Positions 1 through 64,000 of a stretch of 64,000 nucleotides of DNA are shown in pieces. Origin of the DNA: Hyalangium minutum (GTDB lineage: Bacteria > Myxococcota > Myxococcia > Myxococcales > Myxococcaceae); NCBI RefSeq assembly GCF_000737315.1, contig NZ_JMCB01000002.1, positions 496,001 through 560,000 of the forward strand, written 5' to 3'. The position numbers and the translations under genes are program-made. Within the stretch, counting starts at the first letter, position 1, and the number at the start of each line of letters is the position of its first letter. The notes beneath the pieces are model-generated. The model was given only the letters and a program-made list of their open reading frames with translations. It searched no databases and was not told where the DNA came from.

Positions 1-1
1 C

Positions 2-451
2 GGCGGACGGCTCTGGTTCCTCGGCGGCCTGGGCGTGATGCGCATCCCGAACACGAACCGTCTCGGCATTGATCTCGCCGGGATGCCGGAGATGTACCAG
101 ACCCACCGCGCCAACCACGAGACGCTGCGTGCCTCGTCGCTCGACTGGTCGATGCTCTGCCCGGGTCCGTTGATTGATTCGGCCGACAGGCCCGCCGTGG
201 ACACGCTGCGCATCAGCACCGAAGTCCTCCCCGTCGAGATCGACGTGAGTGATGCGCCGGACGATGCGCGGCTCTTCGCGCGGCTGCGCGAGCGGTTCCC
301 TGAGACCACCATCCCCTATGCAACAGCGGCCGAAGTGGTGATGCGCCACCTGGAAAAGAATGGCCCGTTCAACCGCCAGCGGGTGGGTATTGCCCTTCCG
401 GTGGGACATACCGCTGAGAAGCAGGGGTGGACGCTCGGCAAGCGAGGGTGA
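2..451 (+). CDS. NAD(P)-binding oxidoreductase (NAD(P)H-binding/epimerase-like), 5'-partial
   Basis: Frame open from the window edge (GGRLWFLGGLGVMRIP...DWSMLCPG), typical of the C-terminal half of atypical SDR/BVR-B-like proteins; stop at 449-451. Confidence 0.65.
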   Translation, partial: GGRLWFLGGLGVMRIPNTNRLGIDLAGMPEMYQTHRANHETLRASSLDWSMLCPGPLIDSADRPAVDTLRISTEVLPVEIDVSDAPDDARLFARLRERFPETTIPYATAAEVVMRHLEKNGPFNRQRVGIALPVGHTAEKQGWTLGKRG

Positions 452-466
452 GGTGCTAGGGAGCGC

Positions 467-613
467 TCAGAGGGGGCCGAGCCAAACGAGCGAGTGCTCC
501 TCAAGTGAGTCCCAACGCATTGAAGGCTGCGGCCTTGGGATCACCATTGCACCTGCCAGCGCTGCTTCTCTGTCCGCAGCATTCAGCAACCGGAAGAAGA
601 CCGTCTCACCCAT
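467..613 (-). pseudogene. Truncated N-terminus of a gene translationally coupled to fic; resembles the start of the second half of split PglX-like methyltransferases
   Basis: GGAGG RBS and ATG at 613 overlapping the fic stop; MGETVFFRLLNAADREAALAGA followed by nonsense-like sequence and an early stop; family resemblance from memory only. Confidence 0.35.
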
Positions 614-1787
614 CACCCACCTCCGAACCTGAAACCTGCGGCGTGCCCTGCGCTCCCGTTTCCATCCCGTGCTGCTCGAACAGCGCGAGGTACGGCTCAT
701 ACCGATACAGCCGGTTCCGCTTCTGCCCCGTTGTTTCCCGCAGCAATCCAGCCGCCACCAACTGTTCAATGGTGCTGGCCGCCGTCGCGAACGAGCACCT
801 CAGGTGCTGCTCCGCCGCGCGCACGGACATGAACGGCTTCTCGAAGAGGTAGTCCAGTAGCCGGATACCCAGCGCGTTGGCGGCGAGTTTCTGCCGTGCG
901 TCCTCTCGCAGGTGGAGAATGGAGCGCGCGGTGTTCGTCGCCGCGACACTCACTTCGGCAACACCTTTGAGGAAGAAGCGCAACCACCCCTCCCAGTCTC
1001 CCGCCGTTCGCACGGCCGTGAGCCGGTCGTAATACTCCGCGCGGTGGGCCTTGAGGTACACGCTGAGGTACAGCAGTGGACGTGCCAAGATGCGCTGCTC
1101 GCACAGCAACAGCGTGATCAACAAGCGCCCCACACGGCCGTTGCCGTCCAGGAACGGGTGGATGGTCTCGAACTGCGCGTGCGCCAGGCCGCACTGCACG
1201 AGCGGAGGCAAGCCCCGGCTGTCGTGCAGGAACTTCTCCAAGTTGCCAAGCGCCTCCTTCATTTCGTGAGGAGGTGGTGGCACGAAAGTGGCTGTCTGCA
1301 GGTTGCAACCTTGCGGGCCAATCCAGTTTTGCGAAGTGCGGAACTCCCCGGGGCTCCGCTCACTGCCGCGGACGCCCTCCATCAGCCTTCCATGGATCTC
1401 CCGCAGTAACCGCAGCGAGAGCGGCAAGGTCTTGAGCCGCTCCAGGCCATGGTTCATCGCCGCCACATAGTTGACGACTTCGCCCGCATCCTTGGCGATG
1501 CGAGGTCCCTTTGCGTCGATTTCGTACTGGAGGACATCCTCGAGCGTGCTCTGCGTACCCTCAATCTGCGAACTCAGGACCGCTTCATGCCGTACGTACA
1601 TCGCCACGAAGAGGTCCGGGTTGGGCAGAATGGAAGCGACCCCGTCCAGCCGTCCGAGCGCCCGGTCTGCCTCACTCATCAGGGCCGTCAACTCCCCCTC
1701 CATGCGCACAGGGGACGTAGGGGGCAAGGCGGCGGGAATGAACGCCCGGTATCCATGGAGTTGCTGTACGTATTGCCCTGCGCGCAT
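606..1787 (-). CDS. Fic family protein (Fic_N + Fic/DOC + C-terminal HTH)
   Basis: Canonical HPFLDGNGRVGR motif; SSQIEGT Fic_N motif; GGAGG RBS before ATG 1787. Confidence 0.93.
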   Translation of the reverse strand: MRAGQYVQQLHGYRAFIPAALPPTSPVRMEGELTALMSEADRALGRLDGVASILPNPDLFVAMYVRHEAVLSSQIEGTQSTLEDVLQYEIDAKGPRIAKDAGEVVNYVAAMNHGLERLKTLPLSLRLLREIHGRLMEGVRGSERSPGEFRTSQNWIGPQGCNLQTATFVPPPPHEMKEALGNLEKFLHDSRGLPPLVQCGLAHAQFETIHPFLDGNGRVGRLLITLLLCEQRILARPLLYLSVYLKAHRAEYYDRLTAVRTAGDWEGWLRFFLKGVAEVSVAATNTARSILHLREDARQKLAANALGIRLLDYLFEKPFMSVRAAEQHLRCSFATAASTIEQLVAAGLLRETTGQKRNRLYRYEPYLALFEQHGMETGAQGTPQVSGSEVGDG

Positions 1788-1981
1788 CGGATTGCGCCTC
1801 CTGCCTACTGAAGTAGCCCGAGATAATCCTGCGTAAGACGCGCGGTTATTGCAATCGACTGCCAGATCCTGAAATAAGGATCGTGTTCGCGATCCGGTAT
1901 TTCAACCTGCTTCCATAGCGGATTGCTCAGGGGCCGTGGATTTCGAGAGGCATACGCCGCCGTTTCCACCATGGCGGAATC

Positions 1982-2238
1982 GATGGCGCCGAGCGGCCCT
2001 CCCGGGCGCAGCAACTTCAAGCCCCGCTCGACAAGAGCCGCGCAGACGCCGTCTTCGTGCGCGGGTGCGAGCGCTCGAACGCCTGCTTGGCGGCAGTGCT
2101 GCCGGAACCAAAGAGGAGGGTTCATTAGCACCACGTCGTAGCGGTGCAAGGTGGTGGCTCTGCCTCGACGGCCTTCTGGGCGTACGCATCTAGCACTCGG
2201 AGGACATTGGCCTCGGCCTCCTCCCAGACGCGCCACTC
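1982..2238 (-). pseudogene. Eroded fragment of an N6-adenine DNA methyltransferase, BREX PglX/Eco57I-like
   Basis: RYDVVLMNPP motif IV. Correcting a +1 frameshift after NPP and a -1 about 20 codons later gives NPPFGSGSTAAKQAFERSHPRTK(N)xVxAAxVERGLKLLRPGGPLGAI. The upstream frame reads WEEAEANVLRVLDAYAQKA. No start codon; abuts the monooxygenase stop. Confidence 0.7.
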
Positions 2239-3855
2239 CTAGGCTCGGCCCTGGCTCTTGCTCATGTGGATGCCAGTCGAGGAAGGGAGGGGCAGCAGTG
2301 GCGTCAGGAACTGCTCCAGCGACGCAACATTTCCAGGCCGCGAGGCGTGCCCCACGTAGCCGTCCGGGCGCACCAGGATGAGCGCCTCCGTGCCCGGCGC
2401 CACGTCGTAGGCCCGGTGCGCATGTCCACCCGCGTCGAGCATGAGCGCCCCCTCGTTCGGAGCCGCTTCGGCATCCGGGGCGCTCCCCTGTGCGCGGAGG
2501 GTGACAGTGCGCACGGTGTCGCCGAAGAGTGAGGAGGCCCACTCAGGTACGTCCGCGTGCCTCGGCCCGAAGGCCAGCAGCGTCCAGTGGGGACCCTGGA
2601 AGGCGTCGAAGAGCCGGCAGGGATTGCCGCGCGCATCCGTGCACGGCGCATCCGGGGCCCGGTCTCCCGCGCGCACGCGGGCCGTGTCGCCCGGCAGCTC
2701 GGGAGCGAGCGGACCGCCGCGATAGTTCAATTGCAGTTGCCGTTCCTCCGAGCCCCGCCTCAGGGACTTCAGCCGGCTCTGGCTCATGCCCTCATAGAGC
2801 TTCAGGGACAGGCCGAGCACGTTCGCGGCAATGGGCAGCCGCTCCGCCTCGTAGGTGTTGAGCAGGGCGGGGTCCGCGCCCTGGAGGACATGGCCCAGTT
2901 TCCAGCCCAGGTTGTAGGCGTCCTGCACGCCGGTGTTGAGCCCCTGTCCTCCGGCGGGAGGGTGGACGTGCGCGGCGTCTCCCGCGATGAAGACGCGGCC
3001 CACGCGGTAGCGGTTCACCATGCGCACGTTGGGGCGGTACACGGACAGCCAGCTCGCGTCGTGCAGGCGCAGCGTGCGGCCAGGTCGCGCCGCATCTTGG
3101 AAGTGTTGATTCAGGGCGGCCTCGGTGAGTTCCGGCACGGTGCCGCCGGGCTTCACCTGGAGGACGAGCTGGAAGCGGTCCGTGCCAGGCAGGGGACACA
3201 GCGCCACCATGCCGCCCTTCGCGAAGGGCCACACGTGCCAGCGGGTGCGGTCCAGGCCGTCCACGCACACGTCGCCCACTACCATGCGCTCCTCCTCGCG
3301 CGTCTCGCCGTGCAGGGGCAGGCCCAGCACCTTGCGCACGCGGCTGTGTCCGCCATCCGCGCCCACCAGGTACTCCGCGCGAACGGTCTCCAGGGTGCTG
3401 TCGCGGGTGAGGGTGGCGGTGACGCCCGCGTCATCCTGGGTGAACCCGGTGAGCGCGGTGCCGAACTCCACGGCATGACCGAGCGAGGCCAGCCGGTCGC
3501 GCAGGATTCCCTCGGTACGTGCCTGCGGTACGAGCCAGGGGTTGGGATGGGGCACATCGGGCGTCGCGGTGTGCTGGGCCATCATTGTCCAGCGGCCCAC
3601 GACGAAGCGCCGCCAGTGGAAGCGGAGCCGGGGATAGGCGGTGCCCGCGTCTAGCACGGCGTCGAGCACGCCCAGGTCGTCCAGGATCTCCAGCGTGCGC
3701 GGCTGGAGCCCCTTGCCCCGAGAGCCGGCGAAGGGACCTGGGGCCGCGTCCACGACGCGCACGCGGATACCCCGGCGCGCGAGGTCGCACGCGAGCGTCA
3801 GGCCGGTGGGACCGGCGCCGATGACGAGCGCCGGAAGGGGGAGGGCATGGGACAT
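2239..3855 (-). CDS. FAD-dependent monooxygenase (aromatic-ring hydroxylase, FAD_binding_3)
   Basis: GAGPTG dinucleotide-binding motif, DG motif (GADGGHS), GDAAHVHPPAGGQGLNTG, C-terminal LVRPDGYV. Confidence 0.93.
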   Translation of the reverse strand: MSHALPLPALVIGAGPTGLTLACDLARRGIRVRVVDAAPGPFAGSRGKGLQPRTLEILDDLGVLDAVLDAGTAYPRLRFHWRRFVVGRWTMMAQHTATPDVPHPNPWLVPQARTEGILRDRLASLGHAVEFGTALTGFTQDDAGVTATLTRDSTLETVRAEYLVGADGGHSRVRKVLGLPLHGETREEERMVVGDVCVDGLDRTRWHVWPFAKGGMVALCPLPGTDRFQLVLQVKPGGTVPELTEAALNQHFQDAARPGRTLRLHDASWLSVYRPNVRMVNRYRVGRVFIAGDAAHVHPPAGGQGLNTGVQDAYNLGWKLGHVLQGADPALLNTYEAERLPIAANVLGLSLKLYEGMSQSRLKSLRRGSEERQLQLNYRGGPLAPELPGDTARVRAGDRAPDAPCTDARGNPCRLFDAFQGPHWTLLAFGPRHADVPEWASSLFGDTVRTVTLRAQGSAPDAEAAPNEGALMLDAGGHAHRAYDVAPGTEALILVRPDGYVGHASRPGNVASLEQFLTPLLPLPSSTGIHMSKSQGRA

Positions 3856-3905
3856 GGCGGTCTCCTGTCGCGGGGCGTTGGCGGCCCGGGAGCGACGGAG
3901 ACAAG

Positions 3906-3927
3906 AATGTAAGGAAGTGCTTATGTT
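3906..3927. promoter_or_regulatory. Candidate TetR operator in the divergent promoter
   Basis: Imperfect palindrome AATGTAAG-GAAGTG-CTTATGTT between the monooxygenase and tetR starts. Confidence 0.4.
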
Positions 3928-3959
3928 GTCAGCTTGCGTTCCTGCCCCAGGAGTTCAGC

Positions 3960-4556
3960 ATGCCGCGCGCGAAGCTTTCCCCTCGGAAAATGCCCTCGCA
4001 GGAGCGCTCGCGCGCGACGGTGGATGCGCTGGTGCAGGCGACTGCTGACATTCTCGTGCGCGACGGTTACGCGAAGCTGACGACGAACCGCATCGCGGAG
4101 CGGGCGGGCGTCAACGTGGCGTCGCTGTACCAGTTCTTCCCCGGCAAGGAAGCGCTGGTGGCGGAGGTGTCCCGCCGGCACGTGAAGGAGCAGCGCGAGG
4201 CCGCGCGGAAGGTGCTGGAGACCCGGACGTTCGACAGCCTGGAGGACCTCATCCGGACGCTGGTGGGGATGGGCTTCGCCGCGCACGCGGTGAACCCGAA
4301 GCTGCACCATGCCTTGACGGAGGAACTGCCCGCGCGTCGCGCCCGGAAGGTGGACCCGGAGGACGCGCTCCTGCTGGAGACCTTCCGCCGGTTCCGAGCC
4401 GACGTGCCGGACCCGGAATTGGCTCTGTGGCTCATCGACACGGTGTCCCACGCGGTCATCCACCGCGCGGTGGTGGAGCGCCCCGAGTCCCTGTCCCAGA
4501 GGCTCCTCCAGGAGGAACTGGTGACGCTCCTCCTGCGCTATGTGAAACGGAAGTAA
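3960..4556 (+). CDS. TetR/AcrR family regulator, divergent from the monooxygenase
   Basis: PRKMPSQERSRATV leader; HTH TTNRIAERAGVNVASLYQFFPGK. Confidence 0.92.
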   Translation: MPRAKLSPRKMPSQERSRATVDALVQATADILVRDGYAKLTTNRIAERAGVNVASLYQFFPGKEALVAEVSRRHVKEQREAARKVLETRTFDSLEDLIRTLVGMGFAAHAVNPKLHHALTEELPARRARKVDPEDALLLETFRRFRADVPDPELALWLIDTVSHAVIHRAVVERPESLSQRLLQEELVTLLLRYVKRK

Positions 4557-4569
4557 CCTGCGGTCCGAT

Positions 4570-4728
4570 ATGGCGCGAAATGACGAGGCATCCGTTCGGC
4601 TCGTGACCAACGAGAGCTATCTCGACGCAGCGCTGGCGCTCGTCGCGAAGGCCCGCCGTTCCATCGAGGCGAGCCTCTTGATCGACGATCGCAAGGTGGC
4701 CGCGGAGTTCACGCGAACCCGATCATGA
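4570..4728 (+). pseudogene. Possible internally deleted phospholipase D-like remnant
   Basis: 52-aa ORF VRLVTNESYLDAALALVAKARRSIEAS joined directly to LLIDDR; resembles a PLD N-terminal segment fused to the tail of an HKD motif. Confidence 0.3.
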
Positions 4729-4904
4729 GGCGTCCGCGAGCACCCGTGCCCGCTGCGCCAACACCTGGAGCACCTGTCTGTTCGTGGGGTGTGCTCTCGT
4801 GCCCATTCGGTGCTTTGACCAACGGTCACGCCGAAAACGGGTTGACCCTGCGGCATGCTTTTCGGAGCATGCGGACGGGGCCGGCTCGATTGGAGAGAAC
4901 ATCC

Positions 4905-5627
4905 ATGAAGCGTTCGTACCGTTTGGTCTTCGTCCTGCCCGTGCTCCTGGCCGTGGTGACTGCCTGCGAGCCTGAGCCCGGTCCCGCTCCCGCTCCTGTG
5001 CCCAATCCGGGCAATACCAACCCGGATCCGTCCACGGGCACCCCGCAGACCCGGACTTCTCCCTTCTCCCTCACGTCCTCGGCTCGGGATCCCGACACCA
5101 GCACGCCAGCGCCAGAGGAACCTGTGGACTGCACGGTCAATGGGTTGCTCAACACCAGTTCCGCGCTGGGCACCCTGGACTTCCGCTACGACGCCTTCGT
5201 TCTCACTGCTCAGAAGACCGGAAGGGTCGTCATCCAGGGCGATGTGCTCTCGGTCAACCCGAATGGCTACAAGTATGGCTACGCGTATCCGCTCAGCATG
5301 GCGACCATCGAGGACGGCGTCACCTTTACCGCCACTGGCGGCACCTTCTACCAAAACGCGCTCGAGACCGGGACGGCCATCACGGACTACCCGGTCATGG
5401 CAGGACGCCAGTACGTCCTCGTGTACAAGACCTTCGGCTCCTTCACGCCGCAGACGTACTGCCTCAAGCTGCCCTCCACGCTGAAGGTGGAAGGCCGCAT
5501 CTACACGCCGCCCACTCCGGTTCCCATTCCCGCGGACAGCGCGGGCCTCATCACCCTGGAGAACCCGCGCCCCGATGTGCTGGGCCGCGTTGTGCCCTGG
5601 CTGAATGAGCGGGTGAAGAGCAACTAG
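4905..5627 (+). CDS. Hypothetical lipoprotein
   Basis: GGAGAG RBS, MKR + hydrophobic stretch + lipobox VTAC, Pro-rich linker, beta-rich domain. Confidence 0.75.
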   Translation: MKRSYRLVFVLPVLLAVVTACEPEPGPAPAPVPNPGNTNPDPSTGTPQTRTSPFSLTSSARDPDTSTPAPEEPVDCTVNGLLNTSSALGTLDFRYDAFVLTAQKTGRVVIQGDVLSVNPNGYKYGYAYPLSMATIEDGVTFTATGGTFYQNALETGTAITDYPVMAGRQYVLVYKTFGSFTPQTYCLKLPSTLKVEGRIYTPPTPVPIPADSAGLITLENPRPDVLGRVVPWLNERVKSN

Positions 5628-5644
5628 CGCTCCCGCGGCCGGGG

Positions 5645-7552
5645 CTACGGGCCCGTGTAGATGCCGATGGAGCCGGGTGTGGTGGCGTCGCCCTGGAACG
5701 CGACGAGGATTCGCCGCGTGCTCCCTGAGCGGTCCACCTGAATGTCCGGCACGCGGAGGCCGAGGACCTCGTTGGGAAGCAGACCGCTGGCGTGCCACTC
5801 CACCGTGTTGCCGCGCACACGGCTCAGGCCGCCGCCCTGGGCCGTGCCCGCCCACACGCTGTTGTCGAGCGGATCCACCGCCACGGACGCCACGTTCCCG
5901 CGTCCATCCGCGAGCTCCGTCGAGAGCGTGCGCAGCACCTGGCCGCTGGGGCTGAGCTGGGCCAGACCCCGGAGGAAGCTCCCCACCCAGACGGTCTCGT
6001 CGCTCATCACCGCCATGCCGGACACCGTGTCATCCACGCGCTGCTCGCGGGTGGGCCAGGTGGGCTCGGCCACGGCGTCGGGCCAGATGTCGATGCGGTT
6101 CCACGTGTACTCGCTGCCCTCGCTCTCCACCTGGGCCTGCCAGTAGTCGTGGCCGTGGGTGCCGTACCGGAACCGGGTGGAGCGGTTGGCGCCGCCGAAC
6201 CATACGTCCCCGTTCGCGGCCACCGACACGCCGTAGTACGCGTCGGTGAGGAGCACGACGTTGCTCTGGTCGTGGTTCCACGCGTTGATGGCTGGGTGCA
6301 CGTGCTCCATCACCCCGGCGCAGCCATAGTTCCAGGTGCCTGGCGCGCAGCTGTAGCCGGGGAAGTCCGCGCTGCCCCACCCAAAGCCGTGGTTGGCTCC
6401 GAACCAGACGCTGTTTGTCTGGGCGTCGTACACGATGCGCCAGATGCTGCAGAGCTTCTCCCGGCCGCGCGGCTCGTTGGGCACCCAGTTGGGACCCGTG
6501 GACACGTCATAGTGCGCCACCTGGATGCCCGTGGCCGTGAGCGTCACCCGATCCGCATCTCCGCTCTTGTAGATGCTCGCGTCCGGGATGCGGCCTGCGT
6601 CGTAGCCCTGGTCCCACTCGTTCTCGCAGGTGGGCATCCCCGGGGCGGGTGGCTTGCCCTCGTAGCCCACGAAGACGGTCCCTGCTGGGCCTCCGGCCAC
6701 GGAGATGACCTTCAGGTACGGCGCGCCCGGAGGCGCGCCCCCGTCAGACATGTAGCCGTAGGGCCTCAGACCGTCCTCCATCGTGAAGCGGCGGAACTGC
6801 GTCTGGCCCAGCTCGAGCACGTAGAGCCCGTCTTCACCGCCCGCGACCCAGATGTTGCCGCCCGCGTCGGTGCTCACCCCGTACACGTACCGAGGCCCGC
6901 CCTGGGCCATGCCATAGAAGGTCCAGTCCGCGCTGGAGGGCGGCGGGGGCGTGGGCGTGCTCGCCTCCGTGGTCACCACGAGCTGGGGCCGCATGGCCGC
7001 TACGGAGGTGTTGCGCGAGTAGAACACGGTGCCATCGATGCCGGTGGGCAGCACCGCGAAGCTCACCGTGCCGTTGCCCTGCACCGCAGCCGTCACCTCC
7101 CACTCCACCCAGGTGTTCGCCGCCACCGCTCCCGTGCTCGCCACGAAGGCCTGCGGCGAGGGCCTCGACTGGAACGTCACCATGCCCTCTTGCCACTCCG
7201 GGTCCGTGGTGTGGACGGAGGGCCCGTTCACGGTGGCATCCGTCGCGTACAGGCGGAGCTTCGCCCGAATCACGTTGCCACTCAGTCCGTTCACGTCGAA
7301 GCGCAGGAAGGTCTCGTACTGCGGATCCCCATCCACGCGCAGCGTGCTGGAACTCCCAAAGTTCTGGGTGGGCGACGGGGCTTCCACCCGCGTGTCCGCG
7401 ACGGCTGGGAACGTCCGTGACTCCTCCAGCACCGGCTGCTCCTGTGTGAGGAGGGGAGCTGGAGCCTCCAGGCGGCCCTCCGCGCAGTGCACGAACACAC
7501 CTACCGCAGCGACACTTACCGCCCACCTGACTCCCCGTTCCCACCTACCCAA
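5645..7552 (-). CDS. Secreted/lipoprotein with CBM96 (DNRLRE-like) domain and C-terminal beta-propeller
   Basis: ADTRV...NFG...FLRFDV...AKLRLY pattern of DNRLRE/CBM96; PTPPPP linker; repeated GxIWV/VWFG/VWVG propeller blades; start codon uncertain (TTG). Confidence 0.75.
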   Translation of the reverse strand: MGRWERGVRWAVSVAAVGVFVHCAEGRLEAPAPLLTQEQPVLEESRTFPAVADTRVEAPSPTQNFGSSSTLRVDGDPQYETFLRFDVNGLSGNVIRAKLRLYATDATVNGPSVHTTDPEWQEGMVTFQSRPSPQAFVASTGAVAANTWVEWEVTAAVQGNGTVSFAVLPTGIDGTVFYSRNTSVAAMRPQLVVTTEASTPTPPPPSSADWTFYGMAQGGPRYVYGVSTDAGGNIWVAGGEDGLYVLELGQTQFRRFTMEDGLRPYGYMSDGGAPPGAPYLKVISVAGGPAGTVFVGYEGKPPAPGMPTCENEWDQGYDAGRIPDASIYKSGDADRVTLTATGIQVAHYDVSTGPNWVPNEPRGREKLCSIWRIVYDAQTNSVWFGANHGFGWGSADFPGYSCAPGTWNYGCAGVMEHVHPAINAWNHDQSNVVLLTDAYYGVSVAANGDVWFGGANRSTRFRYGTHGHDYWQAQVESEGSEYTWNRIDIWPDAVAEPTWPTREQRVDDTVSGMAVMSDETVWVGSFLRGLAQLSPSGQVLRTLSTELADGRGNVASVAVDPLDNSVWAGTAQGGGLSRVRGNTVEWHASGLLPNEVLGLRVPDIQVDRSGSTRRILVAFQGDATTPGSIGIYTGP

Positions 7553-7861
7553 GGCCTACCCCCTGTGTCCCAAGCAACGCGAGCTTGGGTGGAATAGGGC
7601 GCACCCCTTCACGCGGGGACTGCGTGATCAGGGATCTGGTCCAGCGATGGACATCCGCCAGCACGCGGAGCCGGGCGGACGTTGGGCAGGGGGCAGTGCG
7701 CTGCTTCGAGCGGAGCGGAGGTCCTACACTCACGTTGTGGGTGGGGCACTGCGTTGGGAGTACGCTGAGGGCAGTGGCTGATGTCGCGCGGCGTGCGGCC
7801 CGTGGGCTGACAGTGTGCCGAGCACCCTTCACGGCTGGGCTTCACCTGGCAGTGCGCCTGA

Positions 7862-10459
7862 TCAGGGGAGCTTCTGCTTCGTCGTGAGCACCGGGGCGAA
7901 CAGGTCTCCCACCGCGTCCAGCCGCTTGCGAACAGTTTGGATGTTGAAGCGGCTGGGATCCAGACGCCGGGTGACTTCGCTCCATTGGAGCGGCGCGGAG
8001 AACGAGGCCGCCTCCACCGCGCGCAGCGAGTAGGGCGCCACCACCGTCTTCCCCCGTCCGTTCTGGCCCGCGTCGAGGTAGAGCCGCCCTCCGCGCTTGT
8101 TGATGGCGCGCTCCGTGGTGGCGATGTCCTTCAGCTCCAGCGCCAGCTGGTTGGCGATGTCGTTCGCGAACCGCATGGCCTGCTCGTGGGTGTACCCGGC
8201 GCGCAGTGGGACGAGCACGTGGAGACCCCGCTTGCCGGACGTCTTCGGGAAGCTCTCCAGCCCCAGCGACTCCAGCTTCTTGCGCATCGCCGTGGCCACG
8301 CGGATGAGGTCCTCCCAGGTCCCCTTGCCTGGGTCCAGATCGAACAGCACCCAGTCCGGGCTCGTGAGCGTCGGCGCGTGGCTGGACCACATGTGCATCG
8401 TTAGCGCCGACTGGTTGGCCAGCCACAGGAGCGCGTCCGGTGTCTTCGCGTTCACGTGGTCGATCGTCCGGTTCAGGTGCTTCACGCGCAGGGTCGGCAC
8501 CCAGTCGGGCTTGCCGGACAGCTCGTGCTTGAAGAAGCCGGGCGCCAGGATGCCCGCAGGCCACTGCTGCACCGAGATGGGACGGTCCGCCAGCACTGGC
8601 AGCATCAGCGGCGCCACCTGGCGGTAGAACTCGAAGACGTCCTCCTTGGTGTACCCGCCCTTCGGGTACAGCACCCGGTCACCGCTCGTCAGCCGCGCCA
8701 GACTTGTCTTGGCCGGAGCGCCCTCCTGCCTCGGGAGCTTCGCGGTCCGGGCCGCCAGAGCGCCCGGCGCCCGGCGCGTACCCGTGTTCCGGGTGGCCGC
8801 GCGCTTCGTGGCTGTGCGCTTCGTCGCCGTGCGCTTCGTGGCCGCACGTGTGCGAGGCACGGGGGCGGTCTCCACCGGCTCGGGTTCGGCGGTTCGGGCC
8901 TTGCTCCGGGCCGTGGGGCTGGGCCGCTCGCGGATGACTTCTTCGGGCTTCTTGTCCGTGCGCAGACCCTGGAACACCGGGTGCCGCAGGCGGCCGTCGT
9001 CCGTCCACTCGGTGAAGTGGACCTGGGCCACATACTTGGGCCGCACCCAGACCGCACCTGGGCGCTTCTTCGCATCCACCGCCACGGGCTTGTCCACCCG
9101 GATCTTCTCCAGCAGCTCCCGCAGCTGGTGCCGCATCTTCGTGTCGAAGCCCGTGCCCACCTTGCCCACGTCGCGGTAGCCGTCCGGCCCGTTCACGCCC
9201 ACCAGCAGCGCGCCGATCTCCTTGGCCGAGTGCTCGTTCTTGATGGGCAGGAACCCGAGGATGACGACCTCCTGGCCAGCGATGACCTTGAGCTTCAGCC
9301 ACTGCCCCGAGCGCGAGCCCACGTACGCTGAGCCCTTCCGCTTGGCGATCAGCCCCTCCCAGCCGTGCCGCTGCGCCTCCTTCAGCGCGCGCTCCATCGG
9401 CATGTTCATCCGCTCGGCCAGCTGCAGCGGGGGCTTCACGCCCGAGAACAGGCTCTCCAGCAGCTCGCGCCGGGCCTCCAGCGGCTTGTCCCGCAGGTCA
9501 TGCCCGTCCAGCCACAGCAAGTCGAAGGCGACGAAGCGCAGTTCCCCGCCGCTCTGGTTCTGGAGCAGTTGGAAGCTGGAGCGCCCCTTCTTGTCCAGGG
9601 CGACCACCTCGCCATCAATCACCGCTTCCGGCACGCGCAGCCGCCGCAGCGCCTCCGCCACCGTGGGAAAGCGCCCGGACAGGTCATTGCCGTTGCGGCT
9701 CTTGAAGACGAGCCCACTGCCAGAGAGCGAGGCGATGGCGCGGAAGCCGTCGTACTTGATCTCGAAGACGTGCGTGGCGTCGCTGGCCTCCTCGGGAGTG
9801 GACAGCTTCGCGAGCATGGGCGGCCACACGCGCTGGAGGATCGTCTCCGCCGGAGGGTGCACCCGCTCCAGCGCGCTCTTGCGCACCGGGCCGCGCGTCT
9901 CGCGGCGGCCGGACTTCACGGACTCGGGGCGCTCGGCCACCACGTCGTAGTCCGGCTTCTCCTGGCCGTCGATCGACTTGAAGCACAGCCACTGGTTCTT
10001 CCGCCCATTCCCTCGCGTGCGGATGAGGTGCCAGCGGCCCTGCAGCTTGTCGCCGTGCAGGTCCACCACCAGGTGGCCCTTCTCGCGCTGCTCGTAGGCC
10101 TTGCCGGGTGGCACCGTCTCGTAGGTGCCTTCGTCCCAGAGCAGCGAGTCCCCGCCGCCATACTCCTCGTCTGGGATGCGGCCCTCGAAGCGGGCGTAGG
10201 ACATGGGGTGGTCCTCGGTCTCCACCGCCAGCCGCTTCTGCTTCGGGTCGTAGCTGGGACCCTTGGGAATCGCCCAGCTCGCCAGCGCGCCGTCGATCTC
10301 CAGGCGCAAGTCATAGTGCATCCGCGTGGCGTCGTGCTTGTGCACCACGAAGAGGGCCTCTGCGCCGCGCTTCTTCAGCGACACATCCGGCGAGGGCTCG
10401 GGCGTCTTCTGGAAGTCGCGCTTGGCGCGGTAGGTCTGGAGCGATCGTCTGGCTTTCAC
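7862..10459 (-). CDS. ligD: Multifunctional NHEJ DNA ligase D (phosphoesterase-ligase-polymerase)
   Basis: N-terminal PE (FVVHKHDATRMHYDLRLE), ligase motif I EIKYDGFR, EGLIAK, C-terminal primase-polymerase (LFDLDP, KTSGKRGLHV). Confidence 0.95.
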   Translation of the reverse strand: MKARRSLQTYRAKRDFQKTPEPSPDVSLKKRGAEALFVVHKHDATRMHYDLRLEIDGALASWAIPKGPSYDPKQKRLAVETEDHPMSYARFEGRIPDEEYGGGDSLLWDEGTYETVPPGKAYEQREKGHLVVDLHGDKLQGRWHLIRTRGNGRKNQWLCFKSIDGQEKPDYDVVAERPESVKSGRRETRGPVRKSALERVHPPAETILQRVWPPMLAKLSTPEEASDATHVFEIKYDGFRAIASLSGSGLVFKSRNGNDLSGRFPTVAEALRRLRVPEAVIDGEVVALDKKGRSSFQLLQNQSGGELRFVAFDLLWLDGHDLRDKPLEARRELLESLFSGVKPPLQLAERMNMPMERALKEAQRHGWEGLIAKRKGSAYVGSRSGQWLKLKVIAGQEVVILGFLPIKNEHSAKEIGALLVGVNGPDGYRDVGKVGTGFDTKMRHQLRELLEKIRVDKPVAVDAKKRPGAVWVRPKYVAQVHFTEWTDDGRLRHPVFQGLRTDKKPEEVIRERPSPTARSKARTAEPEPVETAPVPRTRAATKRTATKRTATKRAATRNTGTRRAPGALAARTAKLPRQEGAPAKTSLARLTSGDRVLYPKGGYTKEDVFEFYRQVAPLMLPVLADRPISVQQWPAGILAPGFFKHELSGKPDWVPTLRVKHLNRTIDHVNAKTPDALLWLANQSALTMHMWSSHAPTLTSPDWVLFDLDPGKGTWEDLIRVATAMRKKLESLGLESFPKTSGKRGLHVLVPLRAGYTHEQAMRFANDIANQLALELKDIATTERAINKRGGRLYLDAGQNGRGKTVVAPYSLRAVEAASFSAPLQWSEVTRRLDPSRFNIQTVRKRLDAVGDLFAPVLTTKQKLP
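8801..8845 (-). repeat. 3 x 15-bp tandem repeat encoding a basic ATKRT linker inside ligD
   Basis: + strand GCGCTTCGTGGCTGT GCGCTTCGTCGCCGT GCGCTTCGTGGCCGC; protein TRAATKRTATKRTATKRAAT. Confidence 0.85.
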
Positions 10460-10821
10460 CCCTCAAGACTCCGCATTGCCCCAGCAGCGTGCAATTCGAG
10501 CAGACGAGGGAGAACTCCAGCCGGAAGACACCAGGCGCCCCAGGCCCCCGCCTCACGGCCGGAGGGTTGTTCAACCGACCGGTCCGACTCAGAACCCGGG
10601 CCTTGGGGCGCTCCACCGTCCCCCGTGGGCGCGCTCATTCCCCGTGAGGGGCACGAGCACACCACGCGTCGAAGCACTCAGAAGTGCTCCGCACCACAAT
10701 GTGAAGATAAAGGCCTCGGAACATGCCGCCAGCGGACTTGACTGGCTCGCCCGGTCACCGCCCGGAGGAGCACCTCGGCCTGCGAGAGGCCATGCACATC
10801 CTTGAGAGCACGGAGGACTTC

Positions 10822-11133
10822 ATGACCGAGGTCATCGGGTGGTTCAGCTCTTTCGTTCTCGTGCTGACCATTGGGAAGCAGGTGCACAAGCAGTGGAAGT
10901 CGGGCTCCAGCGAGGGCGTGTCCAAGTGGCTCTTCGTCGGGCAGATCACCGCGTCTATCGGCTTTACGCTCTACAGCGTCCTGGTGCGCAACTGGGTGTT
11001 CGTGGTGACCAACGCCCTGCTGCTGCTGAGCGCCATCATGGGCGGCGTCATCGTGATGAAGCACCGGCGCGCCGAGCGGCGAGGCATGCGCCCCGCCGGG
11101 CCGTCCCGGCCCACACGGACCGTGCGGGCCTGA
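10822..11133 (+). CDS. PQ-loop/SemiSWEET-like small membrane protein
   Basis: GGAGGA RBS; three hydrophobic helices; KQVHKQWKSGSSEGVS and NWVFVVTN motifs. Confidence 0.75.
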   Translation: MTEVIGWFSSFVLVLTIGKQVHKQWKSGSSEGVSKWLFVGQITASIGFTLYSVLVRNWVFVVTNALLLLSAIMGGVIVMKHRRAERRGMRPAGPSRPTRTVRA

Positions 11134-11212
11134 GCCGCTCCTCGCTCGAGCGCCGTCAACTCGGGCCCCGCCCTTCTGCCGAGCTGGAAAGGCGGGGCGA
11201 GCGGGAGCCTGC

Positions 11213-11521
11213 TCAGATGAGCGGGCGCGGCTGACGGCTCATCTCCTCCGGGCCCTTCAGGATGGAGGCATGGCCGCCGTGCTGCAGGCGCTGCTCCTCG
11301 TCGTAGGGCGCGGAGAACGTCTTCACCAGCTTGTTGTAGGTGCCCAGGATGAGGATGGTCGGCGCCCACTGGCCCACGAAGTTGGCCCACGTCTTGCGGT
11401 TGAGCAGCATCAGGGTGGCGCTCACCGCCATCGCTCCAAGGGCCAACCCGAGGAAGCCCACGGAGGGAACGCGCTTGGTCATCTGCTCGATGCTCGAAGT
11501 CGCTACGTCTTCGTTCTTCAT
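11213..11521 (-). CDS. Small membrane-associated hypothetical protein
   Basis: GGGAGG RBS; IEQMTKRVPS...FVGQWAPTILILGTYNKLVK pattern seen in small stress-type proteins. Confidence 0.75.
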   Translation of the reverse strand: MKNEDVATSSIEQMTKRVPSVGFLGLALGAMAVSATLMLLNRKTWANFVGQWAPTILILGTYNKLVKTFSAPYDEEQRLQHGGHASILKGPEEMSRQPRPLI

Positions 11522-11675
11522 GTCCAGGGTCCTCCCGGAAAGGGTGTGCGGCAAAAGTGCGCATGACGCGATCGCTGTCATGCCCTGCCTGCCTGTCTGC
11601 TCCATGGGCGGCCCCGGGAGCCGGGTTGGCGCCCGTCTCCGGCCCAACCACATTGCCTGGGTTCTGCGAGGAGGC

Positions 11676-12167
11676 ATGGAGATGGCAGAGAAGTCCGAGG
11701 TGGCGAAGCTGCGCAGTCTGGCTCAGTTGGATGCGGATGCGGTGGGGGCCTACGACGCGGCCATTGCCCGGGTGAGCGAACCCCTGGTGCGCGAGCGGCT
11801 CAATGACTTCCGGGTGGATCACGTGCGGCACGTGCAAGACTTGAACGCGCTCATCCAGCGCTTGGGCGGTGAGGCGGTGGAGCTCAAGCCGGATCTCAAG
11901 GGTGCCGCGATGAAGGGGCTCACGGCGGTGACGAGCATGATGGGCACCGAGGCGGCCCTGGTGGCCATGTTGGGCAACGAGGAGTTCTCCAACCGGGCCT
12001 ATGAGCTGGCCCTCCAGTTCGACTGGAGCCCGGAAGTCCGCGCCCTCATCCAGAAGAACCGCGAGGATGAGTACCGGCACGTGACGTGGATCCGCGACGC
12101 GGTCCGCACCCGTCCTTGGCTCAAGGACGGTGCCCGCGCCGACGAAGGCACCGAAATCCAGGCCTGA
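11676..12167 (+). CDS. Ferritin-like four-helix-bundle protein (DUF2383-like)
   Basis: GAGGAGG RBS; DHVRH and DEYRH metal-ligand motifs. Confidence 0.8.
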   Translation: MEMAEKSEVAKLRSLAQLDADAVGAYDAAIARVSEPLVRERLNDFRVDHVRHVQDLNALIQRLGGEAVELKPDLKGAAMKGLTAVTSMMGTEAALVAMLGNEEFSNRAYELALQFDWSPEVRALIQKNREDEYRHVTWIRDAVRTRPWLKDGARADEGTEIQA

Positions 12168-12263
12168 GCGCCGGAAAAAAAGCAGGCCGCCCGATATGCC
12201 GGGCCCCGGTAGACGTTAAGCTCACGGGAATTTCCGTCCATTTTCCCAGGAGAGGGGCCTGGC

Positions 12264-13787
12264 ATGCGTTTGGCGGTCTTCGCTGTGGCGATTGTCGGAG
12301 TCTTGCTGGGAGGCTGTGCCACGAGCCGGGGGGGAAGCGGCATCCCCGCCGAGGAGGCCCTCTATGACATGCCCCTCGAGGAGATCTGGCCCTCGGTTCG
12401 CCAGTTCTTCACCGACACCGGCCTGTCTTTCCGTGAGGACGTCGGTACCTTCGTGCTGGAGACGGAGTGGCGCGAGGAGTTCGGTGGCTCGCGGGTGTCT
12501 GGTTACTGGCACCGCTACATGGTGGTGGGCAAGCGCGACACCCCCACCTCCAGCAAGCTCTGGGTCTTCCGCATCACCCGCACCGCCAACAGCACGCTGG
12601 CCAACCCAGGCTCTCAGATCTCCTGGGGCGTGAGCCGCTCGCTGGGTGGAGCTGACGGGCTCATTGGCGACGACGCCGCCGGGGGGGAGGCAAGCGGGCT
12701 GGCCAACAACAGCATCGAGGACATGTCCGCGTTCATGGAGCAGCCGCGCGGCGAGAACGCCATCTCGGCGGGCTCGCGGGATGGCCAGCGCGACCTGGTG
12801 ATGGAGTGGAAGGTGTTCCACGGGATTGCGCCCCACCTGGCGAAGATCCGTGAGGAGCAGCTGGCCAAGCAGGGCGGCTCGGGGCAGGTGGTGGCGGCGC
12901 TGCCGAAGCTCAAGAGCGAGCCCGCGGCCAAGCTGGGCATCGAGTGCGGGATGACCATCCTCGGCCTGCTGCCGCAGGCCAAGCCTGGCTCGGTGATGAT
13001 GCTGGGCGAGCTGCACGGCACCCAGGAGGTGCCCCGGTTCGTGGCGCAGGGCGCTTGCCAGGTGGCCTCCTCGGGCACGCCGATGACGGTGGGCCTGGAG
13101 CTGCCGGTGGAGAACCAGGCGCGGGTGAGCGCCTTCCTGCGCAGCGCCGGTACGGATGACGACTGGCTGAAGCTGATGGAGGCGCCCTTCTGGCGCAGCC
13201 CCTTCCCGGACGGGCGCAGCAGCGAGGGCATGGCGAACCTGCTGGAGCAACTGCGCCGGCTGCGCTCCCAGGGGCTGGACGTGGACGCCTTCGTGTTCGA
13301 CCACCCCAAGGCCCAGGGTCAGGAGCGCGAGAATGCCATGGCCGAGACGGTGCTCTCCTACGTGCGCAAGGGCCCAGGCCGCTTCTTCATGGTGGTGTCC
13401 GGCAACATCCACCCGCGCACCGCTCAGGGCCTGCCCTGGGACAAGAAATACAAGCCCATGGGCCTGCTCATCTCCCAAGAGGTGGACGACACCCTCGCCC
13501 TGGACATGGCCTACAACAGTGGCACGGCGTGGATCTGCGCGGCAGGCACCCAGAGCGACAAGCTGGAGTGCGGGGTGAAGGACACCCGCGGCAAGGACAA
13601 CGGGGACCGCTACTTCGTCCACCTGTGGGATGACGAGGACGGCAACGGCTTCCACGGCGTGTTCTACGTGGGCCCGGTGACGGCCTCGCTGCCCGCGGTG
13701 CGCCGGGGGCTGGGGCGCCCGGGGGCGGATGACAACTCCGTCCACCCGGTGCTGGGGCAGGAGCGCCCCCGGTTCTCCCGCCGTTGA
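12264..13787 (+). CDS. Lipoprotein with C-terminal erythromycin-esterase/ChaN-like domain
   Basis: Lipobox LLGGC; MMLGELHGTQE...VGLE...GNIH motifs of the EreA/ChaN-like superfamily. Confidence 0.7.
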   Translation: MRLAVFAVAIVGVLLGGCATSRGGSGIPAEEALYDMPLEEIWPSVRQFFTDTGLSFREDVGTFVLETEWREEFGGSRVSGYWHRYMVVGKRDTPTSSKLWVFRITRTANSTLANPGSQISWGVSRSLGGADGLIGDDAAGGEASGLANNSIEDMSAFMEQPRGENAISAGSRDGQRDLVMEWKVFHGIAPHLAKIREEQLAKQGGSGQVVAALPKLKSEPAAKLGIECGMTILGLLPQAKPGSVMMLGELHGTQEVPRFVAQGACQVASSGTPMTVGLELPVENQARVSAFLRSAGTDDDWLKLMEAPFWRSPFPDGRSSEGMANLLEQLRRLRSQGLDVDAFVFDHPKAQGQERENAMAETVLSYVRKGPGRFFMVVSGNIHPRTAQGLPWDKKYKPMGLLISQEVDDTLALDMAYNSGTAWICAAGTQSDKLECGVKDTRGKDNGDRYFVHLWDDEDGNGFHGVFYVGPVTASLPAVRRGLGRPGADDNSVHPVLGQERPRFSRR

Positions 13788-13851
13788 CCGGTGCACCCGA
13801 GGCTCGCGGCACTGCTGCGAGCCCCCCGGGCGGTAGCGTAGGCTGCCGCGC

Positions 13852-15240
13852 GTGAGCGAACTCACCGTCTATCAGCCGGACTTCCTCTATCGGGACGGCC
13901 GGTTTCACTCGGGCGCCTCCCTGCACGTGGGCGCCCATGGCCGCATCCTCCCGGAGGGGCCTGTGCCCGAGGGCGCGCGGGTGGTCCGCCTGCCCGGGCG
14001 CGCGCTGCTGCCGGGGCTCGTCAACGGGCACTCGCACGCCTTCCAGCGCCTCATCCGTGGACGCACGGAGTACGTGGCCGCGGGCCACGGCACGGATGAC
14101 TTCTGGAGCTGGCGCGAGGCCATGTACCGCGCCGCCGAGGCCTTGAATCCCGAGGAGGTCTACACCGCCTCGCGGCAGGCCTTCCTGGAGATGCTGCTGG
14201 CCGGCATCACCTCCGTGGGCGAGTTCCACTACCTGCACCACCAGCCGGATGGCACGCCGTACGTGGAGCGCAATGCGCTGGCCTTCGAAGTGATTCGCGC
14301 CGCGCGGGACGTGGGGCTGCGGATCGTGCTGCTGCGCGTGGGCTATGCGCGCGCGGGCTTCCGCGTGCCAGAGAACCCCCGGCAGCGGCGGTTCATCGAC
14401 AGGGACGTGGACACCTTCCTGGCCTCGGTGCAGGAGCTCGCCCGGGAGATGGAGGGACAGGCCGGGGTGAGCGTGGGGCTGGCGCCGCACAGCGTGCGCG
14501 CGGTGCCTCGGGAGTGGCTCACCACGCTCGCGGGACTGCGCGGCGGGAACATGCCCATGCACATGCATGTGGCCGAGCAGCCCAAGGAGCTCGAGGCCTG
14601 CGTGGCCGAGTACGGCCTGCGGCCCGTGGAGCTGCTCGAGGAGCTGGGGCTGCTGGAGCCGCGCTTCACCGCCGTGCACGCGGTGCATGTGACGGAGGAC
14701 GAGGCCCGGATGCTGGGGGAAGTCGGCGCGGGCGTGTGTGCGTGCCCCTCCACCGAGCGCAACCTGGGCGATGGCATCGTCCCCGCGGACCGGCTGGTGA
14801 ACGCGGGCGCGCGGCTGTGCCTGGGCTCGGACAGCCAGGCCCGGGTGGATCTGCTCGACGAGGCGCGGCAGCTCGAGGAGCACCTCCGGCTGTCTCGTGT
14901 CCGGCGTGCGGTGCTGGATCCCGGCGGCGGCGCGGTGGATGGGCTGGCGGTCCGGCTGTTCCAGATGGCCACGGTGAATGGCGCCAAGAGCCTGGGGCTG
15001 ACCACGGGTGCGCTGGAGCCCGGCACGCCCGCGGACTTCTTCACGGTGGACCTGCACCACCCCTCGCTGGTGGGCGCGAGCCCCTCATCACTGCTGGCGG
15101 GGCTCGTGTTTGGCGCGGACAAGGCGGCGGTGCGGGACGTGGCGATGGATGGGCGGCTCGTGGTGAAGGACGGACAGCACCCCCGCCAAGAGGAGTCCTC
15201 GCGCGCCTTCCATGCCCTGGCTCGGAGGCTGTACTCGTGA
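13852..15240 (+). CDS. hutF: Formimidoylglutamate deiminase
   Basis: Amidohydrolase HSHAFQR, DDFWSWREAMY, GEFHYLHH, APHSVRAV, CPSTERNLGDG, LGSDS. Confidence 0.92.
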   Translation: MSELTVYQPDFLYRDGRFHSGASLHVGAHGRILPEGPVPEGARVVRLPGRALLPGLVNGHSHAFQRLIRGRTEYVAAGHGTDDFWSWREAMYRAAEALNPEEVYTASRQAFLEMLLAGITSVGEFHYLHHQPDGTPYVERNALAFEVIRAARDVGLRIVLLRVGYARAGFRVPENPRQRRFIDRDVDTFLASVQELAREMEGQAGVSVGLAPHSVRAVPREWLTTLAGLRGGNMPMHMHVAEQPKELEACVAEYGLRPVELLEELGLLEPRFTAVHAVHVTEDEARMLGEVGAGVCACPSTERNLGDGIVPADRLVNAGARLCLGSDSQARVDLLDEARQLEEHLRLSRVRRAVLDPGGGAVDGLAVRLFQMATVNGAKSLGLTTGALEPGTPADFFTVDLHHPSLVGASPSSLLAGLVFGADKAAVRDVAMDGRLVVKDGQHPRQEESSRAFHALARRLYS

Positions 15241-16376
15241 ACGATACGCTGCCCGCGCTGCGGGCCACGTTGGCGGAGCTGGTTGCACTGGACACCACCT
15301 CGGTGCGCCCGAACGCGCCGCTCATCGACTACGCCCAGGCGCGCCTGGAGGCTGCGGGGTTCGTGGCCGAGCGCCTGCTCTACACGGACGATGCGGGTGT
15401 GGAGAAGGTGAACCTGGTGGCGGTGAAGGGAGGCAACGAGGGGCGCGCGGCGCTGGCGCTGGTGGGGCACTCGGACTGCGTGCCGTATGACGCCGCGTGG
15501 AAGGACGCGCTCAAGCTCACCGAGAAAGACGGGCGGCTCTACGGGCGCGGCGCGTGTGACACCAAGGGCTTCATTGCCAGCGCGCTCCATGCGGCCACCC
15601 GGGCGGAGCGGCTGAAGGCGCCGCTGATGGTGGTGCTCACGGCGGACGAGGAGATCGGCCTGGTGGGCGCCAAGAAGCTGGTGGAGGCGGGGAAGGGGCG
15701 GGCGAGGCACGCCATCGTCGGCGAGCCCACCCGGCTTATCCCGGTGCGCGCCAACAAGGGCTACTGCCTGGGCGAGGTGGAGGTGCGGGGCAAGGAGGGG
15801 CACAGCGCGTACCCGGACACGGGGGCGTCGGCCATCTTCCGCGCCAGCCGCTTCCTGCAGAGGCTGGAGCAGGTGGCTCGCACGGTGCTCCGCGAGGAGC
15901 GGGACGCGAGCTTCGAGCCGCCCTACACCACGGTGAACGTGGGGCTCATCCAGGGCGGCAAGGCGAAGAACGTCATCCCCGGCCTGTGCCGCTTCACGGT
16001 GGAGTGGCGGCCCATCCCCGGGCAGTCGCCGCAGCGGGTGGTGGAGCTGATGGAGAGCATCCGTCAGGAGCTGGTGCGCGACGAGCCGGCCTTCGAGGCG
16101 GATATCCGCGTGCTGCGCACCGACAGCGGGGTGAGCACGGCGCCGGACGCCGAGGTGGTGCGCTTCCTCGCGGAGGCCACGGGCAACGCCCCGGAGACGG
16201 TGTCCTTCGGCACGGAGGCCCCGCAGCTCACGGCCCTGGGCGCCGAGGCGGTGGTGTTCGGCCCGGGAGACATCCGCGTGGCCCACCAGACAGGCGAGTA
16301 CGTGCCCATCGAGGACCTGGTGCGCTGCGAGGCGGTGCTCTCGCAGGCCATTGCCCGCTTCTGCGGCGGGAGCTGA
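15237..16376 (+). CDS. argE: Acetylornithine deacetylase (M20A family)
   Basis: GHSDCVP, GRGACDTKG, ADEE, VGEPT, FGTE, AHQTGE motifs; N-terminus like M. xanthus ArgE; GTGA overlap with the hutF stop. Confidence 0.9.
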   Translation: MNDTLPALRATLAELVALDTTSVRPNAPLIDYAQARLEAAGFVAERLLYTDDAGVEKVNLVAVKGGNEGRAALALVGHSDCVPYDAAWKDALKLTEKDGRLYGRGACDTKGFIASALHAATRAERLKAPLMVVLTADEEIGLVGAKKLVEAGKGRARHAIVGEPTRLIPVRANKGYCLGEVEVRGKEGHSAYPDTGASAIFRASRFLQRLEQVARTVLREERDASFEPPYTTVNVGLIQGGKAKNVIPGLCRFTVEWRPIPGQSPQRVVELMESIRQELVRDEPAFEADIRVLRTDSGVSTAPDAEVVRFLAEATGNAPETVSFGTEAPQLTALGAEAVVFGPGDIRVAHQTGEYVPIEDLVRCEAVLSQAIARFCGGS

Positions 16377-16487
16377 GCGGCTCCGCTCGCGCGGGGGGCA
16401 GCCAGGGGATCGAGCGGGTCTCGGCTGCCTGCCTCGCATTCACGGCGTGTCTACCGTGAACCGGTAGGCACTTGTGGAGGAGAGGCC

Positions 16488-17189
16488 ATGGCTCAATCGA
16501 ACTGGCGGCGCGCGCTGGTGGCGGCAGTGCTCGGGGCGTCTGTGGGGCTCCTGGGCGGCTGCGGCACCAGCGGGAACACTGAGGTGAAGGACTCCTGGAT
16601 GGCTCGTGTCCCCGAGGAGCGGATGGGGAGCGTGCGGGAGGCCCAGGCGTACAAACGGCAGGCCGCGGACGAGGTGGCGCGTGCCAACGTGGCGATCGGC
16701 GACGCCGAGCGTGCGCAGGAGGTGGCTCGCCGGAACGTGGAGGCCGCCAAGCTCCGCCGGGACGCGGAGAAGGCTCAGCTGAAAGCGGCCCAGGAGACGG
16801 GGCAGCAGAGCGGCATCCAATCGGCGGAGGCACAGCTCCAGGTGGCGGAGGCGGAGTTCGCGGCGGCCAAGGCCCAGGTGGACTGGCGAGACCAGAACCT
16901 GGAGGCCTGGAAGGCGCAGAGGCAGCTCCGGGAGCGCGAGCTCAAGGTGGCGGATGCCGAGCTGAACTACGCGCAGTACCGGGCCCTGAAGGAGAACGGG
17001 GACGTGCGGGCGCAGAAGCTCACCGAGGGGGACTTCCTCTCTACCCTCGACAAGGCCCGGAAGGAGGCCCGGGAGGCGCGGCGCGACGCGGATGAGCAGA
17101 CGCAGCAGGCCCGGCAGGCGCGCCTGCAGTGGGAGCAGCTCCGCGAGCGGGCGCAGGGGTACGGCGGCAGCGGCTGGAACCGGCGCTGA
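16488..17189 (+). CDS. Coiled-coil lipoprotein, unknown function
   Basis: GGAGGAG RBS; lipobox LLGGC; A/E/Q/R-rich heptads. Confidence 0.8.
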   Translation: MAQSNWRRALVAAVLGASVGLLGGCGTSGNTEVKDSWMARVPEERMGSVREAQAYKRQAADEVARANVAIGDAERAQEVARRNVEAAKLRRDAEKAQLKAAQETGQQSGIQSAEAQLQVAEAEFAAAKAQVDWRDQNLEAWKAQRQLRERELKVADAELNYAQYRALKENGDVRAQKLTEGDFLSTLDKARKEAREARRDADEQTQQARQARLQWEQLRERAQGYGGSGWNRR

Positions 17190-17190
17190 G

Positions 17191-18009
17191 CTACAGCAAC
17201 GCCTCCAGCTCCTGCAGGTGCGAGAGCACCTCGCGCGGGTGCTGGGCCTCTTGCAGGCGGGTGGCGAGGCCATGGCTCGACAGCCTCGCCACGTGCGCCA
17301 GCCGCATGAGCCAGGGCCGGCCGCGCTCGCTGCCCACCATGACGATGAGCACGCGCAGCGGCTGCCCATCCGGCGTCTCATGCTTCAGCGGCTTCGCCAG
17401 GGTCACCAGTGCGGCCACGGAGGGCACTCCCTCCAGGGCCGCGTGGGGAACCGCCACCCCATTGCCCACCGAGCACGAGGCCCCGGCCTCCCGCCGCTCC
17501 AACTCGTCGGTGAGCTGCGAGGCCGCCAGCCCCGGGCAGGCGGCGCAGATGCGCTCGACGGCCATGTCTCGCGCATCCTCTACAGAGGAGCAGGAGAGCT
17601 GGAGGATGATGCGCTCGGGGGCCAGCAGCGGGGAGAGGGCGGGCGACACCTCTTCTCGCGAGGCGTCGCGCATGGGGAACTCCGCGTTGAGGAACTCACG
17701 GACCCGGGTGAGCTGTGCGCTGGTGAGCTGCCTCCGGGCGATGTCTAGGAAGACTGCCCCGGCGCCAGGCACCTGCTCCAGGTAGTTCGCCACCAGCGGG
17801 TTCACCCGGTGCGAGACATCCAGCAGCATCGCGGGGGGCACGCCCAGTTCGTGCGCGATGGCGGTGAGCCGCTCCGGTGTGGGCACGGCGTCCTGGCCAT
17901 GCTCCACGCGGCTCAGGTAGGCGCTGGAGACACCGATGCGCCGGGCCAGGTCTCGCAAGGAGAGGCCCGCGTCAACGCGCAGCAGCCGGATGGTCGCTCC
18001 CAGGTGCAT
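17191..18009 (-). CDS. XRE-family HTH regulator fused to a PTS EIIA (PtsN-like) domain
   Basis: LSLRDLARRIGVSSAYLSRVEHG HTH; GNGVAVPHA with the phospho-acceptor His. Confidence 0.88.
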   Translation of the reverse strand: MHLGATIRLLRVDAGLSLRDLARRIGVSSAYLSRVEHGQDAVPTPERLTAIAHELGVPPAMLLDVSHRVNPLVANYLEQVPGAGAVFLDIARRQLTSAQLTRVREFLNAEFPMRDASREEVSPALSPLLAPERIILQLSCSSVEDARDMAVERICAACPGLAASQLTDELERREAGASCSVGNGVAVPHAALEGVPSVAALVTLAKPLKHETPDGQPLRVLIVMVGSERGRPWLMRLAHVARLSSHGLATRLQEAQHPREVLSHLQELEALL

Positions 18010-18021
18010 GGTCCCTCAGGC

Positions 18022-20175
18022 TCAGGCGGCGGTGCCATCCGTGACGGGGAGCCCGTCCTGGGCTGCCTCTAACACGGTCTCCGCCTGGGGAGCCGGGTGG
18101 CGCACCACCAGCAGCGACACGGGGGAGTCCTGGATGAAGCGCTCGCGCTGCAGGCCCCAGAGCCGCTCCTCCAGGCCCCACTCCTGGCCCACGCCGACGA
18201 TGATCAAGTCATAGCCGCGCGCGGCCTCCGCCAGCGCCGCTTCCTCCGGCTCCGCATGCTCCACCACCTTGAAGGTGACGCGCCGGCCCTCCTCGGGGAA
18301 CAGCTCCTCCACCTGCGCGCTGGCGCGCCCCTTGAGCTCGGGCGAGGTGACGTGCAGCACCGTCACCTCCGCGTCCGCGTGCCGCATGAGCCGCCGCGCC
18401 AGTCCCAGCGCCGCGCGATCATGGGAGCTGCCCATGAAGGGGACGAGCACCCGCCGCACGCTCGACAGCCCGCGGTCCACCAGGACGGCGACGTCCATGC
18501 GCGCCTCTTGCATCACCTCGTGGACCGTGCCGCCCAGCAGCGTGCGGCTCAGCAGGGGCTTGTGCCAGCCCAGCAGCACGAGGTTCGCGCTCTTGGCCGA
18601 GGCCGTGCGGCAGATGTCCGCGCCGGGCTCGCCTGAGACGAAGGAGAGCGGCTTGATGGGGAGGCTCAGCTTGTTCGCGCGCTCCATCATCGGCGTGAGC
18701 GCCGAGGCATCCGCGGGCTGCGCCTCGTGCCGCAGATGGAACGAGGCGCGCTCCGAGGAGGGGATGAGGTGCAGGGCATAGAGCTGGGAGGGATCCTGCC
18801 CTTGGGAGGTGAGGGCGTGCGCCAACGTCACCATGCCCGGCCCCGCGGTACCATGCGAGACGCACATCATCACGGTGAAGGGCGCGGGCATGAGCGCCAG
18901 GGGCACCGAGTTCTCGGGCACCAGGCGGTCGCGCGCCATCTCATCCATGGGGTAGATCCACCGCAGCAGGGGCGTGGTCATGAAGGTGGTGACCAGCGCC
19001 ATGACCACCATCATCGTGAAGAGCTTGGGAGAGATGACGCCCAGGTCCAGGCCGATGTTGAGGACGATGAGCTCCATCAGGCCGCGGGTGTTCATCAGGA
19101 TGCCGACGGCACCCGCCTCGCGCCAGCGCAGGCCCGTCAGCCGGGCGGCCACCGCACTCCCGCCGAACTTGCCCAGGCAGGCCAGCAGGATGATGGCGCC
19201 GCAGGTGAGCCAGGACTCGGCGCTGTTGAGCAGGCCAATCTGCGTACGCAGGCCGCTGTAGGCGAAGAAGATGGGCAGCAGCAGCACCACCGCCACGTCC
19301 TCCAGCTTCTCCGCGAGCGCCGTAGCCAGCCCGCCCTCCTTGGGGATGATGGCGCCCAGCAGGAAGGCCCCGAACAGGGCGTGGATGCCAATGAACTCAG
19401 TGGCCCAACTGGAGGCCAGCAGGAGGATGAGCGTGGCGGCGACGACGTTCTGCGTGAGCCCCTCGCGGCTGGCCACGCGCGCCCCCAGCCGCGCCAGGAA
19501 GGGCCGCACGGCCAGCAGCATGAAGCTGATGTAGAGCACGGTGAAGAGCGTGGTCCACGCCGCGTGCGCCACATCCGAGGCTCGGACGATGGACACCACG
19601 AAGGCCAGCAGGCACCAGCCCGTCACGTCATCCACCGCCGCGCAGGTGATGGCGATGGCGCCCACCCGCGACTGGAGCAGCCGTCGCTCGGTGAGGATGC
19701 GCGCCAGCACCGGGAAGGCGGTGATGCTCATCGCCACGCCCATGAAGAGGACGAAGGAGGAGAACTTCACCGAGGGCTCCGACAGCGACTCGTAGAGCCA
19801 CAGCACCGCGGCGCCCGCGCCGAGCGCGAACGGGACGATAATGCTCGTGTGGCTGATGGCCACCGAGGCGTGGCCCCGGCCCTTGAGGAGCTTGGGGTCC
19901 AACTCCAGGCCGATGAGGAACATGAAGAGGATGAGCCCCACCTGGCTCAGCATCTTCAGGATGCCCATGGAGTTCTGGGGGAACAGGCTCTCCATCACCT
20001 CGGGCGCCAACCAGCCCAGCAGCGACGGCCCGAGCACGATGCCCGCGACCACCTCCGCGATGACGAGCGGCTGTCCGAGTGCCCGGGCTCCCCGCCCAAT
20101 CACTCGCGACAACACAATGATCACGATGAGTTGGACGATGAGCAGGGTGAGAGGACTCTGCGCGAAGCCATGCAT
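18022..20175 (-). CDS. Cation/H+ antiporter (CPA2) with C-terminal USP-like domains
   Basis: About 12 TM segments; SITAFPVLARIL, CAAVDDV, LMNTRGLMELIVLNIG; soluble tail with VLLGWH and LIIVG. Confidence 0.92.
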   Translation of the reverse strand: MHGFAQSPLTLLIVQLIVIIVLSRVIGRGARALGQPLVIAEVVAGIVLGPSLLGWLAPEVMESLFPQNSMGILKMLSQVGLILFMFLIGLELDPKLLKGRGHASVAISHTSIIVPFALGAGAAVLWLYESLSEPSVKFSSFVLFMGVAMSITAFPVLARILTERRLLQSRVGAIAITCAAVDDVTGWCLLAFVVSIVRASDVAHAAWTTLFTVLYISFMLLAVRPFLARLGARVASREGLTQNVVAATLILLLASSWATEFIGIHALFGAFLLGAIIPKEGGLATALAEKLEDVAVVLLLPIFFAYSGLRTQIGLLNSAESWLTCGAIILLACLGKFGGSAVAARLTGLRWREAGAVGILMNTRGLMELIVLNIGLDLGVISPKLFTMMVVMALVTTFMTTPLLRWIYPMDEMARDRLVPENSVPLALMPAPFTVMMCVSHGTAGPGMVTLAHALTSQGQDPSQLYALHLIPSSERASFHLRHEAQPADASALTPMMERANKLSLPIKPLSFVSGEPGADICRTASAKSANLVLLGWHKPLLSRTLLGGTVHEVMQEARMDVAVLVDRGLSSVRRVLVPFMGSSHDRAALGLARRLMRHADAEVTVLHVTSPELKGRASAQVEELFPEEGRRVTFKVVEHAEPEEAALAEAARGYDLIIVGVGQEWGLEERLWGLQRERFIQDSPVSLLVVRHPAPQAETVLEAAQDGLPVTDGTAA

Positions 20176-20363
20176 CGGGATCTCCTAAAGGTCGAGGGCG
20201 ATAAGTGGGCACTTATCAGCCCTCTGCGCGAAGCGTCAAACCCAGCTTGGAGCACTTTTACCCTCACGTGCACGGGTCCACGAGAGGCTGTTTGCCCAGA
20301 GAGCAATGGGGCACCCGCGCCTTGCCGCTCCGGGCGCGAGGGTGCTAGCGAAGCGCCCTCTCT

Positions 20364-21398
20364 ATGCGCCTCTCTCGACTTGTTGGTGCGTCCGCCCTGT
20401 CGTTCCTGCTGCTCGCTGGCTGTGAGAAGGAGCGCCAGCAGGGCTCCGGCTCGAAGCCCGCGTCTCCCGCCGCCTCTGGCGCGACCGCCTCCGCGGCCCA
20501 GGGGGGCACGCCGGTGGTGACCTTCGAGGGCGGCGCTATCACGCTCGAGCAGCTCCAGAGCTACATCGCGCAGATGAACCCGCAGGCACGCTCCCGGCTG
20601 GCGGCTCCCGAGCAGCGGCGCGAGTACGCGGAAGGCCTGGCGCGCTTCGAGCTCTTCGTCGCCGAGGCGCGGCGCCGCGGGCTGGAGAACGACCCCGAGG
20701 TGCAGGAGGCGATGAGGCGCGCCATGGTGCAGCAACTGCTCTTCAAGGAGTTCGACGAGAAGGCGCCGCCCGTCACCCCCGAGGAGATCTCCGCCTTCTA
20801 TGAAGCGCACAAGGCCGAGTTCGTCCAGCCCGCGCGCTCGCGCTACTCGCACCTGCTGGTGCCTGCGCCCCAGGGCAGCGCCGACCGGGCCGCGAAGAAG
20901 CAGAAGGCCCAGGCGCTCCTGGAGAAGGCGCGCAAGCTTCAGCCGCTGGACTTCGATGCGTTCGATGCGCTCATCAAAGAGGCCTCGGGCAACCCAGCCG
21001 CGACGCCGGCCGAGGCAGACATCCAGCCCGTCACCCCGGAGCAGCTGAAGTCCCGGCTGGGCGCGGAGGTGGCCGCCGCCGCGGCGAAGCTGAAGCAGCC
21101 GGGAGACCTCTCGGGCGTGGTGGAGTCCAGCCAGGGCTTCCACCTGATCAAGCTCACGGATGTGAAGCCTGAGAAGAACCAGACCCTGGAGTCCGCCACT
21201 CCGCAGGTGCGTGCCCGTATCGCTCGTGAGCGGCGGGACGCCCGCGTATCGAAGTTCACCGAGGAGCTCCAGTCGCGCGCGGGCTTCCGCACGGACGAGG
21301 CAGCGCTCCAGAAGCTCCAGGTGGATCCTCAGGCGCCCCAGGCCACGACGGTGGGCCCGGCCCCAGGCTTCCTGCCCGCGCCGCCGCCGACCAAGTAA
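20364..21398 (+). CDS. PpiC/SurA-like peptidyl-prolyl isomerase lipoprotein
   Basis: Lipobox LLAGC; RYSHLLV; SGVVESSQGFHLIKL rotamase signature. Confidence 0.85.
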   Translation: MRLSRLVGASALSFLLLAGCEKERQQGSGSKPASPAASGATASAAQGGTPVVTFEGGAITLEQLQSYIAQMNPQARSRLAAPEQRREYAEGLARFELFVAEARRRGLENDPEVQEAMRRAMVQQLLFKEFDEKAPPVTPEEISAFYEAHKAEFVQPARSRYSHLLVPAPQGSADRAAKKQKAQALLEKARKLQPLDFDAFDALIKEASGNPAATPAEADIQPVTPEQLKSRLGAEVAAAAAKLKQPGDLSGVVESSQGFHLIKLTDVKPEKNQTLESATPQVRARIARERRDARVSKFTEELQSRAGFRTDEAALQKLQVDPQAPQATTVGPAPGFLPAPPPTK

Positions 21399-21518
21399 CG
21401 GGCCTGGGAGGGGCCTCGCGGCCTTTCCATCGTGCGTGAAGCAACCGCTTCTTTCTCGGCCCGTGTCGGTTGCGTACAGTGGAAGCCGCTGGCTGGCTGA
21501 GTGCCTGGGGGTTCCACA

Positions 21519-24500
21519 ATGCGTCGATGGCTCCTGGCGGTGTCGGGTCTTCTGCTGGTGACCACCTCGGTCGCCTCCGCGCAGTCGAACCAACCACCGG
21601 TAGCGGATGCAGGGGTGGACCAGGATGTCCCCGAGTGGACCGTCGTCACGCTGTCCGGCCTGGGCTCATATGATCCGGAGGATGGGGGCATCCGGCAGTA
21701 CGCGTGGGCACAGCTCTCGGGCCCCCCCGTGGAGCTCATCCCCACCTTCACGAGGCCCAACCCCCAGTTCACCGCGCCGCGCGTGTCGCAGGACACGGTG
21801 CTGACCTTCCAGCTCACGGTTTATGACAACGCGTTCTTGAGCAGCACGGACACGGTGAAGATCACCGTGCACAACACCAACACGCCCCCCGTGGCGAATG
21901 CGGGCGTGGACGTGGTGCAGGATGAATACTCCATCGTGACACTCGATGGCAGCGCATCGATGGATCCCGACGGCGAGCCGCTCACCTATATGTGGACGCA
22001 GACGGCGGGCCCGGCGGTGCTCCTCAACGTGCCCACCATCGCCAAGCCCACGTTCGACGCGCCCCGGCTGACGAGCGATACGGTGCTGACGTTCCAACTC
22101 ACGGTGAGTGATGCCTCCCTCTCCAGCTCGGACACCGTGAATGTCACCTTGCGCAACGTGAACGCCCCGCCGATCGCTCACGCCGGGGTGAACTGGTCCG
22201 GGGTCAGGAACACCGTGCTGCGGCTGGATGGCACGGGGTCTTGGGACCCAGACCCGGATGCGGTGCTGAGCTTTTCGTGGGCGCAGGTCTTTGGCCCGCC
22301 GGTCACCCTCGTGAACGCGGACACGGCGCGGCCTTCGTTTGTCGTGCCGGATGCGCCCACGGGCACGGAGGTCCGGTTTGAGCTCACGGTGAGCGACGGC
22401 AGTCTCTTCAGCACGGCCGATGTGCGCATAGGGATCATCGACTCAACTCAGCCTCCGGTGGCGAATGCGGGCTGGAATCAGTCAATAAGCCCGGGCCAGA
22501 TGGTCGTCCTGGATGGCTCGGAGTCCAGCGATCCCGAACACACCGTGTTGGCCTACACGTGGGAGCAGCTCTCGGGGCCGCCGGTAACCATCCGGGGCTC
22601 CGCTCAGTACCCGAACGCGTACTTCGATGCACCGTATGACGCCGCCGATGGCACGGTGCTCACCTTCCAGCTCACGGTGAACGACGGCTACGCCTCCAGT
22701 ACCGACACGGTGGACATTGTCGTGCGCACCGTGCTGCCTCCCCCGGTGCCCAACGCGGGCCCAGACCAGACGGTGGACGAGCGCGCGGTCGTGACGCTGG
22801 ATGGCTCGGGCTCGTACGACCCGGATGGGGAGCACCTGCTGTATGGCTGGCAGCAGCTCTCGGGCCCCCCTGTGCAGCTCAACGGCAACTACGACACGCC
22901 CATGGCCACGTTCACCGCGCCCGATGTGACGGCCGATACGGTGCTCACCTTCCAGATCCTGGTGAGTGACGGGTCGCCCTACCGGACGGACACGGTGGAC
23001 ATCACGGTGCGGAGCGTGAACCGCGCGCCCGTGGCCCGGGCGGGTTCTCCTCAGACGGTGAACGAGCACGGACTCGTTACGCTGGATGGCCGGGGCTCTG
23101 GGGATCCAGATCAAGACCCGCTGACGTACGCGTGGGAGCAGACATCTGGCCCTCCGATGGTGCTCGCGGGAGCGAACACCGCGCAGCCCACCTTCACGCC
23201 GGAGGTGGCGGTGGACTCAGTGCTCACCTTCCGGCTAACGGTGAGCGACGGGGTGGTCTCCAGTACGGACACCGTGAGCGTCACCGTGCGGGACGTGAAC
23301 CGCAGGCCGGTGGCCCGAGCGGGGCCGGACCGGTGGATGGATGAGCGCACCTCGGGCGTGCTGGATGGCCGCGAGTCGATGGATCCCGACGCGGACACGG
23401 TCCTGACCTATGCCTGGGTGCAGACGGCAGGACCCTCGGTGCAGCTCACCGGGGCAGACACGGCTCAGGCCACGTTCATTGCACCCGAGGTCTCCACGAG
23501 CACACAGCTCGTCTTCCAGCTCACGGTGAGCGACGGAGTGCTCTCTCAGACGGACTTGGTGGAGATCTGGGTCGCTCAGGTGAATCGCCCTCCCGTGGCG
23601 AACGCGGGGCAGGGCATCGCGGTGGAGGGGGGCGCCCGGGTGACGCTGGATGGCCGAGGCTCGGCGGATCCGGACGCGGACTCCACCCTGACGTACCTCT
23701 GGGAGCAGACGGAGGGGCCCGAGGCGGTGCTCTCCGGGGCCTACATCGCGCAGCCCACGGTGGTGGTGCCAGCGGTGACGGCGGACGCGGTGCTCACCTT
23801 CAAGCTCACGGTGAGCGATGGCTCACTGGCCAGCACGGACACGGTGCGTATCACGGTGCATCGGCTGAACCGCGCCCCCGTGGCTCACGCGGGCACCCGC
23901 CGCGAGGTGGACGAGCGCACCCAGGTGACGCTGGATGGCCGGGGCTCCTCGGATCCGGATCAGGACTCGCTGAGCTACGTGTGGACCCAGAAGGAGGGGC
24001 CTGCGGTGACGCTCACGGGGGCCACCTCCGCGCAGCCGGTGTTCACGGCTCCAGAAGTGACCGCAACCACGGTGCTGACGTTCCAGCTCGTGGTGAGTGA
24101 CGGGGGCGCGTCCTCCGAGCCGAAGACCGTGAGCCTCACGGTCCGCAATGTGAACCGCATGCCGGTGGCTCACGCGGGCGAGGATCAGTCCGTGAAGGGC
24201 GGCGCGAGGGTGACCCTGGGGGGCAGCGGGGAGGATCCGGACAGTGACGGGATGAGCTACCGGTGGGTGCAGACGGCGGGGCCTACCATGACACTCAGCG
24301 ACGATACGGATGTGGCGCCCACCTTCACCGCGCCGGGGCTGAGCTGGGACGAGGTGCTCACGTTCACCTTGAAGGTGACGGATGCCCAGGGAGCGAGCGC
24401 CGAGGACTCCGTGTCCATCACGGTGAAGGCCCTGCCGGACCTGCCCAGCGATGGGGACGGGGAGGGGAGCGGTTGTGGGTGCTCGTCGGACAGCTCTGCG

Positions 24501-24572
24501 GCGGGGGCGCTGCTGCCGCTGGTGTTGCTGGGCCTCCTGTTGCGGAGCCGCCGCCGGTGGCCGGTACACTGA
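21519..24572 (+). CDS. Cell-surface protein: signal peptide + 10 PKD/K319L-like repeats + MYXO-CTERM sorting motif
   Basis: Ten ~95-aa units (PVAxAG...TLDGxxSxDPD...YxWxQ..GP...LTFxLTVSDG); C-terminal GCGCS...LLGLLLRSRRR. Confidence 0.92.
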   Translation: MRRWLLAVSGLLLVTTSVASAQSNQPPVADAGVDQDVPEWTVVTLSGLGSYDPEDGGIRQYAWAQLSGPPVELIPTFTRPNPQFTAPRVSQDTVLTFQLTVYDNAFLSSTDTVKITVHNTNTPPVANAGVDVVQDEYSIVTLDGSASMDPDGEPLTYMWTQTAGPAVLLNVPTIAKPTFDAPRLTSDTVLTFQLTVSDASLSSSDTVNVTLRNVNAPPIAHAGVNWSGVRNTVLRLDGTGSWDPDPDAVLSFSWAQVFGPPVTLVNADTARPSFVVPDAPTGTEVRFELTVSDGSLFSTADVRIGIIDSTQPPVANAGWNQSISPGQMVVLDGSESSDPEHTVLAYTWEQLSGPPVTIRGSAQYPNAYFDAPYDAADGTVLTFQLTVNDGYASSTDTVDIVVRTVLPPPVPNAGPDQTVDERAVVTLDGSGSYDPDGEHLLYGWQQLSGPPVQLNGNYDTPMATFTAPDVTADTVLTFQILVSDGSPYRTDTVDITVRSVNRAPVARAGSPQTVNEHGLVTLDGRGSGDPDQDPLTYAWEQTSGPPMVLAGANTAQPTFTPEVAVDSVLTFRLTVSDGVVSSTDTVSVTVRDVNRRPVARAGPDRWMDERTSGVLDGRESMDPDADTVLTYAWVQTAGPSVQLTGADTAQATFIAPEVSTSTQLVFQLTVSDGVLSQTDLVEIWVAQVNRPPVANAGQGIAVEGGARVTLDGRGSADPDADSTLTYLWEQTEGPEAVLSGAYIAQPTVVVPAVTADAVLTFKLTVSDGSLASTDTVRITVHRLNRAPVAHAGTRREVDERTQVTLDGRGSSDPDQDSLSYVWTQKEGPAVTLTGATSAQPVFTAPEVTATTVLTFQLVVSDGGASSEPKTVSLTVRNVNRMPVAHAGEDQSVKGGARVTLGGSGEDPDSDGMSYRWVQTAGPTMTLSDDTDVAPTFTAPGLSWDEVLTFTLKVTDAQGASAEDSVSITVKALPDLPSDGDGEGSGCGCSSDSSAAGALLPLVLLGLLLRSRRRWPVH

Positions 24573-24598
24573 GGGCGGGCTGAAGGAAGGAGTGCTTC

Positions 24599-25051
24599 GT
24601 GTCGGAAGGCACAGCCGAAGCGGGATGCGTGGCGCTGCTGCGCCGGTTCGTCTCGCTCCAGGCCGAGCTGGTGAAGGCCTGGCTCCTGTTCCATCCGGGG
24701 GGGCTGGACCCATGGGCCTCGACGCGGGTGGCTCGCCACGGCGAGGTCTTCGTGCGGGGCGAGCGCTGGCATTTCCACCGCCATGGCGGGGGCGTGGACT
24801 TTACGGGCGATGAGTCCCGGCGGGTGGTGGACGTGCACCGGGCCGCGGGCACGCCCGAGCTCTTCGACACGTGGCGGCTGATGCTCTACTTCGAGTCCCT
24901 CAACATGAACACCGTGAGGGTGGGAGCCCGCGAGTTCCCCACGGATGACGAGCGCTCGCTCGATCAGTGGCTGCAGGAACTGGAGAAGCTGGGCCTCGTC
25001 GCGAGGGACCGGACGGATGCCCAGCTGTGGCGGATCTCCATGGCGAACTGA
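24599..25051 (+). CDS. Hypothetical protein, DUF6896-like
   Basis: GAAGGAG RBS + GTG; WHFHRHGGGVDF motif recalled from DUF6896. Confidence 0.6.
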   Translation: MSEGTAEAGCVALLRRFVSLQAELVKAWLLFHPGGLDPWASTRVARHGEVFVRGERWHFHRHGGGVDFTGDESRRVVDVHRAAGTPELFDTWRLMLYFESLNMNTVRVGAREFPTDDERSLDQWLQELEKLGLVARDRTDAQLWRISMAN

Positions 25052-25060
25052 GCGCGGGGC

Positions 25061-28000
25061 TCACGCCTGCGGCTGCGCGCAGGTGTGCAGATCTCTCAGC
25101 ACCTTCTTGGCTTCCACCACCAGGGCCTGGCCCTTGGTGCCCTCGGGCACCTTGGCGATGAGCTTCAGGTCCGGCGTGAGCCGGTAGAGCCCCTTGGAGC
25201 GCTGCACCAGCGCGGCCAGCTTGTGCCCGTCGAGCAGCGCGTCCGCGCCCAGCGTCACCACCAGCCGGCCCGCGCCGGACTCCAGCGCTCGCAGCCGGAT
25301 GTCCCGCATGTCGATCTTCAGCAGCGTCTGCTCCGAGAGGTTGTCCACCTCGTCGGGGGCCTCGCCGTAGCGGTCCACCAGCTCGGCGCGCAGGTCCGTG
25401 ACTTCGTCCGGGTGGCTGGCCTGGCTGAAGCGCTTGTAGAAGACGAGCCGCTGGTGCACGTCCGGCACGTAGTCGTCCGGGATGAGCGCCGCCAGGGACA
25501 GGTTGATGTCCGGCTCGATCTGCGCGCGCACTGGCTGGCCCTGCAGCTCGGACACCGCCTCCTCCAGCAGCTGCGCGTACATGTCGAAGCCAATCTCCGC
25601 GATGGCGCCCGATTGCTTCTCGCCCAGCAGATTGCCCGCGCCGCGGATCTCCAGGTCATGGCTGGCGATGGAGAAGCCCGCGCCCAGCTCGGTGAAGTTC
25701 TGCAGCACCTCCAGGCGCCGCTGCGCGTCCTTGGTGACGGTCCGCCGGGCGGGCACCAGCAGGTACGCGTACGCGCGCTCCTTGGAGCGGCCCACGCGGC
25801 CGCGGAGCTGGTAGAGCTGCGCCAGGCCGAAGGCATCCGCCCGGTTGACGATCATCGTGTTGGCGCTGGAGATGTCGATGCCGCTCTCGATGATGGAGGT
25901 GCACAGCAGCACCTGGAACTTCTTCTCGGTGAACTGCAGCATCACCCTCTCGAGCTGGCCCTCGCCCATCTGCCCGTGTGCCACGCCGACGCTGACGTTC
26001 GGCACCAGCTCCTTGAGCAGCCGCTCCATCGAGGGCAGGGATTGCACGCGGTTGTGGACGAAGAACACCTGTCCGCCGCGCGCCACCTCGCGCTCGATGG
26101 CCTCCTTGATGACCGGCGGATCGAACTTCATCACGAAGGTGCGGATGGCGCGCCGGTCCTGCGGCGGCGTGGCGATGATGCTCATGTCGCGCACGCCGGA
26201 CATGGACATGTGCAGCGTGCGAGGGATGGGCGTCGCCGTCAGCGTGAGCACGTCCACCTGGGTGCGCAGCCGCTTGAGCTGCTCCTTCTGCTTCACGCCG
26301 AAGCGCTGTTCCTCGTCCACCACGAGCAGCCCCAGGTCCTTGAAGGCCACATCCCCGGCCAGCAGCTTGTGCGTGCCGATGAGGATGTCGACCCTGCCTT
26401 CCTTGGCGCGCTTGAGGACCTCGCGCACCTCGGGAGGCTTCTTCAGCCCGGAGATGACCTCCACGTTGACGGGGTACCCCTCGAAGCGCTTCTTGAAGGA
26501 GAGGAAGTGCTGCTGGGCCAGCACCGTGGTGGGCACCAGCACCGCTACCTGCTTGCGGTCCAGCGTGGCTTTGAAGGCGGCGCGCATGGCCACCTCCGTC
26601 TTGCCATAGCCCACGTCGCCGCAGACCAGCCGGTCCATGGGCGTGGGCTTCTGCATGTCCGCCAGCACGTCCTCGATGGCCTTGGCCTGGTCTGGCGTCT
26701 CCTCGAACTCGAAGTCCGCCTCGAACTGGTGGAAGTACCGGTCCGGCGCCGTGAAGGCGTGGCCCGGGTGCGCCTTGCGCGCGGCGGCCATCTGCAGCAG
26801 CTCCGCCGCCATCTTGAGCAGCTGCTCCTTGACGCGCTTCTTCGTCTTCTCCCAGCTCGCGGTGCCCAGCTTGTCCAGCTGGACGTTCGCGGGGTCTCCA
26901 CCCGTGAACTTCTGGATGAGCCGCATGCGGCTCACGGGCAGGTAGATCTTGTCCTTCCCCGCGTACTCCAGGACGAGGAAGTCCCCCGGCACGCCCTGCA
27001 CCTGCATCTTCGTCAGGCCCGCGTAGCGGCCAATGCCGAAGTCGGTGTGGACGATCAGGTCTCCTTCCTTCAGATCCTTGAAGCCCGCGGCGAAAGCATC
27101 CGCCCGCTTCGAGCGGCGCACGCGCCTCCGGGCCCTGACGCCGAAGATCTCCTCGTCCGCCAGCAGCGCCAGCCCACCCGAGCCATCCACGAAGCCGTGG
27201 CTCACCTCACCCGTGAAGAGGTGGGCGAAGATGGAGGGCTCGTACAGCCGGGTCACATCCTCGAGGGCCTCGTGATGGATGCGGACCATCACGTTGCGCT
27301 CCAGCAGCAGGCGCTTGAGCCGGTCCGCCTGGCTCAGCGTGCCGCAGGCGATCGCGCAGGCCACGCGCATCTCCCGCCACCGTTGCAGCCGCTCCACCAG
27401 CGGCGTGAGGGCACCCTCCTCGCCGTGGTGCGCCAGGATGGCCTCGCGCAGATCCTGGGTGCTGCCGAAGGAGAACATCACCGGCGGCAATTCGCTCGGC
27501 GTGAGCGCCAGTCCGCCGCCCTCCACCACGCGCGCCTTCAGGTGAGAGAGCTGCGCATCCGCCTGCTCACGCGTGAGGAAGTGCTCGGGCGGCGGGAGCG
27601 TGAGGTCCTGCCGCTCGGTCGCTGCTTGGAAGGACTGCTCCAGCTCCTCCCACAGCTCGCTCGCGGCGCGATCTAAGCCCACCGGATCATCGAAGTAGAA
27701 GAGCGGGTCCTTTGCCCAAAGCCGCAGGTAGTCGAAGACGGTGCCGAGCCCACCCTCGAAGAAGCTGGGCATCAGGCCCTCCAGGCCGAAGCCGGGCAGG
27801 CCCTCGCGGAGGGCATCGAGCCGCTCGCGCAGCTTGATGGTGGGCAGGTTGATCCGGTCCGCTGCTGCTCGGGCTGTGGCCTCGGCGCGTGGGCGCGTCT
27901 GCTCGGTGAGCATCACCTCGCGCGCTGGAACCAGGAACACCTCTTTCAGCGAGTCCACCGTGCGCTGCGTGTCCGGATCGAACGCACGGATGGACTCGAT

Positions 28001-28654
28001 GGTGTCCCCGAAGAACTCGAGCCGGACGGGGCGCTCGTACAGCGGACTGAAGACATCCAGGATGCCGCCGCGCACGGAGAAGGTGCCTGGGTCTTCCACC
28101 AGGGGGCTCGACTGGTAGCCCATGGAGGCGAGCTTGCGGGCCATGGAGTCCCGGTCGAAGTCCTGGCCCACCTTCACCAGATCCGATAGCTCGCGCATGG
28201 TCGAGGGCGGGAGCACCTTGCGCAGCAGGGCCCGCAGGGAGAGCACCACCGCCGGAAAGCGTGTGCCCTGGCTCAGGTGGAAGAGGGTGCCGAGGCGCTC
28301 ACTGACCGCAGTGGGTTCAGGTGAGAGCTCGTCATAGGGCAGCACCTCGTCCGCGGGCAGGCGCAGCACCTTGGGCTCCAGCAGGGAGCCGCTGCCTCCC
28401 AGGAAGAAGGCCAGGTCATGGGCCAGGGCGTCGGCTGCCTCTTCGTCCGCTGCCACACAGACGAGTGGTACCTGAAGGCTGTGGGACAGGCGGGCGAGCA
28501 CATACCCGCGTGCCGCTCCGTGCACACCTTGAGTCCGCACCCGAGCGCCCGGTTGGAGCCGCTCCAGTGCTTGCGCGAAGGGGTCTCCTCCCGGGACAGG
28601 CGTCATCCCGCGCAGCGCGTCTACACCCAGTTTTTGACCGAAGAGCGTGTCCAT
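25061..28654 (-). CDS. mfd: Transcription-repair coupling factor
   Basis: UvrB-like N-terminus, CarD-like domain, GDVGYGKTEVA, DEEQRFG, TATPIPRTL, QLRGRVGR, TRCF C-terminus. Confidence 0.98.
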   Translation of the reverse strand: MDTLFGQKLGVDALRGMTPVPGGDPFAQALERLQPGARVRTQGVHGAARGYVLARLSHSLQVPLVCVAADEEAADALAHDLAFFLGGSGSLLEPKVLRLPADEVLPYDELSPEPTAVSERLGTLFHLSQGTRFPAVVLSLRALLRKVLPPSTMRELSDLVKVGQDFDRDSMARKLASMGYQSSPLVEDPGTFSVRGGILDVFSPLYERPVRLEFFGDTIESIRAFDPDTQRTVDSLKEVFLVPAREVMLTEQTRPRAEATARAAADRINLPTIKLRERLDALREGLPGFGLEGLMPSFFEGGLGTVFDYLRLWAKDPLFYFDDPVGLDRAASELWEELEQSFQAATERQDLTLPPPEHFLTREQADAQLSHLKARVVEGGGLALTPSELPPVMFSFGSTQDLREAILAHHGEEGALTPLVERLQRWREMRVACAIACGTLSQADRLKRLLLERNVMVRIHHEALEDVTRLYEPSIFAHLFTGEVSHGFVDGSGGLALLADEEIFGVRARRRVRRSKRADAFAAGFKDLKEGDLIVHTDFGIGRYAGLTKMQVQGVPGDFLVLEYAGKDKIYLPVSRMRLIQKFTGGDPANVQLDKLGTASWEKTKKRVKEQLLKMAAELLQMAAARKAHPGHAFTAPDRYFHQFEADFEFEETPDQAKAIEDVLADMQKPTPMDRLVCGDVGYGKTEVAMRAAFKATLDRKQVAVLVPTTVLAQQHFLSFKKRFEGYPVNVEVISGLKKPPEVREVLKRAKEGRVDILIGTHKLLAGDVAFKDLGLLVVDEEQRFGVKQKEQLKRLRTQVDVLTLTATPIPRTLHMSMSGVRDMSIIATPPQDRRAIRTFVMKFDPPVIKEAIEREVARGGQVFFVHNRVQSLPSMERLLKELVPNVSVGVAHGQMGEGQLERVMLQFTEKKFQVLLCTSIIESGIDISSANTMIVNRADAFGLAQLYQLRGRVGRSKERAYAYLLVPARRTVTKDAQRRLEVLQNFTELGAGFSIASHDLEIRGAGNLLGEKQSGAIAEIGFDMYAQLLEEAVSELQGQPVRAQIEPDINLSLAALIPDDYVPDVHQRLVFYKRFSQASHPDEVTDLRAELVDRYGEAPDEVDNLSEQTLLKIDMRDIRLRALESGAGRLVVTLGADALLDGHKLAALVQRSKGLYRLTPDLKLIAKVPEGTKGQALVVEAKKVLRDLHTCAQPQA

Positions 28655-28865
28655 GGAGCTCCGAGCCCCTGCGTCATAGGGGCGAGCCCGAGGGTTTTCA
28701 ACGGACTCCGCACCCCCGGCATGACTTCCAAGAAACGTTCGGTGCCGCTCGTGTGTCTGCCATTCGCCATCGCCTGCTCACTAGGAGGGCGGGTCGATTT
28801 CCTTGAAGAGCAGGGAAAGCGTTAGTGTTGGAAGCCATAAAGCGGGGGCGCCGCGAGGCGAACGC

Positions 28866-30404
28866 ATGAAAGCTTGGAGCGAGATCAAGCCATTGGCGGG
28901 CAAGAGCGAAGCGCCTGCACCTGATGTCTGGGTGAGGCTCCGGGCTCTACGTTCGTCCGACGGGCGCATCATCGACTTCGAGTGCCTGGACAGCTCGCCC
29001 CGGGCTCGGCACGGTGTGCTCCGGTTGTTGCCCGAGAAGGGCCAGCACTTGCTGGACGAGGCTCCTTGGGTCGGCGAGTGCAGCCTCTTTGACGCGTGCG
29101 TCCGGGTGGTGGAGCGGCAGGTGCCGGCCATGGAGCGGGTGAGCCGGCAGACGCCTGCGGGCGTCACCTGGGTGCAGGCGCGGATGGCTCCCAGTGAGGG
29201 CGGGCTCACCCTCTTCCTGGAGGATGTGTCGAATCAGGCCTCGGCCGAGAGAGAGCTGCGCCGGGATCGGGATCTGCTCAACGCCGTCGTGGAGAGCACC
29301 ACGGACGCCGTGTTCGTGAAGGATCTGCTGGGCCGCTATGTGCTGCTCAACTCGGCGGCGGCCCGGGCCTTTGGGCGTTCGGCGGAGGAGATTCTGGGCC
29401 GGACCGACGCGGAGCTGCTGGGGCCGCAGGCGGCCGCGGCGACGGTGGCGCATGACCGGGTCGTGTTCGAGTCAGGGCAGACGGGCACCTATGAGGACGC
29501 GGATGGAGGTCCGGGCTTTGGCAACATCTGGCAGTCCATCAAGGGCGTGCTCCGCCACCCGGATGGGAAGGTGTATGGCCTGTTTGGCATCAGCCGGGAC
29601 GTCACCGTGCGGCGGCGGCAGGAGGAGGAGCGGGAGCAGGAGGGACGCTTCCGCGAGCGGTTCATCGGCGTGCTGGGGCACGACTTGGGCAACCCGCTGG
29701 CCGCCATCCGCTTCTCCGCCGCGGCGCTGCTGAGCCGGGAGACGCTGACGCCCGAGGTGCGGCGCATGCTGCAGCGCATCGACAGCAGCGCGGAGCGGAT
29801 GTCCCGGCTGGTGAAGCAGCTGTTGGACTTCACGCGGGCGCGCATGGCGGGCGGCATTCCCCTGCGCCCGAGCGACGTGTCCCTGGAGGAGGTGTGCCGC
29901 CGCGTCATCGGCGAGCTAGAGCTGGCGCACCGGAGCCGGGAAGTCCACCTGGAGGTGCGCGGAGACTGCCATGGCTTCTGGGACGAGGAGCGCATGGCGC
30001 AGGTGCTCTCCAACCTGGTGGCCAATGCGCTCCAGAACAGCCCGGAGGGCACGCCCGTGAGCGTGCGCCTGGAGGGAGTGGAGTCGCTGCAGCGGGTGGA
30101 GGTGCACAACGCGGGAGCGCCCATCCCCAAGTCCCTGCGCTCCCAGCTCTTCGAGCCCTTCCACGCCTCCGGGAATGGCCCTGGCAAGGTGGCGCGGGGG
30201 GGCCTGGGGCTGGGGCTCTACATCGTCGCGCAGATCGTCCAGGCCCATGGCGGGCGGGTGGATGTGTCCTCCTCGCTGGAGGAGGGCACCAGCTTCGTCA
30301 TTCTCCTGCCCCGCTCGGTGCCTGCACCGGCGGGCACGGTGGAGGAGTCCGAGGCGCGGCTCGAGCCAGACTTCGCCCACGAGGGGAACGCGGCCCGGAG
30401 CTGA
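28866..30404 (+). CDS. PAS-domain sensor histidine kinase
   Basis: AVFVKDLLGRY PAS; GHDLGNPL H-box; NLVANA N-box; GLGLGL G2. Confidence 0.9.
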   Translation: MKAWSEIKPLAGKSEAPAPDVWVRLRALRSSDGRIIDFECLDSSPRARHGVLRLLPEKGQHLLDEAPWVGECSLFDACVRVVERQVPAMERVSRQTPAGVTWVQARMAPSEGGLTLFLEDVSNQASAERELRRDRDLLNAVVESTTDAVFVKDLLGRYVLLNSAAARAFGRSAEEILGRTDAELLGPQAAAATVAHDRVVFESGQTGTYEDADGGPGFGNIWQSIKGVLRHPDGKVYGLFGISRDVTVRRRQEEEREQEGRFRERFIGVLGHDLGNPLAAIRFSAAALLSRETLTPEVRRMLQRIDSSAERMSRLVKQLLDFTRARMAGGIPLRPSDVSLEEVCRRVIGELELAHRSREVHLEVRGDCHGFWDEERMAQVLSNLVANALQNSPEGTPVSVRLEGVESLQRVEVHNAGAPIPKSLRSQLFEPFHASGNGPGKVARGGLGLGLYIVAQIVQAHGGRVDVSSSLEEGTSFVILLPRSVPAPAGTVEESEARLEPDFAHEGNAARS

Positions 30405-30423
30405 GGGGCCGCTGTCCCTGGAA

Positions 30424-31812
30424 TCAGACGCGCGTGTCGCCCACGGGGATGGGGCGGCCGCACAGCAGCATCGTGGTGCGCAGCATGCGCTCGGCGCCCA
30501 GCCGCTGCAGCTCCTGGCGCAGCATCGGGTGGTGAGGCAGGAGCCGCTCGAGGCTCGCCGAGTCCAGCTTCAGCAGCACGCAGGACGTCGTGGCCCGCAC
30601 CGAGGCGGTGGCCAGCTTGCTGCGGAACAGGGAAATCTCCCCGAAGAGGTCGCCCTCGGCCATCTCCGGGTAGGGCGTCTCGTGGCCATCCACGTGCTGG
30701 TGGAAGGCGACGCAGCGGCCGCGCAGCACCAGGTAGAGCGCCTGCGCGGGCTTGCCTCGGGTGAGGATCTCCTCGCCCTCCGCGACGGAGACGGGGGAGA
30801 AGGCCTCGGACACCGCCTGCTGGAGATCCTCGGGCCATGCGGCGAAGAGCGGGTTGCTGCGCAGCGCGTTGGCCAGCAGCCGCTGCCGGTAGAGCCGGTG
30901 CACCACCTGGTTGAGCTGGGGGAAGCGCGCGGCAATGGTCTCCATGCGCTTGCGGGAGAACTCCAGCAGCACGCACTCGGAGGTGGCCACCACGGTGGAG
31001 AGCCGGGTGCCCTCGTACAGGAGCGCCATCTCTCCGAAGAACTCACCCTCACCCATTTTCGCCAGCATGAGGGGCTGGCTGGTCAGGCCCTTGCGCACCA
31101 CCTTCACCTCGCCCTCGACGATGATGAACATGGAGGTGCCCGGGCTGCCCTCCGGGACGATGAGCTCCCCCGGCTTGCACACGCGGCGCTCGACGCCGGC
31201 GAGCACCTCGAGGAACGCCTCGCGCCCCAGGGAGGAGAAGAACGGGATGGGCAACATCGGCTCCCTGGAGGAGGCCGGCACCGGAACCAGGGTGGGGCGC
31301 CGCTGGAGCAGGCCGGGAGGGACGGGCGCGCTGGACTCCTGGCGCTGGGCCTGCGAGCGGGAGTGCTCGCGCCGGGTGTGGAGGGTGGCCAGCAGCGACT
31401 GGGTGCGGGTGTGCCCCGGGTCCAGTTGGAGGATGACCTTGCACAGCGCGATGGCGCGCAGCAGCCACCCTGTCCGGGCCCACATCTCCGCCGCCGCCTC
31501 GTACTCCGCGATGGCCTCCGTCGTGCGCCCCAGCCGCTGGAGCACCTCGGCCACCTTCTGCCGGTGGAGCGGCTCGCCGGGGGCCGCCTTCGCCACCTCC
31601 TGGAACGCGGTGAGCGCCGCCTCCAGCTTGCCCTCGGCGAGCCGCGCCGTGCCCTGGTCCTTGGCGCGGCGCAGCATGAGGGCATTCACGGTGGGGAGTG
31701 CGCTCACCGGCGCCAGACGCGGGGCGGACGGACGGCTGCCCGGGCGTTGCTCCGAAGAGGAGGAGGTAGGAGCCTGCGCGATACGGAACGAAAGGTAGTT
31801 CGGCTTGGACAT
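30424..31812 (-). CDS. TPR + tandem cyclic-nucleotide-binding-domain protein
   Basis: N-terminal TPR (WLLRAIALCKVILQLDP); cNMP pockets FFGEMALLYEGTRLSTV and LFGEISLFRSKLATASV. Confidence 0.88.
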   Translation of the reverse strand: MSKPNYLSFRIAQAPTSSSSEQRPGSRPSAPRLAPVSALPTVNALMLRRAKDQGTARLAEGKLEAALTAFQEVAKAAPGEPLHRQKVAEVLQRLGRTTEAIAEYEAAAEMWARTGWLLRAIALCKVILQLDPGHTRTQSLLATLHTRREHSRSQAQRQESSAPVPPGLLQRRPTLVPVPASSREPMLPIPFFSSLGREAFLEVLAGVERRVCKPGELIVPEGSPGTSMFIIVEGEVKVVRKGLTSQPLMLAKMGEGEFFGEMALLYEGTRLSTVVATSECVLLEFSRKRMETIAARFPQLNQVVHRLYRQRLLANALRSNPLFAAWPEDLQQAVSEAFSPVSVAEGEEILTRGKPAQALYLVLRGRCVAFHQHVDGHETPYPEMAEGDLFGEISLFRSKLATASVRATTSCVLLKLDSASLERLLPHHPMLRQELQRLGAERMLRTTMLLCGRPIPVGDTRV

Positions 31813-31870
31813 GGGCGTCTCCGCTCGGTGAGGGAATGACGCCAGAATAAAGAAGCGAGCTTTTGGGGGC

Positions 31871-31909
31871 TGTGATGCAGCTTACAGGCGAGCTGTGAGC
31901 GCGCGCACA
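31871..31909. promoter_or_regulatory. Two tandem CRP-type boxes in the divergent promoter
   Basis: TGTGA-TGCAGC-TTACA (31871-31886) and TGTGA-GCGCGC-GCACA (31894-31909), each one mismatch from TGTGA-N6-TCACA. Confidence 0.75.
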
Positions 31910-31945
31910 GACCCTTGTACGGCTCGTGCTATCAATTGCGCCACC

Positions 31946-32626
31946 ATGTCCTACGCACAATTGCTGGCAGGAATTTCCATCTTCGAGAACCTGCAGACCG
32001 ACGAGCTGGACCAACTGTCCGCGCTCCTTCGCTCCCGCCGCTATGCCCGCAATGAGGTCATCTTCCATCAGGGGGATGTGGGCACGGCGCTCTACATCGT
32101 CCGAAAGGGGCAGGTGGCCATCCGTCTCAGCTCGGACGAGGGGAAGGAGGCCATCCTGGCGCTGCTCGATCGAGGCGATGTCTTCGGCGAGCTGTCCCTG
32201 CTGGACGACGAGCCGCGCTCGACGGACGCGGTGGCGCGGGACGAGGTGGACCTGCTGACCCTCCAGCGGGAGGACTTCCGCCGCTTCCTGGAGGAGCGGC
32301 CACACCTGGCCATGAAGCTGCTGTCCGCGCTGACGCGCATGGTCCGGCGCGTCACGCAGCTCATTCATGACGCGACGTTCCTGGATGCGCGCACGCGGCT
32401 GGTGCGCGTGCTGCTGGACCTGGCCGAGCAGCAGGGAAAGCCCGGCGCGGACGGCCTGGTCATCAACCAGAAGCTGACCCAGTCCGAGCTGGCCAACCTG
32501 TGCGGCCTCACCCGCGAGAGCACCAACAAGTGGCTGCGCTTCTACGTGCGCGAGGGCCTGCTCTCGTACGAGGGCGGCAAGATTACGCTGGTGAAGCCCG
32601 AGCGGCTCAGCCAGGAGGCGGAGTGA
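31946..32626 (+). CDS. Crp/Fnr family transcriptional regulator
   Basis: VFGELSLLDDEPRS cNMP pocket; HTH LTQSELANLCGLTRESTNK. Confidence 0.93.
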   Translation: MSYAQLLAGISIFENLQTDELDQLSALLRSRRYARNEVIFHQGDVGTALYIVRKGQVAIRLSSDEGKEAILALLDRGDVFGELSLLDDEPRSTDAVARDEVDLLTLQREDFRRFLEERPHLAMKLLSALTRMVRRVTQLIHDATFLDARTRLVRVLLDLAEQQGKPGADGLVINQKLTQSELANLCGLTRESTNKWLRFYVREGLLSYEGGKITLVKPERLSQEAE

Positions 32627-32644
32627 GCCCGCCCCGGGCGTGAG

Positions 32645-34240
32645 TCACTTCCGGGGTGTGGCGTTCCAGTCCACGCGGTAGAGCGTGAGGGGCTCCACCT
32701 TGCCCTTCACCTGCACGGGGGGCAGCTTCGTCAGCGGCCACGAGCGCTCCCGCAGGCGCTGGAAGGTGGTCTCGGCGAGGCAGATCTCTCCATCGTTGGC
32801 GGCGCTGCAGATGCGGCTGGCCACGTTGGTGGTGTCTCCAATGGTGGCGTACTGCAGGTAGTGCTCGGAGCCGATGTTGCCTGCGGCGACGCGGCCCGTG
32901 TTCAGGCCCACGTGGATCTTCAGCTCCTGGCGGCCCTGGCTCTTCCACTTCGCGTTCAGGTCCGTGAGCGCGTGCTGCATCTCCACGGAGGCGCGCAGCG
33001 CGCGGTCCGCGTCATCTGGCTGGGAAAACGGCGCGCCCCAGATGGCCATGAGCGCGTCGCCGATGTACTTCTCCAGCGTCCCCTCGTAGCGGAAGACGAT
33101 GTCTGCCATCACCGGGTAGTACTCGTTGAGCAAATCCATCACCTGCATGGGGTGCAGGGTGGAGGACAGCGAGGTGAAGCCGCTGATGTCCGAGAAGAGG
33201 ACCGTCACCTCCGTCTCGACTCGCTCCAGTTGAGCGCCCTGGCTGCTATGCAGCTTCTTGATGACGGGGGCGGAGAAGAAGCGCTGGTAGGTGGTGCGCA
33301 GGGCCGCTTCCTCCGCGAGCCGCTGGGAGAGCATGGAGCTCTCCAGGGCGATGGCAGCCTGGTTGGCGAAGGCGGTGAGGAACTCCAGGTCCTCCTGGGC
33401 GAAGCCGTTGGCCTGGGAGCGGTTGTCCACGTACAGCACGCCCAGCACCTCGTTGTGAGGCTTGAGCGGCACGCACATGGAGGCCTGGATGGCCTGCATC
33501 ATGACGGAGGAGGCACCCTCCAGGCGGGGATCCACACGCGCGTCCGCGAAGAGCGCGGCCACGCTGTGCTTGCGCACGTAGTCCACCACGTGGTGGCTGT
33601 AGAACGGGCCCGAGGGCACCTCGCCCGAGGACAGCCGTGCCACCCGGGGACGGAGCGTGCCGGTGGCCGGGTCCACCAGGAAGACGGCGGCGCGGTCCAC
33701 CTCGAGGATTCGGAAGACGAGCTGGATGATGCGCTCGAGCAGCTCGTCGATGGGGCCCAGGGAGGAGAGCAGCTGGCTCACCTTGAGCAGCACCTGGAGC
33801 TTCTCCGCGGCGCGGCCGTCGGCTGGGGCCGCCTGCCGCAGCTTCAGCACGGAGCTGCCGGGCGTCGGGGCCGCCAGGAGCAGATCCTCCATCGCCGCGG
33901 GCGAGAAGCGGGTCCGCAGGTTCTGGGTGTGGGTGGGCTTCGGCTCGTTGACGGGGGCCATGAGCTTGAAGGCCACCTCGCCGCAGCGGAAGGACTCGCC
34001 TGGGTGGAGCTCCCGTCCGCGCGGCTCGACCCGGACCTCACTGACGAACGTGCCGTTCTTGCTGCCCAGGTCGGTGATGAGCACCTGGTCGCCCTTTCGG
34101 GCGAGCTGCGCGTGGCGGCGGGACAGGCTGGCGTGGAGCACGCAGACGCTGTTCTCCTCCGTGCGCCCAATGGTCGTCACGCCCTCGGGAAGGGGCAGTA
34201 CCTTCTCCGTGAGCAGGCCGGGATTCATGATGAGCCACAT
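32645..34240 (-). CDS. FHA-GAF-class III nucleotidyl cyclase (copy 2)
   Basis: FHA (IGR...SRRHA...DLGSKNGT), GAF, LFSDISGFT, EKYIGDA, NVASR. Confidence 0.93.
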   Translation of the reverse strand: MWLIMNPGLLTEKVLPLPEGVTTIGRTEENSVCVLHASLSRRHAQLARKGDQVLITDLGSKNGTFVSEVRVEPRGRELHPGESFRCGEVAFKLMAPVNEPKPTHTQNLRTRFSPAAMEDLLLAAPTPGSSVLKLRQAAPADGRAAEKLQVLLKVSQLLSSLGPIDELLERIIQLVFRILEVDRAAVFLVDPATGTLRPRVARLSSGEVPSGPFYSHHVVDYVRKHSVAALFADARVDPRLEGASSVMMQAIQASMCVPLKPHNEVLGVLYVDNRSQANGFAQEDLEFLTAFANQAAIALESSMLSQRLAEEAALRTTYQRFFSAPVIKKLHSSQGAQLERVETEVTVLFSDISGFTSLSSTLHPMQVMDLLNEYYPVMADIVFRYEGTLEKYIGDALMAIWGAPFSQPDDADRALRASVEMQHALTDLNAKWKSQGRQELKIHVGLNTGRVAAGNIGSEHYLQYATIGDTTNVASRICSAANDGEICLAETTFQRLRERSWPLTKLPPVQVKGKVEPLTLYRVDWNATPRK

Positions 34241-34263
34241 ACGCCCTCCGAATGCACGAGCTT

Positions 34264-35856
34264 TCACTGCGTGGAGCCGTCGCGCCAATCCACCCGGTAC
34301 AGCGTGAGCGGCTCCTGCTTGCCCTTCACCTGCACGGGCGGCAGCTTCGTCAGCGGCCACGAGCGCTCCTTCACCCGCCGGAAGGTGCTCTCCGCCATGC
34401 GGATCTCCCCCGCGGGCGTGGCATCGCAGATGCGGCTGGCCACGTTGGTGGCATCCCCAATCGTTGCGTACTGCAGATACTGCTCGGAGCCGATGTTGCC
34501 CGCGGCCACTCGGCCCGTGTTCAGCCCCACGTGGATCTTCAGCTCGGTCTGGCCCTGCGCCCGCCAGCGCGCGTTCAGGTCCGCCAGCGCGCGTTGCATG
34601 TCCACCGCCGCGCGCAGCGCCCGGTCCGCGTCCTCGGGCTGCGAGAACGGCGCGCCCCACACCGCCATCAGCGCGTCGCCGATGTACTTCTCCAACGTCC
34701 CCTCGTAGCGGAAGACGATGTCCGCCATCACCGGGAAGTAATCATTGAGCAGGTCCACCACCTGCCGCGGGTTCAGCGTGGAGGACAGCGCCGTGAAGCC
34801 GCTGATGTCCGAGAAGAGGACCGTCACCTCTGTCTCGACGATGTCCAGGTGCGCCTGCTTGTCGCTCTGCAGCTTCTTGATGACCGTGGGCGGGAAGAAG
34901 CGCAGGTACGCGTTGCGCAGCACCGCCTCCTCCGCCACCCGCTGCGACAGCATCGAGTTCTCCAAGGCGATGGCGGCTTGGTTGGCGAAGGCGGTGAGGA
35001 ACTCTAGGTCTTCCTCGGTGAAGCGGTTGGCCTGGGCCTGGTTGTCCACGTACAGCACGCCCAGCACCTGGTCCTGCGGCTTGAGCGGCACGCACATGGC
35101 CGAGCGGATGGACTGCAACATCACCGACGAGGCCCCATCCAGCCGGGGATCCTCGCGCGCGTCCGAGAAGAGCGCGGCCACGCTGCGCATGCGCACGTAG
35201 TCCACCACGTGCTGGCTGTAGAACGAGCCCGAGGGCAGCTCCCCCGTGGACAGCCGCGCCACCCGGGGCCGCAGTGCTCCGGTGGCCGGGTCCACCAGCA
35301 GGATGGCCACCCGGTCCACCTCGAGGATCTGGAACACCAGCTTGAGGATGCGCTCCAGCAGCCCGTCGATGGGACCCAGCGAGGACAGCATCTGGCTCAC
35401 CTTGAGGAGCACCCGCAGCTTCTCGGCGGAGCGGGCGTCCGCCTCCCGCGCGGGCCTCAGCCGCAGCGCCGAGGCACTCCCGGGCGCGCGGTCCAGCTCC
35501 AGCATTTCCTCCATCGTCAGAGGCGAGAACCGTGTGTTCAGCCCCTGCACATGGGTGGGCTCGAAGGCCCCTTGCGAGGACGAGAGCTTGAACTGCACGT
35601 CCCCACACTGGAACGAGTCCCCGTCCTGCAGCGCGAAACGGTCCACCCGGGTGCCGTTGACGAGCGTGCCGTTCTTGCTGCCCAGGTCCACCAGGATGAC
35701 GCGGTCCCCGGTGCGCTCCAGCCTGGCGTGCCGGCGCGACAGGCTCATGTGGAGCACCCGGACGCTGTTCTCGTCCGTGCGGCCGATGGTTGTGTGCCCT
35801 TCAGGCAGCGCGTGCTGCTGCTCGTCGAGCAGGCCTGGGTTCACGATCAGCCACAT
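34264..35856 (-). CDS. FHA-GAF-class III nucleotidyl cyclase (copy 1)
   Basis: Same architecture and long near-identical peptide stretches as the downstream paralog. Confidence 0.93.
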   Translation of the reverse strand: MWLIVNPGLLDEQQHALPEGHTTIGRTDENSVRVLHMSLSRRHARLERTGDRVILVDLGSKNGTLVNGTRVDRFALQDGDSFQCGDVQFKLSSSQGAFEPTHVQGLNTRFSPLTMEEMLELDRAPGSASALRLRPAREADARSAEKLRVLLKVSQMLSSLGPIDGLLERILKLVFQILEVDRVAILLVDPATGALRPRVARLSTGELPSGSFYSQHVVDYVRMRSVAALFSDAREDPRLDGASSVMLQSIRSAMCVPLKPQDQVLGVLYVDNQAQANRFTEEDLEFLTAFANQAAIALENSMLSQRVAEEAVLRNAYLRFFPPTVIKKLQSDKQAHLDIVETEVTVLFSDISGFTALSSTLNPRQVVDLLNDYFPVMADIVFRYEGTLEKYIGDALMAVWGAPFSQPEDADRALRAAVDMQRALADLNARWRAQGQTELKIHVGLNTGRVAAGNIGSEQYLQYATIGDATNVASRICDATPAGEIRMAESTFRRVKERSWPLTKLPPVQVKGKQEPLTLYRVDWRDGSTQ

Positions 35857-35956
35857 ACGCCACCATCGTACCAGCCAGCGGAGAGGCCGTCGGTTTCCCT
35901 TCCCCGCTTTACTCCCAGTTCAGGCCCTGCACCGGAGGCCCCGGGTGCAACAGCGC

Positions 35957-35972
35957 TGTAACGAGGCTTACA
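35957..35972. promoter_or_regulatory. Palindromic CRP-like box upstream of the cyclase pair
   Basis: TGTAA-CGAGGC-TTACA, about 100 bp upstream of the cyclase ATG at 35856. Confidence 0.6.
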
Positions 35973-36252
35973 TCCCGCGCCGCGCAGCGAGGCGCAGGCG
36001 CAGGAAGTCATCCTGGAGGCCCGGATCCACCAACTCCAGGGCTGCGCGTGGGCTGAGCGCGCGGTACTCCTCCTCGTCCTCTTCGTCGCCCTTCTTCTTG
36101 TCATCCTTCTTGTCGTCATCCCCCTCGGGCAGGGGCACGGGGCGAGCCAGCCTCGGCTGGATGGCAGGCTGGCTCAGTGCGTCGGCCCGGGCTGCTGTGA
36201 ACAGGGTGACCAGGGAGAGGATGAAGAGCAGAGCGACGGTGAGTGTCTTCAT
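35968..36252 (-). CDS. Small secreted acidic/low-complexity protein
   Basis: MKTLTVALLFILSLVTLFTAARA signal peptide; DDDKKDDKKKGDEEDEEE tract. Confidence 0.55.
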   Translation of the reverse strand: MKTLTVALLFILSLVTLFTAARADALSQPAIQPRLARPVPLPEGDDDKKDDKKKGDEEDEEEYRALSPRAALELVDPGLQDDFLRLRLAARRGM

Positions 36253-36319
36253 GGGAACGGCTCCGAGCGGGCGACGTGGAGGGTGGACGGGTCCGTCCCC
36301 AGGGATATTCACCCGGAGG

Positions 36320-36664
36320 CTACTTCGCAGGGGCGGCAGCCGACTCACTGCTCAGGCTGCGCACGTGCTTCACCAGGGCGTCGATCTGCTCCGGGGTGAG
36401 CTTGTCCTTGAACGGCTTCATCTTGGGGTTCTCCTTGGAGCCGTTGGTGATGTAGTCGCGGATCTTCTCGTCCGAATGCCGCTTCTGCCAGCCTGCATCC
36501 GTCAGGTCGGCGATCTTCTCCTTCTCGCCCATCTTGGTCTTCGCCTTGCCGTCCGCGCCGTGGCAGCTCTGGCACTTGGCCTTCCAGATGTCGGCCACGG
36601 AGTCCTCGGCGAACGCGGCGCCGGACAGGGTGAGGGCCAGAACGATGGCAAGTTGCTTCTTCAT
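36320..36664 (-). CDS. Periplasmic monoheme cytochrome c
   Basis: Signal peptide, CQSCH, distal Met in KMKPF; GGAGG RBS. Confidence 0.92.
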   Translation of the reverse strand: MKKQLAIVLALTLSGAAFAEDSVADIWKAKCQSCHGADGKAKTKMGEKEKIADLTDAGWQKRHSDEKIRDYITNGSKENPKMKPFKDKLTPEQIDALVKHVRSLSSESAAAPAK

Positions 36665-36726
36665 GGTGACTGCCTCCACATATGGGGATCTACGGGTGAA
36701 CCACTCACCGGCTCTGACGCCGCCGG

Positions 36727-45370: not shown

Positions 45371-48205
45371 TCAGGGAGCTCCAGCCCCCACCACCAGCGC
45401 AGGCGTGGTGCGGAAGAGGTAGGAGCCGTCTCCCAGCTGGCCCTCCCAGTTGAGGCCAAAGGACGACAGCGTGCCGGTGCTCTGGGTCAGCGCCAGTGAG
45501 TACGCCTTGCTCGCGGCGACGCTCCGCCCTCCGCTCAGTCCCAGCACCTTCTTGGGCGTGGGGTTGTTGTAGGAGACGGAGAAGAGATCCCCTCCGCCCA
45601 ACTGGCCATCGTAGCCCTCGCCCCAGGCCCACACGGTGCCGTCGGACTTCACCGCCAGCGAGTGGCTGTAACCCGCGGCCACCGCCACCACGCCTGTCAG
45701 CCCCACCACCTGCACCGGGGTGTTGCGCGAGGTCGTCGTCCCGTCGCCTAGCCGGCCCGAGCCGTTGTACCCCCAGGCCCACACGGTGCCGTCGGACTTC
45801 AGCGCCAGCGAGTGATCCTCTCCCGCGGCCACCGCCACCACGCCCGTCAGCCCCACCACCGGCACCGGCGTGAGGCGGCGCACCGTCGTCGTCCCATCGC
45901 CCAGCTGGCCAATGTTGTTGTGGCCAATGGCCGACACCGTCCCGTTCGTGTGCAGCACCAGGGTGTGGCGGCTGCCTCCCGCTGCCGCCCTCACGCCCGT
46001 CAGCCCCGCCACCTGCACGGGCAAGGAGCGGCCGGTCATCGTCCCATCGCCCAGCTGGCCAAAGTCGTTGAAGCCCCAGGTCCACAACGTCCCATCCGAC
46101 TTCACCGCCAGCGAGTGGCTATCGCCCGTGGCGATGGCGCTCACGCCCGACAGAGTCGTCACCTGCACGGGGTTGTCATAGATGAAGCCCGAGGGGCCGA
46201 CTCCGATTTGCCCATAGGAATTGGAACCCCAGGACCACACGCTGCCGTCGGACTTCAGCGCCAGCGAGTGCTTCTGTCCCGCCGCCGCCGCCGTCACGTT
46301 GGCCAGCCCCGTCACCAGCGCGGGTGCGTGCTGCTGGGTGCGGGCACGTCCCAGCACGTACGAGTTGAGCGTGCCCGCTCCCCACGACCACAGCGTTCCA
46401 TCCGAGCGTACCGCCAGCCCGTGCCAGTAGCCCGCCGACACCTGCGTCACATTCGACAGGTTCACCACGGGCACCGCTGTGGCGCTCTTCATCCGCTGCC
46501 CGTCTCCCAGCTGGTACAGCTCGTTGTTGCCCCAGGCCCAGGTCCTGCCGTCGGAGTCCCTCGCCAACGAGTGGCGGGTGCCGGCCGCCACCGCCACCAC
46601 GCCGCTCAGGCTGGGCACCTGAACCGGCGTGAAGCGCGAGGAGGTGGTTCCATCTCCCAGCTGGCCGTAGCTGTTGTCGCCCCAGGCCCAGACCGTGCCA
46701 TCGGACTTCAGCGCCAACGAGTGCTCCATCCCCGCCGCCACCGCCACGACGACACCCGTCAGCCCCACCACCTGCACCGGCGTGAAGCGCGAGGAGGTGC
46801 TTCCGTCGCCCAGCTGGCCACGGCTGTTGTAGCCCCAGGCCCACACGGTGCCGTCTGACTTCAACGCCAGGGAGTGCTCCACCCCCGCCGCCACCGCCAC
46901 CACGCCCGTCAGCCCCGGCACCTGCACCGGCGTGAAGCGTGAGGTGGTGCTCCCATCCCCCAGCTCGCCCTGGCTGTTGTAGCCCCAGCTCCACACCTGG
47001 CCCGCTGAGTCCACGGCCAGGGAGTGGTGGCTGCCGGCTGCTACCTGCACCCCGTTGCTCAGGCCAGGCACTTGCGCGGGCAGCGTGCGCCCCAGGGTGG
47101 TGCCATCCCCAAGCTGGCCGTACTGGTTTCTGCCCCAGCTCCACACCGTGCCGTCACCGCGCACCGCCAGCGAGTAGTGGTTGCCCCCGGCCAGCGCAAT
47201 CACTGAGTCCAGGCCTACCACCTGTTCCGGAGTATCGCTGGCGTTGAACGTGGTCCCATTGCCCAACTCGCCATCGGTGTTGCTGCCCCAGGCCCACACC
47301 GTCGCGTCCGTCTTCAGGGCCAGCTTGTGCCCGGTCCCCGAGACCACGGACACCGCATCACTCAGCTCCCACACCTGCCGTCCCTGGGCCCGGTAGGCAC
47401 TGTAGTCCGTCGTGTAGCTTCCGCTCTTGCCGCCCCAGCTCCACACCGTGCCATCCGCCGCGAGGTTCACGGAAGTCTCTGTGCCACCCGCCACGAGGGA
47501 AGGGCGCACGGGAGCAGGGGGCGGCGGCGGTGGCGGCGGCTCGGAGGTCCCGACGCCGAAGGCCAGATCGTCGCGATCATCGTAACCGCCGCTGCTGCAG
47601 GGATTGGCCTCTCCCCCGTAGCGGAAGACGGCGCGCACCGCCTGCACGCTGCCGCCTTCGGAAGGCAGGGTGGCGTTGGCCGTCAGCACCTGAACTCCGG
47701 CCCCGGCCGGCGTCAGCGTGGTGACGTACGTCCACGAGGGGTTGCTCGCATCCGCCGCCAGGTAGAGGTCCAGGTGATCCGCGGTGTAGCCGGACCAGGC
47801 CCAGACGGTGGCCTCGATGGTCACTTCCTTCCCGGGTGCCAGGGCGCTGTCATCCGGGGTGGAGACCTTCAGCCGATCCAGCGATTCGTCGCCGTGGAAG
47901 AGGCCCGAGTCGCCGTCCGCACAGGTCCCGCCCAGCGTGTTGGGAGCATTAGGCTCTGCACCCAGCTGCCCGCGGCCCAGCACCAGAGAGGGGCCCGTGT
48001 CGCAGCCCGAAGCCCCCGCCGCACATGTGGGCACCTGCAGCACCGCATCGAAGCTCGCCGTCTCCACCAACGCCGCTGCGGTGGCCGTGGGCTGACGTAA
48101 CCCCGTCTGCTCCTGCTGCGCCGTGGCCTCCGGTGCGGCTCCGCATCCCGTTGCCAGCGCTCCCAGCAGCAGCCATCCCATTCTCCACTTCTTTGATGTT
48201 CGCAT
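45371..48205 (-). CDS. Lipoprotein with N-terminal Cys-containing beta-domain and 14 RCC1-like repeats
   Basis: Lipobox LATGC; repeats of [22 protein letters not shown]; PPPPPPP linker. Confidence 0.9.
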
Positions 48206-48382
48206 CCTCTTGAATTTCCTTCGTGACTGACACGCGCTCCGCGTGCTGACCGGCCCGGGTCAGGAGAGACGTGGCTTCCGAGTTAAAAATTCAAAAGACG
48301 AATAACCTTCTGGTGCAGGTGGGGGCTTGTCGCGGCGCGTCCCGCTTCAAAACTTGAGCCCCACGAGGGGAAGCCCACATCC

Positions 48383-49201
48383 ATGGCAGAGCACATCATC
48401 TACCTGCTGGGACCTTTTCAGGTGCCCGGCTTGGGGCAGGAGCGCCACGTGCGCGTGTACGCGCCGAACGAAGCGGCGGGTGGCGCGCCGGTGCTGTTCA
48501 TGTTCGATGGACAGAACATCTTCCACGACGCGCCCTCGTTCTCGGGCGGCTGGTATGTCCATCACGCGGTGAAGCAGTTGGCGGAGCAAGGGCTGCCGGC
48601 GCCGGTCATTGTCGGGATCGACCACGGCGGCTCCTCGCGGCTCGACGAGCTGTCGCCCTTCACCTCGGGAGACAGCGCGGGGCGGGCGGACGACCTGCTC
48701 GCGTGGGTGAAGGCGGAGCTGGCGCCGAGGATCGCTCAGGAGTTCAAGGTGCGGACGGATCCGGCGGGCACCGCTGTGGGCGGCTCGTCGATGGGCGGCC
48801 TTGCCGCGCTCTACGCGCACTTCCGCCATCCGGACCTGTTCGGCGCAGCACTGTGCATGTCGCCCTCCTTCTGGTTCGCGGAGGGGAAGATCTTCGACTA
48901 CGTCTCCGCACAGCCGAAGCCCTGGACCTCACGCATCTATATCGACGCAGGCGCCCGGGAGGACGGGGGCTCGGTGGTCGCCGACGCGGAGCGCATGGTT
49001 CGCCACCTGCGCGAGCGTGGCTGGGACGAGCGCTCGCTCTGCTGGATCGCGGACAAGGACGGGAACCACAGCGAGCACGACTGGCGCAAACGCGCGCCCT
49101 CCGCGCTCCAGTTTCTCTTCACTGGAACTCCGGGTCCGCGCCCCGAAGCACCCGAGTCCTCGCCGACGCCCGCAGGTGAGGGGGCCCCGCCTCCCGCGTA
49201 G
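48383..49201 (+). CDS. Putative esterase (alpha/beta hydrolase)
   Basis: MFDGQN, GGSSMGG nucleophile elbow, HSEHDW. Confidence 0.88.
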   Translation: MAEHIIYLLGPFQVPGLGQERHVRVYAPNEAAGGAPVLFMFDGQNIFHDAPSFSGGWYVHHAVKQLAEQGLPAPVIVGIDHGGSSRLDELSPFTSGDSAGRADDLLAWVKAELAPRIAQEFKVRTDPAGTAVGGSSMGGLAALYAHFRHPDLFGAALCMSPSFWFAEGKIFDYVSAQPKPWTSRIYIDAGAREDGGSVVADAERMVRHLRERGWDERSLCWIADKDGNHSEHDWRKRAPSALQFLFTGTPGPRPEAPESSPTPAGEGAPPPA

Positions 49202-49343
49202 CGCCGCGCCGGCCGCTGTGCTGGCTGCCGGGCCTGGCGCGAGCCCAGCCCGGGTTTCAAGCCGACTACGACCGGAAGCAAGGGCGCAGGGGTTCCTCAC
49301 GGACGCGCGGGAATGCTGGCGCCTGCTGGCCGCGCTTCTGACG

Positions 49344-50480
49344 TCAGCGGCCTTGGCTCTCGAGGCCCGCGCCCACGTGCCTGGGCAGGCGGAGACGGAA
49401 CGTGGTGCCTTCGGCGCGCGAGGAATGGACGTCCACCTCGCCGCCGTGAGCGCGAGCGATGTGGTCCACGATGTAGAGGCCCAGGCCCACGCTGCGGCTC
49501 GCGCCGTCTCTGTGGGCGACACCGCGCTGCATCGGCTGGAAGAGGCGAGCACGAAGCTCGGAGGAGATGGGCTCCCCCTCGTTGTGGACCTCGAGCGTCA
49601 AGACGTCCCCCTCGTCTCGCGTCCTCACCGTGACGGGCGTGCCGTGGGGGCTGTAGCGGAGGGCGTTCACCACGAGGTTGTCCACCGCCTGGGCCAGCCG
49701 ATCGGGATCCCACTCGCCCCCGCTCTCGCCCTCGTAGTGCGTCCGGAGCTCCCGGCCCGGGTGCGTGACTTGTGCCTCCTCGACGACCTGTTGCACCAAC
49801 TCCCGGAGGAACACCGGCTTGCGCTCGACCCGCATGCCCCCACCCATCCGCGCCTGGGTGAAGTCGAGCAGGTCGCGAATCATTCGCGCTGCGCGCTCGC
49901 CCGAGGACTGGATGCGCAAGATCGACTTCGTGACACGCGCGTCCAGGTCATCCCGCTTCAAGACAGCGCTCGACGCCAGGAGGATGGCGTTCAGCGGATT
50001 GCGCAGATCATGGCTCACGATCCCGATGAGCTGCTGCTCGAACTCGGCGCGTGCGCGGAGTTCCGCCTCGGCGCGCTTGCGCTCGGCCTTCTCATGCGCT
50101 TCGCGCAGCGCGCGCTCGACACTCGGGACCAGGCGCTCCAGCCGGTCTTTGAGGACGTAGTCCGTGGCCCCCCGCTTGAGCAACTCGATGGCTCGTTCTT
50201 CTCCCAGCGCTCCCGAGACAAAGAGGAAGGGCACGTCAGGACAGGAGCGCTGGGCCACGGCGAGCGCCGTCAGCCCGTCAAACCCGGGGACGTTGTAGTC
50301 CGAGAGGATGAGATCCGAGCGGCCGCCAGCGAGGGCCGCTTTGAAGCCCGCCTGTCCGGACGCCCGGGTGAGCTCGAAGTCGAGCCCACCCTCTTCCAGG
50401 ACAGCTTCGATGAGCTGCGCGTCCTGAGGACTGTCCTCCAAGAGGAGGATGCGCAGCGGCCTGCTCCTGAGCTGTGTCAT
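49344..50480 (-). CDS. Hybrid response regulator-histidine kinase
   Basis: REC (LLLED, ILSDY, YVLK) + SHDLRNPL, NALRY, GLGL; ATGA overlap with the upstream kinase. Confidence 0.9.
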   Translation of the reverse strand: MTQLRSRPLRILLLEDSPQDAQLIEAVLEEGGLDFELTRASGQAGFKAALAGGRSDLILSDYNVPGFDGLTALAVAQRSCPDVPFLFVSGALGEERAIELLKRGATDYVLKDRLERLVPSVERALREAHEKAERKRAEAELRARAEFEQQLIGIVSHDLRNPLNAILLASSAVLKRDDLDARVTKSILRIQSSGERAARMIRDLLDFTQARMGGGMRVERKPVFLRELVQQVVEEAQVTHPGRELRTHYEGESGGEWDPDRLAQAVDNLVVNALRYSPHGTPVTVRTRDEGDVLTLEVHNEGEPISSELRARLFQPMQRGVAHRDGASRSVGLGLYIVDHIARAHGGEVDVHSSRAEGTTFRLRLPRHVGAGLESQGR

Positions 50481-52603
50481 GGGGAGAGTCCGTGCCCCTC
50501 CCCTGGCGCACCCACGCTCGGCAGAGTGAAGTGGAACGTGGCTCCCTCGCCTGGGACGCCCTCGGCCCACGTGCGGCCCCCGTGGCGCTGCACGACGCGG
50601 CGCACGTTCGCCAGCCCGATGCCCGTGCCTTCGAACTCATCGACGGTGTGAAGCCGCTGAAAGACACCGAAGAGCTTACCGACATACTGCATGTCGAAGC
50701 CCACCCCGTTGTCGCGCACGACGACCTCTGTTTCACCCGGGAGCGCACGCGCGGAGATCTCAATGACAGCCTCTGGCGTCCTCCGGGTGTACTTGAGGGC
50801 GTTGGCCAACAGGTTCCTGAAGACGTGCCGCAGCAGCGCCGCGTCCCCTTGGACCTGCGGGAGGGCTTCCACCTTCCATGTCACCCGGCGGCCTTCCACG
50901 TCGAGCAAGAGCTCTCTCCGCACTTCCTCCACCAGCGCGCTCAAGGAGACAGGCGCCATACGCATCTCCGCGCGCCCCATGCGGCTGAAGGTGAGCAGGT
51001 CGTCAACGAGCTGCCCCCCCTTCTGAGCGGCCTCCGAAATGGTCTTCAAATAGTCCTGGGCCTTGGCGTCGAGGATCGCCTGGGTGCGCTTTTCCAGCAG
51101 TTGGGCGAAGCCTGTGATGTGGCGCAGCGGGGCGCGCAGATCGTGGGACACCGAGTAGCTGAAGGCCTCCAGCTCCCGGTTGGCCTCTTCCAGCTCCCGG
51201 GTCCGCTCCTCCACCCGTCTCTCGAGGGTGGAGTTGAGCTCGCGGATCCTTGCTTCCGCAGCCTTCCGCTCGGAGATGTCGAAGAAGGAGGCCACCACAC
51301 CGGACGTGCCTCCTCCGGGGTTTGGCAGTGGCAGGGCGTTGATGACCAGCCATACGAGGCTGCCATCCGGCCGGTGCACCCCCATCAGCGTGCCCAGCTG
51401 GGGCCTGCCGGTCTGGAGGGCTACGACGGGCGGGTGCTCTTCCGCGGGGAAGTGGGTGCCGTCCTCACGGACAGGGCGCCAGCGCGGGTCCGCCGGGGTG
51501 CGGCCCATCATCTGCTTTGTGCTGAGCCCCAGCAGCTGCTCGGCGGCGGCGTTCGCGAAGCGGATCGCCCCCTCCGCGTCCTGCAAGGTGATGCCCTCCG
51601 CGAGCGACGCGACAATCGTGCGCAGCAGGGCTTCGCTCTCCCGCAGCGCGTGCTGAGCGCGTTGTTGCTCGACGGCGCCCGCCAGCTCGCGGGCCACGGC
51701 CTCGAAGAACGCCTGGTACTTCTCGTCGAACCTCAAGCGCGGGCTGATGCCGAGCACCAGCGCGCCCGCGGCCGCGTGGGCCGGAGAGCGCCGGAGCGGG
51801 AGCACCATCGCCGATCGTGTCGGCTCTGGCCATGGGCCCGTGTGGCTGCGCCCCAGCAGCGCTTCGAGATCGTCCACCCTCGCCGCCAGTCCAGGCTCGA
51901 ACGACTGCTCTACCGTCGTCCGCAGCGACTCTGGCAGCGAGTCCAACCCAGGGTGCGCCACGGGCTCCAGCCTGTGAGCAGCCGCGTTCCACAGGTACAC
52001 CACCGCGAAGGGGAGATCCTGCGCGTTTCCGCGGAAGGCGGCGGTGGCCTCGCCAATCACCTCGGCCTGAGTCGTGGCCCGGGGCGCGATGGCGCGCAGC
52101 GTGGCGAGCCTCCGCTCCGCGAGTACCTCCTCGGTCACTTCGTTGACGGGCTGCAGGAAGCCGTTGATCCGGCCGTCGTCATCCCGGAGCGGAACGAAGG
52201 AGAACGTGAAGTAGGCCTCCTCCGTGAAGCCATGACGCGTGACCGGGATGAGCGTCTTGTGCACCTGGATGACTTCGCCCTGATCCAACACCCGCCGCAT
52301 CCACGGATAGATGGTGGGGTAGGTGTCCGGCCAGCAGTCGCGGTAGGAGGAGCCCAGGTGCTGGGGGTGCCGCGGTCCCATGATGACGGAGTAGCCCGCG
52401 TTGTAGATTTGAGTCTGCTCGGGCCCCCAGAAGATGATGGCGGGCGTGGGCAGCCGCAGAATCATGTCGGTGTAGCCCTGGAGCCGCTGGGGCCACGACT
52501 CGGGCGGGCCGAGGCCCGCAGCCGACCAGTCGTGCCGGCGAATGCGCTCACCCATCTCCCCGCAGTCTTCAAGGAATCCTGGAGCGCCTTGGGCGTCCGA
52601 CAT
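50477..52603 (-). CDS. PAS/GAF sensor histidine kinase (Cph1-like transmitter)
   Basis: GEMGERIRRHDWS N-terminal module, PAS, FSYSVSHDLRAPLRHI, FGVFQRLH, GTGIGLA. Confidence 0.9.
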   Translation of the reverse strand: MSDAQGAPGFLEDCGEMGERIRRHDWSAAGLGPPESWPQRLQGYTDMILRLPTPAIIFWGPEQTQIYNAGYSVIMGPRHPQHLGSSYRDCWPDTYPTIYPWMRRVLDQGEVIQVHKTLIPVTRHGFTEEAYFTFSFVPLRDDDGRINGFLQPVNEVTEEVLAERRLATLRAIAPRATTQAEVIGEATAAFRGNAQDLPFAVVYLWNAAAHRLEPVAHPGLDSLPESLRTTVEQSFEPGLAARVDDLEALLGRSHTGPWPEPTRSAMVLPLRRSPAHAAAGALVLGISPRLRFDEKYQAFFEAVARELAGAVEQQRAQHALRESEALLRTIVASLAEGITLQDAEGAIRFANAAAEQLLGLSTKQMMGRTPADPRWRPVREDGTHFPAEEHPPVVALQTGRPQLGTLMGVHRPDGSLVWLVINALPLPNPGGGTSGVVASFFDISERKAAEARIRELNSTLERRVEERTRELEEANRELEAFSYSVSHDLRAPLRHITGFAQLLEKRTQAILDAKAQDYLKTISEAAQKGGQLVDDLLTFSRMGRAEMRMAPVSLSALVEEVRRELLLDVEGRRVTWKVEALPQVQGDAALLRHVFRNLLANALKYTRRTPEAVIEISARALPGETEVVVRDNGVGFDMQYVGKLFGVFQRLHTVDEFEGTGIGLANVRRVVQRHGGRTWAEGVPGEGATFHFTLPSVGAPGEGHGLSP

Positions 52604-52792
52604 GTTGCTTGTGTAGCCGGTGAGCCCCCCGTGCCGAAGTCCCAGCACGGTGAGAAGGAGCGGATCGCAAACTTCTCAACGTTTCCCAGACGCTCCTCAA
52701 GCCTCGGCAGAGGAAGCACGCAGGCGAGCGGTCTCTTGGATCGCTGCAACTCCATCCACCCTGACGAGGGGTGTGTGGTATCGCCTGCGTGA

Positions 52793-55700
52793 ATGGGCCA
52801 TTCGACCCCTCCTCACGACACGGCACCCCGCCCCTCTTCCACGCCCGAGCAGCCAGACACGCCCCAGCGCGAGGCGGCGGCGGTGCTCGTCGCTGGGGGC
52901 GAGATGGGCGCCCTCATGCGCTCCATCGACTGGGCTCAGACGCCCGTGGGCCCACCGGAGACGTGGCCTCAGTCTCTGCGGACGGCGGTGAGCATCCTGC
53001 TCGAATCGCGCTTTCCGATGTACATCGCGTGGGGACCTCAGTTCGTCCAGTTCTACAACGATGGGTACCGGCCGATTCTCGGCTCGACCAAGCATCCCGC
53101 CGCCATGGGCCGCAGCGCCCAGGCCACGTTCGAGGAGAGCTGGCACATCATCGGCCCGATGTTCGAGGGAGTGCGGCACGGGACGGCGGTCGGCTCCGAG
53201 GATTGGATGCTCCCGCTGGACCGCAATGGCTACCTCGAGGAGTGCTACTTCACCTTCTCGTACAGCCCGATCCGAGACGAGAGTGGGGGCATCGGAGGTG
53301 TTCTTGTCACCGTCACCGAGACGACCGGCCGAGTGCTGGGCGAGCGGCGGCTGCGGACGCTGAGAGACCTGGCGGCGCGCGTGGGCCCGGTGAAGCGGGA
53401 GCACGATGCGTGGCGAGAAGCAGCCCAGGCGCTCGAGGGCAACGCCTTTGACGTTCCCTTCGCCTTGCTGTACCGGCTCAGGGACGCGGACGCGGGGCCC
53501 GAGCTGGTGGCGACGGCCGGCTGGGAGACAGATACCGCCGCCGCTGTCTCGCTCTTCGGCGCAGCTTCAGCAAACCCGCCGTGGCCCTTCGCGGAGGCGG
53601 CCGCAACCCAGCGCCCCCAGCTCGTCCCGGAGCTTCGCGCCCGCTTCGCGCAGCTGCCCAGCGGCCCCTGGCCGGAGGCTCCTCACTCGGCCCTGGTCCT
53701 ACCGATTGCCCGTCCGGGCGCTCAGCGCCTCGATGGCTTTTTCGTCGCGGGCTTGAGCGCGCGGCGCGCCCCCGACGACGACTACCGTGGATTTCTGGGG
53801 CTGGTGGCGGACCACATCGCCACCTCCATCAGCAGCGCCCGCGCCTACGAGGAGGAGAGGAAGCGGGCGGAAGCCCTGGCCGAGCTGGACCGCACCAAGA
53901 CCGCCTTCTTCAACAACGTCAGCCACGAGCTGCGCACCCCGCTCACGCTGATGCTCGGGCCCGTCGAAGAAGCCCTGGCGGACACTGCCCATCCCCTCGT
54001 CCCCGAGCAGCGGGAGCGGCAGGAGATGGTCCTCCGCAACGGCCTGCGCCTGCGCAAGCTCGTCAACACGATGCTCGACTTCGCCCGCCTGGAGGCCGGG
54101 CGCACCCAGGCCCTCTTCGTCCCCACGGACCTCTCCTCCCTCACGCTCGAGCTCGTGAGCAACTTCGACTCCGCGATGGCGTCCGCCGGGCTCACGCTGG
54201 TGTCCGACTGCCCCGCGCTCCCCGTACCCGTCTACGTAGATCCGGCCATGTGGGAGAAGGTTGTCCTGAACCTCCTCTCCAACGCCTTGAAGTTCACCCA
54301 CCAGGGAGAGATCCGCATCGCGCTGAGGTGGCTCGGCGATCACGTGGAGCTCACCGTCCAGGACACGGGCATCGGCATGCCGGCGGAGGAGTTGCCCCGC
54401 ATCTTCGATCGCTTCCACCGGGTCCAGGGCTCGCAAGGGCGCAGCCACGAGGGCACGGGCATCGGGCTCGCGCTGGTGCAGGAGCTGGTCAAGCTGCACG
54501 GCGGGAGGGTGACGGTGACGAGTGTGCTCCACAAGGGGAGCACGTTCACGGTGAGCCTCCCCACGGGCTCTGGGCACCTCCCCCAGGAGCAGCTGGGAAC
54601 TTCCCAGGCGCGCCCCCCCACCGGGAGTGGAGCGGACGAGTTCCTCGCGGAGGCCTCCTCCTGGAATGAAGCCGAGGCTTCCGCAGCCAGCCCTCGAGCT
54701 GACGCCCGGATCTTGTTGGCGGACGACAACGCCGACATGCGGACCTACCTCTCGCGTCTCCTGTCGCAGCACTGGACCGTGGAGGCGGCGAGCACGGGCG
54801 CACAGGCCCTCGCCGCCGCGCGGGCCCATCCTCCCAGCCTCATCATCTCCGACGTGATGATGCCCGGGATGAGCGGCTTGGAGCTGGTTCAAGCCCTGCG
54901 CGCGGACAGCCGCACCCGCACCATTCCCATCCTGCTCCTGTCCGCACGCGCGGGCGAAGAGGCCACCATCCAGGGGTTCGGCAGCGGCGCGGACGAGTAC
55001 CTCGCCAAGCCCTTCTCCGCGAAGGAGCTCCTGGCGCGCGTCACCGCGCTGCTCACGGTCTCGCGGCTGCGCCAGGAGGCGGTCCACGCGGAGCGCGCCC
55101 ACACGGAGGACACCCAGCGCTTTCTCGAGGAGTCCCGCCGCGCCACACGCCTCCGAGAGGAGATGCTCGCCGTCGTCAGCCACGATTTGCGCTCGCCGCT
55201 CACCGCCATTCGCACCTCCGCGGAGCTCCTCCAGCGGCTGTCCCCGGAGGGTGAATTGCTCGCCCGCGTGCGCAAGCAGGCGGACACGATCCGGCGCTCC
55301 GCCGACCGGATGAACCGGCTCATCGAGGACCTGCTCGATCTGGCGAGCATCGATGCCGGAACGCTCTCCATTGCGGCCCAAGCGCAGCCGGCCGAGGAGC
55401 TCGCCCGTGATGTCCGGGAGCTCTTCGAGCCTCCAGCGGCCGAGAAAGGCGTGCAGCTCGTCTTCGAGGTGGAGCCGGGGCTCGTTCTGTGGTGCGACAA
55501 GGAACGAATCCTCCAAGCGCTCGGGAATCTGCTCTCCAACGCGATCAAGTTCACGCCCCCGGGGGGCAGCATCCACCTGCGGGCCGAGGCCGAGGCCGGG
55601 ACCGGGGCTGTCCGCCTCAGCGTCACGGACACCGGCCCGGGGATCCCCCCCGCCGAGCAACCGCACATCTTCGATCGCTATTGGCACGGGGCTCAGCGCA

Positions 55701-58700
55701 AGCGCGAGGGACATGGCCTGGGCCTCTCCATCGCCAAGGGCATCGTGGAGAGCCACGGAGGGCAGATCCGGCTCGAGCGCACCTCCGGCACAGGCAGCAC
55801 CTTCTCTCTCTCTCTTCCCGCCGGACAGCAGACGGGCGCGGTCTCGCCTGCCCCCCGCCAGGCACTCCAACGGCCGGGCGCCGAGGAGAGCTTCATTCAA
55901 AACGGCGGTGAGATGGGCGCGCTGATGCGCTCCATCGACTGGTCCAAGAACTCGCTGGGCCCCATCGAGGACTGGCCTCAATCCCTGCGGACATCCGTGA
56001 GCACGATGCTCCGCTCCCCTTATCCGATCATCCTCTTCTGGGGCCCCCAGCTCCGCATGCTCTACAACGACCCGTTCCGTCCCATCCTCGGGGCGAAGCA
56101 TCCCGAGACCATGGGGGCGCGCGGGAATGAGGCGCTCGCCGAGGAATGGGCGCTCCTCGGCCCCTTGATGAAGCGCGTCCATGAGACGGGAGAGCCGCTG
56201 TTCATCGAGAACGGGAACGTCAACTTCCAGCGGCGGCCGGGCGGCTTGCGAGAGGAGGCCTACTTCACCTGGTCCTACAACCCGACCATTGGTGAGTTGG
56301 GGGAGATCGCGGGCCTCTTCGCCATCGCGAGCGAGACAACACGACAGGTGGTCGGGGACCGCCAGCTGGGGATCCTCCGGGAGCTGTCCATCCGGGCGGC
56401 GCTCACCAAGAAGGTCGAAGAGGTCTTCCGCTCCGTGGAAGAAGTCCTCGCGCAGGCCGGACATGATCTGCCCTTCGCGCTCTTCTACGTCATCAGGGCC
56501 GGCAAGGCGCACCTGGTGAGCTGCGCCGGCCTCGCCCGGGGAGCACCCGCGGCTCCCGTCGAGCTCAGCCTCGGCGACTCCCTCTCGTGGCCGCTCGCCG
56601 AGGTGGCCAGCCGGAAGCAGGAGGTGTTGGTCGAAGATCTCCACTTGAAGTTCGGACACCTTCCTGGCGGCCCCTGGCCCGAACCCACCACGCGCGCACT
56701 GCTCCTTCCCGTGCCCATGGGCGCGGATGCCGAGGCCACCGGAGTGCTCGTGGCGGGCCTGAGTCCCCTGATGGCGCTGCACGGCGAGTACCGCGGCTTC
56801 CTGCAGCTCCTGGCGCGGCAGCTCGCCGCCAGCCTCTCCAGTGCCCGCGCCTATGAACAGGAAAAGCAGCGGGCCGAGGAGCTGGCCCGGCTGGATCAGG
56901 CAAAGACTGCCTTCTTCAGCAACGTGAGCCACGAGTTCAGGACTCCGCTTACGCTCATTCTCGGCCCCATCGAGGACGCACTCTCCAAGACGGAGAAAGC
57001 GTTGGAGGGAGAGAGGCTCGACCTGGTCCGCCGCAATGCCCTGCGGCTCTACAAGCTGGTCAACACGCTGCTCGACTTCTCGCGCATGGAGGCGGGCCGG
57101 GCCCAGGCCCACTACGCGCCGACGGACCTCTCCGCCCTGACGCGCAACCTCGCGAGCGCCTTCCAATCCGCCGTGGAGAGCGCGGGCTTGAGGCTGGTGG
57201 TGGACTGCCCACCCCTTCCCGAGCCCATCTACGTGGACCCGGAGATGTGGGAGAAGATTGTCCTGAACCTTCTCTCCAACGCGGTGAAGTACACCCATGA
57301 AGGGGAGATCCGCGTGGGCCTCCGGTGGCAGGACGGTCAGGCCGTCCTCACCGTCCAGGACACGGGGGTGGGCATTCCCGAGGAAGAGCTGCCGCGCATC
57401 TTCGAGCGCTTCTACCGCGTGCGTGTCACCCAGGGGCGAAGCCACGAGGGCACGGGCATCGGGCTCGCGCTGGTGCAGGAGCTGGTGAAGCTTCACGGCG
57501 GCAGCGTCTCGGTGGCCAGCACGCTGAGCGTGGGCACGACCTTCACCCTGCGGCTGCCACGCGGTTCGGCCCACCTGCCCCCCGAGCGGATCGAGCGCAC
57601 GCACCGGCCAGGCTCTCTGGCCGAGGCGGTGGCGCCCTTCGTGGAAGAGGCGAAGCGCTGGTCCGTGGAGGACTCGGGCCCGCATACCCCCAGCACGGGA
57701 GCGTCCGAGGACCCGGCGCTGGAGGTGCCCGAGGAGCTTGCGCGCTCCCGCATCCTCCTCGTGGACGACAACGCCGACCTGCGCATCTACGTCGCGGGGT
57801 TGCTCGGGCGGGCCTTCCCCCACGTCGAGACCGCCACGAACGGGAACGACGCGCTCGAGCGGGCCCGGGCCCACCCGCCGGACCTGGTCCTCTCCGATGT
57901 GATGATGCCGGGGATGGATGGTTTTGGCCTGGTGCGTGCCCTGCGCGCGAGCGAGGACACGCGCGCCATCCCCATCATCCTGCTGTCCGCGCGGGCGGGG
58001 GATGAGGCCACGGTGGAGGGCTTGCAGAGCGGCGCGGATGACTACCTGGTGAAGCCCTTCTCCGCTCGTGAGCTCCTGGTCCGGGTGCGCACCCAGCTCG
58101 ACATGGCCCGCGTGCGCCGGGAGGCGCTCCGCAACGAGCTCGAGAAGAAGGTGCTGCAAGAGTCCGTTCGGGTGCGAGACGCGTTTCTCAGCCTTGTCAG
58201 CCATGAGCTGCGCACGCCCGTGAGCGCCCTGTCGCTCAACGTCCAGTCCCTGCTCCGCAGCGTGGGCAGCCAAGGCCATGCCGAGGCGCTGCTGGAGGCC
58301 GTCGGGGCGAAGGCGCAGACGACGCAGAAACACTTGCACCGTCTGTCGCGCCTCGTCGAGCGGCTGCTGGACGTGTCAGAGCTCGTCACCGGCCGACTGA
58401 AGCTCACACGGCAGGAAGCCGACCTCTCCGCGATCGCGAGCGCCGTCGTGGATCAGGCGCGGGACAAGGCCCTTCACGCCGGCAGCGTGCTGACCTTGAA
58501 TGCGCCCTCGCCCGTCATCGGCTCCTGCGATCCGGCGCGGCTGCACCAGCTCCTCGAGAGCCTACTGGACAACGCCCTCAAGTTCGGGGCGGGAAAGCCC
58601 ATCGAGGTGGCGGTGCGGAGGGACTCGGACCAGGCCTCCATCACGGTGCGAGACCACGGCGTGGGCATCGGGCCGGAGGACCAGGATCGCATTTTCGGAC

Positions 58701-58879
58701 GCTTCGAGCGCGCCGTCTCCGAGAAGAACTATGGAGGGTTCGGGCTGGGCTTGTGGATCGCTCGCCACCTCGCGGAAGCCCACGGCGGCGGCATCCGCCT
58801 GCGGCACACAGAGGGCGGAGGCGCCACCTTTACGGCGGTGCTCCCGCTTCACCCTACGGGAGCTTCCCAGCCTCATTGA
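52793..58879 (+). CDS. Giant hybrid kinase: 2 x (PAS-like/GAF-HK-REC-HK)
   Basis: H-boxes SHELRTP, SHDLRSP, SHEFRTP, SHELRTP, each with N/G1/G2 boxes; two REC domains (DD...SDVMMPG...KPF); single 2028-aa ORF. Confidence 0.92.
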   Translation: MGHSTPPHDTAPRPSSTPEQPDTPQREAAAVLVAGGEMGALMRSIDWAQTPVGPPETWPQSLRTAVSILLESRFPMYIAWGPQFVQFYNDGYRPILGSTKHPAAMGRSAQATFEESWHIIGPMFEGVRHGTAVGSEDWMLPLDRNGYLEECYFTFSYSPIRDESGGIGGVLVTVTETTGRVLGERRLRTLRDLAARVGPVKREHDAWREAAQALEGNAFDVPFALLYRLRDADAGPELVATAGWETDTAAAVSLFGAASANPPWPFAEAAATQRPQLVPELRARFAQLPSGPWPEAPHSALVLPIARPGAQRLDGFFVAGLSARRAPDDDYRGFLGLVADHIATSISSARAYEEERKRAEALAELDRTKTAFFNNVSHELRTPLTLMLGPVEEALADTAHPLVPEQRERQEMVLRNGLRLRKLVNTMLDFARLEAGRTQALFVPTDLSSLTLELVSNFDSAMASAGLTLVSDCPALPVPVYVDPAMWEKVVLNLLSNALKFTHQGEIRIALRWLGDHVELTVQDTGIGMPAEELPRIFDRFHRVQGSQGRSHEGTGIGLALVQELVKLHGGRVTVTSVLHKGSTFTVSLPTGSGHLPQEQLGTSQARPPTGSGADEFLAEASSWNEAEASAASPRADARILLADDNADMRTYLSRLLSQHWTVEAASTGAQALAAARAHPPSLIISDVMMPGMSGLELVQALRADSRTRTIPILLLSARAGEEATIQGFGSGADEYLAKPFSAKELLARVTALLTVSRLRQEAVHAERAHTEDTQRFLEESRRATRLREEMLAVVSHDLRSPLTAIRTSAELLQRLSPEGELLARVRKQADTIRRSADRMNRLIEDLLDLASIDAGTLSIAAQAQPAEELARDVRELFEPPAAEKGVQLVFEVEPGLVLWCDKERILQALGNLLSNAIKFTPPGGSIHLRAEAEAGTGAVRLSVTDTGPGIPPAEQPHIFDRYWHGAQRKREGHGLGLSIAKGIVESHGGQIRLERTSGTGSTFSLSLPAGQQTGAVSPAPRQALQRPGAEESFIQNGGEMGALMRSIDWSKNSLGPIEDWPQSLRTSVSTMLRSPYPIILFWGPQLRMLYNDPFRPILGAKHPETMGARGNEALAEEWALLGPLMKRVHETGEPLFIENGNVNFQRRPGGLREEAYFTWSYNPTIGELGEIAGLFAIASETTRQVVGDRQLGILRELSIRAALTKKVEEVFRSVEEVLAQAGHDLPFALFYVIRAGKAHLVSCAGLARGAPAAPVELSLGDSLSWPLAEVASRKQEVLVEDLHLKFGHLPGGPWPEPTTRALLLPVPMGADAEATGVLVAGLSPLMALHGEYRGFLQLLARQLAASLSSARAYEQEKQRAEELARLDQAKTAFFSNVSHEFRTPLTLILGPIEDALSKTEKALEGERLDLVRRNALRLYKLVNTLLDFSRMEAGRAQAHYAPTDLSALTRNLASAFQSAVESAGLRLVVDCPPLPEPIYVDPEMWEKIVLNLLSNAVKYTHEGEIRVGLRWQDGQAVLTVQDTGVGIPEEELPRIFERFYRVRVTQGRSHEGTGIGLALVQELVKLHGGSVSVASTLSVGTTFTLRLPRGSAHLPPERIERTHRPGSLAEAVAPFVEEAKRWSVEDSGPHTPSTGASEDPALEVPEELARSRILLVDDNADLRIYVAGLLGRAFPHVETATNGNDALERARAHPPDLVLSDVMMPGMDGFGLVRALRASEDTRAIPIILLSARAGDEATVEGLQSGADDYLVKPFSARELLVRVRTQLDMARVRREALRNELEKKVLQESVRVRDAFLSLVSHELRTPVSALSLNVQSLLRSVGSQGHAEALLEAVGAKAQTTQKHLHRLSRLVERLLDVSELVTGRLKLTRQEADLSAIASAVVDQARDKALHAGSVLTLNAPSPVIGSCDPARLHQLLESLLDNALKFGAGKPIEVAVRRDSDQASITVRDHGVGIGPEDQDRIFGRFERAVSEKNYGGFGLGLWIARHLAEAHGGGIRLRHTEGGGATFTAVLPLHPTGASQPH

Positions 58880-59245
58880 GCGGGAGGGGCAAGCCCAAGG
58901 GCACGAAGGCCGCGGCGCCGAAGGTCCCGAGCACGCCCGCGGTGCTCATCGGGCAGCTGCCGGGGCCAGGCTCGACCCCCCCGGCACTTCCAGGCGTTCT
59001 CTGACCTCTTGAAGCACGCGCTCCAACTCGTACTGGGCATCCGCCAGAGGCAGATCGCTCAGAGTGGCCGCCGTGTGCTTCAGCTCGTCAGTGCCCCATT
59101 GCAGGGTCTGCTCGCGCCCTGACTGAGCGGCGGCCGCGAGAAGGGTGGGGTCGGCCTGGAGCAGATGGAGGTACTGCTCCAGCAGGGCTTCATGTGCCGG
59201 TTTCGCTCCGGGGGCTCCAGGCTGCGCGTGCTCCGCCAGAAACTC
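58873..59245 (-). pseudogene. Start-less protein-like reading frame, unidentified remnant
   Basis: Open frame ...HEALLEQYLHLLQADPTLLAAAAQSGREQTLQWGTDELKHTAATLSDLPLADAQYELERVLQEVRERLE... ending at TGA 58873; no canonical start. Confidence 0.25.
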
Positions 59246-59248
59246 TTT

Positions 59249-59395
59249 GTGTCGGAGTTCAATGTGTACCGGTGGGCGGGGCGGATGCTGGCCGACGCTG
59301 CCAGGTTGCGCCGGCGTGACCGGCTCAATGTGCGGCTCCCCGGGCGTGCACTGCCTTTCTTTTCCGAGGATGCGCGGCGAGAAGGCGGAGCATGA
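59249..59395 (+). pseudogene. C-terminal remnant of trehalose-6-phosphate synthase (OtsA-like)
   Basis: VSEFNVYRWAGRMLADAARLRRRDRL matches the conserved last helix of OtsA/TPS proteins as recalled; the rest of the gene is absent. Confidence 0.65.
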
Positions 59396-59411
59396 GAAGA
59401 CAGGGCGGTGG

Positions 59412-60326
59412 TCAGGCCATCCCGCGCTGCTGGCGGGCCCACGTCTCGAAGCTCATGGGAGAGAGCCCGTAGGAGCGGGCGATCTCGGGCCGTGCCAGCA
59501 CCGGGGCGACGTTCATGTACGTCAGTCCCTGCGCCACACCGGGATGCAGGCCGGCGGCGACGGCCTCCTCGACCGTGCCTGACTGCACGACGTACTCCTT
59601 GCTGTCGAGGCGCGAGAGGATCTCGGCGATCTGAGGAAGCGTGAGCAGGTCGCCGGCGAGCTGCAGCGTCACACCTTTGAACCTGGCGGGATCGTTGATC
59701 GCCGCCGCGGCTGCCTTGCCGATGTCCTCCGGGGCGATGAGCCCAATGGGCCGATCAGTCCTGATCACCGTGACCAGCTGGCGCCCGTCGGCGAAGCCGG
59801 CGGGATCGAGCATGGAGTGGTCCATGAAGGTGGCGGGTAGGATGATGGTCCAGCGGTCGAAGCCGGCGTTGCGCACGAGCTCGCAGGTCGCGAACTTGTT
59901 CTCCCAGTAGTCCTCGTGGGACTTCCAGCGGCCCTCGGCCCAGCCCTCGACGTTGCGGTGGTCGCCGACGCCCGACGTCGCGGTGTGCACGAACGTGCCG
60001 ACGCCTTCGGCCAACGCGGCCTCGACGAGGTTTTTCCCCTGCTCGCGCTCCTTGCTGTAGTCAACGCCGGTCGCGGAGAGAATGGGCGACTGCATCGAGA
60101 ACACCGCCCGTGTCCCGGCGCAGGCGGCGCGCAGCGATCGCGGATCGTCGAGATCCCCGATGACCACCTCGGCGCCGGCCGCCGCGAGGGCCTTCGCGTT
60201 CGGCGCGTCCGGGTTGCGCACCAGTACCCGCACCGATGTGCTGCCTTCGGCCAGCAGCGCCCGGGCGGTGGCGCCGCCCTGTCGCCCTGTGGCGGCGGTG
60301 ACGAGAACGGGATCGCTGCGGCTCAT
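59412..60326 (-). CDS. NmrA-like NAD(P)-binding protein
   Basis: VLVTAATGRQGGATARALL, LVRNP, GDLDD; GGAGG RBS. Confidence 0.9.
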   Translation of the reverse strand: MSRSDPVLVTAATGRQGGATARALLAEGSTSVRVLVRNPDAPNAKALAAAGAEVVIGDLDDPRSLRAACAGTRAVFSMQSPILSATGVDYSKEREQGKNLVEAALAEGVGTFVHTATSGVGDHRNVEGWAEGRWKSHEDYWENKFATCELVRNAGFDRWTIILPATFMDHSMLDPAGFADGRQLVTVIRTDRPIGLIAPEDIGKAAAAAINDPARFKGVTLQLAGDLLTLPQIAEILSRLDSKEYVVQSGTVEEAVAAGLHPGVAQGLTYMNVAPVLARPEIARSYGLSPMSFETWARQQRGMA

Positions 60327-60341
60327 GCGGGCCTCCTGTAA

Positions 60342-60397
60342 GTGGGGTGCCCCACCGTTTAGACTTCGGTGGCAAGATATGGAGGGCCACCCCGTTT
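60342..60397. promoter_or_regulatory. Two candidate TetR operators in the divergent promoter
   Basis: Palindrome GTGGGG-TG-CCCCAC (60342-60355) and related ATATGGAGGGCCACCCCGTTT (60377-60397); the sequence around each site ends in CCGTTT. Confidence 0.5.
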
Positions 60398-60428
60398 GTC
60401 GAGGCCGTTGGCCGAGGAGAAGACCGCC

Positions 60429-61034
60429 GTGGAGCGTGAGAAGGCGTTGCGAGCGGACGGCCAACGCAACCGGGAGCGGATCGTCGCCGCCGCCGCGGAG
60501 CTGGTCGCCAGGGATGGCGCGCAGGCGTCGCTCGAGGAGATCGCGCGGAGGGCGGGGGTGGGCTCCGCGACCCTGCACCGGCACTTCCCGTCGCGGCGGG
60601 CGCTGTTGGAGGTAGTATTCCGCGCTGGCGTCGCGCAGCTCTGTGCGCGGGCGGCCGCACAGCCGGGCGAGGACCCCGGCGCTGAGCTGGCTGCCTGGCT
60701 CGAAGAGCTGACGGTTTACACAGCGACACACCGCGGGCTTGCCGCTGCGCTGTTGGCCGGCCCGGATGGCCTCTCGCCAGAAGAGCTCTGCTGCACCGAC
60801 ATGCTGCTCGACGTGATGGAGGTTCTGGTGGCACGGGCCTCATCTGTGGGCGCGCTTCACGTCGGCGCCACGACGAAGGACCTGATGCTCTTGGCGAACG
60901 CGATTGCCGTCGCCACCGAAGACGATCCGGCCACAGCGAGTCGGCTGCTGCGCCTCGCGCTCACCGGTATCCGGTCTGAAAGGAACGGTCCTCCCTCTCG
61001 GCCGGGTCGGGCTCGGGCGCCGAGGAAGAAGTAA
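60429..61034 (+). CDS. TetR/AcrR family regulator
   Basis: LRADGQRNRERI leader; HTH SLEEIARRAGVGSATLHRHFPSR; GAGGAG RBS before GTG 60429. Confidence 0.9.
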   Translation: MEREKALRADGQRNRERIVAAAAELVARDGAQASLEEIARRAGVGSATLHRHFPSRRALLEVVFRAGVAQLCARAAAQPGEDPGAELAAWLEELTVYTATHRGLAAALLAGPDGLSPEELCCTDMLLDVMEVLVARASSVGALHVGATTKDLMLLANAIAVATEDDPATASRLLRLALTGIRSERNGPPSRPGRARAPRKK

Positions 61035-61056
61035 CGATGGTCTGCTGTGTGCGTCG

Positions 61057-61239
61057 ATGGCCAAGCTGGGCTTGGGGCTTGCCTATGCGTTCGAGCCCAT
61101 GGTCATGGAGGAGCTGCGCAGCGGGCAACTTCAGCGGGTGCTTGAGCCTTACGCGCCCACGGTGCCTGTGCTGCTCTTCGTGCGCCGCCGTCGCCGCGCT
61201 CGGGCTGGAGAAAGCTGCGGCGGCCTTCAAGCGCGATGA
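61057..61239 (+). pseudogene. LysR substrate-binding-domain C-terminal fragment
   Basis: GLGLAYAFEPMVMEELRSGQLQRVLEPYAPTVP is typical of the LysR effector-domain end; HTH and the rest are missing. Confidence 0.7.
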
Positions 61240-61326
61240 GTCGGACGCCTCCGAGTGGCGACAAGGCATGACGGGCGGCCCCCTTGCGAGAGCCGCCCGC
61301 CGTTCAGCATGAACCGTCTTCCGAGG

Positions 61327-63531
61327 CTACGGCGCTGTGCGATTGATGGTCAGGCTGTAGGTGGCCGTACCCGAGCCCGCGCCGCGCACCATGACGTACG
61401 CGGAGCTCTGGCCCGCCGGCACCGTCAGGGTGCACGTCTCCGAAGCACCCGAGAGCGCCGGGCGGCAGTCATACGCCGTCGTCGTCGGCGCCGAGCCGAA
61501 GCGGACGTACAGGTCCGGGTTCTTCGTGCCCGTCATCACCACCTTGAACTGCGTGCCCGCCAGCACGGTGTAGGGGCCGTGGTTCTTGTTCGTGTTCTTG
61601 CTCACCGAGCCGCTGGCCGTGTCCGTCACCGGCGTGCCGACGCCGCCACCGCCGTAGGTGCCCGTGAGGCTCGCGCCCGAGTACGAGGAGTAGCCGCTCA
61701 ACATCACATACCAGGTGCCCGCCGCCGGGGTGGTGAAGGAGCACGTCTCCGCGTTGCCGCCCGTGTACGGCCGGCAGTCGTAGCTGCTCGCCGTCGGCGC
61801 CGAGCCGAACCGCACGTACAGGTCCGCGTCACCCGTGCCGCCGCTCGTCACGAACGACAGGCTGCTCTGACCGGCCGGCACCTCGAGCGTGTAGTACTTC
61901 TTGCTGCCCGAGCTGCCCGACAGGTTCGTCACCGCCACGCCGTTGGTCAGCGGGCTCGTCACCGGAGGCGGAGGAGGCACGCCCACCGCCAGCCACGCGT
62001 CCGTCACCGCCTGCACCGTGGCCGCGTCGTAGCCCAGCGCCTGCGCCGCCTGCACTGTGTACGTCTTCGCCTGCTCGAACGTGGTGCTCGCCGTGAACAG
62101 ATCCGTGTTCGCCTTGTAGAAGATGCGGCCGGCCTTCTCCGGGCCAATCGCCGCCACGGAGACGCTCGTCTTGCCGCGCGGGTGCGTGCCGCCCTTGGAC
62201 AGCAGCGCGAACACCAGGTTGCTGATGCCCGAGCTGTAGTGCACGTCCTGGCCCGCGTAGTCCCCGTAGAAGTCCAGCGAGACGCCGTCCTTGGCCGGGT
62301 CATCCATGTAGCGCAGCGCATCCCCCGCCGTGCCCGGCGTCCAGATGTCCTCGCCAATCTTGAAGATGTCCGCGTCCACCGCCCAGCCGCGCGACCAGCT
62401 CTCGCACACGCCCGAGAAGATGTCCGAGTAGCTCTCGTTCAGGCCGCCGGACTCGCCCGAGTAGATGAGGTCCGACTCGCTGTCCGTCACCGCGTGGCTC
62501 AGCTCGTGGACTGTCACGTCCAGGTCCTTGCCCAGCTCGATGGAGTCCACGCCATTGCCGTCGCCGTACACCATCTGCGTGCCGTCCCAGTACGCGTTCA
62601 CGTAGTTGCTGCTGTAGTGAACGGTGCTGATCAGCGCCGCACCCGCGTTGTTGTACGAGTCACGCCCGAACAGCGCGTTGTAGCAGTTGTACGTGGCGCC
62701 CAGCTGGTCGTAGTTCATGTCCACGTGGGCATCGCCTACCGGCGCCTGGCCCTCGCTGCGCTTGAGCGTGCCCGGCGTGCTCGAGCCGTTGTTGGCCGAG
62801 TACACCTTGCGGTTGAGCGCCGAGTGGATCTGCGGGTGGATGGCCAGCGTGCCGCCGCGCTGCGCGTCCACGTAGATGAGGTCATCCGAGGGCATGTCGG
62901 CGTTGCCGCCGCCCTTCACCCGCACCTGCCACGCCAGCCGCAGCTCCGGGCTGCCCTCGGGCCGCAGGTAGACCAGGACCGGGGAGCCCTCGGCCTGCGC
63001 GTTGCTCGCGGCCGAGCTGTGCACCGCCGCCTGCAGCGCCGCCTCGGGGGCCACCTTTGCCTGCGCCGGCAGGGCCTCGCCGCCCCGTGCCGAGCCGTTG
63101 GCCGCGTAGATGAGGCCGTCCGCGTCCGCGTGCAGCACCAGCTCGCCGCCGACCACCTTCAGGCCGTTCAGCGTCTGCTGGAAGCGCATGTGCTGGTGGC
63201 CCTGGCTGTCCACCGAGCTCTTGCGGAACACCAAGTCATTGCTGTTGAGCCGGAACGCCGGGGCGATATCCGTCAGCGCTATCCGGGCCGTCTCGCCCAC
63301 GCGCTGCTGGGACAGCCGGGGCAGCTCGCCCAGCCGGCCTTCAATGTAATAGGGCAGGCCCTCGTCCGTGTTCGCTACCACCCGGGCCTTCTCGAACCGG
63401 GCCATCGCGGAGCGGATGTCCGCGTCCTTCGACGGCAACTCCTGCGCTGCCTCGTCCTGCATCGAACCGCATGCGGCCAGGCTCGCGCCCAGCCATGCCG
63501 CACCCACTGCCTTCAAGACCCGATTGCTCAT
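61327..63531 (-). CDS. M4 (thermolysin-like) metallopeptidase preproprotein with two PPC domains
   Basis: Lipobox-like LAAC, FTP/PepSY propeptide, NAYWDG, HELSH, GGLNESYSD, VHYSSG, two DADLYVRFG-type PPC repeats; start may be GTG 63537. Confidence 0.93.
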   Translation of the reverse strand: MSNRVLKAVGAAWLGASLAACGSMQDEAAQELPSKDADIRSAMARFEKARVVANTDEGLPYYIEGRLGELPRLSQQRVGETARIALTDIAPAFRLNSNDLVFRKSSVDSQGHQHMRFQQTLNGLKVVGGELVLHADADGLIYAANGSARGGEALPAQAKVAPEAALQAAVHSSAASNAQAEGSPVLVYLRPEGSPELRLAWQVRVKGGGNADMPSDDLIYVDAQRGGTLAIHPQIHSALNRKVYSANNGSSTPGTLKRSEGQAPVGDAHVDMNYDQLGATYNCYNALFGRDSYNNAGAALISTVHYSSNYVNAYWDGTQMVYGDGNGVDSIELGKDLDVTVHELSHAVTDSESDLIYSGESGGLNESYSDIFSGVCESWSRGWAVDADIFKIGEDIWTPGTAGDALRYMDDPAKDGVSLDFYGDYAGQDVHYSSGISNLVFALLSKGGTHPRGKTSVSVAAIGPEKAGRIFYKANTDLFTASTTFEQAKTYTVQAAQALGYDAATVQAVTDAWLAVGVPPPPPVTSPLTNGVAVTNLSGSSGSKKYYTLEVPAGQSSLSFVTSGGTGDADLYVRFGSAPTASSYDCRPYTGGNAETCSFTTPAAGTWYVMLSGYSSYSGASLTGTYGGGGVGTPVTDTASGSVSKNTNKNHGPYTVLAGTQFKVVMTGTKNPDLYVRFGSAPTTTAYDCRPALSGASETCTLTVPAGQSSAYVMVRGAGSGTATYSLTINRTAP

Positions 63532-63627
63532 CAGCACCCCAGGTGAAAGTGGAAGGGGCTGTCATGACATGCGGGGCTGACAGCGTTCGATGGAGGGGCG
63601 GATTCCCAGAAATGGGAATGGAGGCGC

Positions 63628-63999
63628 TCAGCTCCCTGTGGCGCGCTCTCGTTCACGGAGCCAGGAGGCGATGGCGCGCTCGCACTCGTCCGCGTGATCG
63701 AGGAAGGCGAAGTGCCCGCTGTTCACCTCGAAGGTGGTGGCGAGCGCTCCCGCGCGTTGGGCGAAGGCGCGCATCCGGTGCACGGGGAACATGGAGTCAT
63801 GCTGCCCCTGGACGAGGAGCACTGGCACGCGCGGGGTGTCCGCGATGCGAGAGGCGCCGGAGATCAGCACCAGTCCTCGCAGCTCGGGGCCCGAGCGGGA
63901 GAGCTTCCCCGCGAGCACGCTGGCACCCACACCTCCATTGGAGAGGCCCGCGAGGTACACCCGGCGGATACCTCGGCCCTGGAGCCAGGAGAGGGTGCG
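63628..63999 (-). CDS. Alpha/beta hydrolase, 5'-partial
   Basis: VYLAGLSNGG elbow, VQGQHD, GHF; frame open to the window end. Confidence 0.75.
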   Translation of the reverse strand, partial: RTLSWLQGRGIRRVYLAGLSNGGVGASVLAGKLSRSGPELRGLVLISGASRIADTPRVPVLLVQGQHDSMFPVHRMRAFAQRAGALATTFEVNSGHFAFLDHADECERAIASWLRERERATGS

Positions 64000-64000
64000 C

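Follow-up and report, generated by a model that had tools for sequence, protein, structure and literature searches.

In S. meliloti, the genes cyaD1, clr and smc02178 lie side by side, and the promoter of the target gene carries a Clr box. CbpA of P. aeruginosa is reportedly a receptor for cAMP without being a transcription factor; its gene is said to be switched on by the CRP homologue Vfr with cAMP, and the protein is said to have one good and one degenerate cNMP domain. GlxR of C. glutamicum and the CRP of M. tuberculosis (Rv3676) are global regulators which both bind TGTGA-N6-TCACA. As far as the available text of the source goes, the S. meliloti cyclases CyaD1, CyaD2 and CyaK, the Crp-like regulator Clr and the target smc02178 act together (PMC4222275). 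In the available portions of its descriptions, CbpB of M. xanthus is a homologue of the PKA regulatory subunit with two cAMP-binding domains and an interaction partner of SpkA, a Ser/Thr kinase (Kimura et al. 2005, 2009). For P. aeruginosa CbpA, PMC11139211 cites Endoh & Engel (2009).

Within the window, that is, the whole 64-kb stretch of DNA analysed here, GC3-supported ORFs and Pfam scans placed two FHA-GAF-class III cyclases, a Crp regulator and a protein with a TPR module and two cNMP domains (the effector) in 30424-35856, which agrees with the four-gene content given by an earlier sequence-only reading. The two cyclases identified by Pfam are encoded on the minus strand by cycA (34264..35856, 530 aa) and cycB (32645..34240, 531 aa), separated by a spacer of 23 bp (34241..34263, minus strand). 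The crp gene (31946..32626, plus strand, 226 aa) encodes a cNMP-binding domain and HTH_Crp_2 by Pfam and, as that reading had also stated, is divergent from the effector gene (30424..31812, minus strand, 462 aa), the intergenic gap being 133 bp. The true start of cycB is the ATG (MWLIM) at 34240, not the GTG at 34660, and the ATG at 31946 was taken as the start of crp because all listed orthologues have about 226 aa. The right edge given earlier, 35972, lies about 115 bp beyond the cycA start, where a small, unrelated ORF (35968-36252) has its 3′ end. On balance we think it probable that these genes form a cAMP-type cassette combining synthesis, a transcriptional read-out through Crp and a PKA-R-like post-translational read-out.

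The crp-effector gap contains two TGTGA-N6-TCACA boxes exactly 23 bp apart, box 1 proximal to crp (31894..31909, TGTGAGCGCGCGCACA) and box 2 proximal to the effector gene (31871..31886, TGTGATGCAGCTTACA). They are the only matches with one mismatch or less in the 64 kb. In 1.58 Mb of sampled sequence, biased towards cassette loci, 32 tandem box pairs were found against 0.3 in shuffles. All 32 were spaced exactly 23 bp in a search that permitted 21-25 bp, and 42 of the 49 near-consensus boxes belonged to tandem pairs. The same pair is present upstream of the effector gene in about 30 loci; with the exception of locus L075, pairs stand just upstream of an effector-family gene regardless of the preceding gene, and the pair is retained even without a linked crp, as Cystobacter fuscus shows (L018 versus L086). 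No tandem box pair was found at cyclase-only loci. This direct wiring, tandem CRP boxes before the effector gene, had been overlooked by the sequence-only reading.

Alignment of orthologous upstream regions showed a −10-like hexamer, TATTCT (31844..31849, minus strand), from which we infer the position of the effector promoter. In Hyalangium-, Stigmatella- and Myxococcus-type loci a hexamer of the form TAnnnT/CAnnnT is separated from box 2 by a fixed gap of 21 nt, and the centre of box 2 lies about 41.5 bp upstream of the putative transcription start of the effector gene. No −35 match was detected at the effector promoters across genera, and no sigma-70 consensus promoter was detected in 30300-36400. 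The effector −10 element is weak, and it differs in Archangium loci. Crp appears to activate the effector gene from the tandem boxes. A circuit of the opposite sign, in which Crp represses the effector gene and itself and the nucleotide relieves or imposes the repression, is unlikely but has an appreciable chance of being correct: the boxes occupy much of the gap and the end of box 1 is only 36 bp from the crp ATG, so that a bound dimer could occlude a promoter whose position is itself predicted. However, the fixed 21-nt gap, with box 2 centred at −41.5, and the lack of a −35 match across genera are the signature of class II CRP activation, not of occlusion, and the distance from box 1 to crp ranges from about 35 to 138 bp among relatives, which argues against a conserved occlusion geometry at that gene.

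The Crp predicted to activate from these boxes has the domains of the CRP subgroup (cNMP_binding PF00027, 7e-27; HTH_Crp_2 PF13545, 8e-14), and its orthologues are 69-96% identical. Its best solved relatives over the full length are GlxR and M. tuberculosis CRP (E ~1e-35), with which it has in common the cNMP-binding cassette and a recognition helix of the pattern R-E-x-x-N-K (TRESTNK); the cassette FGELSLLDDEPRST aligns with FGELSIFDPGPRTS of GlxR, and FGE...PRST is intact. Crp is not an E. coli CRP equivalog, because its NCBIfam CRP equivalog score of 104.6 bits is below the 266-bit cutoff. Its selectivity for cAMP is only putative, since the C-helix has Val-Thr where M. tuberculosis CRP has Thr-Asn and E. 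coli CRP has Thr127-Ser128. Whereas GlxR and M. tuberculosis CRP are global regulators, the near-consensus boxes here are nearly all at the promoter of one gene family, which suggests, in a sample biased towards these loci, that the Crp of the window has a narrow regulon.

CycA contains an FHA domain (residues 22-84, PF00498, 7e-18), a GAF domain (164-298, 4e-18) and a Guanylate_cyc domain (343-518, 8e-30), and CycB, 74% identical to it, has the same architecture. Matches of PF00211 to the two cyclase domains (8e-30 and 3e-32) are above cutoff, and Cya2, CyaB and CyaC are their matches in the PDB. The catalytic set of CycA is D350/K390/D394/A464/N471/R475/K513, and the columns of D350, D394, N471, R475 and K513 are kept in CycB and 18 relatives. 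The metal-binding Asp pair, the Lys of EKYIGD, the transition-state residues Asn and Arg of NVASR and the phosphate-binding Lys near the end of the domain do not vary among the 20 family members. Judged by these residues, with the whole catalytic set in one chain, CycA and CycB would each be competent as homodimers. Both cyclases and the family keep GR (TIGR), SxxH (SLSRRH) and NG (SKNGT) in the FHA domain, in line with its proposed role as a phospho-threonine reader. The GAF stretch ...NRFTEEDLEF... is only a partial match to NKFDE, the motif that defines cNMP-binding GAF domains of the PDE2/CyaB1 type.

The adenine-specifying pair of adenylyl cyclases is Lys and Asp, or Lys and Thr in subclass IIIb. 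In all 20 cyclases the Lys is present at the first position and the second position is Ala (QYATIG). The Lys of EKYIGD also occurs in P. aeruginosa CyaB (3R5G) and in the engineered adenylyl-cyclase version of Cya2 (6FHT, DKFMGD), while native Cya2 (2W01, DEFMGD) has Glu at this purine-specifying position. The cyclase product is not certain, because the second specificity residue is Ala, where characterised adenylyl cyclases have Asp or Thr, but the chemistry favours cAMP, given the purine-specifying Lys and a Crp like GlxR and M. tuberculosis CRP, and cAMP is the most likely messenger. A messenger other than cAMP, be it cGMP or some further cyclic nucleotide, is unlikely; the cGMP/CgrA cyst system of Rhodospirillum centenum is a precedent for one. 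Among solved structures, the catalytic domain is matched best by Synechocystis Cya2 (2W01), a guanylyl cyclase, and both the non-canonical Ala and C-helix residues of Crp unlike those of cAMP-specific CRPs point the same way. Changes of both cAMP and cGMP were also reported in old work on M. xanthus development (PMC12288465). Against this, the first specificity residue sides with the adenylyl cyclases in every family member, and at this position 6FHT has Lys and native Cya2 has Glu. Moreover, the residue after the Arg in the first cNMP domain of the effector (CNB1) is Leu, not the Thr that cGMP-selective cNMP cassettes typically have.

The effector, examined with Pfam, AlphaFold, Foldseek and phmmer, gave a TPR_19 match above cutoff and two cNMP_binding stretches (3e-40). 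A disordered N-terminus is followed by a six-helix TPR module (about residues 42-150), a disordered linker (152-185), CNB1 (about 190-320) and CNB2 (about 321-450). In the AlphaFold model (mean pLDDT 77) two beta-barrel domains are joined by helices; the top 50 Foldseek matches are all tandem CNB structures of PKA-R or PKG (probability 1.0), and phmmer against the PDB matched PKA-R/PKG at E ~1e-18 to 1e-21. In the family alignment CNB1 (GTRLST) keeps the phosphate-binding Arg and CNB2 (SKLATAS) has Ala at this position, where Ala, Val or Thr is found in 17 of 17 aligned members. The earlier proposal of a TPR reader with two cNMP domains thus stands as to the domains, but the phosphate-binding cassette is canonical in only one of them. 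That the effector binds nucleotide is not assured, because CNB2 lacks the Arg and the effector form of Myxococcus/Pyxidicoccus has only a CNB2-type domain without it.

As in PKA-R and PKG, a helical docking module stands at the N-terminus and is joined by a flexible linker to tandem CNB-A/CNB-B domains. Unlike these proteins, the effector begins with a TPR module instead of a D/D four-helix bundle, lacks the phosphate Arg in CNB2 and has no conserved pseudosubstrate, and no AGC-type catalytic subunit is encoded at the locus. RRPTL occurs in the linker of the window's effector, but the orthologues do not conserve it. Neither a phosphodiesterase nor a target of the TPR module was found encoded nearby. 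CbpA, as it is reported, would match the effector in feed-forward logic and in the asymmetry between its cNMP domains, a comparison made at the level of the cNMP fold; it is not known to have a TPR module or to be linked to a cyclase or vfr. CbpB, compared by the available part of its description only, is likewise myxobacterial, with two cNMP domains and a tie to a Hanks-type kinase. An M. xanthus paralogue of the window's effector (L048) is 40% identical, and no kinase gene was found next to it.

The sequence-only reading had let its proposal depend on synteny in relatives, and cyclase, Crp and TPR-cNMP protein are indeed linked in Hyalangium, Stigmatella, Archangium, Vitiosangium, Pyxidicoccus, Myxococcus sp. 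and several MAGs. Gene order and orientation vary, and the trio of cyclase, crp and effector survives at least four orders in seven genera. Since linkage is kept in at least seven genera despite the reshuffled order, the cassette genes are regarded as a functional unit, and its recurrence in many genomes puts the four-gene arrangement far from chance. That unrelated signalling genes came to lie together by chance is very improbable, even in myxobacterial genomes, where cyclases and cNMP-binding proteins are numerous (PMC12288465). Many genes for TPR-2xCNB paralogues stand alone and the adjacency of cycA is only circumstantial; on the other side are the persistence of the trio and an effector promoter with the type of site that is bound by the closest solved relatives of the adjoining regulator. 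Chance adjacency is thus already disfavoured for cycB, crp and the effector gene, and plausible for cycA.

The two tandem cyclases do not form the single synthesis unit they had been taken for. In the tree, CycA groups with a clade linked to cytochrome bc and CycB with cyclases adjoining STK/crp/effector genes. In S. aurantiaca the order cyt c-cycA-HK-mfd occurs without the cassette, which is located elsewhere. The cycA gene is the resident paralogue, on the side of the cytochrome bc operon, and cycB is the cassette paralogue. In every sampled close relative a gene for a Ser/Thr-kinase-receiver-cyclase protein (Pkinase-REC-cyclase) directly precedes the cassette cyclase gene; L002, L005, L006, L088, L089 and L093 have it between the cyclases or adjacent to them. 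Comparison of the junction with L089 and L006 showed that relatives carry this gene of about 2 kb where the window has the 23-bp cycA-cycB spacer, which is thus a deletion scar. The spacer retains the GGAGG ribosome-binding site of cycB; cycB has no promoter region of its own here and is probably co-transcribed with cycA. No Hanks kinase was found anywhere in the 64 kb. Input from a Ser/Thr kinase, as suggested earlier, is supported by the retained FHA residues and by the Hanks-type kinase gene directly upstream of the cassette cyclase in relatives, but with that gene missing and no other in the window the kinase input is not encoded in this locus.

The kinase protein of the relatives retains HRDLKPAN and DFG. 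In its cyclase domain the catalytic Arg (NTAAW) and the terminal Lys are gone, and the purine-specifying Lys and, except in L089, the metal-binding Asp residues are kept. As in mammalian C1/C2 adenylyl cyclase, a degenerate cyclase domain is encoded beside a fully competent one, as would be expected for a heterodimer that has a single active site; by this analogy the two proteins may form one. The window differs from C1/C2 in having no degenerate partner, and both remaining cyclases are complete.

The S. meliloti cascade also combines cyclases of class III with a Crp-like regulator and a target of unassigned function, as given in the available text of its source (PMC4222275). Its rhizobial cyclases have other sensor domains without FHA-GAF, its target is not a cNMP-binding protein, and that text describes neither tandem boxes spaced 23 bp apart nor an associated kinase gene. 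A Pycsar-like anti-phage system, in which a cyclase is paired with a cNMP-binding effector that kills the cell, has hardly any probability. The PADLOC matches (PycC model to the cyclase domains, 4e-27; Pycsar-effector model to the cNMP domains, 2e-21) are limited to cyclase and cNMP domains of a generic kind, and outside its cNMP domains the effector consists of TPR and linker, with neither a TIR nor a transmembrane killing module. The genes are vertically conserved core genes with divergence that tracks genus relationships and adjoin mfd and the cytochrome bc operon, and a dedicated Crp with its own sites does not belong to Pycsar.

In the cAMP-type circuit that we infer, CycA and CycB would make the nucleotide as dimeric class III cyclases, gated by docking of the FHA domain on the phospho-threonine of a partner and by a small-molecule ligand of the GAF domain. 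The obvious FHA partner in relatives would be the Ser/Thr-kinase-receiver-(degenerate cyclase) protein encoded on the same transcript; here, with the partner gene deleted, cycB would ride on the cycA transcript and any kinase input would come from an unlinked kinase. Contrary to what had been proposed, the module is not self-contained, because neither a phosphodiesterase nor an output enzyme is present at the locus. The nucleotide, which is most likely cAMP, would load the GlxR/M. tuberculosis CRP-like Crp, and loaded Crp would bind the two boxes in the crp-effector gap. Crp-cAMP would most likely be a class II activator of the effector gene, with box 2 centred near −41.5 and no −35 element in the promoter, and the distal box would probably add cooperativity and/or autoregulate the divergent crp. 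The induced effector may then bind the nucleotide at CNB1, altering what its TPR module holds. The cyclase, Crp and receptor together are an uncharacterised signalling cassette conserved across myxobacteria, and, as the nucleotide would be needed both to make and to load the receptor, it would act as a coherent feed-forward loop.

Four genes were found within 30424-35856 with Pfam and with reading frames picked by third-position GC, as the window is about 68% G+C. The genes cycA (34264-35856, minus strand, 530 amino acids) and cycB (32645-34240, minus strand, 531 amino acids) each encode FHA, GAF and Guanylate_cyc domains. The start of cycB is the ATG at 34240 (MWLIM) and not the GTG further upstream in the mechanical ORF. 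The crp gene (31946-32626, plus strand) encodes a 226-amino-acid CRP-family regulator with cNMP_binding and HTH_Crp_2 domains, and the effector gene (30424-31812, minus strand) a 462-amino-acid protein with TPR_19 and two cNMP_binding stretches. All these Pfam domains score above the curated cutoffs, and no curated NCBIfam family was matched at cutoff by any of the four proteins. The gene content claimed by the sequence-only reading (two FHA-GAF cyclases, a Crp and a TPR protein with two cNMP domains) is confirmed by the ORFs and Pfam. Its span of 30424-35972 holds for the genes, while the right edge overruns into a small unrelated ORF.

The region is flanked on one side by mfd and a PAS histidine kinase (28803-30404), and on the other by genes for a small secreted protein, cytochrome c, cytochrome b, a Rieske protein and a CotH kinase. 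The histidine kinase was considered as a module member and rejected: the histidine kinase-mfd adjacency is kept in S. aurantiaca beside a cycA without the cassette (cycB, crp and effector), so we regard the kinase as chromosomal backbone. The small ORF between cytochrome c and cycA (35968-36252, minus strand, about 94 amino acids) has a signal-peptide-like start, MKTLTVALLFILSLV..., and a middle rich in Lys, Asp and Glu; a 91-amino-acid gene lies at the equivalent position in S. aurantiaca. The CotH-family kinase (39038-40855, plus strand) carries an Ig-like domain and is divergent from the Rieske/cytochrome b operon. Elsewhere in the window are a complete three-domain LigD (phosphoesterase, ligase, primase-polymerase; 7862-10459, minus strand), an XRE-type HTH fused to PTS EIIA-2 (17191-18009, minus strand) next to a Na+/H+ exchanger fused to two universal stress protein domains (18022-20175, minus strand), and a 944-amino-acid protein with 12 RCC1 repeats, typically a eukaryote-like architecture (45371-48205, minus strand). 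A single chain of 2028 amino acids (52793-58879, plus strand) combines four HisKA-HATPase modules, two receivers and PAS/GAF sensors, with two further histidine kinases (49344-50570 and 50477-52648) on the opposite strand just upstream.

An effector-anchored genome search gave 80 loci, onto which the window proteins were mapped; contexts of cyclase, effector and Crp homologues were added to this set. Orthologous effectors were taken at about 44% identity or more, and TPR genes with two cNMP-binding domains at 38-44% as paralogues. The orthologous effectors are linked to Crp and/or an FHA-GAF cyclase in several gene orders. The window order recurs in Hyalangium and related MAGs (L002, L005, L006, L088, L089, L093). 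The order is kinase-cyclase, cyclase, crp, effector in S. aurantiaca (L085); crp, kinase-cyclase, cyclase, effector in Archangium (six loci); crp, cyclase, effector in Vitiosangium (L052); effector, cyclase, crp in an Archangiaceae MAG (L021); and crp, short effector, cyclase in Pyxidicoccus and Myxococcus sp. (L091, L092). Linkage is thus kept across at least four gene orders, which argues for the cassette being a functional unit. Chance adjacency of cycB, crp and effector is accordingly disfavoured. The paralogous effector-type genes are mostly solitary. The FHA-GAF cyclase is solitary in M. xanthus and Melittangium.

For cycA, chance adjacency is plausible. A neighbour-joining tree separated the cyclases into two clades: cycA genes linked to cytochrome bc (from the window, L089, L088, L006 and S. 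aurantiaca L083) and cassette-linked cycB genes. In S. aurantiaca a cytochrome c-cycA-histidine kinase-mfd locus lacks the cassette, which lies at a separate locus. The idea that the two tandem cyclases form one synthesis unit therefore did not hold; judged by the tree and these loci, cycA would be a bystander by descent, and the tandem look reflects a cassette that came to lie beside a paralogue, followed by a deletion.

That deletion concerns a gene of about 2 kb located directly upstream of cycB in all sampled relatives that share the Hyalangium-type order, including the closest, L089 (effector 84% identical) and L093 (Crp 96% identical). Its product contains Pkinase, receiver and cyclase domains, and the kinase-cyclase/cyclase pairing is also found in Archangium, S. 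aurantiaca and Corallococcus. The kinase retains HRDLKPAN and DFG. In its cyclase domain the Lys is kept, the metal-binding Asp residues are kept except in L089, the catalytic Arg is replaced by Trp and the terminal Lys is lost, as expected for the non-catalytic half of a putative heterodimer. In the window only 23 bp separate the cycA stop from the cycB start, and the last 9 bp before cycB, with the ribosome-binding site GGAGG, match the pre-cycB sequence of L089. No Hanks kinase was detected in the 64 kb by tblastn with the kinase domain or by Pfam on all GC3-supported ORFs. These observations are most simply explained by a clean and recent deletion in which the kinase gene was lost together with its promoter and cycB was joined to the transcript of cycA. 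In L093 (ENA contig_4335), mfd, the histidine kinase and cycB are all broken up into multiple gene calls, which probably reflects frameshift errors in a long-read assembly and not pseudogenes; a large Pkinase-AAA-GAF-HK gene follows its kinase-cyclase gene in place of cycA.

The 133-bp gap between crp and effector contains TGTGAGCGCGCGCACA (31894-31909, box 1, proximal to crp) and TGTGATGCAGCTTACA (31871-31886, box 2, proximal to effector). No other site in the 64 kb fits TGTGA-N6-TCACA with one mismatch or none. An equivalent pair lies upstream of the effector gene in relatives. In 1.58 Mb of fetched sequence, with spacings of 21 to 25 bp permitted, 32 box pairs were found, each with a spacing of exactly 23 bp, whereas 20 shuffles gave 0.3 pairs on average; 42 of the 49 near-consensus single boxes there belong to such pairs. 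The pairs track the effector gene and not crp. They are kept where the cyclase is the upstream neighbour (Archangium, Vitiosangium) and where crp is at another locus (Cystobacter fuscus, L018 versus L086), and cyclase-only loci have none. Pairs at 23 bp were also seen at some paralogous genes with no cyclase or crp nearby (L047, L050, L059, L070; Vitiosangium/Archangium), so one regulator might control several family members per genome. The sole pair not in front of an effector-family gene (L075, position 550) may be due to chance, as its second box is weak, with 3 mismatches.

A TAnnnT/CAnnnT hexamer comes exactly 21 nt after box 2 in loci of the Hyalangium/Stigmatella/Myxococcus type. This would place the effector start of the window near 31837, with the centre of box 2 (31878.5) 41.5 bp upstream. 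The putative promoter has no -35 match, and sigma-70 and terminator consensus scans of 30300-36400 returned nothing. By analogy, the layout corresponds to the class II activation geometry known from E. coli CRP. Repression of the effector gene by Crp, the opposite sign of regulation, appears unlikely beside this geometry. Towards crp, box 1 lies anywhere from about 35 to 138 bp from the gene in the relatives; the idea of a conserved class II layout on this side was therefore rejected, and nothing more than possible autoregulation is suggested for it. Upstream of cycA, a third palindrome resembling a CRP site, TGTAACGAGGCTTACA (35957-35972, 2 mismatches), was put down to chance, as it is not conserved in L089, L088, L006 or L083. 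Another palindrome upstream of cycA, ACAGCGCTGT followed by TGCACC (about 35940-35955), is kept in the window, L089, L088 and L006 and may be bound by a different regulator.

The closest full-length solved relatives of Crp are C. glutamicum GlxR and M. tuberculosis CRP (E about 1e-35). The cNMP cassette FGE...PRST is intact, and the recognition helix reads TRESTNK versus SRETVNK in GlxR. Orthologues of about 226 amino acids (69-96% identical) occur in Hyalangium, Stigmatella, Archangium, Corallococcus, Pyxidicoccus and some Myxococcus species. No specific name is attached to any of them, and none of the NCBIfam equivalogs fits.

The cyclases, 74% identical to each other, were compared with solved class III cyclases and within an alignment of 20 family members. 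In both, the catalytic residues are intact (two metal-binding Asp, Asn and Arg in NVASR, and the terminal Lys), so each is predicted to be capable of forming an active homodimer. At the first position that specifies the substrate, both have Lys (EKYIGD), as do P. aeruginosa CyaB and Cya2 in its adenylyl-cyclase form (6FHT); native Cya2 has Glu. The second such position is Ala (QYATIG), invariant across the family, which fits neither the Asp nor the Thr of characterised adenylyl cyclases. Judged by these residues cAMP is the likeliest product, though not assured, and cGMP or another nucleotide as the messenger seems rather improbable. The phospho-threonine-binding loops of the FHA domains (Gly-Arg, Ser-x-x-His, Asn-Gly) are intact, and the GAF domains match the cNMP-type motif only in part.

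The AlphaFold model of the effector (mean pLDDT 77) has a disordered N-terminus (residues 1-40), a TPR module of six helices (42-150, pLDDT above 90), a disordered linker (152-185) and two cNMP-binding domains, CNB1 and CNB2. All of the top 50 Foldseek hits (50/50) are PKA regulatory subunits or PKG regulatory regions, and phmmer concurs. In the family alignment the phosphate-binding Arg is present in CNB1 (GTRLST); in CNB2 the position is Ala, Val or Thr in every aligned member (SKLATAS in the window). The Myxococcus sp. and Pyxidicoccus orthologues have the TPR module and the Arg-less domain as sole cNMP domain.

We propose that the FHA-GAF cyclases would make cAMP, gated by a phospho-threonine partner and a GAF ligand. 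cAMP-Crp would occupy the tandem boxes and switch on the effector gene, and the effector, built like PKA-R with a TPR docking module, would take the nucleotide at CNB1 and alter its grip on a partner. The overall design would be a coherent feed-forward. P. aeruginosa CbpA, reportedly induced by Vfr/cAMP and having one good and one degenerate cNMP domain, parallels this design, as does the S. meliloti cyclase/Clr/smc02178 cascade. In this account the domains, key residues, linkage, boxes with their geometry and the deletion are observed, while the nucleotide, the sign of regulation, the promoter position, the FHA partner and the target of the effector are inferred. Pycsar-like anti-phage defence was rejected, because the PADLOC matches are domain-level only and a killing module is absent.

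A bolder extension, to which we give a low probability, is that the ancestral cassette was a bacterial counterpart of the PKA holoenzyme that makes its own ligand. The effector would be the nucleotide-released regulatory subunit of the Hanks-type kinase, and the kinase-REC-cyclase would recruit the FHA-GAF cyclase via phospho-threonine into a heterodimer with one active site. If so, bacterial Ser/Thr kinases, FHA docking and cAMP would be joined in one machine, and the window genome would be a natural knockout of the kinase arm. As a further speculative step, the Arg-less CNB2 might bind a non-cyclic nucleoside, by analogy with the cAMP-independent PKA-R of trypanosomes, structures of which are among the Foldseek hits.

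The domain families are well known, and clusters of cyclase, Crp and target have precedents. Our literature search found no publication on myxobacterial FHA-GAF cyclases or TPR-cNMP proteins. Literature and NCBIfam searches gave no description of the cassette, of a TPR-tandem-CNB family with an Arg-less second domain or of a fixed 23-bp tandem-box promoter. M. xanthus CbpB, said to be a PKA-R homologue binding the kinase SpkA, may or may not be a member of this TPR-tandem-CNB family. In the model species M. xanthus the cyclase stands alone, a possible reason for the lack of descriptions.

Cyclic-nucleotide signalling matters for development and stress in myxobacteria. M. xanthus alone has 10 or more putative cyclases and numerous putative receptors, hardly any of them characterised (PMC12288465), and at the molecular level this signalling is almost uncharted. 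As a circuit to test, the cassette is compact, conserved and specified in full, with cyclases, regulator, exact DNA sites and induced receptor named, and the window organism provides a natural variant without the kinase arm.
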